DNA of 64,000 nucleotides, taken from the NCBI GenBank assembly GCA_938010045.1, contig CALLFZ010000036.1, positions 38,801-102,800 on the forward strand, read 5' to 3'. The DNA is from an uncultured bacterium (lineage in GTDB: Bacteria > Verrucomicrobiota > Kiritimatiellia > PWTM01). The translations under genes and the position numbers were made by a program. Positions 1-64,000 of this stretch are shown piece by piece; positions within the stretch are counted from its first letter, which is position 1; the number at the start of each line of letters is the position of its first letter. The notes under the pieces are model-generated. The model was not told where the DNA came from and ran no database searches. It worked only from the letters and a program-made list of their open reading frames with translations.

Positions 1-3000
1 TGGCAGGCGCGCATCATCACGCAGCCCATCGCGATGAGCGGCGCGGTCGCGAAGCCGAATTCCTCGGCGCCGAGCAGGCAGGCGATCGCGACATCGCGGC
101 CGGTGAGCAGCTTGCCGTCGCACTCGATAGTGATGCGGTCGCGCAGGCCGTTCAGCACGAGCGTCTGCTGCGTCTCGGCCAGCCCCAGCTCCCACGGGAG
201 CCCCGCGTGTTTGAGCGAGGACTCCGGTGAAGCGCCGGTCCCGCCGTCGTAGCCGCTGATCAGCACGACATCGGCCTTGCCCTTGGCGACGCCGGCCGCG
301 ACGGTGCCCACGCCGATCTCCGAGACAAGCTTCACGGTGATGCGCGCGCGCGGGTTCACGCACCGCAGGTCGTGGATGAGCTGCGCGAGGTCCTCGATCG
401 AGTAGATGTCGTGGTGGGGCGGGGGCGAGATCAGCTGCACCCACGGGGTCGAGTGCCGGACCTTGGCGATCCAGGGATAGACCTTCTCGGCGGGCAGTTG
501 ACCGCCCTCGCCGGGCTTGGCACCCTGCGCGATTTTGATCTGGAGTTCGCGCGCGTTGACGAGATACTCGATCGTGACGCCGAACCGCGCGGAAGCGATC
601 TGCTTGATCGCGCTGCAGCGCGAGTCGCCGTTCGGCAGCGGGTGGAACCGATCCGGATCTTCGCCGCCTTCGCCGGAGTTTGAGCGGCCGCCCATCCGGT
701 TCATCGCAATCGCCAGCGTCTCGTGGGCCTCGCGACTGATCGAACCGTACGACATCGCGCCGGACTTGAATCGCCGCGCGATCTCGGTCCACGGCTCGAC
801 CTCCTCGAGCGGCACCGCGCGGGACGGGTCCTCGCGGAAGCGCAGCAGGCCGCGCAGCGTGAGCAGGCGCCGGTTCTGGTCGTCCACGAGGCGGCGAAAC
901 TCGTCGAACGCGGCCGCGTCGCCCTGGCGGACGGCCTGTTGCAGGCGCGCGATCGCGAGCGGTTGAAGCAGGTGGGCCTCGCCGTCACGCCGCCACTTGT
1001 AGATGCCGCCCGGGTCCAGCTCGGTGGGGCTGCCGTCGGGCGCGGGGTCGGCCAGCGGCGGCGGCGCCCAGGCGCGCGTGTGCCGGCGCGCGATCTCCTC
1101 GGCGATCTCCGCGAAGGTCGCGCCGCCGATGCGGCTCGGCGTGCCCGTGAAGCAGCGCTCCACGACCGACTCGTGCAGCCCGACCGCCTCGAACTGCTGG
1201 GCGCCGCAGTAACTGCGCAGCGTCGAGATGCCCATTTTCGACATGGTCTTCAGCACACCGTTCGTGGCCGCGTGCAGATAGCGCGCGCGAGCCTCGGCGG
1301 GCGGGCCTTGGATGCGGCCGTGCTCGACGAGCCAGTCCACCAGGTCCAGCGCGAGGTAGGGATGGATGGCGCTCGCTCCGTAGCCGAACAGCGTGGCGAA
1401 GTGGTGGACCTCGCGCGGCTCGCCGCTCTCGACGACGATGCCGCATCGTGTGCGCACGCCGCGCCGAATCAGGTGGTGATGCACCGCGCCGAGCGCGAGG
1501 AGCATCGGCAGCGGAGCCGTCTCGGGGCACGAAGGGCGGTCGGATAGAATTAGAAGGGTCCGCCCGCGTTCCCTGACGGCGCGTTCGGCGGCCTCGCCGA
1601 GCGCGGCAAGCGCCGCCTCCAGTCCCTCGCCGCCGCCGCGCGGCGTCCACCGGGTAAAGATCACCTCGGCGGCCAGGCCGGGCGCATCGAGCGCGCGTAG
1701 TCGGTTCATCTCGTCGGCATCAAGCACGGGGTGGTCGAGCCGCACCTGGCGTGCGGCCGACTCCTCCTCCTCGAACAGGTTGCCCTGCGCGCCCAGATAG
1801 ACCGTGAGCGAGGTGACGAGCTTTTCGCGGATCGCGTCGAGCGGTGGGTTCGTGACCTGCGCGAACAGCTGGTGGAAATAGTCGTACATCAGCCGTGGTC
1901 GCTCGGAGAGGATCGCGATCGGAATGTCCGTGCCCATCGAGCCGACTGGTTCCTCGCCGCGCTCGGCCATCGGCCCGACGAGGATGTCGAGGTCTTCGCG
2001 GCTGTAGCCAAATTCACGCAGGCGCGCGGTGAACGGCGCGGACTCGGGGGGTGGCGGCGAGCCGGGGGGCAGATCGGCGGGGCGCAGTTGGTGGCGTCGG
2101 ATCCACGTCCGCCAGGGGCGGCGTCGGATCGCGGCCTGCTTGATGTCCTCGTCGTCGATGAGGCGGTGACGAACCAGATCCACCAGAAAAATGCGCCCGG
2201 CCTCGAGCCGCCCCTGGCGCTCCACCATCGCCGGTGGGACGTCGAGCACGCCGACCTCCGAGGCGAGCACCACGAGGCCGTCACGCGTGAGGGTGTAGCG
2301 CGAGGGCCGCAGGCCGTTCCGATCGAGCACCGCGCCGACGAGGTCGCCGTTGCTGAACACGATCGAAGCCGGTCCGTCCCACGGCTCCATTAGCGCGGCG
2401 TGGTACTCGTAGAACGCGCGGCGGTCCTCGTCCATCTCCTCGTGGTGCTCCCACGCCTCGGGGATGAGCATCATCAGCGCATGCGGCAGCGTGCGGCCAG
2501 TGTGCACGAGCAGTTCGACGACGTTGTCGAGCGTTGCGGTGTCGCTGGCGCCGGGCGTGCAGATCGGCCGCAGCCGCGCGAGGTCGTCGCCGAAGAGCGG
2601 CGAGCGCATCGCGGCCTCGCGTGCGGCCATCCAGTGGATGTTGCCCCGAAGCGTATTAATCTCCCCATTGTGGCAGAGGTAGCGGAACGGCTGAGCGAGG
2701 TCCCAGCTCGGGAAGGTGTTCGTGCTGTAGCGTTGGTGGACGATCGCGAGCGCGCTGGTGAGCTCAGCGTCGTCGAGGTCAGGATAGAAGGCGGCCATCT
2801 GGTCGGCCAGGATCAACCCCTTGTAGACCAGCGTGCGCGAGGAGAGACTGCACACGTGGATGCGATGGCGTTCGGGGAGGTCGGAGGCGCGGACGTGCCC
2901 CTCGAACTGTTTGCGGGCGACGTAGAGCCGCCGTTCGAACTCGTCGCGGTCCGCCGCCGCACCGGCGCCGGCGAACACCTGTTCAATGGCCGGCCGCGCG

Positions 3001-3440
3001 TCCCGGGCGACGTGGCCGAGCACCTCCTCGCGCACTGGCACCTCGCGCCAGCCGAGCGGTTGGAGGCCGCGTTCCGCCAGCGCTGTGTCGAGCATCGCCC
3101 GGGCGGCGGCGCGCGCGGCTGCGTCCTGCGGCAGGAACACGTTCCCCACTGCGTAGGCACCGACCGGCGGCAGGGTTTGCACGGCCGGAGCGACCCGCCG
3201 CAGAAATCGGTCGGGCAATTGGAGCATGATGCCGGCGCCGTCGCCGGTCCGCTCGTCGCAACCGCAGGCGCCCCGATGTGAGAGGTTTTGGAGGATCTCG
3301 ATGCCCTGGCGAACGATCTCGTGGGTCGGCATGCCGTCGAGGCGGCAGATCATGCCCACGCCGCAGGCATCGTGCTCAAACTCCGGCTCATACAATCCGA
3401 TGCGCCCGGGGCGCTGGCCATCGTTGGGGCTCCGGCTCAT
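1..3440 (-). CDS. gltB: glutamate synthase large subunit, N-terminal ~1146 aa; 3' end lies beyond position 1
   Basis: Reading the minus strand from the ATG at 3440..3438 gives [31 protein letters not shown]..., the class-II amidotransferase Cys1 region. In the same frame, at about 545..490, it gives [19 protein letters not shown], the GltB FMN-domain signature. There is no stop before position 1, so the ORF is absent from the track. Confidence 0.85.
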
Positions 3441-4936
3441 CGGTGGGCCTCCGTTGCGGCCTCGAGGAGCGGTTCGAACGCAAACTTGGGCGCCGCCGAA
3501 CGCACTGGCTCGGGGTAGCGGCCGGTGAAACATCCCGTGCAGTAGCGGTAGGGCTGCGAGAGCTCCGCGCGCAATCCGTGGAGGCTTAGGTAGCCCAGAG
3601 TGTCGGCGCCGATGATCTCCGCGATCTCGTCCGGCGCGCGGGTGGCCGCCGCCAACTCTGAACGCGTTGGAAAATCAATGCCGAAGTGGCAGGGCCAGCG
3701 CACTGGCGGGGAGGCGATCCGCACATGCACTTCCGTGGCGCCCGCCTCGCGCAGCGCGCGGACGCGCCGCCGCACCGTTGTGCCCCGCACAAGAGAGTCA
3801 TCCACCACCACCACCCGCCGCCCGCGCACCACGTCGGCCACGATCGCAAGTTTGAGATCCGCCGCATCCGTCCGCTCGGCGCTGCTCGGCTGGATGAAGG
3901 TGCGGCCGATGTAGTGGTTGCGGATGAAGCCGAAATCCAGCGGTAACCCCGTCTCCCGCGCAAAGCCGATCCCCGCCGAGACGCCGCTGTCCGGGATGGG
4001 AATCACGACGTCCGCCCGCACCGGGTGTTCCTGCGCGAGCCGGCGGCCGAACCGGACCCGCAGCTCGTGCACGCCTTCCCCAAATAGCCGGCTGTCTGGC
4101 CGCGCGAAGTAAATGTGCTCGAATACACACTGTCCGGCGCGCGCGCGCGCGGCCGCGAACGTTTCGCGGGTGAGTCCCCCCGGGCCGATCCGCAGGATCT
4201 CGCCCGGTTCGATCTCGCGCACGAACTCGGCACCGACCTGATGCAGTGCGCAGCTCTCGCTTGCGATGACATGCCCACCGCCCAGACGGCCGAGGCACAG
4301 AGGGCGGAACCCATACCGGTCGCGCACCGCAATCAGTTCGTCGCGATGCAACAACAGGAACGAAAACGCGCCACGAAGTGTTTTGAGCGCCGCGACCAGC
4401 GGCGAGGGGCGGCGCACAAAGCGCGGGTGCGCGAGCATGTGCAACAAGATCTCACTGTCCGTCCCGGTCTGAAAAATCGCCCCGAGCGCTTGGCAGCGGG
4501 CGCGCAACTCCGCCGCGTTCGTCAGATTGCCATTGTGCGCGATCGCCCAGACGCCATCGCGGCACTCCACCGCGATCGGCTGGACGTTGCGGAGGTCGGA
4601 GGCGCCCGTCGTCGAATAGCGCACATGGCCAATTCCGATCCTCCCACGCAGCGCGGCCAGCTCCGCGGCGTTCCGTTCGGCCATTTCGGCCACCAGGCCC
4701 ATGGCACGCACCGCCCGCACCACCCGGCCGTCGCTAACGGCCACACCCGCCCCCTCCTCGCCGCGATGCTGTAGCGCCATCAGACCCCGCAAAAGAACCC
4801 GCGCGGCGTCCGGGACCCCATAGACGCCAAACAGTCCGCAGTGATGCCGCGGACGGTCGTTCCAGTGGCCCGCCCGCCGCTGGCCGTCTTCGCCGCCCCC
4901 CGCCGGCGACTCATCCGTGTACCCAAAAGCACTCAT
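3437..4936 (-). CDS. purF: amidophosphoribosyltransferase
   Basis: Translation contains CGLFGVYG (Ntn catalytic Cys), [39 protein letters not shown] and the PRTase motif [12 protein letters not shown]. An ATG at 4936 would leave a ~31-aa propeptide; the ORF remains open in frame up to 5041. The stop TGA overlaps the gltB ATG (ATGA). Confidence 0.9.
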
Positions 4937-4984
4937 CGGCGGTCTGTAGGATAGCCGGAAACATGCCAATGTGCCAAAAAAAGC

Positions 4985-5085
4985 GCAACAAATTGACCTT
5001 GACGATGTTGTAAATGTGCCGGCAACGGATATTGGCGACAAATATGTCGGATCAGGTCGCCGTTTCGCACAAATGTGTCATCTGA
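4985..5085. promoter_or_regulatory. four direct copies of an ACAAAT(G/A)TG(C/T)C-like near-palindromic site in the AT-richer purF upstream region
   Basis: The sites aacaaattgacc, gtaaatgtgcc, cgacaaatatgtcg (CGACA-N4-TGTCG inverted repeat) and gcacaaatgtgtc (CACA-AA-TGTG) are spaced 23-31 nt apart, 50-150 nt upstream of the purF start. Confidence 0.3.
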
Positions 5086-5440
5086 CGGCGTTCGGACGGC
5101 GCGAACGACGAAGCGCCGTTTCGCGTCATCGCTGTGGGCACTCAACGTGACGGACATGACGCCATACTCATTTGTGGGAAGGACGGAACCAGCACGGCCG
5201 CGGCGTACGTGCCCTGCATGTACCCGATGGGCATGGGCGGCACGATGGCCGGTCCAACCCTTGGACGGTTGCCGACGCGTATCTTCCAAACCTTGGTCAT
5301 GGGTTCGGAGTGTTGGCCCTGGCCGCGACGAGCCGATTGCGCTTCCGATTCTTTTAAGGGGATCAAATGGGGACAGGCACTGGCCCAGAGAGGTGCCGGT
5401 CCCCTTTGGGGCTGCATGGCGGCTGACGCGAGGCAACTGC

Positions 5441-5548
5441 CCGCGACGTGCCTGTCCCCAGGGAGGATGCCCGCGACGTGCCTGTCCCCAACGGCCGTCC
5501 CCAACGGCCGCGAGTGGCTGCGAGGGGCTGTGAGGTGCCTGTCCCCAA
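5441..5548 (+). repeat. island A of the dispersed 16-nt repeat GaGGTGCCTGTCCCCA (3 copies, plus a tandem GTCCCCAACGGCC x2)
   Basis: gacGTGCCTGTCCCCA occurs at ~5445-5460 and ~5475-5490, and gagGTGCCTGTCCCCA at ~5533-5548. The same 13-16-mer recurs at 14318-14385 and 47767-47955. Confidence 0.7.
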
Positions 5549-5853
5549 GGAGACCCCGGCGACGGGCGCGGGGTGGTTGGGGTAAACGATTCCTCCATTC
5601 GCCGAGGCCAGTATTGGCCGCTCATTTCCTTTTCCGAACAACGCAATCGGTCGGGCTGCGACGGTGATCGCGCGCGGCTGGAGTGCCGGCTGCCCCCGCC
5701 CCTGCAGGGCTTGCGGACGCCGAGCGCCGTCCAGCGCAAATGCCGAAGCGCCCTCTCTTGGCGGCCGATGGCCGAAGCCTTAGTAATATCCGATGGGACG
5801 CGCCGCCACGTCCGCGTTGGCGCCATGATGATGCCGTCGAAGGTTGCCCGCTC

Positions 5854-8800
5854 TCAGCGAGGGGAGGCGGCGGGCGCGACGCGGCTGAGCACCGCGCGAG
5901 CATGCCGGGCGTAGTGGCCGTGGAGGTCGTCGGCATAGCGTTCGAGGATCGAACGCCCGAGCCCGTCATGGTCCCCGCAGCGGTACAGCGCGCGCGCGAG
6001 CGCGATCTCGCGCAGTGCGTCGCGCCTCACGCGCGTATCGGTGCCGCCTGAAAACCGTCGCGCTTTCATATCGGCGGTTGTGGTGACCCAGTGACCGCTC
6101 ATACCCGGCCGCCGCAACACTTCGGCGAGCACGGGTGCGGCGCGCGGATCGCCGAGCGCCTCCAGCGCGAGTGCGACCGCGCGGTGATGCGAAAACGCGA
6201 CGGTCGAATCAAGCGTGCGAGCCTTCTCGAGCAGCGGCTCGAGCGCCTCCGTCGCCCGGGTTCGGCCGAGCGCGATCATCATCGCATCGAGCGGCGCGAG
6301 GCTCGGGCCAAACTGGCCCATGGCTCGGAACTCCCACCCATCCGCCCAGCCGCGCGCGCGCACCGCGGCGGCGAGCGTCGGGGCGCCGGTCGGATCGCCG
6401 AGCATACCGAGCGTCATCGCATAGGTGAGACGCGCCTCGTCGTTGGTGGCGGCGGCGTACGCGGCGCGCAGCCGAGGCAGCGCGCGGTTGGTGTCGGCGA
6501 GCACCACCTCGAGACCGGTCCAGTCCTCCGGCAGCACGCGCACGGCCCAGTCGAGCCGTTCGTCGGGTATCGGTGGGGTGTCATCATCGCTCAGTGCCGT
6601 TTCGGGCACGATGCGCTTCTCGAGGAGATGGCGCTGCAGCGCGCGCACGTCGAGCGCGCGCAACGGACAATCGTGGCGCGCCGCCCAGGCCGCCGCGACA
6701 CCCGCCGCATAGCCGTGGTTCTGGATATCCGGCTGCATGCGCAGTACGGGCAGCGCGTCGCGATGCGCACTGATACCGAGGCCGATCACAAGCAGCCGTT
6801 CGACGCCGCGCGGCAGCAGCGCGCGCAGTGGCACCGGCACGGTGATCGAGGAGCGGTCGGGCGGGCGCAGCGCGAAGATCGAGTGAACGGTGTAGCCGTG
6901 GGTGTCGAAGTTGCTCTGCGCGAGGGCGATCGTGTCGCGCCACGTGCGGCCCAGGTAGAGATCGAGGGGCGAGATCTCGACCTCGCCGACAATGCGCCGA
7001 CGCTCGCGGGTGTCGATTAGGCGGGCAAGGTCCCACGCCTCGGCGAACAGCTCGCGACCCACAATGAACGCGCGCCAGATGTCCATGATATCGGTCTCGT
7101 CGACGAAGGTGTAGTCGGTGTTGATGTAGTGCCGGCTTAGGCTGCGGGGCGAGAGGCCGGTGCCCTGCACCGCGACCTCGGCCTCGTCGGTCCAGACGCA
7201 GGGTGCGCCGGCCGCCGCGGCGATATCGGCGTTGCCGGTGGCGTCCACCACGCAGCGTGCGCGCACAACGAGCGGCCCCTCCGGCGTTGCGACCACCACG
7301 CCACCCACGCGATCGCCCTCCAGCAGCGCCGCGATGCCCAAACAGCCGAACCAGATCTCCGCCCCGGCCCGACGCAGCTCGCGCCGAAGCCACTCGCTCT
7401 TATGTTCGACGTTCCACCGGTGGGCGGGTTGGGTCTGACCGGACAGCGCCGCAACGCCCGCGTCCATCTCCGCGGTGAAGCCTTGCCGGTAGCCGTGGTA
7501 GTATGCGGCGATCTGCCCCCACGTGCCGACGCCGCCCAGGCCGTACAACGACTCGATCACGAGCGTGCGCACGTCCTGGCGGGCCGCGCCGATGCCGGCC
7601 GGGGCGCCGCCGGTGCCGCCTCCGACGACGATCACATCATACTCCGCGGCGACCTCGAGCGCATGTGCGTCGAGTTCGATCCGCTCGAGACCCGCCCAGC
7701 GGGGATGGGTTTCGGGCGGGACAAACCGCGCACGTGCGGCCGGCGGTCCGTCGGACTTGCTGAGGGAGCGGAGCCGCACACGGCCGGCCGGTGGGGTGCG
7801 TCGGGCCTCCTCGGCGGCCGCGCGACCGATCCGCTCGCCGACCCGCAGCCACTCGTCCGGACGCAGCATCGCGGGCAGAGCCGCGCGCTCCACGGCCATC
7901 CGCGGGCCGAGCACCCAGACCTGCTCGATGCCGGCCGGCCGAGCGACGTCGAGTGGCCAACGCGCCGCGCCGGGCCACGGCCCCGCCATGGCCGCGCGCG
8001 CGACAATCGGAGTCGGCGCGACCTCGAAGAGCGTTTCCGAGGCATCGCGCAGATCCGGACTCCAGGTCGCGTCGCGCGCGTCTTGTTCCACGTCCGCGCG
8101 CACGGGCCATCCGACATCCGCAAAGGGCAGCACGAGCCGGTACTCGATCAGCGGCAGACGCGATCTATCCTCTGCGCGCACGAAGAGCGGCGGGTCGTGG
8201 GGAACCGGCGTTGCGATGCCGGAGCGCACGGGTTGGCCGCCGATGACAACTCGGCGGAACTCACGCGGGCCGGGCGGCATCGGTTCGAGTGTCGCGCCGG
8301 CCATCCGCGCCACGATCGCGTTCGGCGTTGCATCGAGAATCACGGACGCGCGGATCGCTTGCAGCCCGGAGCGGTTCGCGATCACGAGACCGGCCGGACG
8401 GCCGTCTTCGGCCACGAGCACGGCGAAGGGGTGCGAAGCGAACAGGAACGGCACCTCCGCCGCGATCAACGCGTTGTCGAGCGTACGCTGAATCCGCAGC
8501 GGCCGGGTCACGCGCACCCGCCGCGGCGCGGTCTCGGCCGGCGGCGCTGGCGCCTCGATCGCGAGCTCGGCCAGCAGCACCCGCCGGGCATCGGCCGCGG
8601 GCTCGACCTCGACGCGCACATATCGCTGGGTGGCAGAAAGTTCCGCCTCGATTGGCTGTGAAGCCTCCTCGGCGGGCAAGTCGGTGCGGGCGTTCCGCAC
8701 GGCCACGGGCGCGCTCCAGTTCTGCCCATCGGCCGAGACCGAGACCCGGAGTCCACCGACCGCGAAATCCGCGGGCCGCTGGTAGGCGAACAACACGACA

Positions 8801-9294
8801 CGCCCGATGGGGCGCGGCTCGCCCAGATCGGCGGTGATCGTGACCGGACCGTTGTACTGAACGCTGTCCTTCGCGGCGCTGCGGTCGCGGCCGTCGGTGA
8901 GGCGTCCGGGCGGCGTGGTGTCGCGGTGATGTGGGTCGTCCTCGCGATCCGCATGATAGCGGAACGTCCATCGGCGCCCCGTGGTCTGCTCGGGTTCGTC
9001 CGGAAACATCTCCCGCAGCCACGGGTGGTCCGGGTCGTTCTCGCCCTCGCGCCAGATTCGGAGCGTGGAGCAGAGGTCCTCGCCGAGGTAGGACCACGGC
9101 GTCACGAGGAACACGCTCGCGCCGGCCCGTCGGGCTTCTACCGCTGCGGCGACGGCCGCGAGCGATCCGCCGACGACCAGCACGTCCGCGTTCGTCAACA
9201 CCGGCACCTCCATCCGGGGCACCGCCACCGTCGCGGCCCGGGCGTAGCCGGCGAGCACGGCGCCGGCGGCCGCCAGTCGAAGACTACGCTGCAT
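5854..9294 (-). CDS. secreted protein with two FAD-dependent oxidoreductase (PF12831-like) modules, a discoidin-like segment and C-terminal HEAT-like repeats
   Basis: Signal peptide MQRSLRLAAAGAVLAGYARA. Two Rossmann dinucleotide motifs, DVLVVGGSLAAVAAAVEARRAGASV and YDVIVVGGGTGGAPAGIGAARQDVRTLVIE...GLGG. The C-terminus has repeated LG-DP----L-- HEAT-like units. Confidence 0.5.
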   Translation of the reverse strand: MQRSLRLAAAGAVLAGYARAATVAVPRMEVPVLTNADVLVVGGSLAAVAAAVEARRAGASVFLVTPWSYLGEDLCSTLRIWREGENDPDHPWLREMFPDEPEQTTGRRWTFRYHADREDDPHHRDTTPPGRLTDGRDRSAAKDSVQYNGPVTITADLGEPRPIGRVVLFAYQRPADFAVGGLRVSVSADGQNWSAPVAVRNARTDLPAEEASQPIEAELSATQRYVRVEVEPAADARRVLLAELAIEAPAPPAETAPRRVRVTRPLRIQRTLDNALIAAEVPFLFASHPFAVLVAEDGRPAGLVIANRSGLQAIRASVILDATPNAIVARMAGATLEPMPPGPREFRRVVIGGQPVRSGIATPVPHDPPLFVRAEDRSRLPLIEYRLVLPFADVGWPVRADVEQDARDATWSPDLRDASETLFEVAPTPIVARAAMAGPWPGAARWPLDVARPAGIEQVWVLGPRMAVERAALPAMLRPDEWLRVGERIGRAAAEEARRTPPAGRVRLRSLSKSDGPPAARARFVPPETHPRWAGLERIELDAHALEVAAEYDVIVVGGGTGGAPAGIGAARQDVRTLVIESLYGLGGVGTWGQIAAYYHGYRQGFTAEMDAGVAALSGQTQPAHRWNVEHKSEWLRRELRRAGAEIWFGCLGIAALLEGDRVGGVVVATPEGPLVVRARCVVDATGNADIAAAAGAPCVWTDEAEVAVQGTGLSPRSLSRHYINTDYTFVDETDIMDIWRAFIVGRELFAEAWDLARLIDTRERRRIVGEVEISPLDLYLGRTWRDTIALAQSNFDTHGYTVHSIFALRPPDRSSITVPVPLRALLPRGVERLLVIGLGISAHRDALPVLRMQPDIQNHGYAAGVAAAWAARHDCPLRALDVRALQRHLLEKRIVPETALSDDDTPPIPDERLDWAVRVLPEDWTGLEVVLADTNRALPRLRAAYAAATNDEARLTYAMTLGMLGDPTGAPTLAAAVRARGWADGWEFRAMGQFGPSLAPLDAMMIALGRTRATEALEPLLEKARTLDSTVAFSHHRAVALALEALGDPRAAPVLAEVLRRPGMSGHWVTTTADMKARRFSGGTDTRVRRDALREIALARALYRCGDHDGLGRSILERYADDLHGHYARHARAVLSRVAPAASPR

Positions 9295-9377
9295 CCGTTT
9301 ATCCTCCTTGTGACGACCCGCCTCGCGCACGCCGACGAGCCGACCTACAACTCACATGACACTCGGGCGCCCCACAA

Positions 9378-10109
9378 TCACCAGTCCGATTCGCCGTGGC
9401 GCTCGCGCGACGCGGAGCGAATGGCGGGGGACAGCAGGGTTTGGTACTGCGTCATCAGCGAAACGCGCCAGCGGTCGCCCACGGAGCGCCCCAATTCTGC
9501 GGTGCACGAGCCGTCGCTCCAGCCGGCGTGGTCGGTCCCGAAAAAATAGCTGTGATAGTGGCCGCCCGCCCATCCGGCGGTGATCCGCAGCGTCCGGTCG
9601 GCCCATCCGCCGAGCGGGATGACGCGCTCCGCGGCCAGTTCGACGAACGAGTCATCGTACTCGAGCACTTCGTGCCAGAGCGACACCTCCAGCGCGGGCA
9701 GCCAGCGGGCGGCGCTCCCCTCGAGCGGCTGCCCGCGCAGCCCCGCCGCCAGTTCGGCGCTCGTGCCGGTGGCCTCGCTCGGCTGCGATATGACAGACGT
9801 CGCCAGCCCGAGAAACGGACGCAGAACTCCCGAGACGGCGGGCGCCCATCGGAGAGTCACGTCGGTCTCGGTTGGCCGGCCGGCCGCGCGATTCGCGTTG
9901 GCGAGGTCGATGTTCATCCACGTCGTCACCGTCCATTCGCCTCCGAGCAATAGTGTGAGCGCGGGCTGGGCCACCGATCCGTCGGTGTACGGCACTCCGC
10001 GGAACAAGTATTTCGACCAAACGGAGCCTTCGATCGTCGCGCTGAGCTCAGCGGCCGTGGCGCCCGTCCCGAGCAGCGCGGCGGCCATGGTCAAGCGAGC
10101 AGCGACCAT
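9378..10109 (-). CDS. exported hypothetical protein, possibly a small outer-membrane beta-barrel
   Basis: Start MVAARLTMAAALLGTGATAAELSA (signal peptide), with an alternating amphipathic pattern after it. The 5' end overlaps the upstream oxidoreductase gene by 19 nt. Confidence 0.4.
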   Translation of the reverse strand: MVAARLTMAAALLGTGATAAELSATIEGSVWSKYLFRGVPYTDGSVAQPALTLLLGGEWTVTTWMNIDLANANRAAGRPTETDVTLRWAPAVSGVLRPFLGLATSVISQPSEATGTSAELAAGLRGQPLEGSAARWLPALEVSLWHEVLEYDDSFVELAAERVIPLGGWADRTLRITAGWAGGHYHSYFFGTDHAGWSDGSCTAELGRSVGDRWRVSLMTQYQTLLSPAIRSASRERHGESDW

Positions 10110-11383
10110 GGACTTCGGTAGGCACGGCCGAGCAACCGGTTGGCCTGTTCGTCGCCAACGAACCGCTCGGCCGCTGGATCCCACTGGAGCGGCCGCCGCA
10201 GCTGCATGGCGATATTGCCGAGGTTGCAGACTGTCGTCGTGCGGTGGCCGATTGCGAGGTCCGCGACGGGTCGCGCGCGCGTGCGGATGCAATCGAGGAA
10301 GTCCGCCATGTGCGCCACACCGCTGTCGCCCCGCGCGGCCGGGCCGCCGCCGACTTTCAGCAACGCGTCGTCACTGGCGCGCAGCTTCGAGCGCGAGACG
10401 TCGATCCAGCCCTGTTCGCCGATGAAGCGGACGTTGCCATCGAGGATGCCGTCGGTGCGGGTGCGTACGCGCAACCGCACGCCGTTGGCGTAGGTCGCCG
10501 TGAAGTCCACTCGCGTCGGCGCTGTGAACAACCCCGACGAGGGAAACTCGCCGAACCCCTCCACCGCGACCGGTCCGGAGTCGTCCATGCCGAGCGCCCA
10601 TTGTGCGATGTCAATGTAGTGCGCGCCCCAGTTTGTGGTTTGCCCGCCGGCGTAATCGAGGATGAAGCGGAACTGGTAGTGCGTACGCTGCGAAGTGTAC
10701 GGCGCCCACGGCGCGGGCCCGAGCCAGAAGTCGTAATCAAGCCCCTCCGGCACCGGTTCGGGCGACCACGTCGCGCCACAGTACATGTTGTTGGCCGGGA
10801 TCCGCACCTCGATGCGCTCGATGCGGCCAAGGCCACCGGCGCGGATCAGGTTCGCCACATAGCGGAACGAGCCATCCGAGCGCTGCATCGTGCCAGTCTG
10901 GCCAACGCGGTTGCGCGCGCGGAGCTCGGCGACCAGCACCCGCCCTTCCTCAATGCTGTGCGTGAGCGGCTTCTCGATCAACACGTCCTTGCCATGCCGG
11001 ATCGCATCGAGCGCGGGAAGCGCGTGCCAGTGATCGGGCGTGGAAATCACGACCGCGTCCACGCCCTCGCGCCGTGTGACCTCGCGGAAGTCGCCGGTGA
11101 CGAACACACCCCGTTCGCCCTGCGCGGCCTCTGCCATTGCGGCCGCCGCCTGCGCGTGCACGCGGTCCACGTCGCACACCGCCACGATGCGCGCGCCGCG
11201 GTCGCGCAGCTTCAGCAGCCGGTCCATGTTCGCGAGGCCCATACCGCCCACGCCGACCAGCGCGAACGCGATCTGGCGGCTCGGCGCATTGGCGCCCAGC
11301 ACGCGACTCGGCACGATCATCGGCGCGCCCGCCAACAGCCCGGTTCGCGCCAGGAAGGACCGACGGGACCACGCGGAGTTCAT
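10091..11383 (-). CDS. Tat-exported Gfo/Idh/MocA-family oxidoreductase (glycoside 3-dehydrogenase-like)
   Basis: MNSAWSRRSFLARTGLLAGAP carries a twin-arginine SRRSFL motif. IAFALVGVGGMGLANM is the NAD(P) Rossmann motif; EKPLTHSIEEG is the family motif. Confidence 0.75.
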   Translation of the reverse strand: MNSAWSRRSFLARTGLLAGAPMIVPSRVLGANAPSRQIAFALVGVGGMGLANMDRLLKLRDRGARIVAVCDVDRVHAQAAAAMAEAAQGERGVFVTGDFREVTRREGVDAVVISTPDHWHALPALDAIRHGKDVLIEKPLTHSIEEGRVLVAELRARNRVGQTGTMQRSDGSFRYVANLIRAGGLGRIERIEVRIPANNMYCGATWSPEPVPEGLDYDFWLGPAPWAPYTSQRTHYQFRFILDYAGGQTTNWGAHYIDIAQWALGMDDSGPVAVEGFGEFPSSGLFTAPTRVDFTATYANGVRLRVRTRTDGILDGNVRFIGEQGWIDVSRSKLRASDDALLKVGGGPAARGDSGVAHMADFLDCIRTRARPVADLAIGHRTTTVCNLGNIAMQLRRPLQWDPAAERFVGDEQANRLLGRAYRSPWSLLA

Positions 11384-11892
11384 CGGAGCACCCCCGTACG
11401 GCGGGCCTCGCGGGCGCGCAGCGTGCCCAGCAGCCCTTCGAGCGCGGCGCCGGTGAGGTGTGCACGCGCGGCTTCGAGCGCCCGGTCTGCTTCTCCACCC
11501 GGAATCATTTCGAGCGCGTACCGGGCCACGTCGCTCGTCTCCGGCCGCTCGAGCAGCGCCGCGAGCGCGGGCACCGAGGCGGCCGAACCGATCAACGCCA
11601 GCATCCGCACAATGAAGTCGCGGCCCTGCTCGCCGAGGTCCGGCCGGCCCAGCAGATCGAGCAGTTTCTGTTCGAGCACGGGATACTGCGCCGGATCCGC
11701 ATCGAACATCAGCGTCTGAATCTGCGAGGCGAGCGTGCGGTCGCCGCCAAATTTCATGCGTGCCGCTTCGACCCACGGATCGGGCGATCGCTTGAACTCT
11801 TGCATCCGGCCACCGGCGCTCTGGCTGCGTAGCGGATCGCTCTCAGCACGCGCTTCGGCCGCCGGCCGCGAGGGGGATGACGCGTTGCTCAT
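11380..11892 (-). CDS. small HEAT/PBS-lyase-like repeat protein (hypothetical)
   Basis: 170-aa ORF with repeated LG-P--L--L-- units. Its stop overlaps the ATG of the oxidoreductase gene (ATGA at 11380-11383). Confidence 0.35.
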   Translation of the reverse strand: MSNASSPSRPAAEARAESDPLRSQSAGGRMQEFKRSPDPWVEAARMKFGGDRTLASQIQTLMFDADPAQYPVLEQKLLDLLGRPDLGEQGRDFIVRMLALIGSAASVPALAALLERPETSDVARYALEMIPGGEADRALEAARAHLTGAALEGLLGTLRAREARRTGVLR

Positions 11893-11926
11893 CTCGGAGT
11901 CTCTCCGCGGGCGCCCGGGCCGTCGC

Positions 11927-12655
11927 TCAGTTCGGCTCGAGCACCCGGATCTTCAGGTTTCGATACGACACCTCATCGTTGTGGTCTTGCAAGAGAAGAT
12001 GCCCATCCGCCCAGTTGGCGAAGTCAGGCATGTTCGAGAATTTGCTCTTCGTGAGCGCCGCGCGGAATTCCTCTGAGCCGCGCTCATACTCGAGCACCTT
12101 CACGCCGTTGAGCCAGTGCTCGACGCGCCGCCCGTTGACCACGATGCGACCCTCGTTCCACTCGCCCGGCGGTCGCAGCGTCTTCTCCTTCGAGGCCGGC
12201 AGCACGTCGTAGAGCGCGGCCGTTGTGCGTGAGCCGTCCGCACGCAGCTTGGCGTCGGGGTGGCGCTGGTCGTCCAAGACCTGGTATTCAGGGCCGATGC
12301 CGTGCGAGCCCTGCGCGCGCGCCGGGTCCACCAGATACTTCACTCCACTGTTCGCCCCGGGCGTGAGCCGGAATTCGAAGCGGAAGTCGAAGTTCGAAAA
12401 CCGCTCGTTTGTGATAAGGTCGCCCGCCTTCGAATTCTTCCGAATCGTGATCGTGCCATTCGTGACGACCCAGCCGGGTGCGATCGCGGGCTTGTTCAAA
12501 CTCTGCCATCCCTCGAGCGTCCGACCGTCGAAGAGCAGCCGCCATCCCTGGGCCTGCTCCTCCGGCGTTAGTTGGTTGGGCTCTGCCGCCCGAAGACCCC
12601 CCGTCCCGAGCACGAGAAGGGCGCCGACGATGATCCTGCGTTGAACGGTTCTCAT
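11927..12655 (-). CDS. DUF1080 / 3-keto-disaccharide hydrolase family (PF06439) exported protein
   Basis: Signal peptide MRTVQRRIIVGALLVLGTGGLRAAEP, then GWRLLFDGRTLEGWQ and the DFRFEFRL / GANSGVKY signature typical of DUF1080. Confidence 0.7.
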   Translation of the reverse strand: MRTVQRRIIVGALLVLGTGGLRAAEPNQLTPEEQAQGWRLLFDGRTLEGWQSLNKPAIAPGWVVTNGTITIRKNSKAGDLITNERFSNFDFRFEFRLTPGANSGVKYLVDPARAQGSHGIGPEYQVLDDQRHPDAKLRADGSRTTAALYDVLPASKEKTLRPPGEWNEGRIVVNGRRVEHWLNGVKVLEYERGSEEFRAALTKSKFSNMPDFANWADGHLLLQDHNDEVSYRNLKIRVLEPN

Positions 12656-12796
12656 GTCCGAATCTCCGGATGTTCGTCGCTCACGCTATCAGGGCCATCG
12701 GCCGCGCGCAAATGTCGTGAGCGGCCGGACGCCCTCCTCGCGAGGACTACGCACGCCGCGCGTTCCTCGCTCGGCCAAGGAACGTCGCCGGCGGCT

Positions 12797-13891
12797 CTAC
12801 AGCAAGACCTGCACGCCCACGAGCCACTGGCTGGGGCTGTCGCCCCAGCGATACTCGACGCCGCCGCGGATGTTGTGCCCCTTGCCGAAAATGTGGACGC
12901 CCACCGTGTAATCCTCCGACGTTGCGCTCGCGTCGGGATCCTGCCAACTGTACTTCGCCACCGGCATCACCTTGCCGATCAACACGCCGGTCTCGATGAA
13001 CGCTGTGTGGCCGCGAAACAGCGCGTTGTCCCAGTCGTACCACGCTGCGTTCAGCGTAAGACCCACCCCGCCGACTTCGAAGCCCGACTGCAAATCCACC
13101 ACCCAGTTCTCGGAATCAACGATCTCCGGCGGTGGCACGGGACCCGTCTGCCCCTCCGGAAGAGCCACCACGAGCTGCGTCGCCTTGTCCTGCCGGTCAA
13201 TGCCCGCGCCGATCGAGAGGTAGTCGCCGCTCTTGCCCAGCCGGCACTGGTTGAAGAACCAGCCGGACTCGGCCTCGCCGATCAGATTCACCGCCAAGTG
13301 CCCCGTCAGCCGCAGATCCGCGTCGGGGTTCTTGTCGCCGCCGCTCTCATCGTAGCCATCGAAGACGCCCACAAAGTAGGCGATGCGCTTCCCCCAAAAC
13401 GTGCCGTGCAGCTCGGCGCCGATGTCCCGCCACACGAACGTGTTCGGGAGTTTTAGCACTTCGACGTTGTAATCGTGGCCGAGCAGCGTCGTCGCGCCCG
13501 AGCGGCTCTCGAACGAGAAGGGCAGCAGAATCAGACCGGCCTTGAACCAGTGGTCGTCGAGGTACGGGAGACGCAGGTCCACGAAGACATCCTGCATCTT
13601 GATTTCATTCGGCGAGCCGTGGCGGCCCGCATTCGGACTGTCCGTTTCGGCAAAGAACTGTACACCATCCATGACTTGGCCCGAGACGATGATCCGTGCA
13701 CGCCGGATGAAAACATCTGTTTCCGGCGTCCCATCCTCGGTCTGAGTGGCCTGGACCTGGCCGAGAAATCCGAACTGCATCCAACTGTCCGGTCCGAGTT
13801 CGAGCTTCGGGCCCGCAAGGGCGGCACCCGGAGCGAAGACAACCCCAGTCACCAGGGGGATCAGCGCAGCGAATCGGCGAGCAATATTCAT
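12797..13891 (-). CDS. putative outer-membrane porin (beta-barrel)
   Basis: Start MNIARRFAALIPLVTGVVFAPGAALA (signal peptide). Alternating hydrophobic and aromatic beta-strand pattern; C-terminal GVQVLL. Confidence 0.45.
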   Translation of the reverse strand: MNIARRFAALIPLVTGVVFAPGAALAGPKLELGPDSWMQFGFLGQVQATQTEDGTPETDVFIRRARIIVSGQVMDGVQFFAETDSPNAGRHGSPNEIKMQDVFVDLRLPYLDDHWFKAGLILLPFSFESRSGATTLLGHDYNVEVLKLPNTFVWRDIGAELHGTFWGKRIAYFVGVFDGYDESGGDKNPDADLRLTGHLAVNLIGEAESGWFFNQCRLGKSGDYLSIGAGIDRQDKATQLVVALPEGQTGPVPPPEIVDSENWVVDLQSGFEVGGVGLTLNAAWYDWDNALFRGHTAFIETGVLIGKVMPVAKYSWQDPDASATSEDYTVGVHIFGKGHNIRGGVEYRWGDSPSQWLVGVQVLL

Positions 13892-14317
13892 TGTTCCTTT
13901 GTCCTCCCGCTGGTGCCTCCGCCGCCCTCCACACCATCCGCGGCGAACCACACAGCTTCCAGAGTCAGTATGCGTGGGCATCGCGAGAAACTCAATCCGA
14001 CCGCAACGATGCGGAACCGTTGGCGCGGCGGAGAACGAGCGGCAAACAAAAACGTCGGTGACGGGTGGCGAACATCGTTGACCCCAACGCCCCCGCGCTA
14101 TACGCCGGTTGTTCCCGCCGATCCCCTAAAACACGAAATTTTCGATCCTTCAGGCCTCGACGCGGGTACAGGCTGCGGGAGATTAGCCATTCGCAGGCCT
14201 TGGATGGTCGGGTTCCGCCCCGACCCTACGGCCAATGCCTATGCTTCGGCAATTCGCGGACGGCGGGGACGCCGTCCCTCCAATGAAATCGCCAGCCTCT
14301 GTCCCGAGCCTCGCGCG

Positions 14318-14385
14318 TGTGCCTGTCCCCATGCTCTGTCCCCAGCCTCCGACCTTTTACGCCGGCCGTTCATGTGCCTGTCCCT
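14318..14385 (+). repeat. island B of the dispersed GTGCCTGTCCCCA repeat (2 copies plus a degenerate ctctgtcccca)
   Basis: tgtGCCTGTCCCCAtgctCTGTCCCCA at ~14318-14344 and catGTGCCTGTCCCTa at ~14371-14386. Confidence 0.65.
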
Positions 14386-14594
14386 ATCCTCAGTGGTAGG
14401 ACGCTGGCCGGGCTCGGGCGGTGAGCTGGCGGCGTGAAGTACCATGGGGTTGCCCAAGCCATCCGAGGCTTCGCGAACAAGATAAAGCGCCCTGACGTGC
14501 GTTCTGCCTGCATCGAAGACACAAAACGCCCCGATCAATGTTCAAATTTTTTGATGCAACCCCGAAGAAAGATCAGGTGATACAATCGTTAGAG

Positions 14595-15707
14595 CTAGCG
14601 ATAGGGCGAGGAGTGTACGCGGAAAAATCGGCTGGTCCATGCGCCAGCCGGGACTTCAACCGTGACGTTACGATCGGCCGCGATCAGGTTCGTCGCGCCC
14701 GCCCAAGGTGCCCAACTGACGGGCGAGATCAACGAGTCGGCCGTCTCGAGTGTTGACTGGATATTGCGAGGCACAAACCATGAGAGCTGCCACGCTGGAC
14801 CCGAGGTCGCGACCACCGCGATCATCGGAACGGGAAAAGCGACGGGCGCTGCGTTGAGGCCGGCCACCCACGACACCCACGCGCCCTGACCCGGCACGCC
14901 CCATCGCAACTGGCCCACGGCGGCGGCCACCGAATCCGTCACGGCGCTCCCTACACCTTCTTCGAACCGGAACCACGCGGCCAAGCCCATGCGCTCTTCC
15001 GGCGGCAGCACGCGCCACATCACGTTGCTGATCTCACCCGCTGCAAGCGCGCGTGTCCAGATGCGAAACTCATCCAGATCGCCGCGAAAGGACGGATATT
15101 CCGGCCCCGCATCATGTTTTTCGGCGCCGAGCACCAGAAACGGATCGGAGTCCGGCCATGCGGTTGTGCGTCCGATACGGTAGGCCAAATTCCCCGGCGG
15201 CCCCGCCCCGGCGGCGTCCAGCGCCCCGTCCACATGGATGCGCATTGCGCCGGTGGATTGCCGCACCAGCGCCACATGATGCCATGCGCCATCACCGACG
15301 TTGCGTCCGCCGACGATCGTGTGTCCCCAGCTTCCGTTGTGCGCCCCGAACGCCAGCACGCAGGTGGCTCCAACCCGCCCGATCGCCACGCCAAAATCGC
15401 CATAATCGCCACCGCCGTATACATCACGGTCCACAATAATGTTGCCGGTGATCCATCCGTCCCCATTGGCGCCGCTCTGCACGGTGCCAGCGTTGTTCGA
15501 CCACGACGCCCGCATCCAGAACTCGATCGTAAAGTCTCCGCCGACATTCACCGCCGGCGCCGTGACCAGCGGGATCTTCACTCGATCGGTTTGTCCCGTT
15601 CCAACACCATGAAACCGAACCGCGAACCGCGACCCCTGAGCGGCCGACGCGAAAGCCACCGCGGTCAGTGCAGACGCGCACACATACCAGATGCAGGTCA
15701 GCCTCAT
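14595..15707 (-). CDS. secreted LamG / concanavalin-A-like lectin-glucanase domain protein
   Basis: Signal peptide MRLTCIWYVCASALTAVAFASAAQ. Contains FTIEFWMRASW, AWHHVALV and DLDEFRIWTRAL, the pattern typical of Laminin_G_3. Confidence 0.6.
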   Translation of the reverse strand: MRLTCIWYVCASALTAVAFASAAQGSRFAVRFHGVGTGQTDRVKIPLVTAPAVNVGGDFTIEFWMRASWSNNAGTVQSGANGDGWITGNIIVDRDVYGGGDYGDFGVAIGRVGATCVLAFGAHNGSWGHTIVGGRNVGDGAWHHVALVRQSTGAMRIHVDGALDAAGAGPPGNLAYRIGRTTAWPDSDPFLVLGAEKHDAGPEYPSFRGDLDEFRIWTRALAAGEISNVMWRVLPPEERMGLAAWFRFEEGVGSAVTDSVAAAVGQLRWGVPGQGAWVSWVAGLNAAPVAFPVPMIAVVATSGPAWQLSWFVPRNIQSTLETADSLISPVSWAPWAGATNLIAADRNVTVEVPAGAWTSRFFRVHSSPYR

Positions 15708-16711
15708 CACCGCATGGATTCCGAGCCAAGATAGCCCGGCACCATCGGTGTTCAACGAGAGCGTGTCGTGCAGGCGGCTCGACTTACAACCATCTCCATC
15801 GCCGCATCACGTGCTCAGAATCACCCACACGCGCTCCAACGGATGGACCGCCAGACTCCTGAATGCCCGCGCACGGCGGTCATGCTGATGGCTTTGACGA
15901 TGCTCGTATCCCCGCGCCATCGGCAACGAGATTGGCCCATGGCGGCCGCGCACGGACGAACCCCACGACACGGTCGAGGACTGGCGCCGCAATTGGCCGG
16001 CATGCGAATCCGAAGACGGGGTGGCCGTCGGCCGGGTTTCGATCGCGCGCAAGGAGGGCACACACGGGTGGCGGATCACCATTGCGCCCGGCCGCATCGG
16101 GCTGGCGGACGGCGGCGTGGGCTGGTGATGGCGTTTCACGAAAAGAACGATGGACCTCCGCGGAGCTCAACGACCCGCTGCGTCTCGAGCCGGTCTTTCA
16201 GTTTGTGAACGGCGGAAAACTGGCAGGGTTGTGCGGAGGCCGCCGCACCGTCTCCGGCGGGATGGACGGCCCCGGATACGACGGATAGACAGCGTAGCCC
16301 CTGTGGCGACGTGGGCGACGAGGCGAGGCCCAGGTGTACCACGCCGCGAAGACCAACGACGATGATGACCTCATCCCCTTTCCGGAGGATTACCGGCACC
16401 GAGCCCCTGGCCGACTGCGTGTGTGGGCGTCCGATGTGAGCGGCTGTCTGGTGCGGGTGCTCGAACGTGGTGACCTGCGGTTCCGACGGACGCCGGCGAT
16501 CGGCATGGAGAGCGTACTCCGAGATATTCTACGTCGGCGCCGACGAGAGCTGGGCGCCGACCGAGGCGTGCTCATGGCATCTCACGAATCGACGGATTCG
16601 AGCGCCTGTGGCCCGCTCTCCCTCCAGCGGCTGCCCGCGAACTCCCACCGCACTGCCAGCGGCGGGGCGCGCCACACCCAACGCTGAACGCGACCTCGTC
16701 CGGGGCTTGCG

Positions 16712-17257
16712 TTATTGCCGTAGGTACGTGCCGACCAATTCCGCGGTGGCCAGCACATGTCCCTTCATCGCGGCCTCGAGCTGGGCCCGGTTTGCGCGCG
16801 GCGGCAGATCCAGCATCGTGTCCAACGCATAGAGGCGGAAGTGGTAATGGTGCACTCCGCTGCCGCGCGGAGGCATCGGACCGTTGTAGCCGAGCCGGGG
16901 CCAACTGTTCATGCCCTGCCGCGCGCCGCCGAGAGTGTCCACCGTGTCGTGTTTCGCGACGCCTTCGGGCAACTCGGTCACGTTCGATGGAATGTTCCAG
17001 ATCAGCCAGTGGTCCCAGACCTTGCCAGCTACGCGCACCGCATCTGGATCGTCGCAGATCAGCGCGTACGACTTCACGCCGGCCGGCGCACCAGTCCACG
17101 TGAGCGGCGGCGAGATGTCCGCGCCTTCACCGGTGTACTTCGCGGGTATCGCCTGATGTGGGCCGAAGGCCGTGCTGCTCAGTTTCATGACACCCTCCCC
17201 GGCACTCACCATGCCCAACACCACCGCCGCCCCAGCGGCGGCCCACCACCAACCCAT
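16712..17257 (-). CDS. YbhB/YbcL-family (PEBP/Raf-kinase-inhibitor-like) protein with signal peptide
   Basis: Start MGWWWAAAGAAVVLGMVSAGEG, then PPLTWTG, YALICDDPDA, WDHWLIWNIP and GVHHYHFRLYALD. The upstream 1.2 kb of the same open frame is Arg-rich noise. Confidence 0.75.
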   Translation of the reverse strand: MGWWWAAAGAAVVLGMVSAGEGVMKLSSTAFGPHQAIPAKYTGEGADISPPLTWTGAPAGVKSYALICDDPDAVRVAGKVWDHWLIWNIPSNVTELPEGVAKHDTVDTLGGARQGMNSWPRLGYNGPMPPRGSGVHHYHFRLYALDTMLDLPPRANRAQLEAAMKGHVLATAELVGTYLRQ

Positions 17258-17539
17258 CCGATGATGCTTCACCACACCAGCGAATATACCACGTCCGCGA
17301 CTCCGAGACGACCCCGCACGTGTCGCAGCAGCCAGCTCCATGATGGACAACAACGACCACCGTGCAAGGATCTTGGTGGGCCGAACGGCAGAGACCGACG
17401 CGGGGCCAGGAGAGATCCAAGGCCGTGGCCGTCTTCCGCGCGGCATTCTTCGCCATGGGCATTCGTGCTGCCCGCGCGCGGAGTCATCGGCTGTGCAATG
17501 GGACCTTGAACAATCGGCGATCGAAGGTATGTTGATCCC

Positions 17540-17896
17540 ATGGATCCACGCGGACTCAAGGTTCGGACGCCGCGGCGGGTGGTTGCCATCGCGATACTGG
17601 TGGTCGCCGCTGGCGCCGTGGACATAACCCGAGCGGTGGTTGTACCGGATGGCTGCGAATGCGCCACGACGACATGTTCGCCGCGCGAGGGGGGCCCCGC
17701 GTGCGGATGCCCGTGTGTTCCCGTCTGCCCCTGCGAGGCCGCCGGCCCAACACCTGGCCCGCTTATGTGCGTAGCTCCCGAAAGCGACGGAACAATGGTG
17801 AATTGGCCTGTGATCGCGATTTCCGAGCCTCAATCTTTGAAGCCTGCGAGCCGCACGGAGCGGCCGCCCGTGCCGCCTCCCATCCCGACCGTCTGA
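17540..17896 (+). CDS. candidate small membrane-anchored Cys-rich protein (hypothetical)
   Basis: N-terminus RRVVAIAILVVAAGAV (TM or signal segment), then the Cys cluster CECATTTCSPREGGPACGCPCVPVCPCE. GC3 is only moderate, so this may still be a chance ORF. Confidence 0.3.
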   Translation: MDPRGLKVRTPRRVVAIAILVVAAGAVDITRAVVVPDGCECATTTCSPREGGPACGCPCVPVCPCEAAGPTPGPLMCVAPESDGTMVNWPVIAISEPQSLKPASRTERPPVPPPIPTV

Positions 17897-17977
17897 CCCC
17901 TGTTGATGGAAGTGTCCTGTGGGACTTCCATCGGTTCGGTCGAGGACATTCACAACCTGCGGTAAGGAGTGTTCAAG

Positions 17978-18217
17978 ATGAAGACATTCTCGCGAAGATT
18001 CGCGATCACTACGGCCGCGCTGCTGATGGCGTTTCCGCTCGTGGCGGGCGCGGCCGAGGGGCGCCGTGCGGGATGCAAGGGCGCGGCCCAGGGCTCGAAG
18101 TGCGCGTGTTGTCAGTGCGATCCGTGCAACTGCAATCCGTGCACGTGCTGCGGCGGCAACCGCGGCGGCGAGACGGGTTCGGGTGGCTCGGCCTGCGGCG
18201 CCGTGAAGGCGAAGTAG
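17978..18217 (+). CDS. small secreted Cys-rich peptide (metallothionein-like or RiPP-like; hypothetical)
   Basis: AAGGAG sits 8 nt upstream of ATG (MKTFSRRFAITTAALLMAFPLVAGA, a signal peptide). The mature ~50 aa has 11 Cys (GCKGAAQGSKCACCQCDPCNCNPCTCCGG...SAC). GC3 is high, and a strong terminator follows directly. Confidence 0.5.
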   Translation: MKTFSRRFAITTAALLMAFPLVAGAAEGRRAGCKGAAQGSKCACCQCDPCNCNPCTCCGGNRGGETGSGGSACGAVKAK

Positions 18218-18239
18218 TCCGCATTCCACTGGACGGTCG

Positions 18240-18274
18240 GCCGCCCGGGGCCTGGGGCCCCGGGCGGCTTTTTT
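18240..18274 (+). terminator. rho-independent terminator
   Basis: gccgcccggggcc-tgg-ggccccgggcggc forms a 13-bp GC stem with a 3-nt loop, followed by TTTTTT. Confidence 0.7.
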
Positions 18275-18386
18275 CCGGTCGGAAACGCTTTGGATCAGCC
18301 ATCTATCGGAACGCAGCCGGGTCGAGACGGGGTCGGTTTTCCTCCCGACGGCGGCAAGAGATGTGGAACTTGTGCGAAACCTCCGG

Positions 18387-20066
18387 TTAGCGGCGGGCGG
18401 ACCGCCGACGTGCGCGCTCGAGCAGGTCCAACGCGTGCGCGAGCGCCGCCCGTGAGTCGCTGCCGCCGAGCATGCGCGCAAGTTCCTCCACTCGGCCGCG
18501 TTCGTCCAGCGCCACCACCTCGGTGAACGTACGGCCTTCGCGCACCACCTTGCGCACCGCGCGATGCGCCACGCCCCAGGCCGCTACCTGCGGTAGGTGC
18601 GTAATGCAAAGCACCTGATGCCGCTCCGCCACGCCCGCCAGTTCGCGCCCCACTGCGTGGCCCATCTCGCCGCCGAGGTTCGCATCAATCTCGTCGAACA
18701 CGAGCACGGGGATGCGGTCGTGCTCCGCGAGCACCGCCTTCAGTGCGAGCATGAGCCGCGAAATCTCGCCGCTCGAGGCGATCTGCCGCAGCGGCCGCAT
18801 CGGTTCCCCGACGTTCGGCGCAAAGCCGAACTCGACACGATCCATGCCATCCGCGCGCGGCTCCACCGGGAACAGTTCGGCCGCGAACGCGCTGCCGGGG
18901 AAGCCGAGAAACTCCAGTTCTCCGGTGACAGCCTCGGCCAGCTCCTCCGCGGCGGCGCGGCGACGCGCGCGCAGGACCTCGCCGCGCCGCTCGCGCTCGG
19001 TGCGCAGGCGCGCGAGCTCCTCGTCGAGCTCGGCGAGCCGTTGACCGCGCGATCGCAGCTCCTCCAGCCGCGTCCGCGCGCGTTCGAGCTCCGCGAGACA
19101 CGCCGCCACGGAACCGCCATACTTGCGCTGCATGCGCTGGTAGACCGCCAGCCGTCGGTCGAGCCATTCGAGCCGCGCCGGCTCGGCTTCGATGCCGCCC
19201 GCCTCGCGCAAAACCGCGATTCCAAGTTCCTGGACCGCCTTCGCCAGCCGCACCGCCTCATCGCGCCACTCCACCGCGGCGGGCAGCAGCCGGGCGAGTT
19301 CGTCGAGCGGCCGCTGAGCCTGAACCAGCGAGTTGTACGCGCAAGCGTCGCCCTCCGTCAGCGCGGCCGCAGCCTGGCTCGCAAGTTCGAGAATGCGCTG
19401 CGCATGCCCGAGCATTTCATGTTCCCGACGGATCTCCTCCTCCTCTCCCTCCCGCAGACTCGCCTCCTCAAGATCGCGGACTGTGAACTCCAGTAGATCT
19501 ATTTCGCGCGCAAATCGCTCGTCATCGCCCACCAACTCCGAACGTTGCGCCTCCAGCTCGAGGATTTGGGCGTGCACCTCCGCGTACGCGGCCCGCTCCG
19601 CCCCTGCGTGCGCTAACGCGTCCAACATCGCGAGCTGTTCGGCGGGGTGAAATAGTGACTGGTGGTCATGCGGACCGTGCAAGTCCACCAGCACATCGCC
19701 GATTCGAGCGAGCGTCTGCACTGTCACCGGGCTGTCGTTCACATGCGCCTGGCCGGTCCCGTTCGCGCGGACCGTCCGTCGGATGAGAAGTTGCCCGTCC
19801 TCGCACGGCGGAAGATCCAGCGTCGCAAGCACGGCATCCACGTCCCGTGAGTCCGCAAGCTCGAACAAGCCCTCCACCCAGCAGTGGTCCTCGCCCGCAC
19901 GAATGAGGGAGCGGTCGGCCCGGTCGCCGAGCAACAGTGCAAGCGCACCCACCAAGATGGATTTGCCCGCCCCGGTCTCCCCGGTGATGACATTCAGCCC
20001 CGGCTCGAACTCGGCGCGGACATCATCGGCGATGGCGAGGTGTCGAACGCGAAGCGATCTCAGCAT
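18387..20066 (-). CDS. recN: DNA repair protein RecN
   Basis: MLRSLRVRHLAIADDV...GLNVITGETGAGKSILVGAL (Walker A), a coiled-coil middle region, and a C-terminal SMC-type signature/Walker B region. Confidence 0.88.
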   Translation of the reverse strand: MLRSLRVRHLAIADDVRAEFEPGLNVITGETGAGKSILVGALALLLGDRADRSLIRAGEDHCWVEGLFELADSRDVDAVLATLDLPPCEDGQLLIRRTVRANGTGQAHVNDSPVTVQTLARIGDVLVDLHGPHDHQSLFHPAEQLAMLDALAHAGAERAAYAEVHAQILELEAQRSELVGDDERFAREIDLLEFTVRDLEEASLREGEEEEIRREHEMLGHAQRILELASQAAAALTEGDACAYNSLVQAQRPLDELARLLPAAVEWRDEAVRLAKAVQELGIAVLREAGGIEAEPARLEWLDRRLAVYQRMQRKYGGSVAACLAELERARTRLEELRSRGQRLAELDEELARLRTERERRGEVLRARRRAAAEELAEAVTGELEFLGFPGSAFAAELFPVEPRADGMDRVEFGFAPNVGEPMRPLRQIASSGEISRLMLALKAVLAEHDRIPVLVFDEIDANLGGEMGHAVGRELAGVAERHQVLCITHLPQVAAWGVAHRAVRKVVREGRTFTEVVALDERGRVEELARMLGGSDSRAALAHALDLLERARRRSARR

Positions 20067-20323
20067 GGCCGGGACTCGTTCTGCGGACTGCATAGCAAGA
20101 GCCGCCGGCCACGGCAAGCCTGCAGTCAACTGGGACAATTCTACGGGCGCGATTCAGAGACTGGGCACCTGCGCGGCTCCCTTCTTTTCTCTCCAACCTG
20201 GGTTCGACGACGTGTTGTTTCCCGCTTGCCCGCAGCGGAGCGCCGGAACCAGAGCCAGACCTTGGCGACGCAGTCCTGAGCACATGGCCGAGCGCAGGTC
20301 TCGCCCCCATGGCAGGACGGCGG

Positions 20324-21367
20324 TCAGGCCACCGCCCACCAATCGCGGCCCTCGCGCAGACGGAGAGACTTCAGCCGCGCCCGAATCTCCGCCCGGGCGC
20401 CGCGCACACCGACCGCCGCAAGTACGACCGCGCGCCGTCCGGTGATCAGCCGCGGCAGTTCCTCGGGTGCGAGAATGGGGCGGCCTCGTCGTATACCGCC
20501 GATGATGCGCGGATCAATATCCACAAACGCATCGGCCGGCCGTCCCGCCGCTTCGAGTTCACGCCCGAGTCGCCGGCCGATTCGCCCAGCCCCCCAGATG
20601 ACCACGAGTTCCGCTGCACTCAGCGGGCCCTCGGCCAGCGCCCGGGCTTTCAACCGCAGAAACCGATCGGGCGAATAGCGCGGGTCGGTGCGCGTCAGCC
20701 TCCAGGGATGATCGGTCCAGTCGAGCAGGACCTGAGGCAGGCGCGCGAAGCGTGCGCCGGCGCGCCAGAGCCGCAACCAGAGGTCGTAATCCTCGGGACC
20801 GTCGAACTCACGGTATCCGCCGACACGGTTCAGCCACTCGCCTCGCATCATCACCGTGGGATGTGGCAGCGGGCTTTCGATGAAGAGATTTCGCACAATC
20901 GCCTCGTGACATAGCGGCCGGTTCAGCCACGCCACATAGCGACGCCAGCCCGGGCCCGGCGGGTGGCCGGCGGCGTACACGCGGGTGGCGAGGATCGCGA
21001 TCTCCGCGTGTGCATCGAGAAATTCCGCCTGGAGTTCGAGCCGCCGCGGATGGGCGATATCATCGGCATCCATCCTGGCGATGTACGGTGCCCGACATGC
21101 CGCCAGACCGGTGTTCAGCGCGGCGACCAGCCCCTGGCCCGGCGCAGGCAGCCGAATTCGCCGCAGTCGCGGCTCGTGGCGAGCCCGCTCGTGCAGCCAT
21201 TCGCCGGTTCCGTCCGAGGAGCCGTCATCCACCACCACAAGCTCGAATTCGCGCAGTGTCTGGCACTCGATGCTTTTCATGGCCCCTGCGATGGTGCGGA
21301 GTGCATTGCGGCAGGGCATGAGGACGGAGACGCGGAGGCGTTCGCTCCTCGGGCGAGAGGTCACCAC
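20324..21367 (-). CDS. family-2 glycosyltransferase with a C-terminal extra domain
   Basis: VSVLMPCRNALRTIAGAMKSIECQTLREFELVVVDDGSSDGT and ARMDADDIAHPRRL (DxD). The start is uncertain: a GTG at ~21367 lies 11 nt after the TPR-gene stop, and the first in-frame ATG is at 21319. Confidence 0.6.
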   Translation of the reverse strand: MVTSRPRSERLRVSVLMPCRNALRTIAGAMKSIECQTLREFELVVVDDGSSDGTGEWLHERARHEPRLRRIRLPAPGQGLVAALNTGLAACRAPYIARMDADDIAHPRRLELQAEFLDAHAEIAILATRVYAAGHPPGPGWRRYVAWLNRPLCHEAIVRNLFIESPLPHPTVMMRGEWLNRVGGYREFDGPEDYDLWLRLWRAGARFARLPQVLLDWTDHPWRLTRTDPRYSPDRFLRLKARALAEGPLSAAELVVIWGAGRIGRRLGRELEAAGRPADAFVDIDPRIIGGIRRGRPILAPEELPRLITGRRAVVLAAVGVRGARAEIRARLKSLRLREGRDWWAVA

Positions 21368-21378
21368 GGCGGCACAGT

Positions 21379-22530
21379 TCAGGGCTCGATGCGCCGGGGA
21401 GTCCAGATCAGATCGGTCGGGGGGGACAGGCCGATGGTCAGCTCCATCCGCGCCGGCGTGGCGGCGGGTTCGGGCATCCGCAAGGCGAGCGCGGGCGAGG
21501 TGGCGCCGAGGAGTTGTTCCAGAAAGGCCATCACCCGTGGCTCGTCGCGCAACGGCGCGAAGTCGGCACGCGCGAACCATTGCACCACGGTCTTCGGCGA
21601 CAGCCGCTGGGCGGCCTCGCCGAACACCCGGGTCACGTCGCCCGGCTGGCGCAGCGCCGCGTAGACCAGGGCGAGATTGAGGAACGTCGCCTCGGTGGCG
21701 GCGGGATCCCGTGCGAGATCTTCGAGCACGAAGGCCGCCTTGCCGTAGTCGCCGCTTCGCAGGTAGGCCAGCCCAAGCAGGTCGCGCGCCGCCGGCTGGC
21801 CCGGTCGCAGTTCAAGCCAGCGTCGCAAATGGGCGATGGCGTCGGGGTAAAGCCCCCCATCGAGCGCCGCACGCGCAGCGATCTCAAGGGACGTGGTTCG
21901 GGTCGAGTCATCCTCCAGCACCCAACGCGCGGCCGCGTAGGCCGGTCGGGGACGCGACTGCATCAGCAGCACCGCCGCGAGAGTCTCACGCGCTTCGATA
22001 TTGCGCGGCTGGGCCTCGAGCACCGCGAGGCAGTCCTCCTCTGCCTCGCGAAGCTGCTTCATCTGAAGATGCACGCGGGCCCGTGCGGCGCGCCAAGCGA
22101 TGCTCTGCGGGGCCGCTTCTAGTGCCCGTTCCGCCAGCGCCTCTGCCTTCGACACCAGTCCCCGGTCGAGCAGCCGGTGAAACTCCTGCAGATCGGTGCC
22201 TTCCCGACGGCTCTGTTCCCGTAGCCGCTCGATCGTCGAGACCAATCCGGCGTCCGACATGCCCATGGTGGGAGCCTCAACGTCCCCGGCCGGCGGCGCG
22301 GGCGAAGGGGGAGGTGTCGCGCGGTGGCGCAAGACCACGTAGGCCATCCCCGCCACCGTATAGATCACGGCGGCCACAGCCAACAGAACCACCCACCGAC
22401 GGGTTCGACGGCGCCGCTCGCGTACCCGCTTGGAGGCCCGAAAGACGGGCGGACCCGTCCGATCCCGCTGTTCGTAGATGTCGTGAGCGAGATCGGCGGC
22501 CGGCGCCGCGAATACGCGATCGTCCGCCAT
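21379..22530 (-). CDS. single-pass membrane TPR-repeat protein
   Basis: Basic stretch RRRRTRRWVVLLAVAAVIYTVAGMAYVVL (TM helix) followed by TPR-like helical repeats. The start overlaps the stop of the upstream BON gene (TGATG). Confidence 0.5.
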   Translation of the reverse strand: MADDRVFAAPAADLAHDIYEQRDRTGPPVFRASKRVRERRRRTRRWVVLLAVAAVIYTVAGMAYVVLRHRATPPPSPAPPAGDVEAPTMGMSDAGLVSTIERLREQSRREGTDLQEFHRLLDRGLVSKAEALAERALEAAPQSIAWRAARARVHLQMKQLREAEEDCLAVLEAQPRNIEARETLAAVLLMQSRPRPAYAAARWVLEDDSTRTTSLEIAARAALDGGLYPDAIAHLRRWLELRPGQPAARDLLGLAYLRSGDYGKAAFVLEDLARDPAATEATFLNLALVYAALRQPGDVTRVFGEAAQRLSPKTVVQWFARADFAPLRDEPRVMAFLEQLLGATSPALALRMPEPAATPARMELTIGLSPPTDLIWTPRRIEP

Positions 22531-22871
22531 CAGCGGGCGCTGGGAGTCAGCGGGCTGGCGTAGGGCCGGTCACTCATCCGGTCCTCCACGGCGCGGACTC
22601 CCTCCGTGCCGCGGGCGATCGAGAGGGCGCGGGCGCGCGCCTCGATCGGCAGCGAACCGCTCAATACGACGTATCCGCGCTGGCTCGTCACGCCGATTGA
22701 ATAGCGCTGCGTGACCGGATCCGCGGCCAGACGCTCGCGGACCGCTACGACGATCGCGTCGTCCTCGGCGCTCGTGGCAAGCTTCCCCGAATCGGTTGCG
22801 CAGCCCGTCGCGATCGCGAACACCATCGCCGCTGCACTACAGATCAGCCATTGGTACAACCATCGGCTCAT
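22530..22871 (-). CDS. BON-domain lipoprotein
   Basis: Lipobox AIATGC; BON-like segment YVVLSGSLPIEARARALSIARGTEGVRAVEDR. Confidence 0.55.
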   Translation of the reverse strand: MSRWLYQWLICSAAAMVFAIATGCATDSGKLATSAEDDAIVVAVRERLAADPVTQRYSIGVTSQRGYVVLSGSLPIEARARALSIARGTEGVRAVEDRMSDRPYASPLTPSAR

Positions 22872-23029
22872 TGCGAGGCCCTTTCGGTCGTTGTTCTATC
22901 CTGGCCACGCTCAGCATAGCCAACCCCCGCTCCCGTTTCAAACACGGCGCCCGCATCGGCCGCGCGGCGGGCCAATGCCGGCCTCGCAGAGGGACCACCG
23001 CATCCTCCGAACCGCCCGCCGGACGAGGA

Positions 23030-24205
23030 TCAAGCGCGGAAGGCCAGCGCGAAGATCACGATGCAGGCAAGCGAGATCGCGAAGGGTACCGCGAAGATCT
23101 TCGACCACCGGAAGCCGCCCTCGCCGCCAAACCGGTCCATCACGCCGCCAGCCAACTGCGTGCCGAGAAAGAGCCCCACGCCTGTCGTCGCGGCAAAGAT
23201 CAATGCTTGCATCGAACTGCGCACCGCCTCGGTCGCCATCGTGTTCGCGAGCATTTGGCCCGCAATGATGAAGAGCACGTAGGCCAACCCGTGCAGCGCC
23301 TGGACCGCCACGATCACCGGCCGGGAGGTCGTGAACGCGTACACGCCGTAGAGAATCGCCCACGAGGCCGCTCCGACGATCAACGTGGTTTTGAACCCAA
23401 GCTTCTCTGTCATGGGGCCGAGCAGCAGAAACGTCGCCACCGTCTGTACCGCCTGCGCGATCGCCATCGTGGCCGGCACGCTACGGTTACCGATCCCGAT
23501 GGTCTGCAAGAACGGCGCCGAGCCGAGGAAGTAGAACTGCATCAGACCGGCCATCACCATTGAAACAACCACGAACACCAGAAAGTTCGGCTGTTTCAAC
23601 ATGGCGATCGCGTCGAGGATCGGCGCGGTGCCCGCTCGTGCCGGCGGAGTCGCGGGCAACGCCAGACATGCCAGCGCCATCACCACCGCCAAGCCCCCCG
23701 CCAGATACATGCAGTCGACGCCGCGGTCCCCCGTTTTGAAGCGGAACCGCCATGCGCTCAATCCATACCCGACCAGCGCCCACGCGATCGGCGCCCACAT
23801 GAACACGTGCCCCACGTTGATGCCCGTCTCGGGCGTGACGTGCGCAAACATCACCGAGTTCACCAGCGGCAGCGCGGCCGCATAGCACAGCGAATGGCCC
23901 AACATCGCGGCGAGCAGCGGGATGAACCGCTCCTGCCGCGCCGCGATGAACATGAACAGTGCGCCCAAGATGTGCGCCGTAAACAGAACGTGCTCGCTAT
24001 GGAAGTACCGGTCGGCCATTTGGCCGGAAATCAGTGGCGCCACGATGCAGGCCAGCGGCAGAGTCCCGTACACCCAGCCTGTCTGCTTCCCATTCAGCTT
24101 CAGCGGCCCGAGCAACCGCGCCGCTAACACCGGCGCCCACGCCCCCCAGATCGCATACTGCAAGCCCATCATCAGGCTCAGCTTCGTGTAGAGCGGCCAG
24201 TTCAT
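23030..24205 (-). CDS. MFS-family transporter
   Basis: Twelve hydrophobic segments. Starts MNWPLYTKLSLMMGLQYAIWGAW. The extra N-terminal part of the track ORF is not membrane-like. Confidence 0.7.
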   Translation of the reverse strand: MNWPLYTKLSLMMGLQYAIWGAWAPVLAARLLGPLKLNGKQTGWVYGTLPLACIVAPLISGQMADRYFHSEHVLFTAHILGALFMFIAARQERFIPLLAAMLGHSLCYAAALPLVNSVMFAHVTPETGINVGHVFMWAPIAWALVGYGLSAWRFRFKTGDRGVDCMYLAGGLAVVMALACLALPATPPARAGTAPILDAIAMLKQPNFLVFVVVSMVMAGLMQFYFLGSAPFLQTIGIGNRSVPATMAIAQAVQTVATFLLLGPMTEKLGFKTTLIVGAASWAILYGVYAFTTSRPVIVAVQALHGLAYVLFIIAGQMLANTMATEAVRSSMQALIFAATTGVGLFLGTQLAGGVMDRFGGEGGFRWSKIFAVPFAISLACIVIFALAFRA

Positions 24206-24804
24206 CGCTTCACTCCTCCGCGTGCGCCCGCGCCCAACGGGCCAGAGCCCGATTGTTGCGTTCGTGAACGGATTACCTAACTGGATCCGGCGCGAAATGC
24301 AACCCATGACCGCTCACCTGAAGCCATTGCGCTGTGCCGAGGCCAGCTCATCACGACCCCCGCGTGCGAGTGACACGGAACGCAGGTCCTCGCCGTCCTC
24401 ATTGTTCCGCCGTTCTCATTCTGCCCAAGCAGCGAAAGGGGCCAGGGGCCCGCATCGCCGCCGTGAGGCAACACCGGTTGGATCACGTAGCCCCCAGATG
24501 CGTTTTCACACCGTTCCGGCCCACTCCGGGCAGGCCCAAAGTGCGGCCCCTTTTTGCTGGCCACCGACTCCCCCGGTCGCACTCCAGCGCCCCCCGGACA
24601 TCACGGACATCCAGAAACGTAAATTCGATCACGACCACATCGAGCGTGACGATGTGCTCCGTCCGACCCTAACGCATGCCAAACCGCGCCCTGGGCCCCC
24701 CTGCTCCCCAAGCGCCCTCGGAAACAAGTGTCCACGAACTCTCAACTTTTTCGATGCGCCCCTGATGCGACCCCGACGCCGATACGACCGATGATATGGT
24801 CGGG

Positions 24805-25866
24805 TCAGCCGACCGGCAGGCGCGGGCAGGGCTGAGGCGTGCGCGCGCAGCGGTGGCAGATCTCGTTCTCCGGTGGCCGGCCATCAAAGAACTGTCGGAG
24901 ATTTTTCGCCGTGGTCTCCGCAATCGCGGTCATCGCCTCGCGAGTGAAAAACGCCTGATGCGAAGTGACCAGCACGTTTGGGAAGGTCGTCAGCCGCGCC
25001 AGCCGATCGTCGTCAATGCCCGACGCCGAGAAATCCTCAAAGAAATACCGTTCCTCCTCTTCGTAGACGTCGAGACCGGCCGCGCCGACCCGGCCGCTCT
25101 TGAGGCCGGCTAGCAACGCGCGCGTGTCGATCAGCTGCCCTCGGCCGGTGTTGATCAGCATCACGCCGCGCTTCATGCGCGCGATGGCCGCCGCATTGAT
25201 CAGTCCCTGTGTCTCCGACGTCAGCGGGCAGTGCAGCGAGATCACGTCCGACTCCGCATACAACCGCTCCAGGTCCGTGAGCTCAACGCCGAGACGGGCA
25301 GCCCACGCGACGTCGGGCTGCGGGTCGTGGCCCAGCACGCGCATTCCGAAGCCAAGGAGAATCTGCGCCATCACCCGCCCGATCTGACCGAGCCCGATGA
25401 GGCCAGCGGTCTTACCGTACAGATCGAAGCCGAGCAGGCCGTGGATCGAGAAATTGTTGTCGCGCGTACGGAGCCAGGCGCGGTGAATCTTCCGGTTCAG
25501 CGCCAGCATCAACGCCGCCGCGTGCTCGGCCACCGCGTGCGGCGAATAGGCAGGAACGCGCACCACCGTCAGCCGTCCGCCGGCTGCCACGAGATCCACG
25601 TTGTTAAACCCCGCACACCGCAGCGCCACGATCCGCACTCCCATGGCCGTCAGCGCGTGAATCACGGGCGCGGAAACGTCATCGTTCACAAACACGCACA
25701 CCGCCGGCACCCCCTCGGCGAGACGCACTGTGTCCGGGCCCAGCCGCGGCGTGAGCCATCGTCCCTCGAACCCCGCGCGCCGAAACGCGGGTTCGAGAAA
25801 TTCGCGGTCGTAGGGCTTGGTGTCAAACACCGCGACCGAAATTGTCGGGCTTTTCGTCATCTCCAT
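24805..25866 (-). CDS. ldhA: D-lactate dehydrogenase (D-isomer-specific 2-hydroxyacid dehydrogenase)
   Basis: Collinear with enterobacterial LdhA: AVFDTKPYDREFL, VCVFVNDD, ALRCAGFNNVDL, VVRVPAYSPHAVAEH, GKTAGLIGLGQIG, SDVISLHCPLT, GLDVYE-E---FFED, VLVTSHQAF. Confidence 0.88.
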   Translation of the reverse strand: MEMTKSPTISVAVFDTKPYDREFLEPAFRRAGFEGRWLTPRLGPDTVRLAEGVPAVCVFVNDDVSAPVIHALTAMGVRIVALRCAGFNNVDLVAAGGRLTVVRVPAYSPHAVAEHAAALMLALNRKIHRAWLRTRDNNFSIHGLLGFDLYGKTAGLIGLGQIGRVMAQILLGFGMRVLGHDPQPDVAWAARLGVELTDLERLYAESDVISLHCPLTSETQGLINAAAIARMKRGVMLINTGRGQLIDTRALLAGLKSGRVGAAGLDVYEEEERYFFEDFSASGIDDDRLARLTTFPNVLVTSHQAFFTREAMTAIAETTAKNLRQFFDGRPPENEICHRCARTPQPCPRLPVG

Positions 25867-26258
25867 TACGATACGTCCGACCGCGCGAATTTCACGCGAA
25901 CTTCGACGCAGCCGCGGCGCGACGCGACGACGGCACGCGCGCGGCACCGAGAGGCATCGCCCGTGTCCGTCGAACCTGCTACACGAGACCCATCTTGCTT
26001 TTTCACGACACCTGACTACGCAAACGGCGACGCCACCTCGCCGCCCCTGGCCGGCATCTACGATTTCTGCCGCAATAGCGCCGCCAAGGACGAACGCACC
26101 GAAACATCCGACCTCCGAGACCGCGCCGCCCCAACCGGGGCGAATTCGAGGTCGTAGAATTGGAGAACTCTGCCGTTCTCGCCTCGGCGGATGTCGTGAG
26201 GTTGGGCGGCCCATTGCGCCGGACAGGACCGCGCCGGCGGCCTGCTCGGCCGCTACGT

Positions 26259-28095
26259 TCACGGCCCGCGGATGGGGTCGGGCGGACCGGTCGGTGGCCG
26301 CAGTTCGCCCTCGATCGCGGGTGTCGCACCCGGTTGCAGGTGGATCATGAAGTGCACCGCAGCACCGTCGAGCCGCGCCGAAACGCGCACGCTGTCGGCC
26401 TCTGGGCCGGCGCGCACTTCCGCCTCTGCATCCACGGCCATCACGGCAGCGATGCGGCGGCGCGCCGCGCGTTCGCGCGTGGTGGCGGTGAAATGCCACT
26501 GCCGGGGCGGTTCAGGACGGTTCAGGGTCGGAAAGCCGGCCCACGGGGCCACGGACCACTCGTCGGTCTGCGCGAAGCGGAATCCGCCCGGCGTTGCGAG
26601 GTGCACGTGCATACGCGCCTCTTCGCGCCGGCTACACACCGTCTGCGCGCCTTCGTCCATTGTCCATCTGCTCCTTCGCATGCAGCAGCCACTGGACCTC
26701 CGCCCCGCGGATGGCTGCGGAACTCCACGAGCCGTCCGTTGGTGCTTCCTTTGCGCACGATCTGCCCCCGGCCGTTCACGAGGATCGCGTTGTGGGCGAG
26801 GGTCTGCCGCGTGTACTCCGCGTGGTGTGGACCGCCATAGGTCGGAACGTAGTCGCCGGCGGGGATGGCGAGCGCGCGGCCGCCCTTCATGATCACGAAG
26901 GAGTTCTGGTCGGCGTGGCTGTGGCTGACGGCGCCGTAGGGTGACGATTTAACTATCACCATTAGATCGCGTTCCGGCCGGGCCAAATCGCTGTGGAACA
27001 CAGCCCAGCCGATGCCGCACCATGCGGCGTCGGGCGGCAGATGGGCGGGCGGTTGCGGCTCAAGATCGTCCGCCCGCCAGATACGCGGTCCCCTCGGCCC
27101 ATCCGCCGTCCCATCCCGCCCAGTGGGGAAACACCGTGAGCACGGCGCGAAGCGCAGAGTCGAGCCAGGCCTCGGCGCGGGGTTCCTCCGCGAGCGCGAG
27201 TGCGTGCTCCTGGCCTACGCGGTCTCGTTCATGGTCGTCGAGCAGCTCGTCGGTCCAGTCGAACGTTCTCGCGGCCGATGTCGCAATGCCGAGTCCGATT
27301 CCGTCGCCGTGCGGCGCCATCACGGACGAGATGCCATCGGGATTCCAAGCCGCGACGTTCAACAGACGGGCCTTGCCGCCTCGCCGTAGCGCCGCTCGCT
27401 GCTGAGCAGGTACATCAGCGCCAGCGCGACCATTGCCTCGTCGAGGCGTCGCGCTTGCCTGAAGCTTTCGGTGTAGGCGAGTCGGCGAGCGGCGGGATCG
27501 GAGATGCGGTCATAGTCCGGCTCAGACATCGGCGTCAGTTGGATCGCTTTCTGCGCCGCTTGCCGGAGCGATGGGAACGCCTCCCGCCGGGTCGTTTCGA
27601 GCGTGGCGCGAACCGACTCGAGCTCGGCGCCTGGGAACATCAGGCGCGGCTGTTCGCGAGGCACGCGCGCCAGCAGCGTCGCCGCCGGGATCCATGGCGG
27701 CTCGATTGCGTTCGATGAAATCGCGAATCCGGACGGCGCGCGCACCGCGGCGACGCGGCCGGAGGCGTCGAGCGCTTCAACCCTCCAACGATATCGCCCG
27801 GGTGGCAGCGCGACCGACGGACTGTGTGCCGGGTCCGGAATGGCCGGCGACTCGTCGGCGCTTTCACCGGCTTCATTCTGCACGCGGAGCCGATAGGTCA
27901 CGCGCCCGCGGGGACTGCCCGGCCCCCAGCCCCCCCCGGCGGAGTGATGCCCAGCACAGCGCCTTCGGGGGGACGTGGATACGAAGCGCCCTCGGGTCGT
28001 TCGGCAGGGAACTCGATCCGATTCGCCGCTGCGGCTGGCGCCAGCAGAGAGACCGCCACCCATCCATTCCGGATCCATCGCTGTGGCGCAGGCAT
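26259..28095 (-). pseudogene. heparinase II/III-like (polysaccharide lyase) gene disrupted by at least 4 frameshifts
   Basis: Five consecutive minus-strand pieces in alternating frames: a signal peptide (MPAPQRWIRNGWVAVSLLAPAAAA, ~28095-27898), an N-terminal alpha/alpha domain (27898-27359), ...WAGWDGGWAEGTAYLAGG (27362-27060), a Hepar_II_III-like C-terminus SHSHADQNSFVIMKGGRAL (27001-26522), and a tail (26681-26259). The first frame break coincides with a C8 homopolymer at ~27925. Confidence 0.45.
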
Positions 28096-28268
28096 CTGCC
28101 ATGGTCCGCACATCGAGTCGGCATCTGCGATCACCTTCCTGGTTCCCCCTGGGGCCGCCGTGACCATATCGCGTGGCCACGCCGTACGCCAGATGTTGCA
28201 GCCCACCGCGACCGCTCGACGACGCCCGATGGCCCGTCGTATCGTGTGTCGGCCAAGGATGTTTGACG

Positions 28269-30326
28269 ATGAGCGTTGGTTCCCTCCGAGTACCGGTCTT
28301 CTCTCTGGCGGCCCTCCTAGGTTCGAACCTGACGGCCTTGCCCAGCGTCTCGCTGGTCCACGCTCCCGATGCGCCACCGGCAGTGGGCCACGGTGCGGAG
28401 ATCCGCCGTACGGAACACGGCGGCTGGCGCGTGATGCCACAACCCAGGGCACGCTATCCGGGCATTGCGTGGCAGCCCTCAGTTCCTTGGAACCTTGCCG
28501 CGCGTTCCGCGCTGGTCGCGCGGGTCGTGAACGTCTCGGATGGATCCATCCGCGTCTCGTTGCGGCTTGACGACCTCTCCACCGCGGTCGGCCCCTCGAC
28601 GCTTCAGCACCGGATCGTACTCGCCCCCGGAACCACGGGCGAAATTGCCGTGATCTTCACGACGCGCCCCTATGACACCGCCCATCCCACCCGACTGATC
28701 GGCATGCGTGGATGGCCGGGGCAGTGGACGATCGACCGTTCACGACTTACCCGCTGTCTCATTTTTGGTGAGGCACGGACGAACGCGGTCTTCGAAGTGC
28801 TGGACGTTGTGGTGGCGGGCAATCTGCGGCTAATCGCTACGAACCGTCTCTTGCCGTTCATTGACCGATTTGGACAGTTCATTCATGCGGAGTGGCCGGG
28901 CAAGGTTCGGGACGATTCGGATCTGCGGGCCAACCTTGAACGGGAGCGGGCGGAGCTGGCGCGCCATGCGCCACCGCCGGACCGCGACGAATGGGGGGCA
29001 TGGCTGGGTGGGCCGCAGTTGGCGACGGGTCGCTTTTTCCGTGTGGAGCGCCACGGCGGCCGGTGGTGGTTGGTGGCGCCGTCCGGCCGGTTGTTCTGGT
29101 CGCTCGGGGTCAACTGCGTGCGCGCCGACTCCGCAACGCCGATCAGCGACCGCGAGAGCTACTTTGCGGAACTGCCGCCACCCCACAGCGTCTTCGCGCG
29201 GTTCTACGGCCGCAGTGGAGGGGCACCCCACGGCGGGTACACCAACCGGGCCAACCGCTCCTTCGATTTCGCGGGCGCGAATCTGCTGAGGAAATACGGC
29301 GAAAACTGGACCCACGACTGGGTGGACGTCGCGCTCGACCGTTTGCGGAGCTGGGGCTGGACGACGGTCGCGAACTGGTCGGAGGTATCCGTGGGCCAGC
29401 GCCGCCGCCTGCCGTACACCTACAATGCGCACTTCGCTTCCCCGGCGATCGAGGCGACGAAAAGCGATCGGGGGGCGTTTCCCGATCCGTTCGCCGCAGG
29501 GTTTCGCGACGGCATCCGCCGCGCGATGGAGACAGCGCGCCAGGATGGTTCGGTCGGCGATCCGTGGTGCCTCGGGTTTTTCGTGCACAATGAGCTCCGA
29601 TGGGGACGCGCGGGGGAGCTGGGCGCAGCGGTGCTGCGGTCACCGGCCGCGCAGCCCGCGCGCACGGCGGCGGTCGCGCGGCTACGCGCGCGCTATGGCG
29701 GCGATCTCGCACGCCTGAATTCCGCCTGGGAGACGTCGTTCGAAGATTGGGATCGTTTGGCTCCTCCAGCCCATCCCAGCGACGTCGTCGCGAAGGATCT
29801 GAACGATCTCACCGAGATGATTGCCTCGGAGTATTTCCGTGTGATTTCGGAGGAGGTTCGGCGCGCGGCACCGGGTCAACTCTACCTTGGATGCCGCTTC
29901 GCCTGGGCCACGGACGCCGTGATTCGGGCTGCGGCCGCGCACGGCGACGTCCTCAGCTTCAACAAGTACACATGGACGCTGGACGACTTCAGGCTGCCGG
30001 AGGGTGTAGACCGGCCGGTGATCATTGGCGAGTTTCACTTCGGCGCGCTCGACCGCGGAATGTTCCACCCGGGACTGCGGGCGGCGGCGGATCAACGGGA
30101 TCGAGCGGCGAAGTTCACCGCGTATGTCGAGAGTGGCCTGCGTCACCCCAACATTGTGGGCGTGCACTGGTTCCAGTACCGGGATCAGCCGACGACTGGC
30201 CGCAGCGATGGCGAAAACTACCAGGTGGGGCTGGTGGACATCTGCGACACTCCGTATCCGGAGATGGTGGACGCGGCCCGCGCCCTCGCCGCGGCGCTCT
30301 ACCAACGGCGCGCAAGCGGACGCTGA
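28269..30326 (+). CDS. secreted clan GH-A-like (beta/alpha)8 glycoside hydrolase (GH5/GH42/agarase-like)
   Basis: Signal peptide MSVGSLRVPVFSLAALLGSNLTALPSVSLVHA. Then RFFRVERHGGRWWLVAPSGRLFWSLGVNCV, FFVHNELRW (NE acid/base-like) and VIIGEFHFGA (GE nucleophile-like). Confidence 0.5.
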   Translation: MSVGSLRVPVFSLAALLGSNLTALPSVSLVHAPDAPPAVGHGAEIRRTEHGGWRVMPQPRARYPGIAWQPSVPWNLAARSALVARVVNVSDGSIRVSLRLDDLSTAVGPSTLQHRIVLAPGTTGEIAVIFTTRPYDTAHPTRLIGMRGWPGQWTIDRSRLTRCLIFGEARTNAVFEVLDVVVAGNLRLIATNRLLPFIDRFGQFIHAEWPGKVRDDSDLRANLERERAELARHAPPPDRDEWGAWLGGPQLATGRFFRVERHGGRWWLVAPSGRLFWSLGVNCVRADSATPISDRESYFAELPPPHSVFARFYGRSGGAPHGGYTNRANRSFDFAGANLLRKYGENWTHDWVDVALDRLRSWGWTTVANWSEVSVGQRRRLPYTYNAHFASPAIEATKSDRGAFPDPFAAGFRDGIRRAMETARQDGSVGDPWCLGFFVHNELRWGRAGELGAAVLRSPAAQPARTAAVARLRARYGGDLARLNSAWETSFEDWDRLAPPAHPSDVVAKDLNDLTEMIASEYFRVISEEVRRAAPGQLYLGCRFAWATDAVIRAAAAHGDVLSFNKYTWTLDDFRLPEGVDRPVIIGEFHFGALDRGMFHPGLRAAADQRDRAAKFTAYVESGLRHPNIVGVHWFQYRDQPTTGRSDGENYQVGLVDICDTPYPEMVDAARALAAALYQRRASGR

Positions 30327-30341
30327 CGGAGTCGCGCACTC

Positions 30342-31061
30342 TCAGCCCGCGCGCAGCAACTGTTCCTCGGCCTCCTGCACCGCCTCCAGCATCTGGCCGG
30401 CGTTTGCGGCCGAGCGAAGTCGCGCGAGCAGGTCGGTGTGGTGGCAGAGGGCACCCACGCGCGCGAGCACCGGCAGATGGAGACGGGGGTCGTCGAGCGC
30501 GAGCAGGAAGAAAATGTCCGTGAGCTCCCCATCCGGCGCGCCAAAGGGCACCGGCTGACGCGTGCGCGCGAGCAGGACGAACGACTCCGCAAACAACCAT
30601 TCACGGTGGTGTTCGGGGTGCGGCACCGCGACGCCGCCGGGGAGTGCCGTCGAGCCGAGCGCTTCGCGCGCCTCGAGCGCGGCGAGCAGACCCTGAGGAT
30701 CCGAGACCAAGCCTGTGCGCTCCGCGAAGGCGCTCAGTTCGCGGAGCACCGAGGCGCGGGTTCGGGCGTCGAGCGCCGGCTCAATTCGCGCGGCGCCGAT
30801 CAGGTTCGTCACTCGCAGCGTCGCATCGCCGCGCTCAGCCCGGCGCTGCTGCACGCCGCGGTCGAGAGCGCGCACGCGCGGCGGCGGTAGACCGATCACT
30901 CGCCGCGAGGCCCAACGATCCAGCTCGGCGCGCCGGAAGACGACGCGCGAGCCCGCTCGCTCGTACGGGATTTCGCCGGCCCGGATGAGTTCGCGGACCT
31001 CGTCCTCCGAGACGTGCAGATACTCCGCCGTCTCACGAATGCCGAACGTTCGGTGTGGCAT
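30342..31061 (-). CDS. HTH (excisionase/MerR-type) domain fused to a PTS EIIA type-2 (PtsN-like) domain; putative regulator
   Basis: N-terminus IRETAEYLHVSEDEVRELIRAGEIPYERAGSRVVF (HTH_17-like). C-terminus GGVAVPHPEHHREWLFAESFVLLARTRQPVPFGAPDGELTDIFFLLALDDPRLHL (EIIA-2 fold with the conserved His). Confidence 0.55.
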   Translation of the reverse strand: MPHRTFGIRETAEYLHVSEDEVRELIRAGEIPYERAGSRVVFRRAELDRWASRRVIGLPPPRVRALDRGVQQRRAERGDATLRVTNLIGAARIEPALDARTRASVLRELSAFAERTGLVSDPQGLLAALEAREALGSTALPGGVAVPHPEHHREWLFAESFVLLARTRQPVPFGAPDGELTDIFFLLALDDPRLHLPVLARVGALCHHTDLLARLRSAANAGQMLEAVQEAEEQLLRAG

Positions 31062-31312
31062 GTGCCGGTCTGACGCGCGCCGCGTGTTTCATCATATCAC
31101 GGCGGATCCCTCACTGACGCTCCGACCCAACGGTGATGGGCGCATGTTCGAGAGGGGGCGCGCGCGGGCCGAGGCTCGCCCCTCGTTCCATGTCTTCGGG
31201 ACTGCGCTGAAAGTGCGGGCGCACCATACCGTGGCCGTCCGGCCTCGGTCCTGCCGAGGTTGCACGGGCAAGGGCCGACCGGCCTGCCACAGCAAGCTGT
31301 GCGGCGGTGCGG

Positions 31313-32239
31313 TCAGGCGGTGCTCATGGGCTGCCGTGTCACGACGACCGCCGTAGCCGCCACGATCAGGGCGCCGCCGATCAAGCTCCATACCGTTGGC
31401 CGCTCGCCGATGAGCAACGCCGAAAGCACTGTGGCCAGAACCGGCTTTAGAAAGAATGTCATCGCGGCGCGCGAAGCGGGCAGTTGCCGCATGCCATGAA
31501 AGTAGGCGCCGTACCCCACCGCCGTAGCCAGAAGCGCGAGATACAGGATGGCCTGCCAGTGGTGCGCGGCCGTGATCCGCCACGGCGGGCCGTCATGCAG
31601 CCAGGTGATCGGCAGCAGCCCCACCGCGCCCATGAGGAACGAGCCCGCCGCGACCGTCATCGGATCGCGACGCGACATCGCCTTTTTCGAGAGCAGCGTG
31701 TAGATCGCGAAGGCCATCATCGAGGAGAGCATCAGCGCAACTCCGCCCATCGCGGGTCGGTTGAGGCCTCCGTGTCCGACCAGGAAACACACCGTCCCCG
31801 CCGCGGCGAGTCCGAGCGCCAGCGCATGACCGCGACTGACCCGCTCGCCGAGCACGCCCGGTGCGAGCAGGGCGACGATCACGGGATGCCCGCTGAACAG
31901 GATCGCGGCCTGGTGCGCCGGCATCCGCGCGACCGCCGCGTGATAGAGACCAATGCCGAGCGTCACGCCGATCAGTCCCAGTCCGGCCCACTGAATCACA
32001 TCCTGGCGCTCGACCACCCGCCGTTCCCGTGCGGCTGCGAGCCACGCGGCGGGCAGTAGCGCGACTCCGCCAAGGAAGAAGCGCCAAAACGCAAGCTGGA
32101 GCGGTGGCCGAACGGGGGAGATCGCCTTCGCAACCACCTCGATCGTGCTGAAGAGCGCGACCGCGCAGACGAGCCACGCGAAGCCGAGCCATTCCCGCCT
32201 GCTCGGTTTGGCGCGCACGCGCAGCGCCTCAGAGGCCAT
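31313..32239 (-). CDS. EamA/DMT-family transporter
   Basis: Ten hydrophobic segments forming two EamA halves; start MASEAL. Confidence 0.65.
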   Translation of the reverse strand: MASEALRVRAKPSRREWLGFAWLVCAVALFSTIEVVAKAISPVRPPLQLAFWRFFLGGVALLPAAWLAAARERRVVERQDVIQWAGLGLIGVTLGIGLYHAAVARMPAHQAAILFSGHPVIVALLAPGVLGERVSRGHALALGLAAAGTVCFLVGHGGLNRPAMGGVALMLSSMMAFAIYTLLSKKAMSRRDPMTVAAGSFLMGAVGLLPITWLHDGPPWRITAAHHWQAILYLALLATAVGYGAYFHGMRQLPASRAAMTFFLKPVLATVLSALLIGERPTVWSLIGGALIVAATAVVVTRQPMSTA

Positions 32240-34733
32240 TGCCGTTCGCATCCGCGATGCGGATCGGCACCGGCGTCGTCTGCCAGATCTCCTGCGCGTA
32301 TTCGCGCACGGCGCGGTCGCTCGAGAACCATCCCATCCGCGCCACGTTCAACAGCGCGCGCCGGCTCCATTCCTCCGGCTGCCGCCACAACTCCGAGACG
32401 CGCTGCTGGCAATCGGCATAGGCGCGGAAGTCCGCGATGTGGAAATAGCGGTCACCAGCCTCGACAAGCTGCTGCCACAACTCGATGAACAAATCCGGTA
32501 GCTCGGGAATGAACTCATTCCTCCGGATCGCCTCGACGACGCGCGCAAGCTCGGTGTCCTGCGCCAGATACTCCGCCGGCCGGTACCGCCCGCTGTCCCG
32601 CAGCTCCGCGATCTCCTCGGCGCGCAGCCCGAAGATGAAGATATTCTCGAGACCCACCGACTCTGCGATTTCGATGTTCGCGCCGTCCCATGTGCCGATC
32701 GTCAGCGCGCCGTTCAGCGCCAGTTTCATGTTGCCGGTGCCCGAGGCCTCCATGCCGGCCGTCGAAATCTGCTCAGAGAGATCGGCGGCCGGGATGATCG
32801 TCTCGGCGAGCGAAACGCGGTAATCCGGCAGGAACACGACCTTTAGCCGGCCCGCGACGTCGGGGTCGCGGTTGACCATGCGCGCGACGCTGTTGATCAG
32901 TTTGATGATCCGCTTCGCAATGTGGTAGCTCGGTGCCGCCTTGGCGCCGAACACAAAGACCCGGGGCACGATGTCGAGATCGGGCCGATCCTTGAGCCGG
33001 TGAAACAGCGCGATGATGTGCATCGCGTTGAGGAGCTGCCGCTTGTACTCGTGCAAGCGTTTCACCTGCACATCGAACATCGAGTCGGGATCCACTGTCT
33101 CACCGCAGAGGCGGCGGATCAGCGAGGCGAGACGCTGTTTATTGCGGCGCTTAATCGCGCGGAATCGCTCCCGAAACGCGGCGTCGTCACCGAATGGCTC
33201 CAGTTCGCGCAGTGTTTCGGGGTCGCGCACCCAGCCCTCGCCGATCGCCTCCGTGATCAGGGCGGCCAGCTCCGGATTGCACGAGAGCAGCCAGCGGCGA
33301 TGGTTGATGCCGTTGGTCTTGTTGTTAAAGCGCTCGGGCCACATCTCGACGAAGTGCGGGAGCAGCCGACGCTTCAGCAGTTCGGTGTGAAGCGTAGACA
33401 CCCCATTGACCGAATGGCTGCCGGCGACCGCGAGGTTCGTCATTCGCACCTGTTTCGGCGACGACTCCTCGATCATCGAGATCTCCCGCACTTTCGCAAG
33501 GTCGCCGGGGAACCGTGCCTCGACCTTCTGCAAGACGCGCGCGTTGATGTCGTAGATGATCTGGAGATGCCGAGGCAGCACACGCTCGAGGAGGTCCACG
33601 GGCCACTTTTCGAGCGCCTCGGGCAGCAGCGTGTGGTTCGTGTAGGCGAAGGTCTTTGTCGTGATGTCCCAGGCCGTCTCCCACGGCAGGTCGGTCTCAT
33701 CGAGGAAATAGCGCATCAGCTCCGCCACCGCGAGAGCCGGATGCGTGTCGTTCATGTGGATCGCGTTCTTCTTCGGGAACAGCGACCAGTCGCTGTGGTT
33801 TTTCAGATATCGACGGATCAGGTCACGGATCGAGCACGTGACCAGAAAATACTCCTGAATCAGCCGTAGTTCCTTACCCGCGTAGACGAAGTCCGAAGGA
33901 TAGAGGACCTTCGTGATCGTCTCGGCCCAGTTCTCGCTCTCGACCGCCTTCACATACTCGCCGCGGTTGAATACGTCGAGCCGAAATCCCTCTGAGGCGC
34001 GGGAGGCCCAGAGTCGCAGTAAGTTCGCCGTCTTGCAGCCGTGGCCGATTACGGCGATGTCGTGGGGTACGCCTTCGATCATCTGCCAGTCGGTCCACAC
34101 ATACCGTTCGCGGCCGCCCGGTCCCGGCACCCGGCGGACCCGTCCGTACAGCAGCACCGGCACGGTATATTCCGGCCGCACGGCCTCCCACGGGGTGCCA
34201 TACTTCAGCCAGTCGTCGGGCTTTTCCACCTGCCAACCGTCATCGAACTCCTGCTTGAAGATGCCATGCTCGTAGCGCAGGCCATAGCCGTAACCCGGCA
34301 GTTCGAGGGAGGCCATGGACTCCAGGTAGCACGCCGCCAGCCGGCCGAGGCCGCCGTTGCCGAGCCCCGCATCGGGCTCAAGTTCACAGAGCTGGTCGAG
34401 ATCCAGATCCAGAGAGGCCAGGGCCTCGCGCGCTTCATCGATCGCACCGAGTGCTTGCAGGTTGTGGCGCAGCAGGCGGCCGATCAGGTACTCCATCGAA
34501 AGGTAGTACACCCGCTTCACGTCGCGGTCGAGATACGTGCGCTGCGTCACGATCATCCGCGTGGCCGCGAGATCGCGCGTCACGTGGCAGAGCGCCATCA
34601 ACTTGTCGAACGGAGTCGCGGTTCGCCAGTCCTTGTAGCACGTGTACTTGATGTGCCCCAGGAAGCGCTCGCGAATCTGTTCCGCGGTCACCGTCGTGAC
34701 CGCGTCCTGCAGATGAATCTCATTCGCCGTCAT
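32229..34733 (-). CDS. glgP: alpha-glucan (glycogen) phosphorylase
   Basis: EASGTGNMKLALNGALTIGTWDGANIE (PLP-Lys site), YLSMEYLIGRLL and WVRDPE. Start is uncertain: MTANEIHLQ at 34733, with alternatives at 34817 and 34871. Confidence 0.85.
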   Translation of the reverse strand: MTANEIHLQDAVTTVTAEQIRERFLGHIKYTCYKDWRTATPFDKLMALCHVTRDLAATRMIVTQRTYLDRDVKRVYYLSMEYLIGRLLRHNLQALGAIDEAREALASLDLDLDQLCELEPDAGLGNGGLGRLAACYLESMASLELPGYGYGLRYEHGIFKQEFDDGWQVEKPDDWLKYGTPWEAVRPEYTVPVLLYGRVRRVPGPGGRERYVWTDWQMIEGVPHDIAVIGHGCKTANLLRLWASRASEGFRLDVFNRGEYVKAVESENWAETITKVLYPSDFVYAGKELRLIQEYFLVTCSIRDLIRRYLKNHSDWSLFPKKNAIHMNDTHPALAVAELMRYFLDETDLPWETAWDITTKTFAYTNHTLLPEALEKWPVDLLERVLPRHLQIIYDINARVLQKVEARFPGDLAKVREISMIEESSPKQVRMTNLAVAGSHSVNGVSTLHTELLKRRLLPHFVEMWPERFNNKTNGINHRRWLLSCNPELAALITEAIGEGWVRDPETLRELEPFGDDAAFRERFRAIKRRNKQRLASLIRRLCGETVDPDSMFDVQVKRLHEYKRQLLNAMHIIALFHRLKDRPDLDIVPRVFVFGAKAAPSYHIAKRIIKLINSVARMVNRDPDVAGRLKVVFLPDYRVSLAETIIPAADLSEQISTAGMEASGTGNMKLALNGALTIGTWDGANIEIAESVGLENIFIFGLRAEEIAELRDSGRYRPAEYLAQDTELARVVEAIRRNEFIPELPDLFIELWQQLVEAGDRYFHIADFRAYADCQQRVSELWRQPEEWSRRALLNVARMGWFSSDRAVREYAQEIWQTTPVPIRIADANGNGL

Positions 34734-34902
34734 CGTTGGGCTGGCCTTGTGGACCGCATACGGTGCCCCGACGGCGTCCTCAACGCAAGCCGGCCGGCTC
34801 GGAGAGGCGTACGACATGTCCAGGGATTGAGGCACAACGAGCGCAGAAACCCGGGACGCCCCAGCTGACACCCCACGTCCCCGCCCTCCGCGCTGCCGTG
34901 GC

Positions 34903-35466
34903 CTACGGCGGCGGCGCGGCCGACGTCTCGTCTCTGTTCCGACGTTCCTTCTCGCTGCGGATTTTTTCGCTCGTTTCGAGCAGGGCCGCCCACTTCACAG
35001 GGTCGCGCGCGAGCAATTCCAGTGTCTTCGCCGAGGCGCTAACCGCCACCACGCGATGACCCGAGGTGATCCTCACCACATAGCCTTCCACGCGACTACC
35101 GCCCTCGACCCGCATCCATGTGCCATACTCGGATACCGATGCCGTCAGCTCCTTCGAAGTTTTTTGCACCTCAATGAGCTTGGCCGGCTCCAGTTCGATC
35201 GGCTCGCGTCCCTCGTCAAAAATCCACAACTGTCCGCTTCGGTTGCTCTTCGCGAGGAAAAACCACTCCAGCGTCGCGCGTCCGGCCGCACCCATGCCGC
35301 GAACCTGGATGCTGATCGAGACGGACCGCGTATAGTCCCGCGCGTGCGTCCCCCACGAGGGCGCGACCACCTGCGAGCCACGCGCCGTGGACACCCGGCT
35401 GACCTTCAGATACGCCTGCGGCTCCTGCGCCCACACACAGAACGCCACGGCCGCCAGCAAAGCCAT
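34903..35466 (-). CDS. exported hypothetical protein
   Basis: Signal peptide MALLAAVAFCVWAQEP; no recognisable domain. Confidence 0.35.
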   Translation of the reverse strand: MALLAAVAFCVWAQEPQAYLKVSRVSTARGSQVVAPSWGTHARDYTRSVSISIQVRGMGAAGRATLEWFFLAKSNRSGQLWIFDEGREPIELEPAKLIEVQKTSKELTASVSEYGTWMRVEGGSRVEGYVVRITSGHRVVAVSASAKTLELLARDPVKWAALLETSEKIRSEKERRNRDETSAAPPP

Positions 35467-36555
35467 GACCCACAGCCTACTTGTCGCCCCCACCCTGCTG
35501 CCAGCCGTGCTCATACTGTTGCCCCGCTAGACCACCGCAGGCCCAGTGGCCACATGATAGCCGCCACGGAAACGTCCGGCAATCCAAAAACCTTCGGCCG
35601 CGCCACCGCCCCAGCTTCTTCACCGCCTTCAGCGCCGTCGGCACGCCGACCTACCTCGTGGCCCAGCTTCTCGATCCAGAGTGTCGCCCGTCACGATGGT
35701 CACCCCGCCGCTGCAGAAGGATGGGGACCGCGTTCAGAGCCCAGCTCATTGAATGGAGGCGGATGTTCTCCTTGCGATCCACTTCCCGCATGGCCCAGAA
35801 CGACGCCTGTCGCAGTCGGTGTTTGAGTCGCCGCGCGGTGTCATCATTCCGGCATTCTCTTCGTGGCGCGTTCCTCCAAGGTTCCCGCAAGATCTCGGGG
35901 CCGCCACTGAGAGAATCACGCCCCGACCGCCCGCCTACCGCACGCGATTGTCGAACGTCGACATGTTCAACGATGCCACTGGCCAAAGAGTCTCCCAATG
36001 CCGGCCGAAGCCTGCGCGAGGAGCTGCGCACCGCCTCAATTCGGTTCGGGAACGAACGGCGGGATTCACCGAACGACAGCGCAGGGAAGAACTCGTGTGA
36101 TACCGTGCCAACCGTATCGCCGCCACCCCCTCGTGTCCGGACGCTCGCCGCGCCCGCTGCTACCGGTCGAGGAAGTCAGGCTCACAAAGGGATACGTTTT
36201 CCGTGGCGCTCAGACTCGTCGCGCGACCACGTTCGTACCTTCTTTGAACTCACGTCCCAATTCTCACAGGAATCGTGGAACACACACTCACGCTGAGACC
36301 GCAGCCAAAGCCGGCCGCCGCGTGCACTGTCTGCCTGCCCACTGCCCTGGCGGCGCCGGGTCCGGTCATACCCAACCTCGACCGGATCACCGCGCGGGAG
36401 TGAATGCTGCGAGAAACTATGCCGATGGCGGCACCCGCGCGTTGGCAGTGCCACGACTCACGACCTCTTCCGCTCATCCCAACCTGAGCGCCCCGAGAGA
36501 CAGCGAAAGCTCGATCTTGACGCCCAACCTCTCAAACTTGATCATGAACAGCAGC

Positions 36556-36629
36556 TGCCGGATGGTGTAATGGTAGCACAGCAGACTCTGGATCTGTTTG
36601 TCTAGGTTCGAATCCTAGTCCGGCAACCA
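36556..36629 (+). tRNA. tRNA-Gln (anticodon CTG)
   Basis: Acceptor stem TGCCGGA/TCCGGCA, D-arm GTGT-AATGGTA-GCAC, anticodon stem-loop GCAGA-CTCTGGA-TCTGT (U33, CTG at 34-36), T-arm CTAGG-TTCGAAT-CCTAG, discriminator A, and an encoded CCA. Confidence 0.8.
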
Positions 36630-36649
36630 CCGTTCCACGAAGTATCGCG

Positions 36650-37741
36650 TCACGCGACACGCAGCGGCATAATCACATACAGAAACGCCTCATCCGCCTT
36701 CAGGACGCCCGGCGTGTCGACATCCGAAATCTCGAAATAGACTTCGTCCGAAACGAGTGTTTTTAGCGGGTCCATCAGAAAATCAGGATTGAACGGGATT
36801 GTCAGCGCCGGGCCGTTGTACTTCACGGGCACCACCTCGCGGGCCTCGCCGACATCAGCAGACTCGCAGAACACCTCCATTTGCCCATCGCTAAAACGGA
36901 GCTGAACAGAATTGCTCGTATCGCTGGTCACAAGCGATACGCGCCGCAGCGCGTTCAGGAATCCCTCCCGACTGAGGGTCACACGGTTGCCGGTGCGCTT
37001 GGGTATCACCTGGCGATAGTTCGGGAACTTCCCTTCGACTTGCGAACTGAACAACATCACGTTGCCGCCGTCCAGCGCCATCTGCTTCCCGACCGCCATC
37101 AACACCACGGAACCTTCACCATCAAGAATACTGATCATTTCTGAAGCGGTACGCGCCGGCACGATCAACGACGCTTCCCGGCGGTCGCCTTCCACTTCCT
37201 GTTCAACCAACGCCAGCCGCCGTCCATCCGTTGCGACCGCCGTCACGCGCGACTCCGAAATTTCGATCAGCACCCCGCTGAGCACCTCACGCGAGAGGTC
37301 CTTCGAGGTGGCATAGACCGTTCGCTGCAACATGCCGCGCAGCGCCCGCCGGTCCAGCGTGCACGACACCGCCCCCTCTAGCTTCGGCGTAACCGGGAAG
37401 TCCTCGGCCGAGATTCCATTCAGGCGAAAACGGACCGCATCGGACACCAGCGTCGCAGAATGCCGTTCGTCCGACGAAATCTGAATCTCCTCCCCCGGCA
37501 TTTCCCGGACGATTGGCAGTAAGCGCTTCGCCTCGAGCGTTGTAGCGCCCTCTTCCGTGATCGTGGCCGCCACGCTTGCGCGGATGGTCATCTTCATGTC
37601 GCTGCCGGTGAGCGTCAGGGTTTGTCCTCGACTCTCGATGAGGACGTTGGAGAGAACCGGCAACGTGGAACGGCTCGCGATCGCGGGGAGAACCGTTTGG
37701 AGTGCCTGCAAGAAATCGGTTCGTGCGACGGTGAGTTTCAT
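36650..37741 (-). CDS. dnaN: DNA polymerase III beta sliding clamp
   Basis: MKLTVARTDFLQALQTVLPAIASRSTLPVLSNVLIE, three-domain clamp architecture, C-terminal MPLRVA. Confidence 0.9.
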   Translation of the reverse strand: MKLTVARTDFLQALQTVLPAIASRSTLPVLSNVLIESRGQTLTLTGSDMKMTIRASVAATITEEGATTLEAKRLLPIVREMPGEEIQISSDERHSATLVSDAVRFRLNGISAEDFPVTPKLEGAVSCTLDRRALRGMLQRTVYATSKDLSREVLSGVLIEISESRVTAVATDGRRLALVEQEVEGDRREASLIVPARTASEMISILDGEGSVVLMAVGKQMALDGGNVMLFSSQVEGKFPNYRQVIPKRTGNRVTLSREGFLNALRRVSLVTSDTSNSVQLRFSDGQMEVFCESADVGEAREVVPVKYNGPALTIPFNPDFLMDPLKTLVSDEVYFEISDVDTPGVLKADEAFLYVIMPLRVA

Positions 37742-37969
37742 TAACCGGATCTCCTGATATTCATAAATGAAGTTTGAAAGTCCACCGTAGTATGGTCGTG
37801 AATTTCGTGGCTGGCAAGCGGGCGTTGGCTTGAAAAAGCGGCTATTTTTCGCGATGGCATGGGGGCAATCCGCTGTGAATGGAGCTGTGGAAAAGCGTCG
37901 TCGGCTCCGCCGGGATCGTTCACGATCGCGTTGGATGCGTCGGAATCCACAGAAGGATTCACAGGTTGT

Positions 37970-40900
37970 TTATTGTGGCGAGCTCGTGGGACTTGGAGGG
38001 TCGGCTTCGCGCACAATGGAGCCGTTGGACTCGCTGACAACCAGGATGGAGAAACGCTGTGCGGTGGCGAGCGATGGATCCTGTGTTGAGGCATAGTCGA
38101 ATCGGCCCCGGAGGTCGGTATAGCCGTCTTTGAAGAACTTAACGGTGCCGTCGGCGAGACGGGTGTACACCTTCACATATGCTCCGGCGACAGGTGTGTT
38201 GGAATCCGCGCGGGTGAGCACAAGTTGCCCATACGTTTCCATGAGGTGGAGGCGGAGGGTATTCGCGTAGTAGGCCTGGGTTTGCCGCAGTGGACCTGCG
38301 ACGGCTTCGATCATGAGATCGAGGGAACGAAGGGCCTCAGGGATGTCAACCTGTACCGGGGAAGCGTCGGCTGGGACGTCTACGGGCATGGTGTGAGCCG
38401 GGCGGACGTGCGAGAAGTGGCGGGTGTCTTGGGTCATGAACGGGCTTCGGGAGAACAACAGCTCGAGGTCCATCGGATAGAAGTTGAGTGTGACGGACTT
38501 CAGGCGGCGGCCAGCGATCTCGATGCGGCGGCCGTTGAGGCGGAGGTCGAGGGAGGACTGTTCGGCCGCGAGCTGCTGCTGAACCAGGTCACGATTACGC
38601 GGGTCGGCCACGGTGGCTGCAGCGCCACCTTCGGCCTCGCGGATGTGGGCCAGCAGCGTCTGAACGCGGTTTCGCCAGCGAGGGACGGGGTGCTCGACGT
38701 AGTCGGAGAGGGCTCGGCGCGCCTCCTCGGGCCGGCCACGGGAAAGGGCGAGCCACGCCGTGAGGTAGTCGTACTGGAGACGCTCGGCGATACGGGCCCG
38801 ATCGGTTCGGGCAAGGAGGGCGATGCTCTCGGCGATGCGGTCCTGAAGCGCTAGATAGTAGGCTCCAGCGAGAAGGTCTTCATCGTCGGGAGCCGGTTTG
38901 TAGGCGAGGATGCGAAGAAACTGGGTCCATTGAGTCCTCAGAGCGGGGTTCTGGATGCGCGGTTCGCGTCCCATCGGATGGGCGCGGGCGTTGATGAGCG
39001 GTGAATATTCCAGGTGCTGGTAGAGGTGCCGTTCGACGGGGTTGATGCGGAGAATGGGGCATTCGAGCCAGAGTCCGCACTGGTTCGCGAATGGATGGCG
39101 GGCGAGAAATTGAGCGATGCGCGGCATGTCGTTGTGGAGGATGGAATAGGACCAGAGAGTGGCATCGAAGGCGCGGCGTCGCTCGAGGATGTCGAGGATA
39201 CGGCGATAGGCGTTCGCGTCGCGCAGTCGCCAGGCGATGTCCGCAAGGCGGATACGGTAGAGGTTCTCGCGCTCGAGGTAGGCGCAGACTTGGTCGAGAG
39301 TGGCGTTCTGGGAAATCTCGAACCATGAGGTTTGATCTGAGGGAGGCGGCTCGGCGACGACCTTGAAGTGGGCCGGCTCGGCGCGAGCGAGGACGCCCGC
39401 CTCGGAGGCAACCGTCGCAGGATGGTGGGCGAACTCGCCGGGAGCGGGGAAGTAAAAGAAGTACTCGATTGTGTCGGTTTGGTATGGTTCGAGTACTCGC
39501 GGGACGGGTTCAATGGGCAGCGGGGAGAGGGGGACGGCGCCAGCGGGGATTTGGAGGAGCACGGAGACGAAGTGTCGCTGGGCGCTGGGGTTGGTCAGCA
39601 CCACGCGGGCACCGTAGGGCACGCCGATCAGGAAGGGGCCGGTGACGTAGCGTTCGATGCGTTCCTCGCCCTCGTAACGCCAGCGGTTATCGGCCCGGAA
39701 GAAGTTCTGGGCCACGAGCAGCGGAGCCGGGCCGGGTGCTATGGGTGTGGGGCGCGTTTCACGCAGAAGCAGGATGACGGGTTGTTCGGAGCGTACGATG
39801 GTGCGGCCATCCTTGCGTTCGCGCGCAATCGGCGGCGCCTCGAATGGAAGGTCGAGAACCGCGAGCGCAAGGAGCATTTCGGTGGCGTTGGTCGTGGTGA
39901 AGAGGAGATCGGTCGAGAGGAACGGTGTCGGGTCGGGATGGGCGGCGTACTCGGCCCAGAAGCGGCCCGCGGGGACGAGGGAGGCGGTCTGCGCGGCCTG
40001 GGGCTGGCGGTAGTACGCTTGCTCAGCGAGCTCCTGGGGCATGTCCGGTGCACGGAAGAACGGCTGCGCCGCCTTTCGCTCGGCGGAGAGATCTTCAAGG
40101 AGGAACAAATCCGCATGGCTTCGACGGAGCGGTTCGTCCATTTCACGGTCGGCGGCCACTGCGCGCGCTCGCTGTTCAGCCATCGCGCGGGGGCCCGCGG
40201 CCTTGGGTACGGTCGCCGGGGCCGGTGGAGATGCGGCCAGCGCTCTGAGCGCGTCGGCATTGAGGGCCTCCGTCGCCGCTTCGACGTGCCGTTCACTCTC
40301 GGCGGCGCCGTCGGTCGCCGCGGTGGGTGAAAGGTCGCCAGCCAGAAAGAGAAACCGCCAGTAGAGGTCGGCTTTGGGGCGCGGAGTCTGAGCGGCCATG
40401 TCCGCAAGGTCGCGGGCAAGAGCCTCGCGTTGCGCCGCGGGCAAACGTCGAGCCAGCAGGGCCTTTTCGGCCGCGTTCAGTCGATCATAGTGCGCGGGTT
40501 CCAGCCAGCGGGTCAGGTCGCGGCCGAGCAACCATTCGTCTACGAAGGTCTTCTCACGCTTGTTGGCCAGATAGGGTGCAATCACGGCGTCGAAAAAGGG
40601 GCGATCCTTGTGGTACAGGAAGAGGTGCAGCTCGTGGCAGGCGAACCGCGAATAGAGTTCGCGTTTCTGATCTGGTGTGAGAGCGGGCCAGCGGGTGATG
40701 AACTCGAACTCCGGAAGCACGCTGTTCTTGGTGAGCGCGGAGTAGAAGGAAAAGACCTTCGGAATCGAGTCGGCCGCCGAGACCACGGCTCCCTCGCCGA
40801 CTTCGCGCGTTTCGCCCGGCAAAAGCGGCACGATGTCGAAATGCGGCGCATGGGGCGTGGCGGGGTCGAACGGCCGTTGGAGCGCGCGAGAGGCTGTCTG

Positions 40901-43900
40901 CAGCGGTGGATTGCCGATCGGGAGAATGCGCTCGACGGCGTGACATGGATCGATCGCAAGCACGCGCAGGAACGAGTAGCCGTGAAGATCGCGCCGCGGG
41001 ATCCGGATTCGTCCCTCCGCATCGGGACGAAGGTTCAGGAGGACGGTCGCGGGCCGCGCAAGGAAGTCGAGCGCCCAGGGAGACGCACGCCGTTGCCGGC
41101 CGGATTCCTGGGGCGAAGCAGTGTCGGCGGTGGCGCGGACACCGGCCGCGGGCCCGGCACCGGTGAGTGCCGCGGCGCGGCCGGCGAAGGGGCGCCCCTC
41201 CTGCAGGCGCTCGGCTTCGATGGAGGTCGTGCGCAGCGCCCAGGGATTCAGTAGAAGTGAGGGGCGCTCGGCCATGTTGCCGATGTGTTTGGGAGCACCG
41301 CGCCGGTCGAGCACGTAGCGGAACTCGTCGCCGAGCTCGCGTCCGGACTCGTAGAAGGTTCGCGACTCGGTCCATGTGCGGGCGCGCAGGTCGGGCCATA
41401 CGGCGCCGGCGGGCAGCGAGAAGAAGTCGTCCAGCACGTAACGGCCCGCCGCCACGTGCACGCGAACGTGGGGGGCACGGCTATTGAGGCGGAACACGAA
41501 GTGGTCGGCGTCTCCCGGCTCAGGCAGGAGCTGGAGAGGCTCCATCAGCGGCGTTTCGAGCGCGCGGCGAGCGGAGAGGAGGTAGCGCCCGAACGGATCG
41601 CCCCGGGTGACGCGGACGGGGATCTCCAGCTGACGGGACCGCACGAAGAGCGAGTAGTCGCCGGGTTCCAGGCCTCGGAGTTCGAGTGAGCCGTCCGCGA
41701 TGGCGAGAGCGGCAGAGCGGTCGCGCGTATAGCGCCCTTGGCGGACTTCGAGGAGGGAGAAGTCCGACAAGGCATCGGCGGCGTTGAGCCGCTCGAGCGG
41801 CAAGCGGAGCGGCCGCCCGGCTGTGCCGTGTAACGCAGAGGGCCACCAGCAGCGGTCACGCGGGGGCGTCCAGGTGAACACGGTCGGTTGCTGGCCGTGG
41901 AACTCTCTCCACTCGGCCTCCGAGCGTGGGTCTAGGTTCGGGGGCGGCGCGGCGTCGAGTGAGATCTGGACCTGCGAGATATCGGCCAGCGGGCCGAGGA
42001 CGGCCTGGCCGCGATCGTCCGTCCGCAGTGTGGTGTGGATCGGCTGGCGTGTCCACGGATGTTGGAACTGGCAGTGCAGCGGAACGCCCGCCAGGGGCTC
42101 GCCATTTAGACCGAGGACTTCCGCAACATAGCCCTCGGAGCCCAGCGTGAGCAGAACCTGTCGGGTCGCGAGGGTTCCGAGCAGAGGCGCGACCGGGAAT
42201 TCACGCGAGGAAGTCAGCTGGACCGGCGCTGCGCCAGCGGACATGGTCTTCACGCGAGCGGAGAGTTTGACCTCGATGGATCGGGGATGACGGGGCAGCG
42301 GCACCTCCACCCGGACTTCGCGGTCAAGGGCCAACTCGGGAGAGCGTATGTTGTGCTCGGTTCGGATGTCGCGGGTGTCGGTGACGGTCACGATGAGCAC
42401 GGCCTCTTCGAGGCTGAGCGAGGCCGGGTTCACGGGCTGGCCATGGAGGGTGATCAACGGGCGCAGCGCGAGTGTGGCATTGGCCCCGGGGTGCAGGGAT
42501 TCGGCCACGATCAGCGGACGCGCGTCAAGTTCGTAGGACTCGGCGAGGTGACGGAATCGGACCAGTGAGGCGAATCCCCCGGAGTGTACGACCATCGTGG
42601 CATCGCGATCGGCATCGGGGCGGAAGGGCACAAGAATGCGGCCTTCGGCATCGGGCTCGAATTCGCGGTTGTCGAGCCAGGCGCGCGCGTCGGGAACGGG
42701 CTTCCGCGCCTCATCGAGCACGCGGAACACGTGCCCAGCGGCCGAAAGGTCTTGCAACACCTCGAGCCGGCCCTTCTGCACGAAGGCGCGGCTGCTGCGG
42801 CCCTCGCCGATAAAGTCGATCACCCATACGCCGCGTCCTTGGAGCTCCGGGAAGTCGAATGTGCGTTCGAGGCGCAGATCCTTGGGCTCGCGGAACTCGA
42901 ATTTTTTCTCCGGGAACGAGGGCGCCAGACCGTCAAGATTGATGGCGAGGTTCAAGGGCCGGCGGGTGTCGCGATAGTAGTTCAGCGTATTGATTTCATA
43001 GATCTTCACGATGAGGGTCGGGACGTTTTTGACGAACAGTTTGAGGCGGACGGGCTCGTCGGGCAGGAAGACGGGCGGATTGTCCGGCGCGAAGTCGAGG
43101 TCCACGCGTTCCTTGATCGTGCGGTACTCTTCCGGCGAGATCAGAGCGGCCCACTGCTGCGGGTCTCCAATGCCATGGACGATCTTGGTCTCGGCGAAGA
43201 CGAGTCGGAGGAATTCATCACGGACCCACGGGCGGAACTCGTCGAAGTTCGGTGCATCGCGCAGGAGCCACATGAGGTAGTGGCGGACGATCGGCTCCTC
43301 AACGCGGATCGGCGGCAGGAGCAGCTCCGCGAAAGTCGCATCGAGACGGGCGAGATACTGCGGCTGGTGCAGGGATTCACGGATGGGCTGCGGCAGGTAG
43401 GGCACGTCGCGCGGCAGCTTCAGGTATTCGATGAACCGCTCGCGGCTGGGACGACCAACCTGCAGATCGTGGACAAGTCGATGATACAGCACATTGGCCT
43501 TGAGTGAATTATGGACTGGGTCCAGGCTGCGCACGTATGCCCAGACCCGGTCGAGGTAGGCCTCGCGCTGCTGGACATCAATTTCGAGGTCGGTCTCGCT
43601 GTCGGGGACGAGGCGCGAGAGGTAGAGCGAGACGAACGCGCGCTCGTTACGGAGCTCTGGACGAAGACGGAGGAGCTCATCGAGCTGTTCGAGCGTCAGT
43701 TGCTGGTGGATCGGCAGCTGTCCGAAGGGAGGACTGTCGGCGGTGGCGAGGTCCTCGGCGATGAGCGCGACGAGGTTGGGCAGGTCGGGGCGGCGGAGCC
43801 GCCGGAGCAGGTCGCGCCGCTGCTGCGGGTTCAGAGGAAGGCGGGCCACCGAGTAAAGACCGGCGTCGGTGATCGCGGAGAGATTGGCCCGTCCGTGTAG

Positions 43901-44344
43901 CGCGGATTCGAGGAAGCGCTGTCCGGATATGAGCGTTGGGTCGAGGCGGGTGGGCAGGTCGGGGCGACGCTCGGACAGGCGGCGGCTGTGGTCGAAGGTG
44001 AGGTCCAGTTCACGGCGGAGATAGTCGAGAGTGGCTTTTGGATCGCGAGCGTAGTCGAGCAGCGCCTGGCGGTGGCGCAGCTCGCGTGCGCCCGGCGGCT
44101 CGGCGCCTTTGCGGGCGCGAATCCAGTCGTCGAGGATCGTGCGGACCTCGTTGGCGCGGCCCAGATTCTGGGCGTGCAGGGCACGGAAAAAGTAGAAGTC
44201 GTCGGTGCCGGGCACGAGGTCCGCGAGCGCCGTCTCTCGGTTGGTGGAGAAAGCGAACTGCTCGAGGAACTTGAGGTTCTGGGCGCCGCCGAAGGTGGGG
44301 ATCAACAAAACGGGCAGCCAGACTCCGACGCGACAAATGTTCAT
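37970..44344 (-). CDS. giant (2124 aa) secreted protein of unknown function
   Basis: Signal peptide MNICRVGVWLPVLLIPTFGGAQN. One uninterrupted frame with high GC3. No P-loop, thioester (CxEQ) or other signature recognised. Confidence 0.6.
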   Translation of the reverse strand: MNICRVGVWLPVLLIPTFGGAQNLKFLEQFAFSTNRETALADLVPGTDDFYFFRALHAQNLGRANEVRTILDDWIRARKGAEPPGARELRHRQALLDYARDPKATLDYLRRELDLTFDHSRRLSERRPDLPTRLDPTLISGQRFLESALHGRANLSAITDAGLYSVARLPLNPQQRRDLLRRLRRPDLPNLVALIAEDLATADSPPFGQLPIHQQLTLEQLDELLRLRPELRNERAFVSLYLSRLVPDSETDLEIDVQQREAYLDRVWAYVRSLDPVHNSLKANVLYHRLVHDLQVGRPSRERFIEYLKLPRDVPYLPQPIRESLHQPQYLARLDATFAELLLPPIRVEEPIVRHYLMWLLRDAPNFDEFRPWVRDEFLRLVFAETKIVHGIGDPQQWAALISPEEYRTIKERVDLDFAPDNPPVFLPDEPVRLKLFVKNVPTLIVKIYEINTLNYYRDTRRPLNLAINLDGLAPSFPEKKFEFREPKDLRLERTFDFPELQGRGVWVIDFIGEGRSSRAFVQKGRLEVLQDLSAAGHVFRVLDEARKPVPDARAWLDNREFEPDAEGRILVPFRPDADRDATMVVHSGGFASLVRFRHLAESYELDARPLIVAESLHPGANATLALRPLITLHGQPVNPASLSLEEAVLIVTVTDTRDIRTEHNIRSPELALDREVRVEVPLPRHPRSIEVKLSARVKTMSAGAAPVQLTSSREFPVAPLLGTLATRQVLLTLGSEGYVAEVLGLNGEPLAGVPLHCQFQHPWTRQPIHTTLRTDDRGQAVLGPLADISQVQISLDAAPPPNLDPRSEAEWREFHGQQPTVFTWTPPRDRCWWPSALHGTAGRPLRLPLERLNAADALSDFSLLEVRQGRYTRDRSAALAIADGSLELRGLEPGDYSLFVRSRQLEIPVRVTRGDPFGRYLLSARRALETPLMEPLQLLPEPGDADHFVFRLNSRAPHVRVHVAAGRYVLDDFFSLPAGAVWPDLRARTWTESRTFYESGRELGDEFRYVLDRRGAPKHIGNMAERPSLLLNPWALRTTSIEAERLQEGRPFAGRAAALTGAGPAAGVRATADTASPQESGRQRRASPWALDFLARPATVLLNLRPDAEGRIRIPRRDLHGYSFLRVLAIDPCHAVERILPIGNPPLQTASRALQRPFDPATPHAPHFDIVPLLPGETREVGEGAVVSAADSIPKVFSFYSALTKNSVLPEFEFITRWPALTPDQKRELYSRFACHELHLFLYHKDRPFFDAVIAPYLANKREKTFVDEWLLGRDLTRWLEPAHYDRLNAAEKALLARRLPAAQREALARDLADMAAQTPRPKADLYWRFLFLAGDLSPTAATDGAAESERHVEAATEALNADALRALAASPPAPATVPKAAGPRAMAEQRARAVAADREMDEPLRRSHADLFLLEDLSAERKAAQPFFRAPDMPQELAEQAYYRQPQAAQTASLVPAGRFWAEYAAHPDPTPFLSTDLLFTTTNATEMLLALAVLDLPFEAPPIARERKDGRTIVRSEQPVILLLRETRPTPIAPGPAPLLVAQNFFRADNRWRYEGEERIERYVTGPFLIGVPYGARVVLTNPSAQRHFVSVLLQIPAGAVPLSPLPIEPVPRVLEPYQTDTIEYFFYFPAPGEFAHHPATVASEAGVLARAEPAHFKVVAEPPPSDQTSWFEISQNATLDQVCAYLERENLYRIRLADIAWRLRDANAYRRILDILERRRAFDATLWSYSILHNDMPRIAQFLARHPFANQCGLWLECPILRINPVERHLYQHLEYSPLINARAHPMGREPRIQNPALRTQWTQFLRILAYKPAPDDEDLLAGAYYLALQDRIAESIALLARTDRARIAERLQYDYLTAWLALSRGRPEEARRALSDYVEHPVPRWRNRVQTLLAHIREAEGGAAATVADPRNRDLVQQQLAAEQSSLDLRLNGRRIEIAGRRLKSVTLNFYPMDLELLFSRSPFMTQDTRHFSHVRPAHTMPVDVPADASPVQVDIPEALRSLDLMIEAVAGPLRQTQAYYANTLRLHLMETYGQLVLTRADSNTPVAGAYVKVYTRLADGTVKFFKDGYTDLRGRFDYASTQDPSLATAQRFSILVVSESNGSIVREADPPSPTSSPQ

Positions 44345-44641
44345 GGTCGGTTCTCCATCTCAGCGGGCCGCGATCGAGACCCGCCTCACCGAAGTATACG
44401 CCTTGGCCATCGGGTTTGTTCAGAGCGACGCGGCATGGTCGGCGGACGATGCCCGCGACGCCGACGATTCCGCCGCCTGCCCCACGGTGCTCGTTTCTGC
44501 TGTTTCACGGTGGTGCAGGGTGCAAATCGCGCCATACACTGTTTGACAAGCATTTCCACGCGCGTAGAGTGATGGGTCCGTTTTTCAGTGCCGCGTGCGC
44601 GGTGCGGGTGCGCGGCGGCCGTCGGGTCTGGGGGCGACAGC

Positions 44642-45775
44642 ATGAAGGTGTTCTGTCCAAAGGAGACGCGTGCAGGCGAGACGCGCGTCGCGGTGACGCC
44701 GGCCTCGGCGGAGCGGCTCGTGAAACTCGGCGTCAAGGTCGCCGTGGAGGCGGGGCTCGGGGCGACGATCGGCGCGTCGGACGCCGACTACACCGCGCGC
44801 GGCGCGTCGGTGGTTTCGCGCGCCGAGGGGCTGGCGACGGCCGACTGGGTCGTCCGGCTTCGCCCGCCGACGCCGGACGAGGCGGCTGCCTCACGACCAG
44901 AGTCGTACCATATCGGTTTTCTGGAGCCGTTCACGAACCGGGCCGTGGTCGAGGCGTTCGCGAAGTCGGGTGCGACGGCGCTTTCGGTCGAGCTGATTCC
45001 GCGCACGACGATCGCGCAGAAAATGGACGCGCTGAGCTCGCAGGCGAACCTCGCGGGCTATGTCGCCGTGATTCTGGCCGCGGAGCGGCTGCCGAAGATC
45101 CTGCCGATGATGATGACGCCGGCCGGAACGATCGCGCCGGCGCGGGTGCTGGTGATCGGTGCGGGCGTGGCGGGGCTCCAAGCGATCGCGACGGCGCGGC
45201 GGCTCGGCGCGCGCGTCGAGGCGTATGATACGCGCCCGGTGGTGAAGGAGCAGGTGCAGTCGCTCGGCGCGAAGTTCGTTGAGATCGACGTCGGCGAGAC
45301 GGGTCAAACGAAGGACGGCTACGCAAAGCCGCTGACTGAGGAGCAATTGGCCCGCCAGCGGGCGGCGCTGGCGCGCCACTGCGCCGAGGCGGACGTTGTG
45401 ATCACGACAGCGCAGGTGTTTGGGCGTCGCGCGCCGCGGATCATCACCGCGGAGATGCTCGACGGCATGCGGCCGGGCTGTGTCGTGGTGGACCTCGCGG
45501 TGGAGACGGGCGGCAATGTGGAGGGCGTCGAGCCGGACCGCGAGATCGAGCGGAAGGGTGTGAAGATTGTGGGGCTCGCGAACCTGCCGGGCCGCGTTCC
45601 GGTGGCGGCCAGCCAGATGTACGCGGCAAATCTCGCGAATTTCATCGAGCATTTCTGGGACCGGAAGGAGACGTCATTCCGTTGGTCGGAGGAGGATGAG
45701 ATCCTGAAGGGCATGACGGTGACGCGGGCGGGCCGGGTGGTGCACACTGCGGTTCGCGAGGCGCTCGGATTGTAG
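44642..45775 (+). CDS. pntAA: NAD(P) transhydrogenase alpha subunit part 1 (dI)
   Basis: MKVFCPKETRAGETRVAVTPASAERLVKLG...VLVIGAGVAGLQAIATARRLGARVEAYD (Rossmann); alanine-dehydrogenase-like. Confidence 0.88.
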   Translation: MKVFCPKETRAGETRVAVTPASAERLVKLGVKVAVEAGLGATIGASDADYTARGASVVSRAEGLATADWVVRLRPPTPDEAAASRPESYHIGFLEPFTNRAVVEAFAKSGATALSVELIPRTTIAQKMDALSSQANLAGYVAVILAAERLPKILPMMMTPAGTIAPARVLVIGAGVAGLQAIATARRLGARVEAYDTRPVVKEQVQSLGAKFVEIDVGETGQTKDGYAKPLTEEQLARQRAALARHCAEADVVITTAQVFGRRAPRIITAEMLDGMRPGCVVVDLAVETGGNVEGVEPDREIERKGVKIVGLANLPGRVPVAASQMYAANLANFIEHFWDRKETSFRWSEEDEILKGMTVTRAGRVVHTAVREALGL

Positions 45776-45786
45776 GGAGGTGCGCG

Positions 45787-46077
45787 ATGCTGGGGCTTCT
45801 ATTTTTTGTGTTCGTGCTGGCGGTGTTCCTTGGGCTCGAGTTGATCTCGAAGGTGCCGTCTCAACTGCACACGCCCCTGATGAGCGGTTCGAACGCGATT
45901 TCGGGAATCACGATCGTCGGCGCGCTCGTGGCGGCGGGTCAGCCGCAAGGCGGTGTGATCGTGACGGTGCTGGGCACCATCGCGGTCGCGGCGGCGATGA
46001 TCAACGTGGTCGGCGGCTATCTCGTGACCGACCGAATGCTGGGCATGTTCAGGCACAAGGACGGAGGCGCAAAGTAA
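45787..46077 (+). CDS. pntAB: NAD(P) transhydrogenase alpha subunit part 2 (membrane)
   Basis: GGAGG precedes the ATG. Three TM helices; GITIVGALVAAG motif. Confidence 0.85.
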   Translation: MLGLLFFVFVLAVFLGLELISKVPSQLHTPLMSGSNAISGITIVGALVAAGQPQGGVIVTVLGTIAVAAAMINVVGGYLVTDRMLGMFRHKDGGAK

Positions 46078-46080
46078 GCC

Positions 46081-47517
<1,437 letters not shown>

Positions 47518-47766
47518 CCCGGCCGCCGTCCACCCGACGCCCCCACTCTGACACCCGCGGGCCGATGGCGCTGTGGATTGTTTTTGAGGGGTAAGACGAA
47601 GGGTCTGGATGCGGAGAGGAGAGCGCGTGTGCCTATCCTCGATCGAACGGCTCGCTGTAACTCTGGCGCTCTGCCGCCGGAGGGCCGGCCGATGTCGCAT
47701 CTAAAAATTTGATTCCGCGGACTCTGCCCTCCTTGCTGGTCACCTAGATCGCCCCCCACCAATTTT

Positions 47767-47955
47767 GTACCTGTCCCTCATTGCGGATCATGGCAGCGGA
47801 CTGGGGATAGGCACCTGGCAACCCGTATCGCCGATGACGCGGCCGACACGAGGTGCCTGTCCCCTCGCCGCAGAGGTGCCTGTCCCCAACGCGTTGCTCC
47901 GGCGGCGGAGCGCCGGAGCTACAGCGCAGAGGGGCGAACATGGTGCCTGTCCCCA
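47767..47955 (+). repeat. island C of the dispersed GaGGTGCCTGTCCCCA repeat (3 exact-core copies plus 2 degenerate)
   Basis: gagGTGCCTGTCCCCT ~47850-47865, gagGTGCCTGTCCCCA ~47873-47888, atgGTGCCTGTCCCCA ~47940-47955. Degenerate copies: gtaCCTGTCCCtca ~47767 and aGGCACCTGGCAacc ~47810. Confidence 0.7.
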
Positions 47956-48414
47956 TGACGCCATCCCCAGTCGTGGAGACTCAACGCGACTCCTCACATA
48001 CAACAACGGCCGGAATGACACCGGAGCCCCTCGCCGCGCCCTGCGACGGGTGGCGATGAGCGTCTTCGCCGACACTGTTGTTCGGGCTCCGTGCGCGACG
48101 TCCATTGATCCGAGACGCGCTCGATTCGCCGTGGTTACCGAGCTTCGTCCTGCCGACGCGGGACCATGCACAGCCCGCCACTACAACGCTGTTGCCGCGC
48201 GCGGTGAGTGCGGCGGGTGCCGCGCAGTGCCGAAACTAGTGCGGCACCGCGTTGAAGAGCGGTGGCGCGGCATCGGACAGCAGAGGGCGCGCGACCACCC
48301 CTCGCGCCCTCCCGTCGGCACTCCGTGAGCCGGGCGACTCACAACGCGCTCGTTCGGGCAGATCACCGATCGCGGCGACAGCCCCGTGGCAACGCGGCGG
48401 GACGAGCCCCCACC

Positions 48415-49785
48415 TCAGTCACGATGCTGGCGGCGGGTGGCCGCCTCACGAATGGCCGCAATGAGTTGGTTCGGATCGGGAATGATTGAGGCAAACCGGA
48501 TTTCGCCATCAATGCAGACGGTCGGAAGATTGCGGACCCCAAGCTTCTTCATCACCCCGAGACCTTCGCGGACCTTGATCTTGTGCTCGTTCACGAAGCA
48601 CCGGCAGCCGCTGGCCTCGGCCGCGCGTCGCACCGCCTCCATCATGTACTGGCAGGGCGCGCAGGACGTGGAATCGAGCGTGATTACGTCGAGCACAACA
48701 CCATCGGCGGTGGTGTAGTCTGGCAGCGCAACATCGTCGAAGTTGTCCTCGGGCCGGGCCTTGAGCGCGGCGCGCGCGGCCTCGCGGGCGTACGGATCGT
48801 GCACCATTTCGGCCACGGCGCGCAGGTTGGCCGGCGGCGTCGCGTAGGGCAGATCGCATCCCGGCGCCAGCACAAAGCCCTTCGGACCTGCGGCGTCCAT
48901 CACCTCGACCGCTTCACGGCGCGCGTCGTCGGGTGTCCCGAGCAGTAGAACCGAGGTGAGCCTCAGGTTGCCGCCGAACGATTTTCCCGCGGCTTCGCAT
49001 AGCCCGCGCAACCGCGGAATCGTGATTTGTTCGTCCACCGCAATATGGTCGGCCCGGGTTCGGCACATCGCCTCGAGATTGCGCGAGACGTCTCCGCATA
49101 CGAAGAGAGAGGCCGGCCGACCCCGTGCGCGGATGGCGTCAACGACGTCGTTGATCGGCGGCACGACGTACCGCTCAAAGTCCTCGGTGGAGATCTGGCT
49201 AACCATGGGATCCACGACGGCCACGACGTCCGCCCCGGCCTCGATCCAGGCGGCGGCGCTGCGGATCGCGACGTCGCGGCAAACCGCCATGAGCTCGTCC
49301 ACCCGCGCGGGCTCGTCGCACATATCGAAGAAGAGCGCATGGCCGCGCAGGTGATTCGCGAGCGTGAATGGACCGCAGATCAGCGCATACCAGGCCAATT
49401 CCTCGCCGAACCGCCCCCGCAGCGTCGTGAGCGCGCCGAAGGCTAAGGCGAGCCGGCCGCCCGAGGGATCAAACGGCGGCAGCGATTCGAGCGAGGCGGT
49501 TTCGAGGGGGTGGTTCGCCACGCTCGGTGGCACGTCGGGTGCCCAGTGGAGCCGGCAACCCAGCAGCTCAGCCTCCAGCTGCAGGTCGAACATGACCGGC
49601 AGGCCGTCCGGCCGGTAGAGTGCCGCGGCGGTCGTGAGCCCCTGCACGATCAGATCGGCGGAGCGGAGGTACTCATCCGCCGGACGGCCGATGAGGCGGC
49701 CACCGTGACAGCCGACATAGGGAACCCATGCGGGCCGCGGCGTGGGGCGGCCTCGAATCGCCTCGAGCAATAGTGCGCGGGCCAT
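48415..49785 (-). CDS. uroporphyrinogen-decarboxylase (URO-D/MtaA-like) family protein fused to a C-terminal thioredoxin-like CxxC domain
   Basis: N-terminus MARALLLEAIRGRPTPRPAWVPYVG...MFDLQLEAELLGC (URO-D fold). C-terminus VITLDSTSCAPCQYMMEAV...LPTVCIDGEIRFASIIP (Trx-like). Confidence 0.55.
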   Translation of the reverse strand: MARALLLEAIRGRPTPRPAWVPYVGCHGGRLIGRPADEYLRSADLIVQGLTTAAALYRPDGLPVMFDLQLEAELLGCRLHWAPDVPPSVANHPLETASLESLPPFDPSGGRLALAFGALTTLRGRFGEELAWYALICGPFTLANHLRGHALFFDMCDEPARVDELMAVCRDVAIRSAAAWIEAGADVVAVVDPMVSQISTEDFERYVVPPINDVVDAIRARGRPASLFVCGDVSRNLEAMCRTRADHIAVDEQITIPRLRGLCEAAGKSFGGNLRLTSVLLLGTPDDARREAVEVMDAAGPKGFVLAPGCDLPYATPPANLRAVAEMVHDPYAREAARAALKARPEDNFDDVALPDYTTADGVVLDVITLDSTSCAPCQYMMEAVRRAAEASGCRCFVNEHKIKVREGLGVMKKLGVRNLPTVCIDGEIRFASIIPDPNQLIAAIREAATRRQHRD

Positions 49786-49824
49786 GTCAACGCCTCTCCC
49801 CGCGAGCCCGGCAGCCTGCAGGGA

Positions 49825-50922
49825 TCAGTAGGAGCGTCCGCCGACGCCCTTGGTGCCCTTCTTGATCTCGCGCGCGGGTTCCTTCGGCCGCAGCGCGCGC
49901 ACGGCGGCGCCGGCGCGCCACATTTCCGAGTCACGAATTGCGGCCAGCTCCTTCGCGACGCGCTCCGCATAGCCTGGCCGGCTGCAAGTGCGGATCACGT
50001 GTAGCGCCTCCGCGCCGCTCTTCACGCGGCGGTACAGCTCGCGGAACACCGGCAGCGTCGCTTTTTTGAAGCGGGGTTTCCAGTCGAGCGCGCCGCGCTG
50101 CGCGGTCGCGGAGCAGTTCACAAACATCCAATCCATGCCGTTCTCGTCCACGAGCCGGATCAGGCTTTGGGTGAGCTCCTCGACGGTCTCGTTGAACGCC
50201 TCGCTCGGCGAGTGGCCGTTCGCGCGCAGCACCTCATACTGCGCCTCCATGATGCCGGCCAGCGCGCCCATCAGCACGCCACGCTCGCCGGTGAGGTCGC
50301 TCACCGTCTCGTGTTCGAACGTCGTCGGGAAGAGGTAGCCGGAGCCGATCGCGATGCCGATCGCGAGGCAGCGCTCCTCGGCGCGTCCGGTCGCGTCCTG
50401 AAACACCGCGTAGCTCGAATTGATCCCCGCGCCGCTCAGGAAGTTGCGCCGCACATTCAATCCCGACCCCTTCGGCGCGACCATGATCACATCCACGTCC
50501 TTCGGCGGCACCACGCCGGTGTGCTTCCGATAGGTGATCGAAAAACCGTGGGAGAAGTACAGCGCCTTGCCGGCGGTCAGGTGCGGTCGGACCGTCGGCC
50601 AGACGATCCGCTGGGCAGCGTCGGAGACCAGCAGTTGAATGATCGTGCCGCGCGCACAGGCCTCCTCGAGATCGAACAGCGTCTCGCCCGGCGTCCAACC
50701 GTCCGCCACCGCGCGATCCCAGTCCTTCTGAAACTGCTTCGACTGGCCCACGATCACGCGGATACCATTGTCCTTCATATTCAGGGCCTGGGCGGGCCCC
50801 TGGACGCCGTAGCCGATGACCGCCACCGTTTCGTTGTTGAGCACGCGCCGAGCCTTCGAAAGCGGAAATTCCTTCCGCGTGACCACCGTTTCCTTCACGC
50901 CGCCGAAGTCAATGATCGCCAT
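49825..50922 (-). CDS. ilvC: ketol-acid reductoisomerase
   Basis: MAIIDFGGVKETVVTRKEF, VAVIGYGVQGPAQALNMKDNG, MVAPKGSG. The upstream 330 codons of the track ORF are non-coding-like. Confidence 0.9.
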   Translation of the reverse strand: MAIIDFGGVKETVVTRKEFPLSKARRVLNNETVAVIGYGVQGPAQALNMKDNGIRVIVGQSKQFQKDWDRAVADGWTPGETLFDLEEACARGTIIQLLVSDAAQRIVWPTVRPHLTAGKALYFSHGFSITYRKHTGVVPPKDVDVIMVAPKGSGLNVRRNFLSGAGINSSYAVFQDATGRAEERCLAIGIAIGSGYLFPTTFEHETVSDLTGERGVLMGALAGIMEAQYEVLRANGHSPSEAFNETVEELTQSLIRLVDENGMDWMFVNCSATAQRGALDWKPRFKKATLPVFRELYRRVKSGAEALHVIRTCSRPGYAERVAKELAAIRDSEMWRAGAAVRALRPKEPAREIKKGTKGVGGRSY

Positions 50923-51096
50923 GACGAATATCCTTTCGTTGCGCGCGAGCTTGACCTCCGTGCCGGACCGCGCTCGCGTAACCGCCAATGCTACGCGCAG
51001 ACACCGCGTTCCGCAAACTTTGCCGCTCCGGGCGCCGGCGTTGGCGCGTTGCCGTGATTTGGCGAACCCGCACCCAACCGATAAACTGGCACTTCC

Positions 51097-51621
51097 GTGG
51101 ACGTGTTCGAGACCATGGCCGCCCGCCGCTCCATCCGGCGATTTCACCCCGACCCGGTCCCATCGCCCACGCTGGATCGCATTCTCGAGGCGGCGCGCCA
51201 AGCACCTTCGGCCGGCAACCGACAGGCCTTCGAGATCGTCGTCGTGCGCGACCCACGGCGGCGCATCGCGCTGGCTCGCGCCTGCCTCGAACAATGGTTC
51301 ATCGCGGAGGCGCCGGTCGTGCTGGTGTTCGTCGCGGCACCGGCGCGAAACCGCAGCCGGTACGGACGGCGCGGCGCAGAGCTCTACGCGGTTCAGGACG
51401 CCACAATCGCATGCGCGCACGCCCATTTGGCGGCCACGGCGCTCGGACTTGGAAGCTGCTGGATCGGCGCCTTCGACGATGCGTCCGTCTCCGAGTTGGT
51501 CGGCGTCGACGGCGACGAGCGACCTGTCGCTCTCCTTCCGATCGGCCGGCCGGCCGAAGACCCATCGCCGATGCCACGGCGACCTATCGCGGATCTGGTG
51601 CATCCCGAACGCCTGCGATGA
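51097..51621 (+). CDS. nitroreductase-family protein
   Basis: MDVFETMAARRSIRRFHPDPVP...PSAGNRQAFEIVVV...GLGSCWIGAFD. Confidence 0.75.
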   Translation: MDVFETMAARRSIRRFHPDPVPSPTLDRILEAARQAPSAGNRQAFEIVVVRDPRRRIALARACLEQWFIAEAPVVLVFVAAPARNRSRYGRRGAELYAVQDATIACAHAHLAATALGLGSCWIGAFDDASVSELVGVDGDERPVALLPIGRPAEDPSPMPRRPIADLVHPERLR

Positions 51622-51631
51622 AAGGTCTCCG

Positions 51632-54600
51632 ATGATGAGGTGCACAAAATCGTGGCTTGCCCGAGCGGGGTTGCTGTTCGCGTGGTTGGCCGCAATGCGC
51701 GCCGACGCTTCGGACACACCCGCGATAACCGCGCCGCAGCGTTTCGAGATGAGGGGCATGGTGGTGCTCGGTGCCTGGCTCGGCAACGCCGAGGATCCGC
51801 TGGCGGACGCAGGGCCGCAGGGACTTCGCCTGAAGTTGCGCGGCGGTGAGGTGGTGGAAGACGAACAGTTCGGCCGATGCCTCCTCGCGCGACGGGGCTC
51901 GCCGGATCGCCACACCGCCAGCGGCGCGCTCGCGCCACATCACTACATGCTCTCGCCCGCCGGCGCCTTTACCATCGAGGTCTGGATTTCGCCCGGCGAG
52001 GGCTGGGCCGAGACCGGTGAGGCGGTGCTGCTCGATAAGAAGTACGCGGGTCATCGCGACTATCAACTGGCCATCTCCGCTCCCGACCGCACGGGGAGGC
52101 GGCGGATCCTTGCGCACCTCGGTTTCGGCCAGGACAGCGACACGTGGACCTCCGACCCCGTGGACCTGCCGGTGGGCCGGTGGCGGCAACTGGTGTTCGC
52201 CTACAATGGCCGCGGCCAGGGCTGGTTTTTTGTGGACGGCGCCCCCGCGGGACGCGCGGAGCAACAGGGCCGGGGCGCAGTGGCCCGCGGAGACCGCGCG
52301 CTGACCATCGGCGACCGTTCCGGCAGCTACTACCGTCCATTTCCGGGCCGCCTCGCCCGGGTGCGCATCCTGGCGGGCCTCCCCGACATCCGATGGGTCG
52401 GCATCGGCGCTATCCCGGGCCAGCGCCTCGTGTTTCTGAGAGGTGAGAGTGGCGCCGTTGTGCGCGTGGCGATCTCGAACTGGAGTTTGAGAGCCCTCAC
52501 GGCGGTCCGCCTCGAAGCGCGCGCCTTCGGTTCCACCCTCGCCGCGGAATCCGCAAGGCTGGAGCCCGGCCAAGCCTGTACACTCGACGTGCCCGTTGCG
52601 GTTCATTGGCGCCCTGAAGCCTACCCGCTCGTTGTGCGCGCGCGGATCGGTGATCCGCCCGAACCCTTGGCTGAAGAGACGCTCTCCATCCGGATCGTGC
52701 CGCGGCGCCCACCGCGCATGCCGGTGGTGATGTGGGGCATCTACACGCCCGAACACGTCCTGAAGGAACTGCCGCGGCTACGCGACATCGGCTTCACGCA
52801 CTGTCTCGGCACGCCGTTGGACCCGAAGCCGCTTTGGACCGCGCGGGACGATGCGCTGCCGGTGTCGCCCTCGCGCGTCGCCACGACCCGCCGAATGCTG
52901 GATGTCGCGTGGTCGAGCAACCTCGCCGTGCTCGCCTCGCTCTCGCCCGGATCGGCGTGGAAGGACGATGTGACGAAGCTTCGCGTGGATCCCGAGGGCC
53001 GGCCGATTACGAACCGCCCCAACGTCTGCGCCTCCGCGCCGGGCATGGAGGACTACTGCTGGCGAGTCGGTCGCGCGGTCGCGCGCGCGTGGGGCGATTG
53101 CCCGGCGTTCGACGGAGCGCTGCTGCATACCGAAGTGCGCGACGCCGCGACGATCTGCTACCACCCGCACGACCGCGAAGCGGCGCGCCGAGCCGGCTTC
53201 GCCTCGATCCCAACCGAGCCCACGAAAAGCGGTTGGCGCTGGGATCGGGTGCCTGACTTTCCGCCCGCTCGCATCGTGCCCGACGACGAGCCGATGCTTG
53301 CCTTCCTGCGCTGGTGGTGGAAGCACGGCGACGGCTGGAACGCGCTGAACACAGCGCTCGCGCGCGGCCTGCGGGAGGGCGGTGTGAAGCCCGGTTTCTG
53401 GACGTTCCATGACCCCGCCGTGCGCGTCGCCAGCGTCTGGGGCAGCGGCGGCGACGTGGATGTGCTCTCGCACTGGACCTACTCCAACCCCGACCCCATC
53501 CGCATCGGCCTGGCCACCGACGAGCTCTTTGCCATGGCCGCCGGTGCCGCGCGCCCGACGCGCGTGATGAAAATGACCCAGATCATCTGGTACCGGTCCC
53601 AGACTGCGCCCGCCCACACCGGCGACGTCGCGCGCGCGGCCGCTCTCTCGCCGTGGGAGGACACGGACCCCGACGCAAAGTTTCTTACGATTTCGCCCGA
53701 CCACCTGCGCGAATCGTTCTGGTGCAAAATCTCACGGCCGATCGCTGGCATCATGTACCACGGTTGGCAGGCGCTGGTGCCGACCGACGAGAAGGGGGCC
53801 TACCGCCATACCCATCCCGGCACCATGACCGCGCTGCGCGAACTGCTGCGCGGCGTCGTCGAGCCTCTGGGACCGGCACTCCTGCAGATCGGCGACGCGC
53901 CGCGCGATGTCGCGATGCTTGAAAGTTTCGCGGCGCAAATGTGGTATGCCGGCCGGGGCACCTACGGTTGGGGCCGCGGCTGGGCCGCCGACCTGTGGCA
54001 CGCCATCACGTGGGCCCACCTCGAGGCGGACATCCTCTACGACGAAACCGTGCTGCGCGACGGCCTCGACCGATATCGGCTGTTGCTCCTTCCCGATTGC
54101 GATGTGTTGACCACCGGCGTGGCTGCGCGCATCGCCGCGTTCCAGAGCCGGGGTGGGCTCGTCGTCGGCGACGACCGCCTCGCGCCCGGCATCCACCCGG
54201 ATATCCAGCTTCCGGTCTTTGAACGGACCGGCCGCGCCGACGCCGACCAGGCCGCGCTGATCGCGCTCGGCCGGCGCCTGTTGGACGAACTCGGCGACCG
54301 CTATCGCCGCCGGCTCTACACCACCTCGCCCACCGTCATCCCGCGCCTCCGCCGCCACGGTTCGACCGACTACGTCGTTTTGGTCAACGATCGGCGCACG
54401 TTCGGGAACTACGTCGGCCGCTACGGCCTTGTGATGGAGGATGGCGTCCCTGACTCCGCCGAGGTGCGGCTGCAGCGCGCCAATGGCCACGCCTACGATC
54501 TGGTGACACACGCCGCGATCCCGCTCACCCGCTCAGAGGGCGAGGTGAGTTTCTCGGTGAATCTCGGCCCCGCCGATGGACGAATCGTGATGATCAGCGA

Positions 54601-54907
54601 CCGACCAATCGCGGCGGTGGTGATCGAGGGACCCGCCTCGGCGCGTCGGGGTGAGCGTGCCCCCTTCGCCATCCGGGTGGTGGATCCCGACGGCCAGCCC
54701 CTCGACGCGGTGATCCCCCTGCGTATCGAGGTCATGGATCCGGACGGCCGCGAGGCGGAAGGAACAGGCTGGTATGGCGCGCGCGACGGCGTGTCGGAGC
54801 TCGTGCTCGAATGGGCTCCGAACGATACCGCTGGGCGCTGGACCGTACGCGCCCGCGAGCTCGCCTCCAACCGCACCGCCGAACACTTCTTCGAACTGTC
54901 TCCATAA
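51632..54907 (+). CDS. large (1091 aa) secreted protein with N-terminal LamG-like domain; rest unknown
   Basis: SD aaagg, then ATGATG: MMRCTKSWLARAGLLFAWLAAMRADA (signal peptide). FTIEVWISPGEGW and WRQLVFAYNGRGQGWFFVDGAPAG (LamG). The track ORF start at 50816 is rejected because it overlaps the nitroreductase gene. Confidence 0.55.
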   Translation: MMRCTKSWLARAGLLFAWLAAMRADASDTPAITAPQRFEMRGMVVLGAWLGNAEDPLADAGPQGLRLKLRGGEVVEDEQFGRCLLARRGSPDRHTASGALAPHHYMLSPAGAFTIEVWISPGEGWAETGEAVLLDKKYAGHRDYQLAISAPDRTGRRRILAHLGFGQDSDTWTSDPVDLPVGRWRQLVFAYNGRGQGWFFVDGAPAGRAEQQGRGAVARGDRALTIGDRSGSYYRPFPGRLARVRILAGLPDIRWVGIGAIPGQRLVFLRGESGAVVRVAISNWSLRALTAVRLEARAFGSTLAAESARLEPGQACTLDVPVAVHWRPEAYPLVVRARIGDPPEPLAEETLSIRIVPRRPPRMPVVMWGIYTPEHVLKELPRLRDIGFTHCLGTPLDPKPLWTARDDALPVSPSRVATTRRMLDVAWSSNLAVLASLSPGSAWKDDVTKLRVDPEGRPITNRPNVCASAPGMEDYCWRVGRAVARAWGDCPAFDGALLHTEVRDAATICYHPHDREAARRAGFASIPTEPTKSGWRWDRVPDFPPARIVPDDEPMLAFLRWWWKHGDGWNALNTALARGLREGGVKPGFWTFHDPAVRVASVWGSGGDVDVLSHWTYSNPDPIRIGLATDELFAMAAGAARPTRVMKMTQIIWYRSQTAPAHTGDVARAAALSPWEDTDPDAKFLTISPDHLRESFWCKISRPIAGIMYHGWQALVPTDEKGAYRHTHPGTMTALRELLRGVVEPLGPALLQIGDAPRDVAMLESFAAQMWYAGRGTYGWGRGWAADLWHAITWAHLEADILYDETVLRDGLDRYRLLLLPDCDVLTTGVAARIAAFQSRGGLVVGDDRLAPGIHPDIQLPVFERTGRADADQAALIALGRRLLDELGDRYRRRLYTTSPTVIPRLRRHGSTDYVVLVNDRRTFGNYVGRYGLVMEDGVPDSAEVRLQRANGHAYDLVTHAAIPLTRSEGEVSFSVNLGPADGRIVMISDRPIAAVVIEGPASARRGERAPFAIRVVDPDGQPLDAVIPLRIEVMDPDGREAEGTGWYGARDGVSELVLEWAPNDTAGRWTVRARELASNRTAEHFFELSP

Positions 54908-55476
54908 CCCGTCCCCACGGCCCCGACCGGTCGAACGCGTTGCGCCCTCGTCAACGATGCGGTCTCGGCCCGCCCCCAGATGCGCCGATTCCTGAAGGGC
55001 GAGACCTTCCCTCAAGTCCCCGGTGTGTCCCCACGAACATCGAGGACCGCCCGTCTCATTGGAGAACTCGTTTCCACCCGCGTGGATCAGTCCCCACTGC
55101 CCGACACGGCCGCGGCCGTCCACCCTCACCGACGTGCCCACGGTGGCGTTGCTCGGACCACATCACGGGACGCTCTCGGCGGCATGAGCCGGATCATCTT
55201 CCCCAGCGCGAACGCTCGGCCATCGTCGAGGTGGCCGCGCAGGCCGCAGCGGCGGGGACGCGACCGCGGGCACCGCCCGCTGGAGCACCTCGAAACGCGA
55301 GCCGAGCCACGCGTCGATCTCTCAACCGATCCAACGCTGGGGGATACCATGATGTTGCCTCTCTCTCTTGTCCGAGGCATCCACTTGCTGCACGCTAAGT
55401 ACGGATCGTGCCGATGTCGTGCCGCCGCCGATTCCCGTGGCGAGCGATCACCGGAAAGCCGAGCGCCGGACGTGAG

Positions 55477-56697
55477 TCAACTGCGGCGAAGAGTCTCGAT
55501 GCAGACGGCGATGAGCGAGGTGTCCACCGAGTCCACCTCGCGGCGGGCGCCGATCCCGTTGGGGAAGGTCAGGCACAGATGTCCACCGAGGTGCTCGCGA
55601 AAAGTCTCGAGCCCGTCGAGCAGCGCGAGCCGACCATCCGGACGTCGTAGCTCCATCTCCTCGTGCCACAATCGGAAACCCGCCCGCCGCAGCGCGCGGA
55701 CCACTCGTCTTGCGTCACTCTCGCGGATCCAACCCTGGCGAGCGGCATAGAGCGTATCGAGCGCAATACCGGTGGCGACGGCGTGGCCGTGCCCAATCCG
55801 ATAGCCGCTGAGCGCCTCGAGCTGGTGCGCCGCCCAGTGGCCGAAATCGAGCGGTCGCGCCGCGCCGGTCTCGAACGGATCGCCGCCGGAGCGAATGTGG
55901 TCCAAGTGTAGCTCCGCGCAGCGGATGATCAGCTCCTCCATGACCGCGCCGTCGCGCCGGGGAATCGCTTCGGCATGGGCCTCCAAAAACTCGAAGAACG
56001 ACCGGTCGTTCAGGATCGCCACCTTGAAGGCCTCAGAGGTACCGCCGATCCAGTGCTCGTCGGGCAAGGTGTCGAGAAACTCAAAATCATTGATCACGGC
56101 GAACGGCGGCGCGAAGGTGCCGGCGGTGTTTTTGCCGCCATCGGTGTTGATGCCCGTCTTCACGCCGATGCCCGCGTCGTTCTGTGCAAGCACTGTGGTC
56201 GGCAGCCGGATCATCCGCAGACCGCGGTGCACCAGCGAGGCGCAGAAGCCAACCGCGTCGAGCACCGCGCCACCGCCGATCGCCGCGACGAACGAGTGCC
56301 GGCACAGCCCGCTGCGCGCGATCGAGTGCAGTACATCGCGGATGACCCCGAGGTCACATTTGATCGCTTCACCGCCCGGCACGACCTGGGGCGTCGCGAC
56401 GAAGCGTACGGCCGCCCGATTGCACTCGGCCCAGCCGGCGATCTCATCCAGCAGGCCGGGCCGGGCCGCGACGACGCCCGAGTCCACGAAGACGGCCATG
56501 CGGTGCCGCCGATCAGGCTCATGGCGCGTGATCGCCTCCACCAGCCGCCGGTTGTTCGGCCGGAACACGCCACGCGTGAACCACACCGGATACTCAAAGC
56601 GGACGACAATGTGCTGATCGAACCGCACCTCCCGCGGCGCCACCGGAGCCCCGGGGGCGAGGACCGATGCCGAATCAGGCGTTCGCTGCGTCGTCAT
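55477..56697 (-). CDS. 3-dehydroquinate-synthase-like sugar-phosphate cyclase family protein
   Basis: MTTQRTPDSASVLAP...AIGGGAVLDAVGFCASLVHRGLRMIRLPTTVLAQNDAGIGVKTGINTDGGKNTAGTFAPP...GHGHAVATGIALD (DHQS NAD/metal motifs). Confidence 0.7.
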   Translation of the reverse strand: MTTQRTPDSASVLAPGAPVAPREVRFDQHIVVRFEYPVWFTRGVFRPNNRRLVEAITRHEPDRRHRMAVFVDSGVVAARPGLLDEIAGWAECNRAAVRFVATPQVVPGGEAIKCDLGVIRDVLHSIARSGLCRHSFVAAIGGGAVLDAVGFCASLVHRGLRMIRLPTTVLAQNDAGIGVKTGINTDGGKNTAGTFAPPFAVINDFEFLDTLPDEHWIGGTSEAFKVAILNDRSFFEFLEAHAEAIPRRDGAVMEELIIRCAELHLDHIRSGGDPFETGAARPLDFGHWAAHQLEALSGYRIGHGHAVATGIALDTLYAARQGWIRESDARRVVRALRRAGFRLWHEEMELRRPDGRLALLDGLETFREHLGGHLCLTFPNGIGARREVDSVDTSLIAVCIETLRRS

Positions 56698-56738
56698 GTC
56701 CGAGTCTTCTTCCGGAGGACCCGGCGAATTGGACGCGC

Positions 56739-58052
56739 TTATTCGGCGACGTGATCGTCCAGCAGAGCCTCGACACCCCGTGCGAGGTCGAGTACATCGC
56801 GGACCCCGCAGGGCAATTCGAAGCTGGACGTCCATGCGGCGAGCCGCTCGCGTCCCGCGCGCCCGTGTGTACCTCGAATGATCGCTGGGTCCGTCGCAAT
56901 GCGGCCGAGCCAACCGCCTGCGAACAACTCGCAGGGGTCGTAGCCGGGCTTGGAGTGGATGTCCACGTGGTGGGCGAAGTCCGGCGCCTCGCGCGGCTCG
57001 TCCCACCATGGGTAGGCGAACCAGCGTCCCGGCTCCGCCACAACCACAAGGTCCGGTCCCAACGGCTCGTCCATGCACAGCTCGCGCTGCGCGTCGGGAT
57101 CGAGCACCAGACCGATGCCCTCGAGGCCGTCGAGCAGACGCCGCACCGCCCGCACGTCCTCCTCCCCGCGCGCGTAGATGAGCGCGATTTCGTGATCCAC
57201 CAGCGCCACGGCGCGGCTCTCGTACATATTCGGGTAGAGGCGGCCCTTGACCGAGCGCACGCGGAACAGCCCTTCGCGGCGCAGTTCACGAGGAAGGTAC
57301 ACCGGCGGGGCGGTCACCGGCGCAATCGCGTAGTCGCCAAACACGATCACCTCGGCATCCAGATCCCGCGCTGTGCTCCAAATCGTACCGACGAGCGCGA
57401 GCGCCTCCTCGAGCGCCGCATGCGCCTCGGGCGAATCGGGTCCAAATCGCTGCAGGTCGTAGTCGAGGTGCGGCAAATACACCAGCAACAGATCCGGCGA
57501 CAGCTCCTCATCCTTGATCACGGCGCAGGCGGCCTCAGCAATCCAGCGGCTGGACTCGATCGAGGCACGCGGTCCCCAGTAGTGGTGCAGCGGGAACGGC
57601 CGGCCGAGCGCGTTGCGCAACCGCGCGTATAGGTCCTCCGGCACCGAATGACAGTGCGAAACAAGGCCGCCATGGTGACGGTGCACCGGCCACGGGGAGA
57701 GCAACACATCCACCTCCTCCCCGAGGCTGTGCTGCCAAAACAGCATCCCCACGCGCTGTCCCGCCGCCCGGAACTGGCTCCAGATGCGCCGCCCGTACAC
57801 GATCGCCGCCGATTGCTCCCAGAAAAAGACCCGTCCGAGCCGCCGCGCGAAAAAGCCGTTGGCGGTGACGCCGTGAAAACACGGATGCGCTGCGGTCCGG
57901 AACGACGCCTGCACCGGACACGTCAGCGCCGGGAACACGGTTTCGAGCGGGTGGAACGTCAGACCGTATCGTTCCACGAGATCCGGCGCCGAACGCACCA
58001 GCTCCCAGCCGAGCCCGGCCATCTGCACGATCACCAGACGGTGTTGAATCAT
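56739..58052 (-). CDS. alkaline-phosphatase-superfamily (type I phosphodiesterase/nucleotide pyrophosphatase-like) protein
   Basis: MIQHRLVIVQMAGLGWEL...FPALTCPVQASFRTAAHPCFHGVTANGF (Thr nucleophile T-x-P...TG..P..HG pattern); LLLVYLPHLDYDLQRFGP. Confidence 0.6.
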   Translation of the reverse strand: MIQHRLVIVQMAGLGWELVRSAPDLVERYGLTFHPLETVFPALTCPVQASFRTAAHPCFHGVTANGFFARRLGRVFFWEQSAAIVYGRRIWSQFRAAGQRVGMLFWQHSLGEEVDVLLSPWPVHRHHGGLVSHCHSVPEDLYARLRNALGRPFPLHHYWGPRASIESSRWIAEAACAVIKDEELSPDLLLVYLPHLDYDLQRFGPDSPEAHAALEEALALVGTIWSTARDLDAEVIVFGDYAIAPVTAPPVYLPRELRREGLFRVRSVKGRLYPNMYESRAVALVDHEIALIYARGEEDVRAVRRLLDGLEGIGLVLDPDAQRELCMDEPLGPDLVVVAEPGRWFAYPWWDEPREAPDFAHHVDIHSKPGYDPCELFAGGWLGRIATDPAIIRGTHGRAGRERLAAWTSSFELPCGVRDVLDLARGVEALLDDHVAE

Positions 58053-58228
58053 TCGATGCGCGCCCCGCCACCGTCGCCACGTCGCAGCCTACACGATTCG
58101 CCCGCAGGGAGCACGCCGGCCGGCCCCGACGCCGACGGCCGCCTCCAAAGCTTGGACGCACATCGCACCGGTCCGTCCCATCCTTGGACACCGCCAGCGG
58201 CACGACATCTCCACCCAGCCGCCACACC

Positions 58229-58999
58229 TCACACGCGGTGACGGATCACACGGCCGAGCGTGCGGTCGTAGATCCACACCACCCACCGCAGCGGCGAGTA
58301 GATCAGACGCAGCCGGATCACCGCGATGAACATCTCCAGGCCGGTTCTGCCGACCCGAACATGCGACCCGCCGATATCGCGCCAGACGGTTGGCACCTCG
58401 ACGATACGGTGGCCATGGCGGCGCAACTGAAACAGCAGATCCACATCAAACGCCCACTGCGTAATGCCCAGATACGGCAACACGTCCTCGACGGCGCGCC
58501 GTGTGAGCACCTTCGCACCGCACTGCGTATCCGTCGTGTTCAGACGGAACAGCAGCCGAACCAGCGCATTAAAGACGCGCGACGCGACGCGGCGCGTCCA
58601 CGGCTGCCGCAGGATGTCCGAACGGGGGTCCCACCGATTCGCGATCACGGCGCTGGCGCCGTCAAAGTGCTTCAACAAGTCCTCAAACGCCTCGGGCGGT
58701 GTCGCGCCGTCGGCGTCGACGAATCCGATCCGCTCGCCGCGCGCGGCGCGAAACCCGAGGATCACCGCACCGCCCTTGCCGATGGGCTGGGGTTCCTCGA
58801 TCACCCGAACGCCGGACCACCCATCGGCGTAGCGGCGGGCCACCTCAATCGTGTTGTCGGTGGAACCGTTGACGACAATGATGAACTCCACCGCCTCGCC
58901 GTACCGTTCGCGGAAATAGGGAAGATACACATCCAGCATCCGGCCGAGCCGGTGCTCCTCGTTGCGCGCGGGCACGACAATGGACAGTTGAACAGCCAT
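58229..58999 (-). CDS. GT2 polyprenyl-phosphate sugar transferase (Dpm1/ArnC-like)
   Basis: MAVQLSIVVPARNEEHRL...EFIIVVNGSTDNT...GFVDADGATPPE (DxD)...QCGAKVL. Confidence 0.7.
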   Translation of the reverse strand: MAVQLSIVVPARNEEHRLGRMLDVYLPYFRERYGEAVEFIIVVNGSTDNTIEVARRYADGWSGVRVIEEPQPIGKGGAVILGFRAARGERIGFVDADGATPPEAFEDLLKHFDGASAVIANRWDPRSDILRQPWTRRVASRVFNALVRLLFRLNTTDTQCGAKVLTRRAVEDVLPYLGITQWAFDVDLLFQLRRHGHRIVEVPTVWRDIGGSHVRVGRTGLEMFIAVIRLRLIYSPLRWVVWIYDRTLGRVIRHRV

Positions 59000-59140
59000 G
59001 TTCGGCGGCGGTGCGCGCCTGCGGCGGCCGGCCGATTGCGCGCGGCGCGCACCGCGTGCTATCGTGGCGCGCGTGCCGACTGTAGCGAACGCTCCGGCGC
59101 GCCGCAACGTGAACGCCGCCGGAGGGATGGAGACGCACCC

Positions 59141-62100
59141 TTGTATCTGAAACGGCTGGAATTGGCGGGCTTCAAAAGTTTCGCCGATCGCACCACGTTA
59201 GAATTCGAGCCCGGAATCATCGCGATCGTGGGCCCGAACGGCTGCGGCAAAAGCAACATTTCGGATGCGATCCGCTGGGTGCTCGGCGAGCAGAGCGCGA
59301 AAGCTCTGCGCGGCGCCGGCATGACCGATTTCATCTTCGCCGGCACCGAAACCCGCAAGCCGTTGGGCATGGCAGAGGTGAGCCTGACACTCTGCGGCTG
59401 CGAGCAGGCACTGGGCACCGACTACCACGAGGTGACCATCACCCGCCGCGTGTACCGGTCGGGCGAAGGCGAGTACCTGCTGAACAAGACACCGTGCCGT
59501 CTGAAGGACATCCAGCGGCTCTTCCTGGACACCGGCATCGGCACGAACTCCTATTCGCTAATGGAACAGGGGCGGATCGACCTCATCCTCAGTTCCCGCC
59601 CCGAGGACCGCCGCGAGGTGTTCGAGGAAGCCAGCGGCATCAGCCGGTTCAAGGCCGACCGTCGCGAGGCCATGCGCAAACTCGAACAGACCGAGGCGAA
59701 CTTGCAACGTCTCGGCGACATCCTGCGCGAGGTGCGCAGCCGGATCATTTCGCTACAGCGGCAGGCGGGCAAGGCCCGGCGTTACCAGGCGCTGCAGCAG
59801 GAAGTGCGCGCCTGGGAGTTGTATCTGGCCCGACGCCGGCTCGAAACGCTCGACCGCGACCTTCACGCGGCCGAGACGCGTCGCGCCGCGATGCTCGAAC
59901 GCGAAGGCGCGATCGCGGCGGCGCTCGCGGAGGCGGAGCGACGGCTTGAGGAAGGCCGCGCGCGGCTCGACGAGACCGACCGCGCCGCCGAAGCGGCCCG
60001 GGAACTCGCCGCGCAGGCGCGAGCCGAGCGGCACCGCGCTGCCGACGCCCTCGCCCACCACGAGCAGCGCGCCGCCGAATACCGCCGGCTCATCGAGGTG
60101 CACCAGCGCGAGATCGAGGAGGCGCGCGCGCGAGCCGCGGAGCTGGCGGCGACGGCAGAGCAGACCGCCGCTGAAATCTCAACCCTCGAACAACGGCGCG
60201 CAGCCGCCGAACAGGCCCTCGCCGCCAGCTCGGCGCAGCTGCGCGAGTGCGAACAGGAGTTTGAACGCGCGTCGAACGAGCTTCACCGGCTCCGCGAGGA
60301 ACTGGTGGAGCTCGATCACGCGCTCGCCCAGGCCTCCAACGAACTCGGTACGCTCGACGCCCGCGAAAAGGAGACCGCCCTGCGCCGCGAGCGGCGGCGC
60401 GTCGAGCTGGCGCAGCTCCGTCAGGCGCTCGCCGCCGCTGAGCAGCTCCGCACCGATTGGAGCGCGCGCGCCGAGGCGCAGCGCGAACAGGTCCGCGCCG
60501 CTGAAACCCGTCACGCGGACCTTGGTGAGCGCCGCCGTGAGCTCGAGGAACGCGCCGCCGGCCTGCGCCGCGAGTCCGACGCCCTCCGCCTTCGCGCCGC
60601 CGAACTCACCGCGCAATTGGACGTGCTGCGCCGTCAGCAGGCGCAGCGCGAGACATTCGCGGACGGCGCACGGGCGATCCTCGACGGACAGGTGCCGGCT
60701 GCTCCGGGCGAGATCCTCGGCCCGCTCGCGCAGGCGTTCGACACCGATCCCCTCGACCACCTGGCGCTCGAGGCCGCGCTGCGCGCTTGGGCCGACGCGG
60801 TGATCGTCCGCTCGCCCACCGCGGCGCGCGCGCTGTTGAAGGCGCTCGAGGAACGCGGCGCGGCTGCCGCCCGGTTGATCGCACTGCTGCCGCCGGAGGC
60901 GTCGTCCGCGCCCGCCCCCGCCGCGGGGCCCGGCGAGCCGCTGGCCAGACGGGTCCGCTGCGAAGAGCCGTTGCGGCCGCTCGCCGAGCGACTGCTGGCG
61001 AGCGTGTTCGTGGTGGATGAGTTTCCCGAGGGCGTGGAGCCTCCTCCCGGCGCTGTATGGGTGACGCGCGGCGGGCGGCTCGCCGCCGGACGCGGCTGCT
61101 ACGAGTGGCTCGGCGCCGGCGCGCCGTCGAACCCCATCGCGCTCCGGCGTCGCATCGAGGACATCGAGCGCGCGCTGGCCGAGGCCGAGACCGCCCGCCA
61201 GACGCTCGACGCCGAGCGCGAGGCCGCCCAGGCGGCGCTTCGCTCGCTCGAGGTTGAACTCGCTGACGCGCGGCGTGAACTGGACGTGGCGCGCATGGCG
61301 TTGGCGATGATCGAGGGCGAAGGCGCGATCCTCGCGCGGCAGGAACAGGAGAGCCGTCGCCGCGCCGACACCGTCGCGATGGAGCTCGAGGCCATGGCCG
61401 AGGAGGGTGGCATCGCCGCCGCGGAACGCGAACGGCTGCTGGCCAGAATGGCGGAGATCCGCGAGCGCCAGAGCGAGGCTCGGCAGCGCGCGGGCGTGCT
61501 CGGCGAAGAACTGCGCGCGATTGAACTGCGGCGCGCCGAGCTTGGCCGCGCGGACACCGAAGCCCGCATCGCCGCGGCCGATCGCCGGCGCGAATGCGAG
61601 GCCGCCGCGCAGCGACGCCAGGCCATCGGGCAGCGCGCCGCGGAACTCGACGCCCTGATCCGCCAGCGCGAACAGGGGCTGGAATTGTACCAGCGGAGCC
61701 TCGAAGAATCCGTCCGCGCCGCCGCCGCCGCGCGGGATACGCTGCACCCCCTCGAGGAGGAAGAGCGCGCCCACCTGGCCCGCGCCGAGAAACTGCGCGC
61801 AGAGCGGGAGCGCGAGTCCGCGGATCTGCAGAGTGTGGATCACGAACTTCGCCGGCGGCGCGAGGAACTGGAAACGGTCCGCCGCGACCGGTCGGCCGCC
61901 GAGGTCCAAATCGCCGAGTTGCGGCTGCGCCGTCAGACGGTGCTCGAGCGCGCCGCCGCCGACCACCGCGCCTCGCCGGACGATGTCGCGTCCGCACCAC
62001 CGCCGCTCGCCGCCGAGGGCGCGCCGTCGCCCGACGATATCGAGGCGGCCGAGGCCCACGTCGCCGAACTGCGTGCGCGGCTCGACTCAATGGGTCCCGT

Positions 62101-62749
62101 GAACCTTGTCGCGATCGAGGAATATCACGAGCTCGAACAGCGCCACGCCTTCCAATCGGCCCAGCAGGAGGACCTCGTCCGTTCGCGTCAGCAGCTCCTC
62201 GATTTGATCCGACGCATCAACCAGACCTCGACCGAGATGTTCCGCGAGACGTTCGCACGCGTGAACGAGAAGTTCGATGAGATGTTCGCGCGGCTGTTCG
62301 GCGGCGGCACCGCAAAATTGGTGCTGGTGGACGAGGCCGATGTGCTCGAGTCCGGTATCGAGATCATTGCGCGGCCGCCGGGCAAGAAACACCAGTCGGT
62401 CTCGCTGCTCTCCGGTGGCGAACGGGCGCTGACCGCGGTCGCGCTGCTCTTCGCGCTCTATGCGGTCAAACCCAGCCCCTTCTGCGTGCTCGACGAGCTC
62501 GACGCGCCGCTCGACGAGTCGAACATCAGCCGGTTTCTCTCGATTGTGCGGGAGTTCACGCCGCAGTCCCAGTTCATTGTGATCACGCACAACCGGCAAA
62601 CGATCGCCGCGGCAAACCTTCTGTACGGCGTCACCATGCAGGAGCGCGGCGTCTCGAAGCTCGTCTCGGTCAAATTCCGCGAGGGCGACGAGCCCGGGCA
62701 GGTCGCCGACAGCGCCGCCCGCTCCGCCGAGGCGTCTGCGCCGGCGTGA
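59141..62749 (+). CDS. smc: chromosome segregation protein SMC
   Basis: TTG start 13 nt after GGAGGG: (M)YLKRLELAGFKSFADRTTLEFEPGIIAIVGPNGCGKSNISDAIRWVLGEQS. Long coiled coils and hinge. C-terminal LSGGERALTAVALLFALYAVKPSPFCVLDELDAPLDESN. The 5' extension of the track ORF (58184-59140) is antisense to the GT2 gene. Confidence 0.85.
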   Translation: MYLKRLELAGFKSFADRTTLEFEPGIIAIVGPNGCGKSNISDAIRWVLGEQSAKALRGAGMTDFIFAGTETRKPLGMAEVSLTLCGCEQALGTDYHEVTITRRVYRSGEGEYLLNKTPCRLKDIQRLFLDTGIGTNSYSLMEQGRIDLILSSRPEDRREVFEEASGISRFKADRREAMRKLEQTEANLQRLGDILREVRSRIISLQRQAGKARRYQALQQEVRAWELYLARRRLETLDRDLHAAETRRAAMLEREGAIAAALAEAERRLEEGRARLDETDRAAEAARELAAQARAERHRAADALAHHEQRAAEYRRLIEVHQREIEEARARAAELAATAEQTAAEISTLEQRRAAAEQALAASSAQLRECEQEFERASNELHRLREELVELDHALAQASNELGTLDAREKETALRRERRRVELAQLRQALAAAEQLRTDWSARAEAQREQVRAAETRHADLGERRRELEERAAGLRRESDALRLRAAELTAQLDVLRRQQAQRETFADGARAILDGQVPAAPGEILGPLAQAFDTDPLDHLALEAALRAWADAVIVRSPTAARALLKALEERGAAAARLIALLPPEASSAPAPAAGPGEPLARRVRCEEPLRPLAERLLASVFVVDEFPEGVEPPPGAVWVTRGGRLAAGRGCYEWLGAGAPSNPIALRRRIEDIERALAEAETARQTLDAEREAAQAALRSLEVELADARRELDVARMALAMIEGEGAILARQEQESRRRADTVAMELEAMAEEGGIAAAERERLLARMAEIRERQSEARQRAGVLGEELRAIELRRAELGRADTEARIAAADRRRECEAAAQRRQAIGQRAAELDALIRQREQGLELYQRSLEESVRAAAAARDTLHPLEEEERAHLARAEKLRAERERESADLQSVDHELRRRREELETVRRDRSAAEVQIAELRLRRQTVLERAAADHRASPDDVASAPPPLAAEGAPSPDDIEAAEAHVAELRARLDSMGPVNLVAIEEYHELEQRHAFQSAQQEDLVRSRQQLLDLIRRINQTSTEMFRETFARVNEKFDEMFARLFGGGTAKLVLVDEADVLESGIEIIARPPGKKHQSVSLLSGGERALTAVALLFALYAVKPSPFCVLDELDAPLDESNISRFLSIVREFTPQSQFIVITHNRQTIAAANLLYGVTMQERGVSKLVSVKFREGDEPGQVADSAARSAEASAPA

Positions 62750-62787
62750 GCCGCGCCCGCCATCGCGCCGGTTCCTCCCGCTGAACG

Positions 62788-64000
62788 ATGATGGCCGGTC
62801 CCGCACCTTCCGCGATGGCGTGTCGTCGCTGTGGCGCGACGGTCGAGGATGGCGCCACCGTCTTCGTGCTGCGATGCGCGCGCGCGCGCCGCGTGTGGCT
62901 CATGCTGTTCGACGCGCCCGACGCCGAGGACCCCGCAGGCGAGTTCGCGCTGTCGCCCGCGGTGCACCGCCAGGGCGATCTCTGGCAACTGCGGCTGCCC
63001 GGTGTCGGTCACGGCGCGCTCTACGCGTGGCGAATCGAGGCGCCCGACTGGGACATGCGGCGGTGGGTGCTGGATCCGTACGCCTCCGCGATCGCCACCT
63101 CGCGCCGCTGGGGCGACACGCACGGCCTCACGCCCGGCCGCTGGCCCGAGCGCGGGGCCGCATTCCCGAAATGCGTCGTCGTGGACGACTCACGCTACGA
63201 CTGGCGCGGCGACCGGCCACCCCGTACACCGCTGGCCGACACGGTCGTGTACGAGGTCCACCTGCGCTCGTTCACCGCCCACCCCACGGCGCGCGCCGCC
63301 GCGCCCGGCACCTACGCCGCGTTCGCCGAACGAATCCCGTACCTGCGCGATCTCGGTATCACCGCGGTTGAGCTGCTCCCCATCCATGAGTTCGACGAAA
63401 TGGAACTCTGGATCGAACACGGCCCGCGCCGCCACCTCCGGAACCTGTGGGGCTACAGCCCGATCGCGTGGTTCGCGCCGAACTCGCGTTACGCCGCCCG
63501 CCCCGCTCCCGGTGCCGCCGTGGACGAATTTCGCGACCTCGTGCGCGCACTGCACGAGGCGGGCCTCGAGGTGTGGCTCGACGTCGTCTTCAACCACACC
63601 GCTGAAGGCGGTGCCGGCGGGCCGATCTGGTCGTTCAAGGCGCTTGACCGCCATCTCTATTACATCTTCAAACCCGGCACTGACGAGTACGCCGACTTCA
63701 CCGGTTGCGGCAACACCGTCAACGCGAACGAACCGGTCGTGGCAGAGATGATCGTGGACTGTCTGCGCCGCTGGGTCCGCGAATTCCATGTGGACGGCTT
63801 CCGGTTCGACCTCGCCGCCGCCCTCACCCGCGGGCCCGATGGCCGTCCACTCGAGGATCCGCCGCTGCTGGCCCGCATCGCGGCCGAGCCTGACCTGCGC
63901 GAAATCAAGCTCGTCGCGGAACCGTGGGACGTCGGCGGGCTTTACCAAGTCGGAGCGTTTCCCGGCCGCGACTGGCTCGAGTGGAACGGTCGGTTCCGCG
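62788..64000 (+). CDS. glgX: glycogen debranching enzyme (GH13 isoamylase-type), N-terminal ~400 aa; continues past the window end
   Basis: Read directly from the sequence, since there is no in-window stop. MMAGPAPS...PKCVVVDDSRYDWRGDRPPRTPLADTVVYEVHLRSFT, LGITAVELLPIHEF, GYSPIAWFAPNSRYA, DVVFNHTAEG, VDGFRFDLAAAL, EPWDVGGLYQVGAFP are collinear with E. coli GlgX. Confidence 0.85.
   Translation, partial: MMAGPAPSAMACRRCGATVEDGATVFVLRCARARRVWLMLFDAPDAEDPAGEFALSPAVHRQGDLWQLRLPGVGHGALYAWRIEAPDWDMRRWVLDPYASAIATSRRWGDTHGLTPGRWPERGAAFPKCVVVDDSRYDWRGDRPPRTPLADTVVYEVHLRSFTAHPTARAAAPGTYAAFAERIPYLRDLGITAVELLPIHEFDEMELWIEHGPRRHLRNLWGYSPIAWFAPNSRYAARPAPGAAVDEFRDLVRALHEAGLEVWLDVVFNHTAEGGAGGPIWSFKALDRHLYYIFKPGTDEYADFTGCGNTVNANEPVVAEMIVDCLRRWVREFHVDGFRFDLAAALTRGPDGRPLEDPPLLARIAAEPDLREIKLVAEPWDVGGLYQVGAFPGRDWLEWNGRFR

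Follow-up and report, generated by a model that had tools for sequence, protein, structure and literature searches.

A conserved 13-nt arm of small hairpin-forming repeats in long intergenic gaps of an uncultured Kiritimatiellia bacterium

A short word, GTGCCTGTCCCCA, recurs in the non-coding DNA of an uncultured bacterium of the Kiritimatiellia, and the question raised by this locus is what kind of element such a 13-nt word belongs to. The DNA analysed, referred to here as the window, is a stretch of 64,000 nucleotides in which the word has seven exact matches, while 0.01 are expected from dinucleotide-preserving shuffles and none of 100 shuffles reached seven. The looser form GNGCCNGTCCCC is present nine times versus 0.54 expected, and the 16-mer form, with up to three mismatches allowed, has 11 matches versus 0.69. 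Chance or base composition as the cause is ruled out by the first two of these comparisons (7 vs 0.01 and 9 vs 0.54). An over-representation far beyond chance had been proposed in a previous sequence-only reading of the window and is upheld here, except that at least eight exact copies were claimed and the count is seven. Strict copies amount to 10 per 64-kb window, and the total rises to about 13 when degenerate copies, including those at 47627 and 47767, are counted in. The copies are partly non-independent, as two of those in the first island below represent a recent exact 23-nt tandem duplication.

All copies in the window are held by three non-coding gaps:

Island A, gap 5041-5854, flanked by two minus-strand genes, one purF-like and the other for an FAD-oxidoreductase.
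Island B, gap 13981-14595, flanked by two minus-strand genes, a 394-aa one of unknown function and a Laminin_G_3 gene.
Island C, gap 47517-48415, flanked by the convergent genes pntB and URO-D (hemE-like).

Three ORFs run across these islands and are considered spurious:

4933-5826, 297 aa, no Pfam match.
13475-14437, 320 aa, no Pfam match.
47765-48328, 187 aa, no Pfam match.

The island ORFs lack the GC1-high, GC2-low and GC3-very-high pattern of the genuine genes, their GC being flat across codon positions. The confinement of the motif to three intergenic islands, as initially described, was thus borne out. Membership in coding sequences had been named as the finding that would tell against it; by Pfam and by GC at codon positions the copies are non-coding, and coding sequence was ruled out as their origin. 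For annotation, it follows that gene callers are likely to predict false proteins across repeat islands of this kind, and that assemblies break there.

The three copies of island A that had been placed at 5445-5460, 5475-5490 and 5532-5547 are correctly located. The distances from the upstream stop codons, given before as 200-450 nt, are 307-486, 209-279 and 460-648 nt for the three islands by coordinate arithmetic. The claim that all copies lie in plus orientation did not hold, because an exact copy at 5368-5380 and one with a single mismatch in the 12-nt core at 47802-47815 are on the minus strand. The copies are unevenly spaced in all three islands (30 and 57 nt in A, 55 nt in B, 23 and 67 nt in C). 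A CRISPR array had been dismissed on this ground, rightly: the spacing varies from 23 to 67 nt, the "spacers" are themselves repeated, both orientations occur, and the sole CRISPR-type Rfam match (CRISPR-DR20) is far below threshold, with 16.8 bits versus a gathering score of 42 (E = 1.6).

The repeated 13-mer is a real conserved arm of small non-coding hairpin-forming repeats that crowd long intergenic gaps. The parts recognised within the islands are as follows:

5368-5405, island A: complete short foldback unit, aaaTGGGGACAGGCAC, 12-nt loop, GTGCCGGTCCCCttt (minus-strand arm at 5368-5380 and a plus-strand arm).
5438-5460 and 5468-5490, plus strand, island A: two solo arms in an exact 23-nt tandem duplication, TGCCCGCGACGTGCCTGTCCCCA, 30-nt period, 100% identical.
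5484-5509, plus strand, island A: arm end with its flank in a 13-nt tandem duplication, GTCCCCAACGGCC twice.
5532-5547, plus strand, island A: solo arm, exact match to the 16-mer, GAGGTGCCTGTCCCCA.
14316-14386, plus strand, island B: exact arm at 14319-14331, one-mismatch arm GTGCCTGTCCCT at 14374-14385, and half-site CTGTCCCCA at 14335-14343.
47627-47640, plus strand, island C: degenerate arm, GTGTGCCTATCCTC, with 2 mismatches in the 12-nt core.
47767-47778, plus strand, island C: degenerate arm, GTACCTGTCCCT.
47802-47865, island C: complete foldback unit, TGGGGATAGGCACC, 35 nt, GGTGCCTGTCCCC (minus-strand arm at 47802-47815 and a plus-strand arm).
47873-47955, plus strand, island C: deletion derivative of the island D repeat described below, with arms at 47873-47888 and 47940-47955 and a hairpin GTTGCTCCGGCG-N6-CGCCGGAGCTAC at 47893-47922.

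The complete unit of island A has a 12-bp stem with one A.G mismatch, and its folding (5360-5412) is characterised by z = -2.1 on the plus strand and z = -2.6 on the minus strand. The complete unit of island C folds better (47795-47872; z = -4.9 plus, -4.6 minus), and the sole non-Watson-Crick pair on its plus strand is a G.U wobble. Island B contains no opposite-strand partner arm and folds no better than shuffled sequence (z = 0.00). Folding of the whole islands is weak (z = -1.45, -2.64 and 0.00). Solo arms predominate in the window, and they have only 13-20 nt in common; the degenerate arm at 47627-47640 shares GGCACACGCGC, in the minus-strand reading, with the island B copy. At the arm end, a tandem duplication of GTCCCCA together with the 6-13 nt that follow it was also found in three independent lineages (loci L016, L038 and L032), which suggests recurrent slippage or re-initiation at the arm-end boundary. 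Terminator-like sites are absent from islands A and C, the 3' flank of the island A hairpin being just TTT, and near island B only an unrelated one was detected (14650-14629). In the Rfam search of the window only a tRNA-Gln reached threshold, and nothing relevant was returned for islands A and D, 17 related loci and the Collinsella hairpins discussed below.

The nature of the arm becomes clear from a further island, D, on a contig that overlaps the window. The window overlaps the ENA contig ERZ6863929:c_000002067347 (contig coordinate = window coordinate minus 17354), and island D lies on this contig 2-3 kb past the right end of the window (L239 1095-2090, approximately window-equivalent 65,960-66,960), in a 1.2-kb gap with two co-directional genes on either side. 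Here a composite repeat with both plus and minus arms stands three times in tandem, and the three copies exceed 95% identity over about 215-300 nt. The order within the repeat is an arm, 36 nt, a second arm, a 137-nt GC-rich interior that includes the hairpin CTCCGGCGGCGGAGCGCCGGAG, an arm in inverted orientation, an AT-rich stem-loop of 53 nt, and one last arm. The arm-closed 137-nt core gave z = -5.8 and -4.7, and the AT-rich unit, folded as DNA, z = -3.9. Island D therefore reveals the 13-mer as the arm of larger foldback units. Aligned with any one of the three copies in island D, the segment 47873-47955 shows 94% identity over 53 nt, and island C is a deletion derivative of the island D repeat; island A has 19-20 nt in common with the repeat. 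Two independent short-read assemblies of the same strain terminate within islands C and D, as expected at repeats. No strain polymorphism was detected at island C, where the second assembly is identical and ends within the repeat.

On the chromosome, the majority arm strand of island D is opposite to that of islands A-C, whereas relative to the flanking genes it is the same, the mRNA strand reading GGGGACAGGCAC; orientation thus follows the genes and not the strand. This shared orientation with respect to transcription, seen in the three islands between co-directional genes, is weak evidence that hints at selection at the RNA level. Polarity with respect to replication was not discernible in the window, in which a single giant gene dominates the GC skew and no origin is visible.

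The motif is patchily distributed among close relatives. The PntB protein of the window is 95% identical to that of a Kiritimatiellae MAG, and in four relatives (87-95% PntB identity) the motif is absent from about 80 kb of unique sequence scanned. Ten strict copies in 64 kb as against none in the relatives indicate a lineage-specific expansion rather than a regulatory feature conserved throughout the clade. Further copies in the same species were sought in metagenomes with a 19-mer, and the scan returned coding matches only. The matches of this 19-mer (GTGCCTGTCCCCAACGGCC) are in JGI metagenome contigs (L243-L251) and are seemingly coding, six having one conserved flank and two having another; they were rejected as repeat copies and regarded as chance coding matches.

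In more distant bacteria, a scan for GGTGCCTGTCCCCA with one genome per species returned at least 120 loci, many of which are chance matches in coding sequence. Among the matches listed, four kinds of non-chance context were distinguished, and a stem of at least 5 bp directly abuts the exact 14-mer in 22.7% of them versus 1.4% of random positions. About 25 of the loci listed, in Planctomycetota, Verrucomicrobiota and a few other MAGs, carry the motif as the arm of a unit. The unit reads (tGAAAAAT)GGGGACAGGCACC, 12-80 variable nt, GGAGCCAGTCCCC(ATTTTTca); interiors and outer stems are unrelated among copies, and the whole units are very stable (z = -9.3, -8.9 and -6.2). The left and right arms of the Planctomycetota units always differ at the same two positions, which gives two A.A or T.T mismatches, and such fixed differences are as expected of imperfect IS ends. 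On a Gemmataceae contig (L098), three consecutive genes are each followed by a unit 0-56 nt past the stop codon, and both complete units carry A-run/T-run flanks. In Chthoniobacteraceae (L109), tandem solo arms stand 18 nt apart near the end of an ORF-like stretch, in the minus-strand reading, an arrangement like that of the window.

In Bacillaceae (Ureibacillus, Halobacillus and Oceanobacillus), the motif belongs to an abundant GGGAC-N9-GTCCC family with the inner consensus AGGnnCCTn, and an extra GGGAC "foot" is often present 3-4 nt outside the hairpin. There are 32 such pentamers in 8 kb of Ureibacillus sequence, all between ordinary genes, and some of the Halobacillus units consist of a classic stem and a T-run. 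In Collinsella (about six orthologous site groups) and several Clostridia, the lone 14-mer forms the loop of an otherwise unrelated hairpin; one such Collinsella hairpin (L060), AAACCACCACAA-TGGGGACAGGCACC-TTTGTGGTGGTTTT, begins at the stop codon and is followed by UUUU. Comparison of the orthologous Collinsella sites revealed presence or absence of the hairpin, an inverted loop (L051) and a deletion between two hairpin copies (L081). Arm-bearing repeats of other phyla usually lie just 3' of genes, with a T-run next in some examples; a terminator is recognisable in L098 (unit and T-run after the stop codon) and in L060 (hairpin and UUUU). The occurrence of the same arm in hairpin repeats of several distant phyla is unusual for an ordinary genomic repeat.

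Two unrelated features were observed in these loci. A second repeat, consisting of several inverted pairs TGTTACAGATCGAGAC/GTCTCGATCTGTAACA with spacers of about 30-40 nt, is present at 2540-2760 of the Collinsella locus L060 and at orthologous loci, and is conserved across species. In a Planctomycetota MAG, an Acido-Lenti-1 RNA (RF01687; 42.3 bits versus a gathering score of 37) was found at L020 6494-6538, about 1 kb from two foldback units.

Vehicles by which the arm might have travelled were also searched for. IMG/VR viral contigs contain 109 single matches, which is at or below chance by an estimate that assumes the size of the collection; there is no enrichment in viral contigs, and a phage origin was rejected. 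No plasmid-borne copies were found in 7.3 Gb of plasmid sequence. An all-against-all comparison of 3,736 ORFs for an enzyme gene shared by the neighbourhoods of the copies yielded only orthologous Collinsella genes.

Evidence for mobility comes from a Planctomycetia MAG (CAWDQE010000014.1), in which one unit of about 100 bp is present in four copies that have 16 outer bases and the conserved arm in common on each side. The inverted repeats of these units are about 29 nt long, and the arms of the window 13-16 nt. Perfect or near-perfect 8-bp direct repeats bound three of the four copies (GGAATGTG/GGAATGTG, GAATGATT/GAATGATT and AAAAAAAC/CAAAAAAC), in every case at offset 16. In the control, 7/8 or better matches at any position occur at a rate of 7.9%. 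When the unit and one copy of the direct repeat are removed, small hairpins are left at two of the sites (AACGGAA-TGAT-TTCCGTT and CGGA-ATGTG-TCCG). Judged from these sequences, the pattern appears to be the one that transposition with a staggered cut leaves when it enters the loop of a pre-existing hairpin, and such insertion would explain the variable yet perfectly palindromic "outer stems" that flank the units elsewhere. The elements IS1397/ISKpn1 and those of the IS110 family target REPs or hairpin loops; they are full-length insertion sequences with their own transposase. The two hairpin-like empty sites resemble their targets, and the difference is that only miniature units are present here.

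A DDE-type enzyme is favoured by the 8-bp duplications, at least in one lineage. To our knowledge, single-strand mobilisation by an HUH-Y1 enzyme leaves no target duplication. Target-site duplication was not detected at the four complete units of this genome or at about 20 further units. Among the loci fetched, no transposase is enclosed by an arm pair 0.4-4 kb apart, and neither a transposase nor an autonomous element with these arms was found near any copy. A Y1 transposase, RAYT or IS200-like gene was likewise not found among the window ORFs scanned or in 2.1 Mb of fetched loci (Pfam-validated IS200 probe).

The best reading of these data takes the 13-mer (TGGGGACAGGCAC on the other strand) to be the subterminal inverted repeat of a non-coding foldback family. 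The islands would then be clustered mosaics in which complete units of a miniature foldback element are mixed with half units and tandem duplicates. The family would be decayed and MITE/REP-like, with the 13-mer as a putative protein-recognition arm, and we assign this interpretation a probability of roughly 0.45. The full unit would consist of an A-rich flank, GGGGACAGGCACC, a variable interior of 12-140 nt, GGWGCCNGTCCCC and a T-rich flank. Its spread may have been MITE-like, with a transposase supplied in trans and binding to the conserved arm, and this would explain why the arm is the one part that stays constant across phyla while interior and flanks vary. Landing would preferentially take place in the loops of existing hairpins, for example terminators, and would thereby produce the palindromic outer stems; both mobilisation in trans and this targeting are modelled on one relative. 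The copies in the window are probably for the most part immobile relics, reshaped by slippage and unequal crossing-over, and would act at most as passive DNA or RNA hairpins downstream of genes.

Several observations count against the miniature foldback element. No target duplication was seen at 24 units, and neither a transposase nor an autonomous element lies near the copies. The most conserved part is subterminal and not terminal, which is unusual for transposon ends, and the lone 14-mer in the loops of Collinsella and Clostridia hairpins is unexplained by a model of paired transposon ends. The window copies are mostly solo arms with 13-20 nt in common, and in the three islands between co-directional genes the majority orientation with respect to transcription is the same. 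There are no copies in plasmids and no enrichment in viruses.

Miniature inverted-repeat elements are known in bacteria from the Correia elements of Neisseria, which are 50-300 bp long and non-coding, have terminal inverted repeats, form long hairpins and can terminate transcription. The present units resemble them in being intergenic, in numbering many copies, in their absence from close relatives and in the target duplication of one Planctomycetia genome, and terminal inverted repeats do bound a short non-coding unit. They differ in that the conserved block is subterminal while the outermost bases vary between genomes and even within one, that interiors are unrelated between copies, and that no target duplication is visible in the genome of the window. 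The family is filed here as a MITE/REP-like foldback repeat family and under neither named class.

An alternative is that the repeats are true REP elements, i.e., single-stranded DNA hairpins copied by a RAYT (HUH-Y1) encoded elsewhere, with the islands as BIME-like clusters. REP-like genomic repeats had been one of three candidates put forward at the outset, and it came nearest, in that the motif is a hairpin arm, non-coding and multi-copy, missing in near relatives and found in distant phyla. As in REP/BIME families, the elements are short imperfect palindromes with fixed mismatches, extragenic, clustered into multi-copy mosaics and sometimes "long". REPs listed next to RAYT genes of subclass 2.4 share the stem (Quentin et al., 2018, PMC6006769, Table S1): PaprA01 is GTAGGGACAGGTCGTGACCTGTCC with the variant GTAGGGATAGGT..., FtafA01 is GGGACGCGAGGCATCGCGTCCC, and GTAGGGGC...GCCC(CTAC) is widespread across many phyla, including "long" REPs with variable interiors. 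The stem GGACAGG/CCTGTCC of PaprA01 is part of the motif, and its GGATAGG variant is also present at window position 47802. The foot and the stem base of subclass 2.4 REPs are kept across phyla (Di Nocera et al., 2013, PMC3733652; Quentin et al., 2018, PMC6006769), and the former study reported REPs of the GTAG type from Opitutus terrae as well as Rhodopirellula baltica. In Ureibacillus, sequences such as aGTAG-GGACAGGTTCCTTGTCC and aGTGG-GGAC... are seen, with a GTAG or GTGG foot at two of four units. The canonical foot of REPs is GT[AG]G or CGTC; in the genome of the window GGAC is preceded by ATGG, TTGG or CTGG in all exact copies, and never by GTAG or GTGG. The window copies are mostly half-palindromes, arranged as direct half-sites and not as alternating pairs; no RAYT or Y1 transposase gene was found in the window or in the 2.1 Mb of fetched loci; the peptides that REPs of Rhodopirellula baltica and Opitutus terrae are reported to encode do not match the motif; and the 8-bp target duplications of the Planctomycetia genome are unexpected under HUH-Y1 mobilisation. 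A true REP family is regarded as unlikely. The Class 3 HUH "CnGA-foot" structures of Planctomycetes were also considered and rejected, as the supplement contains neither GGGGAC nor GTCCCC. A functional element at RNA 3' ends, maintained by selection and not by mobility, is judged to be quite improbable. In this case the hairpins would be terminators or stabilisers, or UGGGGACAGGCACC would be shown to an RNA-binding factor or an antisense partner, and the sequence-only reading had likewise suggested a 3'-region RNA element reading UGGGGACAGGCAC. The orientation agrees, since most copies are so oriented on the mRNA strand in islands A, B and D, as well as in L109. So do the L098 units 0-56 nt past three consecutive stop codons, the two complete ones with A-run/T-run flanks, the Collinsella hairpin that begins at a stop codon and is followed by UUUU, the stem and T-run of some Halobacillus units, and the G.U pair of the island C hairpin, which occurs only on the strand transcribed from pntB. 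Set against them are the lack of U-tracts and terminator-like sites in the three islands, their distance of 200-650 nt from stop codons, the weak folding of the whole islands, the want of an Rfam family and the missing motif in close relatives. The L075 units also stand in both orientations between co-directional genes, and in L051 the loop of an orthologous Collinsella hairpin is flipped.

A DNA-level signal parked in terminators genome-wide would be a different solution: the 13-mer would be selected for recognition by a protein, like DNA-uptake sequences, and tolerated mainly as inverted intergenic pairs. In Neisseria and Haemophilus, uptake sequences form inverted pairs in terminators and are specific to one lineage. 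The present repeats recall the architecture of the Neisseria pairs, with an invariant short word, single or in inverted pairs, variable spacers and a position just past genes, and it is only the word that is conserved between copies and phyla. On the other hand, this word spans several phyla, is patchy among close relatives and has no link to competence; no recognition system common to these phyla is known; the arms of the Planctomycetota units differ consistently at two positions, which is unexpected for paired copies of a single signal; and target duplications were seen in one genome. Such a signal is very unlikely. Scarcely credible is the remaining proposal, that a local transcription factor controls the flanking genes (purF, pntAB, the hemE-like gene and others) with the copies as its operators. 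In islands A and B the next co-directional gene does have a cluster upstream of it, but the flanking genes are functionally unrelated, there is no fixed-spacing arrangement of dimer sites, and the motif stands inside a tandem repeat. Binding sites for a transcription factor or sRNA, the third of the initial candidates, gained no support, given that the 13-mer is found in unrelated phyla, in hairpin contexts and in the 215-300 nt tandem repeat, and that near relatives lack it. A sigma-54 promoter, Shine-Dalgarno or anti-Shine-Dalgarno mimicry, 5S/23S rRNA mimicry and a G-quadruplex were rejected, each fitting only a subset of the copies by eye.

Returning to the miniature foldback element, REP and MITE families are normally species-specific, and one short arm conserved across several phyla without a described family is the unusual feature here. 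A 13-nt arm that remains constant across phyla amid changing surroundings suggests either an enzyme that has been widely transferred or a host factor common to these bacteria. A broader proposal, which we regard as doubtful, is that GGGGACNGGCNCC marks an undescribed multi-phylum family of miniature elements, or a universal signal for a conserved factor, and that the elements insert in hairpin loops and thereby make or remodel gene-end terminators in Planctomycetota, Verrucomicrobiota/Kiritimatiellae, Bacillaceae, Clostridia and Collinsella. If landing in terminator loops and action as terminators were both true, the family would be a mobile source of gene-end signals. Full-text literature searches by sequence returned only unrelated, mostly eukaryotic papers and no bacterial repeat with the motif, and keyword searches returned two REP papers (PMC6006769, PMC3733652) with nothing on the motif itself.

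Some other features of the window deserve mention. The tRNA-Gln(CTG) gene at 36556-36629 adjoins dnaN (DNA polymerase III beta; 36650-37741), whose stop codon is 21 nt away on the opposite strand; dnaA was not recognised near dnaN, and the GC skew of the window has no clear origin signal. The giant 2124-aa ORF (37970-44344, minus strand), which has no Pfam annotation in the gene table for L121, is the only stretch with strongly positive GC skew (+0.10 to +0.20). Finally, the ORF at 30342-31061 carries an uncommon fusion, in which a PTS EIIA_2 domain is joined to an HTH_17 DNA-binding domain at the N terminus, and from this domain composition could be a sugar-responsive regulator.

Follow-up and report, generated by a model that had tools for sequence, protein, structure and literature searches.

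Few bacterial metallothioneins are known to us, and these are cytoplasmic; the handlers of copper and nickel described for the periplasm use Met/His ligands or are enzymatically modified peptides. Csp1 is an exported Cys-rich store of Cu(I) outside the cytoplasm, a Tat-exported four-helix bundle of about 120 aa, and the chlamydial protein OmcA works via disulfide cross-links. Bufferins are small Cys-containing proteins with Sec signals which are proposed to be periplasmic copper chelators (PMC11626156; PMC12452194). In the bufABC order, the partner genes for MNIO (DUF692) and DUF2063 directly follow the bufferin precursor (PMC12452194).

Here we describe two adjoining genes, ORF-A and ORF-B, found in a 64-kb stretch of DNA (the window, which is the whole stretch analysed). 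Both encode small Cys-rich peptides with predicted export signals and they form a fixed cassette. Full-text searches of the literature found neither the sequence motifs of the cassette nor a bacterial paper on a periplasmic, secreted, exported or extracytoplasmic metallothionein, and the combination of a metallothionein-like peptide with dispatch outside the cytoplasm was not found described.

Organization of the cassette

ORF-B (17978-18217, plus strand) encodes 79 aa and is preceded by the Shine-Dalgarno sequence AAGGAG (17964-17969, plus strand) with a spacer of 8 nt to the ATG at 17978. Residues 1-25 form a predicted Sec-type signal peptide (MKTFSRRFAITTAALLMAFPLVAGA, followed by AEG), and the 54 aa after the AGA/A site contain 11 Cys. 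All three features had been described in a sequence-only reading of this DNA and were recovered here. The Cys core spans C42-C58 (nt 18101-18151, plus strand; CACCQCDPCNCNPCTCC) and is followed by a Gly-rich linker, one further Cys and a Lys-rich tail. The mature peptide of the window has no F, W, Y or H, only one hydrophobic residue and a net charge of +4. The GC3 of ORF-B is 0.84, which is typical for coding sequence of this genome, and a near-identical strain was observed to carry R30C. Of the six loci compared, five have a comparable purine-rich site (AAAGGA, AAAGGAG or TAAGGAG) before ORF-B, and the one in L001 is weaker (GTTGAGG). The GC hairpin with six T residues reported earlier directly after ORF-B was also located by a terminator scan, which placed the intrinsic terminator of the cassette at 18239-18274 (plus strand; hairpin at 18239-18269, then TTTTTT). 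Its stem has 14 pairs, 13 of them G-C, and a loop of 3. A GC-rich hairpin with a T-run lies directly 3' of ORF-B in all six loci compared, with differing stem sequences.

ORF-A (17540-17896, plus strand, 118 aa) lies 81 nt upstream of ORF-B and corresponds to the second Cys-cluster ORF of the sequence-only reading. The cluster has the form CEC-x13-CGCPCVPVCPC (aa 39-65) and the C-terminus carries the motif RTERPPVPPPI (aa 105-115, nt 17852-17884). In six frames of 1.7 Mb of DNA, the expression R[TS][DE].P.{2,4}PPI matches the C-termini of ORF-A only. Gene callers left ORF-A uncalled in L002, L209 and L211. No Shine-Dalgarno sequence was found before ORF-A in the loci compared. Promoter-like hexamers (17506-17533, plus strand) consist of TTGAAC (17506-17511), a 16-nt spacer and TATGTT (17528-17533); they score under the threshold of the promoter scan and stop 6 nt before the ATG of ORF-A. 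The same layout was observed in L001 (TTGAAT-16-TATGGT, 6 nt to the called GTG start) and in L130 (TTGATT-16-TATTTT, 6 nt to the ATG). From the position of this element we infer that the ORF-A mRNA would be leaderless or nearly so.

The spacer between the two ORFs contains a hairpin (17905-17932, plus strand; GATGGAAGT / ACTTCCATC) with 13 pairs in the fold, located 9 nt past the stop codon of ORF-A and with no U-run behind it. The spacer fold in the window has a free energy of -28.6 kcal/mol (z = -1.8). A strong hairpin of other sequence occupies the same position in L001, L130 (z = -3.1) and L199, whereas the 53-aa clade has only a weak hairpin there or none. This hairpin may mark the end of an RNA or stabilise it, or it may terminate transcription in part and so set the A:B expression ratio, and ORF-A would be produced in smaller amounts than ORF-B.

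AlphaFold2 gave no fold for ORF-B (pLDDT 50.5; the few helices are short and none reaches a pLDDT of 70) and a pLDDT of 43 for ORF-A; neither model was usable, and the values are weak as a sign of disorder since the inputs held 9 and 2 sequences, respectively.

Conservation and relatives of the cassette

The window, read in six frames, yields 613 ORF segments of 60 aa or more; ORF-B ranks first among them in Cys density (10 Cys in 30 aa) and ORF-A second (8 in 30), and the two adjoin each other. The six-frame Cys frequency of the window is 2.6%. The Cys-rich pair is not a product of chance. Between the window and L001, dN/dS is 0.23 for ORF-B and 0.47 for ORF-A, and the differences at the three codon positions of ORF-B are 11/7/23. 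Two other lineage pairs gave 0.16-0.20 for ORF-B and 0.20-0.33 for ORF-A. The two ORFs are genuine genes and evolve under purifying selection.

Homologues of ORF-B with conserved Cys spacing, whose absence the sequence-only reading had named as a refutation, were found: the skeleton CC-x-C-x2-C-x-C-x2-C-x-CC occurs in three clades. The homologues comprise P0001 (99%), P0002 (77%) and P0004-P0009, which have 9 invariant Cys. P0003 is a homologue of ORF-A (51% identical) located upstream of the ORF-B homologue in L001. Common to the ORF-A homologues are the signal peptide, the Cys cluster and the C-terminal R-T/S-D/E-x-P-x3-PPI. Cassettes of A and B were observed in L001, L130/L209, L199-L204, L205-L207 and L211-L213, while the tail of ORF-A is visible at the cut end of L208. 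In all three diverged clades A precedes B without exception, at a distance of 47-81 nt; NCBI MAGs of one of these clades are named Kiritimatiellales. The two genes are a fixed cassette travelling together and not mere neighbours.

The clades were also connected by HMMs. With those of the L130/L199 clade, window ORF-A scores above 999 of 1000 composition-matched shuffles and window ORF-B reaches 18.6 bits with none of 1000 shuffles higher; for both genes, the HMMs of this middle clade score the members in the window clade, and likewise those in the 53-aa clade, higher than no fewer than 999 of 1000 such shuffles. A HMMER profile of the window clade searched against 1.84 billion representative proteins recovered only itself; the family is too short and compositionally biased, so that E-values at database scale are out of reach. 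A scan of GTDB genomes with two patterns of the window clade only (MKTFSRRF and Q[GC][ST]KCACC), to which the other clades are invisible, gave no relative. The matches listed from a metagenome scan with the DNA skeleton of CxCCxCxPCxCxPC were mostly TGC/CCN simple repeats, and L130 was the only true relative among them. Two loci, L147 and L197, were set aside as cytoplasmic look-alikes from low-GC organisms. The RecN-syntenic loci of 76 genomes contained no homologue of ORF-A or ORF-B, and in none of them does a PEBP gene adjoin RecN. The closest are MAGs of Verrucomicrobiota, Kiritimatiellae and Lentisphaerae with 61-70% RecN identity, so that the gene order is already lost over this distance.

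Annotation pipelines label the two ORFs as hypothetical or miss them. ORF-B matched no Pfam family at E≤1, a set which includes the curated metallothionein families and Chlam_OMP3, and its relatives P0006 and P0007 had none at E≤5 save two spurious weak matches. No match to Pfam, NCBIfam or PADLOC was obtained for ORF-A and ORF-B, and none of note for their relatives. The PHROG search with both ORFs and relatives gave nothing significant (the top-ranking match, to an unnamed PHROG, had E=0.003, and the sole match of ORF-A had E=0.73), and a PDB profile search with ORF-B returned noise only. Judged by these searches and by the literature, the peptides are an undescribed family, as the sequence-only reading had suspected.

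Predicted export

Signal peptides were called by the -3/-1 rule of thumb. All members have a positive n-region, an h-region with a mean Kyte-Doolittle value of 2.1-3.6 (10-aa averaging) and small residues at -3/-1, and in all ORF-B members an initial MK[TA]- is followed by a hydrophobic h-region and by a cleavage site of the AXA type. No later transmembrane segment was found in the members, and the lipobox [LVI][ASTVI][GAS]C was absent from ORF-A and ORF-B. ORF-B also lacks the twin-arginine motif S/T-R-R-x-F-L-K, and the RRF of the window clade is not kept in other clades. The hydrophobic N-terminus of ORF-A, previously read as an anchor, looks instead like a cleavable Sec signal peptide (aa 1-26, ...VVAAGA/VD), with the corresponding sites in homologues being ATA/H, VKA/E and VTA/K. 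ORF-A is thus probably secreted and not anchored in the membrane.

Genomic context and regulation

The cassette is flanked in the window by genes for PEBP, RecN and a glycosyltransferase, which are unrelated to metals. Neither a CsoR-type operator nor a small CPxM...CCxxC gene is present in the 64-kb window, which also lacks homologues of AmmeMemoRadiSam, Memo, AMMECR1, TauE, PPK2, MntP, NiSOD and RidA. The upstream regions of the cassette in the window, L001 and L130 showed neither operator nor palindrome, and tblastn with an approximate B. subtilis CsoR query gave no match in the window or the main loci.

The metal context is provided by two sister clades only. In L212 and L213, ATACCC-N5-GGGTAT lies over the -10 box of the operon promoter (ATACCCGATCAGGGTAT in L212), which is its sole occurrence in the 1.7 Mb of fetched DNA. 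The motif fits the conserved half-sites of the type-2 CsoR operator, ATACCC-N5-GGGTAT / TAC-N9-GTA (PMC3902906), and is degenerate in L205, L207 and L211. CsoR-family operators also serve persulfide sensors such as CstR (PMC8643695), so the operator does not identify the effector. The switch of the sister-clade operon would be a CsoR-family sensor, i.e. of Cu(I), or of Ni/Co, or of persulfide.

Immediately upstream of the cassette, the L212/L213 clade encodes an exported CPxM...CCxxC protein of 77-87 aa. The 83-aa upstream protein of the 53-aa clade shows the pattern CPxM-G-x2-V...G-x2-IY-x-CC-x2-C...DP-x2-Y, which is YHS-like by eye only. Its assignment to YHS/TRASH was not confirmed, either by Pfam (no match at E≤10 save a spurious one) or by PDB profiles; only weak matches to L24e were obtained (NCBIfam E=0.0055, below the cut-off; PDB E=0.95). 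An exported NiSOD is encoded directly downstream of the cassette in L206 and L208, and in L209 MntP adjoins the cassette with a ZnuABC-type transporter 2.6-6 kb away. That MntP, ZnuABC and NiSOD lie near the cassette may be a coincidence of synteny. In L130 and L199 the cassette has a TauE/SafE-family gene as a neighbour, and the link between TauE and PPK2 is limited to two related lineages.

As the sequence-only reading had noticed for the window, no modification enzyme adjoins the cassette, and none is conserved beside it in any lineage. Pfam tables of the neighbours, covering some 10 kb, contained neither MNIO nor DUF2063 nor a peptide maturase in the contexts of the window/L002, L199-L202, L209/L210, L211 and L212/L213. 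The only radical SAM/SPASM gene within 10 kb of a cassette, L212:4208-5410, is an anaerobic sulfatase maturase (TIGR03942, 508 bits; cut-off 349). The other radical SAM genes near cassettes belong to AmmeMemoRadiSam (TIGR04337, function unknown); they lie 1.2-1.5 kb away in two clades and none is present in the window.

Proposed function and alternatives

The mature ORF-B members have 33-55 aa with 20-36% Cys, no F, W, Y or H and 0-1 hydrophobic residues, and their Cys counts are 11, 12, 15, 14, 15 and 12. Low mass, richness in Cys as CxC, CC and CxxC, and few or no aromatics are the features by which metallothioneins are operationally defined. The content of Cys and aromatics, together with the rule-based signal peptide, agrees with the earlier suggestion that ORF-B is exported and metallothionein-like in composition. 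We see an even chance that ORF-B is a Sec-exported metallothionein-like thiolate binder of metals with ORF-A as its co-exported partner. Among the three roles suggested earlier, periplasmic metal buffering appears the best supported, indirectly, by the composition and by the CsoR-type operator of the sister clade, the CPxM...CCxxC gene and NiSOD. The roles of RiPP and Cys-knot peptide are disfavoured, with no conserved enzyme beside the cassette and a Cys number which varies and includes odd counts.

The cassette is a small A-B operon of an uncultured Kiritimatiellia-like bacterium (PVC group) and encodes two Cys-rich peptides predicted to be Sec-exported and unstructured. In the proposed mechanism, signal peptidase I would cleave ORF-B at AGA/AEG and release a periplasmic peptide of about 54 aa (33-49 aa in other clades), and its 11-15 thiols (CC-x-C-x2-C-x-C-x2-C-x-CC) would wrap soft metal ions in thiolate clusters in the manner of metallothioneins. 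The candidate metals are Cu(I) first, then Ni(II), Zn(II) or Cd(II). ORF-B may buffer or sequester the metal, or pass it on, within a periplasm kept reducing in an anaerobic host. ORF-A would act as the co-exported partner in loading, docking or hand-off through its CxC...C cluster and the invariant R-T/S-D/E-x-P-x3-PPI. Counting against a thiolate role, the periplasmic copper proteins known to us are mostly Met/His-based, since thiols oxidise in the periplasm.

Among the alternatives, the one which survives best is a disulfide role, which we consider unlikely. The peptides would be oxidised after export and serve as cross-linked envelope components like OmcA of Chlamydia or as compact disulfide-rich effectors or toxins. 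They are exported, small and Cys-rich in a PVC host, the two co-encoded Cys-rich proteins recall the chlamydial omcA/omcB, and the exported NiSOD beside the cassette in L206 and L208 shows that the clade meets oxygen species. On the other hand, neither Chlam_OMP3 nor another Pfam family is matched at E≤1, and a lipobox is lacking. The odd and variable Cys counts (11-15) and the R/C polymorphism argue against a fixed knot, since thiolate clusters tolerate such changes and a fixed disulfide framework does not, although intermolecular cross-linking would accept a variable Cys number. A likeness to knottins or defensins is opposed by 36% Cys, the many CC and CxC pairs and the lack of hydrophobic and aromatic residues, and AlphaFold2 gives no compact fold.

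Slightly less probable is a thiol, reactive-sulfur or redox buffer, in which the periplasmic targets of the peptides, to be carried or quenched, would be persulfide, polysulfide or oxidants and not metals. The Kiritimatiellales hosts are anaerobes of sulfidic habitats, and the use of CsoR-family operators by persulfide sensors, the TauE/SafE-family gene at L130 and L199 and NiSOD at L206 and L208 would fit such a buffer. However, the TauE/SafE and NiSOD neighbours are absent from the window, TauE and PPK2 are linked in just two lineages, which are related, no conserved sulfur-transferase genes lie nearby, and the CPxM...CCxxC gene of the operon points to metal over sulfur.

It is improbable that ORF-B, and perhaps ORF-A, is a RiPP precursor modified before export by a distant MNIO or radical SAM enzyme. 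RiPP precursors with Sec signals and Cys do exist in the bufferins and oxazolins (PMC12452194), and AmmeMemoRadiSam is encoded near the cassette in two clades. The bufferin precursors, however, keep the strict bufABC order with MNIO and DUF2063 (PMC12452194), of which none lies within about 10 kb in five contexts. Furthermore, there is no match to DUF2282 or to an NCBIfam model (models of bufferin precursors included, as far as NCBIfam contains them), the AmmeMemoRadiSam genes are absent from the window and form a conserved system of their own, and the radical SAM/SPASM gene of L212 is a sulfatase maturase. Lastly, that the ORFs are non-functional, as chance ORFs or a non-coding RNA element, is contradicted: high-GC DNA does yield spurious ORFs, such as a 589-aa minus-strand ORF across this region, and ORF-A is skipped by gene callers in three loci, but dN/dS is below 0.5 with a third-position excess in three pairs, amino-acid motifs are kept across clades whose DNA no longer aligns, the Shine-Dalgarno sequence and terminator are conserved around ORF-B, and the region has no Rfam match.

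Returning to metal binding, a wider claim is made more tentatively from these comparisons. The cassette could be the first bacterial family of Sec-exported metallothioneins, specific to Kiritimatiellia, in which a 33-54-aa ORF-B and its obligate co-exported ORF-A (RTDxPxxxPPI) manage periplasmic Cu(I)/Ni in anaerobes, controlled by CsoR in some lineages and coupled to an exported NiSOD. If true, extracytoplasmic metal handling would have a different solution in an unmodified ribosomal thiolate peptide that is Sec-exported together with a fixed partner, probably specific to anaerobes with a reducing periplasm, and the gene pair would be given its first function. The peptides are short enough for synthesis, which makes metal binding cheap to test, and they may find uses as metal-binding tags or in bioremediation.

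Comparison with known systems

The chlamydial OmcA/CrpA (Chlam_OMP3) resemble the cassette in PVC lineage, a mass of about 9 kDa, many Cys, export and an adjacent second Cys-rich protein, but ORF-B has no Pfam match to OmcA (PF03503), no lipobox and no detected similarity in Cys spacing. Like Csp1, ORF-B is exported and Cys-rich; it differs as a peptide of 33-54 aa with no confidently predicted helices in its mature part and no Pfam match (DUF326). The adjacent radical SAM/SPASM peptide maturase of SCIFF/ranthipeptide systems of the CcpM type has no counterpart beside the cassette. With the bufferins (BufA1/DUF2282 and BufA2, RiPPs made by MNIO), ORF-B has in common the rule-based Sec signal peptide. 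However, it matches no DUF2282, Buf_6/12_Cys or related precursor family in Pfam or NCBIfam, neither bufB (MNIO) nor bufC (DUF2063) lies beside the cassette in any lineage, its Cys density is far higher and its binding would use plain thiolates, not thiooxazoles.

In regulation, the promoter of the sister-clade cassette recalls CsoR-regulated copZA operons through ATACCC-N5-GGGTAT and TAC-N9-GTA, the conserved core of type-2 CsoR operators. The copZA operons carry the CopZ chaperone and a P-type ATPase, whereas the sister-clade operon carries three small exported proteins; the operator is perfect only in L212 and L213 and absent upstream of the window cassette, and no csoR gene lies nearby. 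In relation to metallothioneins (SmtA/BmtA, MymT and eukaryotic MT), ORF-B is alike in small size, 20-36% Cys, arrays of CC, CxC and CxxC, the lack of aromatics, the failure to be predicted as folded in the metal-free state and a number of Cys that is free to vary. It differs in matching no Pfam metallothionein family. [quoted passage not shown]

Two neighbouring genes for cysteine-rich peptides

The cassette lies between a PEBP/YbhB-family gene (16712-17188, minus strand; Pfam PBP, E=3e-46) and recN (18387-20066, minus strand), and consists of ORF-A (118 aa, 17540-17896) followed by ORF-B (79 aa, 17978-18217), both on the plus strand. The 64-kb window contains 613 six-frame ORF segments with a length of 60 aa or more. 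Ranked by cysteines within 30 aa, ORF-B was first (10) and ORF-A second (8), against a six-frame background Cys frequency of 2.6%; these two most Cys-dense ORFs are direct neighbours. The product of ORF-B is MKTFSRRFAITTAALLMAFPLVAGA/AEGRRAGCKGAAQGSKCACCQCDPCNCNPCTCCGGNRGGETGSGGSACGAVKAK (the slash marks the putative cleavage site), and its GC3 is 0.84. The sequence-only reading correctly placed a signal peptide and 11 cysteines C-terminal to that site in this product, and an AAGGAG Shine-Dalgarno site (17964-17969, plus strand) 8 nt 5' of the ATG. It also described a 13-bp GC hairpin with T6 after ORF-B; the hairpin and TTTTTT were found in a terminator scan (18239-18269, plus strand), with a stem of 14 pairs, 13 of them G-C.

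The whole region is also spanned by a 589-aa minus-strand ORF (16712-18481), of which only the last ~158 codons (16712-17188, the PEBP/YbhB gene) are real. The remainder gives no signal in codon-position GC (0.68/0.66/0.64) and is a high-GC artefact, an open frame of the kind that DNA with 65-70% GC commonly has.

A k-mer-seeded search of 5.8 billion proteins recovered only two relatives of ORF-B, P0001 and P0002. P0001, which is 99% identical, is encoded on contig L002, from a near-identical strain; along 14 kb this contig agrees with the window to 99.92%, with 10 SNPs and one single-base indel. The non-synonymous SNPs in its cassette are at 17765 (M76V, ORF-A) and 18065 (R30C, ORF-B), the latter giving ORF-B a twelfth cysteine, which is also present in P0002. 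P0002 (77% identical) is encoded on the 995-bp contig L001, where both ORFs occur in the same order as in the window and the ORF-A homologue, P0003, is 51% identical. Between the window and L001, ORF-B shows dN 0.118 and dS 0.507 (ratio 0.23; codon-position differences 11/7/23) and ORF-A dN 0.48 and dS 1.03 (ratio 0.47), and ratios of 0.16-0.33 were observed for both genes in the pairs L206/L207, L212/L207 and L130/L199. Rfam gave no match across the cassette region of the window. Judged by these signs of purifying selection, ORF-A and ORF-B are both genes.

A wider family of paired peptides

Searched against 1.84 billion representative proteins, a HMMER profile built from the window clade (window, L001 and L002) matched its own members only, and a GTDB scan with the same alignment, searched by two very specific peptide patterns, gave no relative. 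The matches listed from a metagenome scan with the DNA skeleton of CxCCxCxPCxCxPC were mostly simple-repeat noise, but contig L130 was recovered. In L130, an ORF of 111 aa has a signal peptide and a Cys cluster, and its tail reads ...QRTDKPEHPPPIGPAHHV; an ORF-B, MKTIKNNLLALLVMSALVGFGAQALA/GDCC...CACCKCAPCACKPCACCKCEKCACGAK..., lies 67 nt 3' of it and is followed by a terminator. A new search with the L130 peptide in the alignment brought in the 71-aa P0007 together with a clade of 53-aa peptides, among them MKTILMSLLVAATLTGTALA/AQVQEKCTSCCKCETCACAPCACCKCETCKCAK. All ORF-B members share the skeleton CC-x-C-x2-C-x-C-x2-C-x-CC with nine invariant cysteines, so that homologs with conserved Cys spacing do exist. 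One variant, P0010, has no stop codon and reads through to 96 aa.

An ORF-A homologue was found 47-81 nt 5' of ORF-B in every contig with sufficient DNA (L001, L130/L209/L210, L199-L204, L205-L207 and L211-L213); in L208, whose 5' end is cut, a 42-aa ORF fragment stands where ORF-A is expected. Members of ORF-A have in common an N-terminus that looks like a signal peptide, a cluster of the form C-x-C or CCC(C) with additional cysteines after it and, at the C-terminus, the invariant motif R-[TS]-[DE]-x-P-x3-PPI, which as a regular expression had no match elsewhere in the six frames of 1.7 Mb of fetched DNA. ORF-A was missed by gene callers in L002, L209 and L211, and the cassette is therefore under-annotated in public data.

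Because the peptides are short and compositionally biased, homology was tested against shuffles in which signal peptide and mature part each kept their own composition. With HMMs from the L130/L199 clade, the window clade and the 53-aa clade beat at least 999 of 1000 shuffles for both genes (8/8 tests). When the HMMs came only from the window clade, they recognised the L130/L199 clade (score equalled by 0-16 of 1000 shuffles); their recognition of the 53-aa clade was not convincing.

At NCBI, members of the 53-aa cluster are hypothetical proteins of MAGs labelled Kiritimatiellales or Kiritimatiellaceae. The nearest relatives of the window's RecN (61-70% identity) belong to Verrucomicrobiota, Kiritimatiellae and Lentisphaerae MAGs; in their genomes no cassette was found beside recN, which indicates that the cassette has moved.

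Expression signals and export

Six loci were compared. A Shine-Dalgarno site precedes ORF-B in five and is weak in L001 (GTTGAGG), and a GC-rich hairpin with a T-run follows ORF-B in all six, with differing stem sequences. ORF-A has no Shine-Dalgarno site at any of them. Promoter-like hexamers spaced by 16 nt were observed 5' of ORF-A in the window, L001 and L130 (TTGAAC/TTGAAT/TTGATT and TATGTT/TATGGT/TATTTT, respectively), the window element scoring under the promoter-scan threshold. The element stops 6 nt before the start codon, a layout from which we infer that the ORF-A message would be leaderless. At the four high-GC loci, the ORF-A stop is followed by a strong hairpin that lacks a U-run. 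The minimum-free-energy fold of the window's A-B spacer places the ORF-B Shine-Dalgarno site in the paired part of another hairpin (17944-17974), GGACAUUC...GGAGUGUUC.

In all members the n-region is charged, the core is hydrophobic and positions -3/-1 are taken by small residues; none has a lipobox or later transmembrane segment. The hydrophobic N-terminus of ORF-A, previously taken for a membrane anchor, is for these reasons better read as a signal peptide, and ORF-A is probably secreted rather than anchored.

Gene neighbourhoods in the relatives

The window's own gene context is uninformative on function, and the metal-related neighbours come from sister clades. In the 53-aa clade, a gene for an exported 77-87-aa protein (CPxM-G-x2-V...G-x2-IY-x-CC-x2-C...DP-x2-Y) lies 3-12 nt 5' of ORF-A. 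By eye this protein resembles a metal-binding domain of the YHS/TRASH type; profile searches of Pfam and PDB gave no confirmation. In L212 and L213, of the same clade, the unit of three genes (83-aa CPxM...CCxxC gene, ORF-A, ORF-B) has a promoter with a CsoR-type operator-like site, ATACCCGATCAGGGTAT (L212:9291-9307 and L213:9291-9307), overlapping the -10 box. The site matches perfectly the half-sites conserved in type-2 CsoR operators and their TAC-N9-GTA hallmark (PMC3902906), and is the single occurrence of ATACCC-N5-GGGTAT in the 1.7 Mb; degenerate versions occur in L205, L207 and L211.

Two further contigs of the 53-aa clade have a NiSOD gene (Pfam Sod_Ni) 3' of ORF-B, at ~130 nt in L206 (1018-1185) and at 66 nt in L208 (355-810). 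Its N-terminus resembles a Sec signal peptide ending ...SVAGA/HCQIPCG, where cleavage would expose His1 of the nickel hook, and this NiSOD is apparently exported; a planctomycete NiSOD signal peptide has been used in a like sense (PMC12537917). In L130/L209, MntP adjoins the cassette, and a transporter of the ZnuABC type is encoded at a distance of 2.6-6 kb.

In two diverged clades, orthologous AmmeMemoRadiSam-system radical SAM genes (TIGR04337, 56% identical) are located 1.2-1.5 kb 3' of the cassette and read from the other strand (L209:11718-12809 and L212:11371-12294, both minus strand), with Memo and AMMECR1 close by in L212; none of the three genes occurs in the 64-kb window. This proximity may reflect either a gene order inherited from a common ancestor or a functional connection. 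Neither these radical SAM genes nor the radical SAM/SPASM gene near the L212 cassette, which is the sulfatase maturase, was counted as a peptide maturase. A half-size TauE/SafE-family gene (120 aa) followed by PPK2 (L209:10408-11590; L199:6363-7544) is 3' of the cassette in L130/L209 and 5' in L199, having remained beside it despite rearrangement.

The scanned Cys/Pro pattern is also fitted by very Cys-rich cytoplasmic peptides of low-GC organisms that have no signal peptide (L147:1815-1988 and L197:57-164). The L197 peptide has the complete ORF-B skeleton, MAKITKKAKTAKKKVCPCCKCNPCKCKPCKCCNC, and in L147 the following gene encodes an HTH protein of the XRE type whose tail is rich in Cys.

Likely function of the pair

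Mature ORF-B peptides are 33-55 aa long, positively charged overall and 20-36% Cys; they lack F, W, Y and H and contain no more than one hydrophobic residue, which bears out the metallothionein-like composition noted earlier. The Cys counts across members (11, 12, 15, 14, 15 and 12) are partly odd and changing, and R30C differs between near-identical strains; thiolate clusters tolerate this, whereas a fixed disulfide framework would not. AlphaFold2 gave no fold for ORF-B (pLDDT 50.5) or ORF-A (43.1), with shallow alignments. We give roughly an even chance to the reading that ORF-B is an exported metallothionein-like metal binder with ORF-A as its co-exported partner. This reading is favoured because of the Cys-rich composition, the variable number of cysteines, the metal-related hints from relatives and the absence of maturation enzymes. 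A disulfide-based role in the envelope or as an effector is unlikely, and a role as buffer of persulfide or redox state is slightly less probable again. The most doubtful reading is a RiPP precursor whose enzymes are unlinked, as no MNIO, DUF2063 or peptide maturase gene was found next to the cassette at any locus examined, in keeping with the sequence-only reading.

Comparison with known systems

The pair belongs to none of the curated families tested. A full-text literature search yielded neither its sequence motifs nor any account of a metallothionein that is periplasmic, secreted, exported or extracytoplasmic in bacteria. We rate the cassette proteins as an undescribed family, as had been suggested. 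The pair has in common with bufferins the Sec signal and a proposed periplasmic copper role, but is without the enzymes and precursor families that define bufferins (PMC12452194). In its working the pair would be most like a metallothionein, from which it would differ by its export and its obligate partner.

Follow-up and report, generated by a model that had tools for sequence, protein, structure and literature searches.

A gene publicly named 3-dehydroquinate synthase, as are its relatives, raises the question of what it does in a Kiritimatiellae-like MAG where it lies beside an alkaline phosphatase (AP)-family gene and a family 2 glycosyltransferase (GT2) gene. The three could belong to aromatic amino acid biosynthesis, to the known ebo cluster, or, as the original prediction proposed, to an undescribed cyclitol-glycolipid route in which GT2 takes the place of missing ebo partners. 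We analyzed the 64-kb stretch of DNA containing them (here referred to as the window). Rechecking of the open reading frames returned the gene trio, its minus-strand order and the 41-nt gap between the AP-family and DHQS-like genes just as first described, with the following features.

58229-58999, minus strand: GT2 glycosyltransferase, 256 aa (PF00535, E = 8.6e-29)
58053-58228, minus strand: intergenic spacer between GT2 and eboF, 177 nt, of a length that varies among relatives
56739-58052, minus strand: predicted eboF orthologue, an AP-superfamily NPP/PhnA-like phosphoesterase, 437 aa (PF01663, E = 6.5e-37)
56698-56738, minus strand: spacer between eboF and eboD, 41 nt
55477-56697, minus strand: predicted eboD orthologue, DHQS-like, 406 aa (PF01761 and PF24621)

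Separate gene calls on contigs of the same organism (L007/L008) gave identical protein lengths of 256, 437, and 406 aa. The neighbors of the AP-DHQS pair in the window are SMC, GT2, a secreted Laminin_G/MG2 protein, and ilvC, and no shikimate gene is nearby, in line with the earlier remark that the aroB-like gene stands apart from that pathway. On L007, the far side of the locus carries an amylase gene and a DUF1573 gene. Promoter, terminator, and Rfam scans of 54.8 to 59.4 kb gave no meaningful match, and no terminator-like site was found in the spacer between eboF and eboD. The gap between these two genes is 41 nt in the window and 40, 52, 56, and 14 nt in the related loci L001, L089, L090, and L002, respectively, and in L091 the gene calls overlap; the short spacing is thus kept in relatives despite differing genomic contexts. 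The two genes form a tightly spaced and probably cotranscribed pair.

The DHQS-like protein passes the curated model NF004852 (518 bits; cutoff, 333) and fails the AroB model TIGR01357 (206 bits; cutoff, 305). EboD proteins from the canonical clusters of Aureibacter and Mycetohabitans score 531 and 561 on NF004852 and 237 and 218 on TIGR01357, respectively, whereas true AroB controls show the opposite pattern (354 and 350 on TIGR01357; 183 and 212 on NF004852). The DHQS-like protein is 43 to 50% identical to the EboD proteins of Aureibacter, Gloeothece, and Mycetohabitans, compared with about 31 to 33% for AroB or sedoheptulose-7-P cyclases. It keeps every column that is at least 95% invariant across approximately 55 EboD sequences. 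An active-site comparison with DHQS, proposed with the original prediction, was made between these family invariants and a segment of Vibrio DHQS: 27 EboD-invariant columns differ from the latter, and the EboD-specific H264 (Lys in DHQS), D284 (Asn in DHQS), and R281 stand in for the Lys, Asn, Arg register of DHQS, such that positions binding the carboxylate of DAHP are replaced. The fold and the NAD+- and metal-binding residues (D174, K180, N190, E222, K225, H287, H291, and H303) are shared with AroB. A neighbor-joining tree (392 columns, distance method, without bootstrap) places the protein inside a PVC EboD clade with the canonical-cluster EboD proteins as sister, apart from AroB and the sedoheptulose-7-P cyclases; the clustering with AroB that would have spoken against the prediction did not appear. 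A PDB sequence search with the window EboD returned DHQS proteins as best matches and no EboD structure. On these sequence grounds we regard the protein as an EboD orthologue and not AroB, which takes the first half of the predicted EboD/EboF pairing from resemblance to orthology and agrees with the claim that the locus does not serve aromatic amino acid biosynthesis. By orthology at 43 to 50% identity, it would be an NAD+- and metal-dependent sugar-phosphate cyclase; in the account of Tanoeyadi et al. (2024) given in PMC12904256, a study that the thallusin preprint (bioRxiv 10.64898/2026.05.21.724671) cites as well, EboD orthologues turn mannose-6-P into DEI.

The assignment of the AP-family gene, whose family call held up in the HMM search (PF01663), rests on comparison with EboF of two canonical clusters, to which tblastn aligned it at E values of 1.5e-73 and 1.7e-73, with 34 to 35% identity over 378 to 421 residues, near full length. 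Across both EboF subfamilies, 58 columns are invariant, and so are the catalytic positions T44, N65, D197, Q201, D286, H287, D364, H366, and H396 (alignment A1). The window subfamily is nevertheless distinct from canonical EboF, being 32 to 35% identical to it and lacking two insertions near residues 380 to 390. Further, the same subfamily is encoded within ebo clusters in other genomes, being found in 11 BCFDE, 11 FDE, and 3 CFDE arrangements among 44 loci. The AlphaFold model (pLDDT, 90.1; pTM, 0.91) retrieved phosphonoacetate hydrolase (1ei6 and 3szy), Xac NPP, and ENPP6/5/1 as best Foldseek matches (E = 3e-19 to 1e-15; TM, about 0.6 to 0.7), and a PDB sequence search gave no match. The AP-family protein is, judging from these similarities, an EboF orthologue, as the pairing required, and it may act as an AP-superfamily phosphoesterase with a Thr nucleophile that hydrolyzes an undefined phosphoester or pyrophosphate in the same pathway as EboD.

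The subfamilies of this pair occur elsewhere in an eboB-C-F-D-E cluster present in many Verrucomicrobia, Planctomycetota, and Lentisphaerae and in some Desulfobacterota. A genome scan that covered clades other than that of the window (best match, 54% identical) recovered 70 PVC-type F loci; the 44 with full flanks include the arrangements BCFDE (11), FDE (11), CFDE (3), FD (3), CF (3), and F alone (10), and none of the 44 has eboA. At L009, the E gene scores 374 bits on NF035939 (TIM_EboE), enough to pass this model. Among Kiritimatiellae-type genomes, D-E without F is found in L093 and L174 and E alone in L092 and L175; L060, of a sister lineage, keeps D-E. Chance comes nowhere near accounting for the AP-DHQS adjacency: F and D lie side by side at 40 of the 65 related genome loci with enough downstream sequence. 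Such break-up has precedents: fragmentation of the ebo cluster has already been reported in Planctomycetota, and scattered yet complete core sets, which the thallusin preprint defines as eboB, eboC, eboE, and eboF, occur in Planctomycetota and several Verrucomicrobiota orders (bioRxiv 10.64898/2026.05.21.724671).

The window departs from these clusters in what surrounds the pair. The UbiA prenyltransferase (EboC), TatD (EboB), and TIM-barrel (EboE) partners had been described as missing, and our searches agree: homologues of these and of EboA were found nowhere in the 64-kb window, either by tblastn with reference Ebo proteins or by HMMs built from 5 to 39 members, PVC-type proteins included, at E ≤ 10. 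The set that marks a complete ebo pathway, eboB, eboC, and eboE with eboF, is therefore not present within the window, and we class the locus as a fragment rather than as a complete cluster. Likewise, the 10 kb on either side of the pair in L001, L002, L089, L090, and L091 (57 to 78% identity) yielded no eboB, eboC, or eboE. In L002, a fragment of a UbiA gene lies 6 kb away from the pair; as a candidate EboC it was rejected, having no match to the EboC HMM at E ≤ 10. A protein search with Kiritimatiellae EboE returned 120 matches of 52 to 100% identity, none of which was traceable to the sample or contigs of the window.

Compared with the canonical eboABCDEF cluster (Bacteroidota, Cyanobacteria, and eustigmatophyte plastids; EDB in Pseudomonas fluorescens), the locus shares predicted EboD and EboF orthologues, with the match to NF004852, the EboD-invariant residues, PF01663, and the EboF catalytic positions, whereas it has only F followed by D and no eboA, eboB, eboC, or eboE in 64 kb. 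With the PVC-type eboB-C-F-D-E cluster (L009, L011, L013, L015, L031, L055, and others) it shares the EboF and EboD subfamilies (45 to 56% identity), the F-then-D order, the close spacing, and the absence of eboA; unlike in that cluster, the pair has no B and C next to it on the upstream side and no E on the downstream side, both in the window and in the rest of its clade (L001, L002, and L089 to L091). Since the same F-D subfamily sits in full eboB-C-F-D-E clusters of many PVC genomes, the absence of the partners here looks like fragmentation and not like a new pathway design. We consider it quite probable that the eboF-eboD pair is a fragment of the PVC-type cluster, without eboA, and that GT2 is an independent neighbor, so that the locus would be a fairly ordinary part of ebo, a known cyclitol/meroterpenoid cluster.

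Under this fragment reading, the cyclitol product of EboD would feed the ebo pathway, provided that eboB, eboC, and eboE are encoded elsewhere in the genome. From the scattering of ebo genes in this lineage we think it likely that they are, though with somewhat less assurance than we place in the fragment reading itself. The pathway with EboB, EboC, and EboE has been linked to saccharoquinoline/thallusin-type meroterpenoids, with EboC as a farnesyltransferase acting on hydroxyquinolines (bioRxiv 10.64898/2026.05.21.724671). The Planctomycetota thallusin producers of that study resemble the present case in being PVC members with unclustered ebo genes and no eboA, whereas they have all core genes and demonstrated thallusin production and the present case is a 64-kb stretch of a Kiritimatiellae-like MAG. 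Against the fragment reading stands the lack of eboB, eboC, and eboE both in the window and within 10 kb in the five relatives, together with the EboE search that led to no match from the window's sample or contigs, and a lineage with real loss of these genes is possible. Kiritimatiellae are mostly anaerobes, and the late steps of thallusin formation are thought to be oxidative, which also counts against it.

Such a loss is the basis of the best-surviving alternative, namely, that this Kiritimatiellae clade has lost eboB, eboC, and eboE and that EboF and EboD alone form an autonomous two-enzyme cyclitol module. Six genomes with 57 to 100% identity have the tight F-D pair in four contexts, with no other ebo genes within 10 kb, D-E survives in the sister lineage L060, and partial ebo sets are known elsewhere, as in Nostoc PCC 7524, whose set consists of eboD (PMC5133447). 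However, related genomes in which F or E stands by itself, or in which D-E or C-F forms a locus, show that ebo genes are commonly dispersed rather than lost, as do the scattered but complete core sets of Planctomycetota and several Verrucomicrobiota orders, and we consider an autonomous module unlikely. In such a module, DEI or a simple derivative would have another purpose, for example that of a solute, a signaling molecule, or an intermediate of catabolism, and EboF would act directly before or after the cyclase. If the module were real, EboF would work directly with the cyclase, by supplying its sugar-phosphate substrate or by acting on a phosphorylated partner; genetics would then have a first way into the function of EboF, and the product derived from DEI would presumably differ from thallusin and saccharoquinoline.

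Much less of the three-gene proposal survives, according to which GT2, EboF, and EboD form one operon for a lipid-linked or glycosylated cyclitol, with GT2 in place of the UbiA, TatD, and TIM-barrel partners. The three genes do lie on the same strand in adjacent order in the window and in L001 and L091, no terminator consensus was found in the 177-nt gap, and GT2 resembles Dpm1, ArnC, and GtrB, as had been stated. It has a GT-A catalytic domain, and its closest PDB sequence matches are the Pyrococcus Dol-P-Man synthase (5mlz), ArnC, and GtrB; the similarity is low, though (5mlz, 9hwj, and 5ekp; E = 6.5e-9 to 2.5e-7), and GT2 falls far under the cutoffs of all NCBIfam equivalogs. The neighborhood data argue against the operon from both sides. 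Orthologues of GT2 were collected from 76 metagenome loci, and at none of these do they neighbor EboF or EboD; counting only loci that extend 1.5 kb or more downstream, F or D is carried by 0 of 26. The three closest orthologues (68 to 73% identity) keep the divergent SMC neighbor and lack F-D. Conversely, an orthologous GT2 is absent from all 70 other PVC-type F loci (0/70), among which only two distant GT2 genes (24 to 30% identity) were found 4 to 5 kb from F. GT2 lies next to F-D only in the window and in the nearest relatives, L001 and L091 (76 to 78% EboD identity); the F-D relatives L089, L090, and L002 (57 to 68% identity) are without GT2. The length of the GT2-eboF spacer varies as well (window, 177 nt; L001, 79 nt; L091, 340 nt), and in the window this spacer shows neither an Rfam match nor a promoter or terminator consensus beyond what chance would give. 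Gene-neighborhood conservation, suggested as a check at the outset, thus upholds the F-D adjacency and fails for the co-occurrence of GT2 with it. We reject GT2 as a pathway member and judge it to be outside the ebo module and merely adjacent; the operon model is largely refuted and retains a very small probability. GT2 would instead be an independent, membrane-associated polyprenyl-phosphate-sugar-synthase-like enzyme belonging to the SMC neighborhood.

Weakest of all, and barely credible, is the view that the DHQS-like gene encodes the housekeeping AroB of this organism, the 3-dehydroquinate synthase of the shikimate pathway: its public annotation, the naming of NF004852 itself as 3-dehydroquinate synthase, and the failure to find a second aroB in the window speak for it, and we reject it on the TIGR01357 score and the AroB controls, the match of canonical-cluster EboD to NF004852, the altered DAHP-carboxylate-binding positions, the neighbor-joining tree, the activity reported for EboD, and the presence of EboD together with a canonical aroB on one Phycisphaerae contig (L045).

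The survey maps the organization of ebo genes in the PVC group, with its B-C-F-D-E order and no eboA, together with its modes of break-up. F-D is the most persistent ebo adjacency in it, and this persistence hints that, in function, EboF stands nearest to the cyclase step. Should the present clade truly be without eboB, eboC, and eboE, it would offer a natural minimal system for the study of EboF. The main value of the finding is corrective: a gene annotated everywhere as 3-dehydroquinate synthase appears to be an EboD-type cyclitol synthase, and as such it should not be counted as shikimate capacity in Kiritimatiellae MAGs.

The three genes lie in a row on the minus strand, as the original prediction described; coordinates, Pfam matches and gene calls agree, with identical gene boundaries in two further assemblies of this organism (L007 and L008).

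37970-44359, minus strand: 2130-aa ORF with a signal-peptide-like N-terminus
55477-56697, minus strand: DHQS-like gene (eboD), 406 aa; PF01761 and PF24621
56739-58052, minus strand: AP-superfamily gene (eboF), 437 aa; PF01663, E 6.5e-37
58229-58999, minus strand: glycosyltransferase (GT2) gene, 256 aa; PF00535, E 8.6e-29
about 59.1-62.7 kb, plus strand: SMC gene, flanking the trio divergently

The spacers are 177 nt (GT2 to eboF) and 41 nt (eboF to eboD). Also flanking the trio are a gene for a convergent secreted Laminin_G/MG2 protein, ilvC, a URO-D-like gene and pntAB. The window has a G+C content of ~68%, and its nearest relatives are Kiritimatiellae MAGs. The 2130-aa ORF has no Pfam match and coincides with a strong positive plus-strand GC skew over 38-46 kb.

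The DHQS-like protein scored 518 bits with NF004852 (cutoff, 333) and 206 bits with the AroB equivalog model TIGR01357 (cutoff, 305). Canonical EboD proteins from the annotated plasmid clusters of Aureibacter tunicatorum (eboA-B-C-D-E-F; L005) and Mycetohabitans endofungorum (eboD-E-C-A-B-F; L006) behaved likewise (NF004852, 531 and 561; TIGR01357, 237 and 218), and two true AroB controls, one encoded beside shikimate kinase and the other on the EboD-bearing Phycisphaerae contig L045, scored the opposite way (TIGR01357, 354 and 350; NF004852, 183 and 212). A plasmid search with the window protein gave bimodal identities of 42-50% to the same family, whose inspected members adjoin other ebo genes, versus ~31% to aroB/sedoheptulose-7-P cyclases. 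All columns at least 95% invariant among ~55 EboD proteins are kept in the window protein, and 27 of these positions differ from Vibrio DHQS (e.g., H264, Lys in DHQS; D284, Asn in DHQS; and R281, a shifted Arg). A neighbor-joining tree placed it inside the Planctomycetes-Verrucomicrobia-type (PVC) EboD clade, with canonical-cluster EboD proteins as sister and AroB outside. Both genes occur on L045, direct evidence that they are not interchangeable:

273-1445, minus strand: true AroB (TIGR01357, 354 bits)
9282-10454, plus strand: EboD, adjoining EboF and EboE

Judged by model scores, residues and tree, the window gene is eboD and not aroB, in keeping with the proposal that it lies outside aromatic amino acid biosynthesis; a housekeeping AroB is highly improbable.

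The AP-family protein aligns over nearly its full length with EboF of both canonical clusters (34-35% identity; E ~1e-73), and 58 columns are invariant among these three proteins and 16 close homologues, including T44, N65, D197, Q201, D286-H287, D364, H366 and H396. By sequence comparison the gene is eboF, and the suggested EboF/EboD pairing is upheld. No solved structure related by sequence was found; the closest folds to a confident structure model (pLDDT 90; pTM 0.91) are phosphonoacetate hydrolase and NPP-type phosphodiesterases, a likeness that places EboF in the Thr-nucleophile branch of the AP superfamily. At residue 12, the PVC subfamily invariably has Ala where canonical EboF has Val (alignments A1 and A2); by motif position, this may be the site of the N-terminal metal-binding Asp of NPP/PhnA enzymes. 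Q201 is invariant where NPPs carry the His of the D-x-x-x-H motif, and the PF01663 match begins only at profile position 29. Canonical EboF (Aureibacter, Mycetohabitans) differs in having two ~11-residue insertions that are missing from PVC-type EboF (A1 columns about 420-445; window residues about 380-390), and model confidence is lowest in that loop (pLDDT <50 at residues 373-382).

An EboF-alignment scan of GTDB species genomes, a set that does not include the window's clade, yielded 80 loci, annotated by tblastn with reference Ebo proteins. The window's EboF subfamily was found in 70, from Verrucomicrobia, Chthoniobacterales, Lentisphaerae/Victivallales, Planctomycetota/Phycisphaerae, Kiritimatiellae and a few Desulfobacterota. 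EboD directly follows EboF in 40 of the 65 loci with sufficient sequence. Among the 44 PVC-type F loci with full flanks, arrangements were B-C-F-D-E (11), F-D-E (11), F alone (10) and C-F-D-E, F-D, C-F and others (3 each); eboA was never seen. In one PVC-type cluster the E gene passes the curated EboE model NF035939 (374 bits; cutoff, 250), and the C gene is EboC/SCO3242-like, falling below the curated EboC cutoff with an equal score on the SCO3242 prenyltransferase model. Given the subfamily's membership in PVC ebo clusters, the window pair is the F-D core of a genuine variant of the ebo cluster, and the locus is a fragment of a PVC-type ebo cluster, a known kind of system.

The eboB-eboC-eboF-eboD-eboE layout without eboA (L009, L011, L013, L015, L021, L024, L029, L031, L043, L049, L052, L055 and L057; ~7-14 kb in the locus) is a distinct one that recurs in MAGs of Verrucomicrobia, Lentisphaerae and Planctomycetota, and it extends to Desulfobacterota MAGs (L024, and L031 and L048, where the order is C-B-F-D). 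Canonical clusters of one cyanobacterium, one Bacteroidota member and three Betaproteobacteria are flanked by a conserved pair encoding a hypothetical protein of ~600-675 aa and a ferritin-like protein (L004 9840-13121, L005 2263-5323, L006 4632-7714, L083 1763-4793 and L088 1549-4546), whereas PVC-type loci do not have it. The pair is unmentioned in PMC5133447 and in bioRxiv 10.64898/2026.05.21.724671, the latter stating that the oxidative step lacks a candidate enzyme.

All five relatives with 57-78% EboD identity (L001, L091, L089, L090 and L002) keep F-D, 14-56 nt apart or as overlapping calls, in four different neighborhoods; no eboA, B, C or E was found within 10 kb of these pairs, including with family HMMs at a threshold of E<=10. 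In the tree, the sister lineage L060 still has D-E. In the window, 44 kb separate F-D from a block (5854-12685, minus strand) that encodes a FAD-oxidoreductase/F5_F8-type-C/HEAT protein, a GFO_IDH_MocA oxidoreductase and a 3-keto-disaccharide hydrolase. L091, the relative at 76% identity, has this block 2-9 kb downstream of its F-D pair (12862-20051), a difference that points to local rearrangement. Inositol dehydrogenases are among the enzymes of the GFO/IDH/MocA family.

Related genomes also carry D-E without F (L093 and L174) or E alone (L092 and L175), and mobile-element genes occupy two of the break points:

L174, 9105-9575: Y1 transposase between eboD and eboE
L175, 501-1919: phage-type integrase beside the lone eboE

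These dispersed loci agree with the published scattering of ebo genes in Planctomycetota, where eboA is absent, and the presence of core ebo genes in several Verrucomicrobiota orders has also been reported (bioRxiv 10.64898/2026.05.21.724671). Unlike the window, gut/rumen Kiritimatiellae-type genomes have EboF alone or eboC-eboF (L061, L066, L068, L069-L077, L082 and L085), with no EboD within 10 kb of EboF. L070 and L073 are contigs with PVC-type EboF whose records name Agathobacter rectalis and Muribaculaceae; mis-binning of Kiritimatiellae contigs from gut metagenomes probably explains these labels.

The label "Dpm1-like" is fair for GT2: among solved structures it is closest to Dol-P-Man synthase, ArnC and GtrB, although it passes no NCBIfam equivalog model. 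A cyclitol glycolipid dependent on this enzyme would draw on its position beside F-D, which is limited to the window, L001 and L091 and lies each time between SMC and F (spacers of 177, 79 and 340 nt). Against this, searching metagenomes for GT2 orthologues yielded 76 loci (47 at >=50% identity, 26 of these with >=1.5 kb of downstream sequence), and none had EboF/EboD within 7 kb. The three closest orthologues (68-73% identity) keep the divergent SMC neighbor; in L100, GT2 is directly followed by a convergent 1129-aa ORF. On these grounds, GT2 is part of the SMC neighborhood and F-D a recent arrival beside it. The glycolipid is very unlikely, and of the original interpretation the ebo F-D pair stands while the sugar transferase partner is not supported.

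Beyond the orthology, fold, conserved residues and neighborhood statistics established here, we infer that EboD would cyclize mannose-6-P to the cyclitol DEI and that EboF would serve the same pathway by hydrolyzing a phosphoester or pyrophosphate bond. If eboB, C and E are not elsewhere in the genome, F-D might be an autonomous module making some DEI-derived product, which we consider a minor possibility. [quoted passage not shown]
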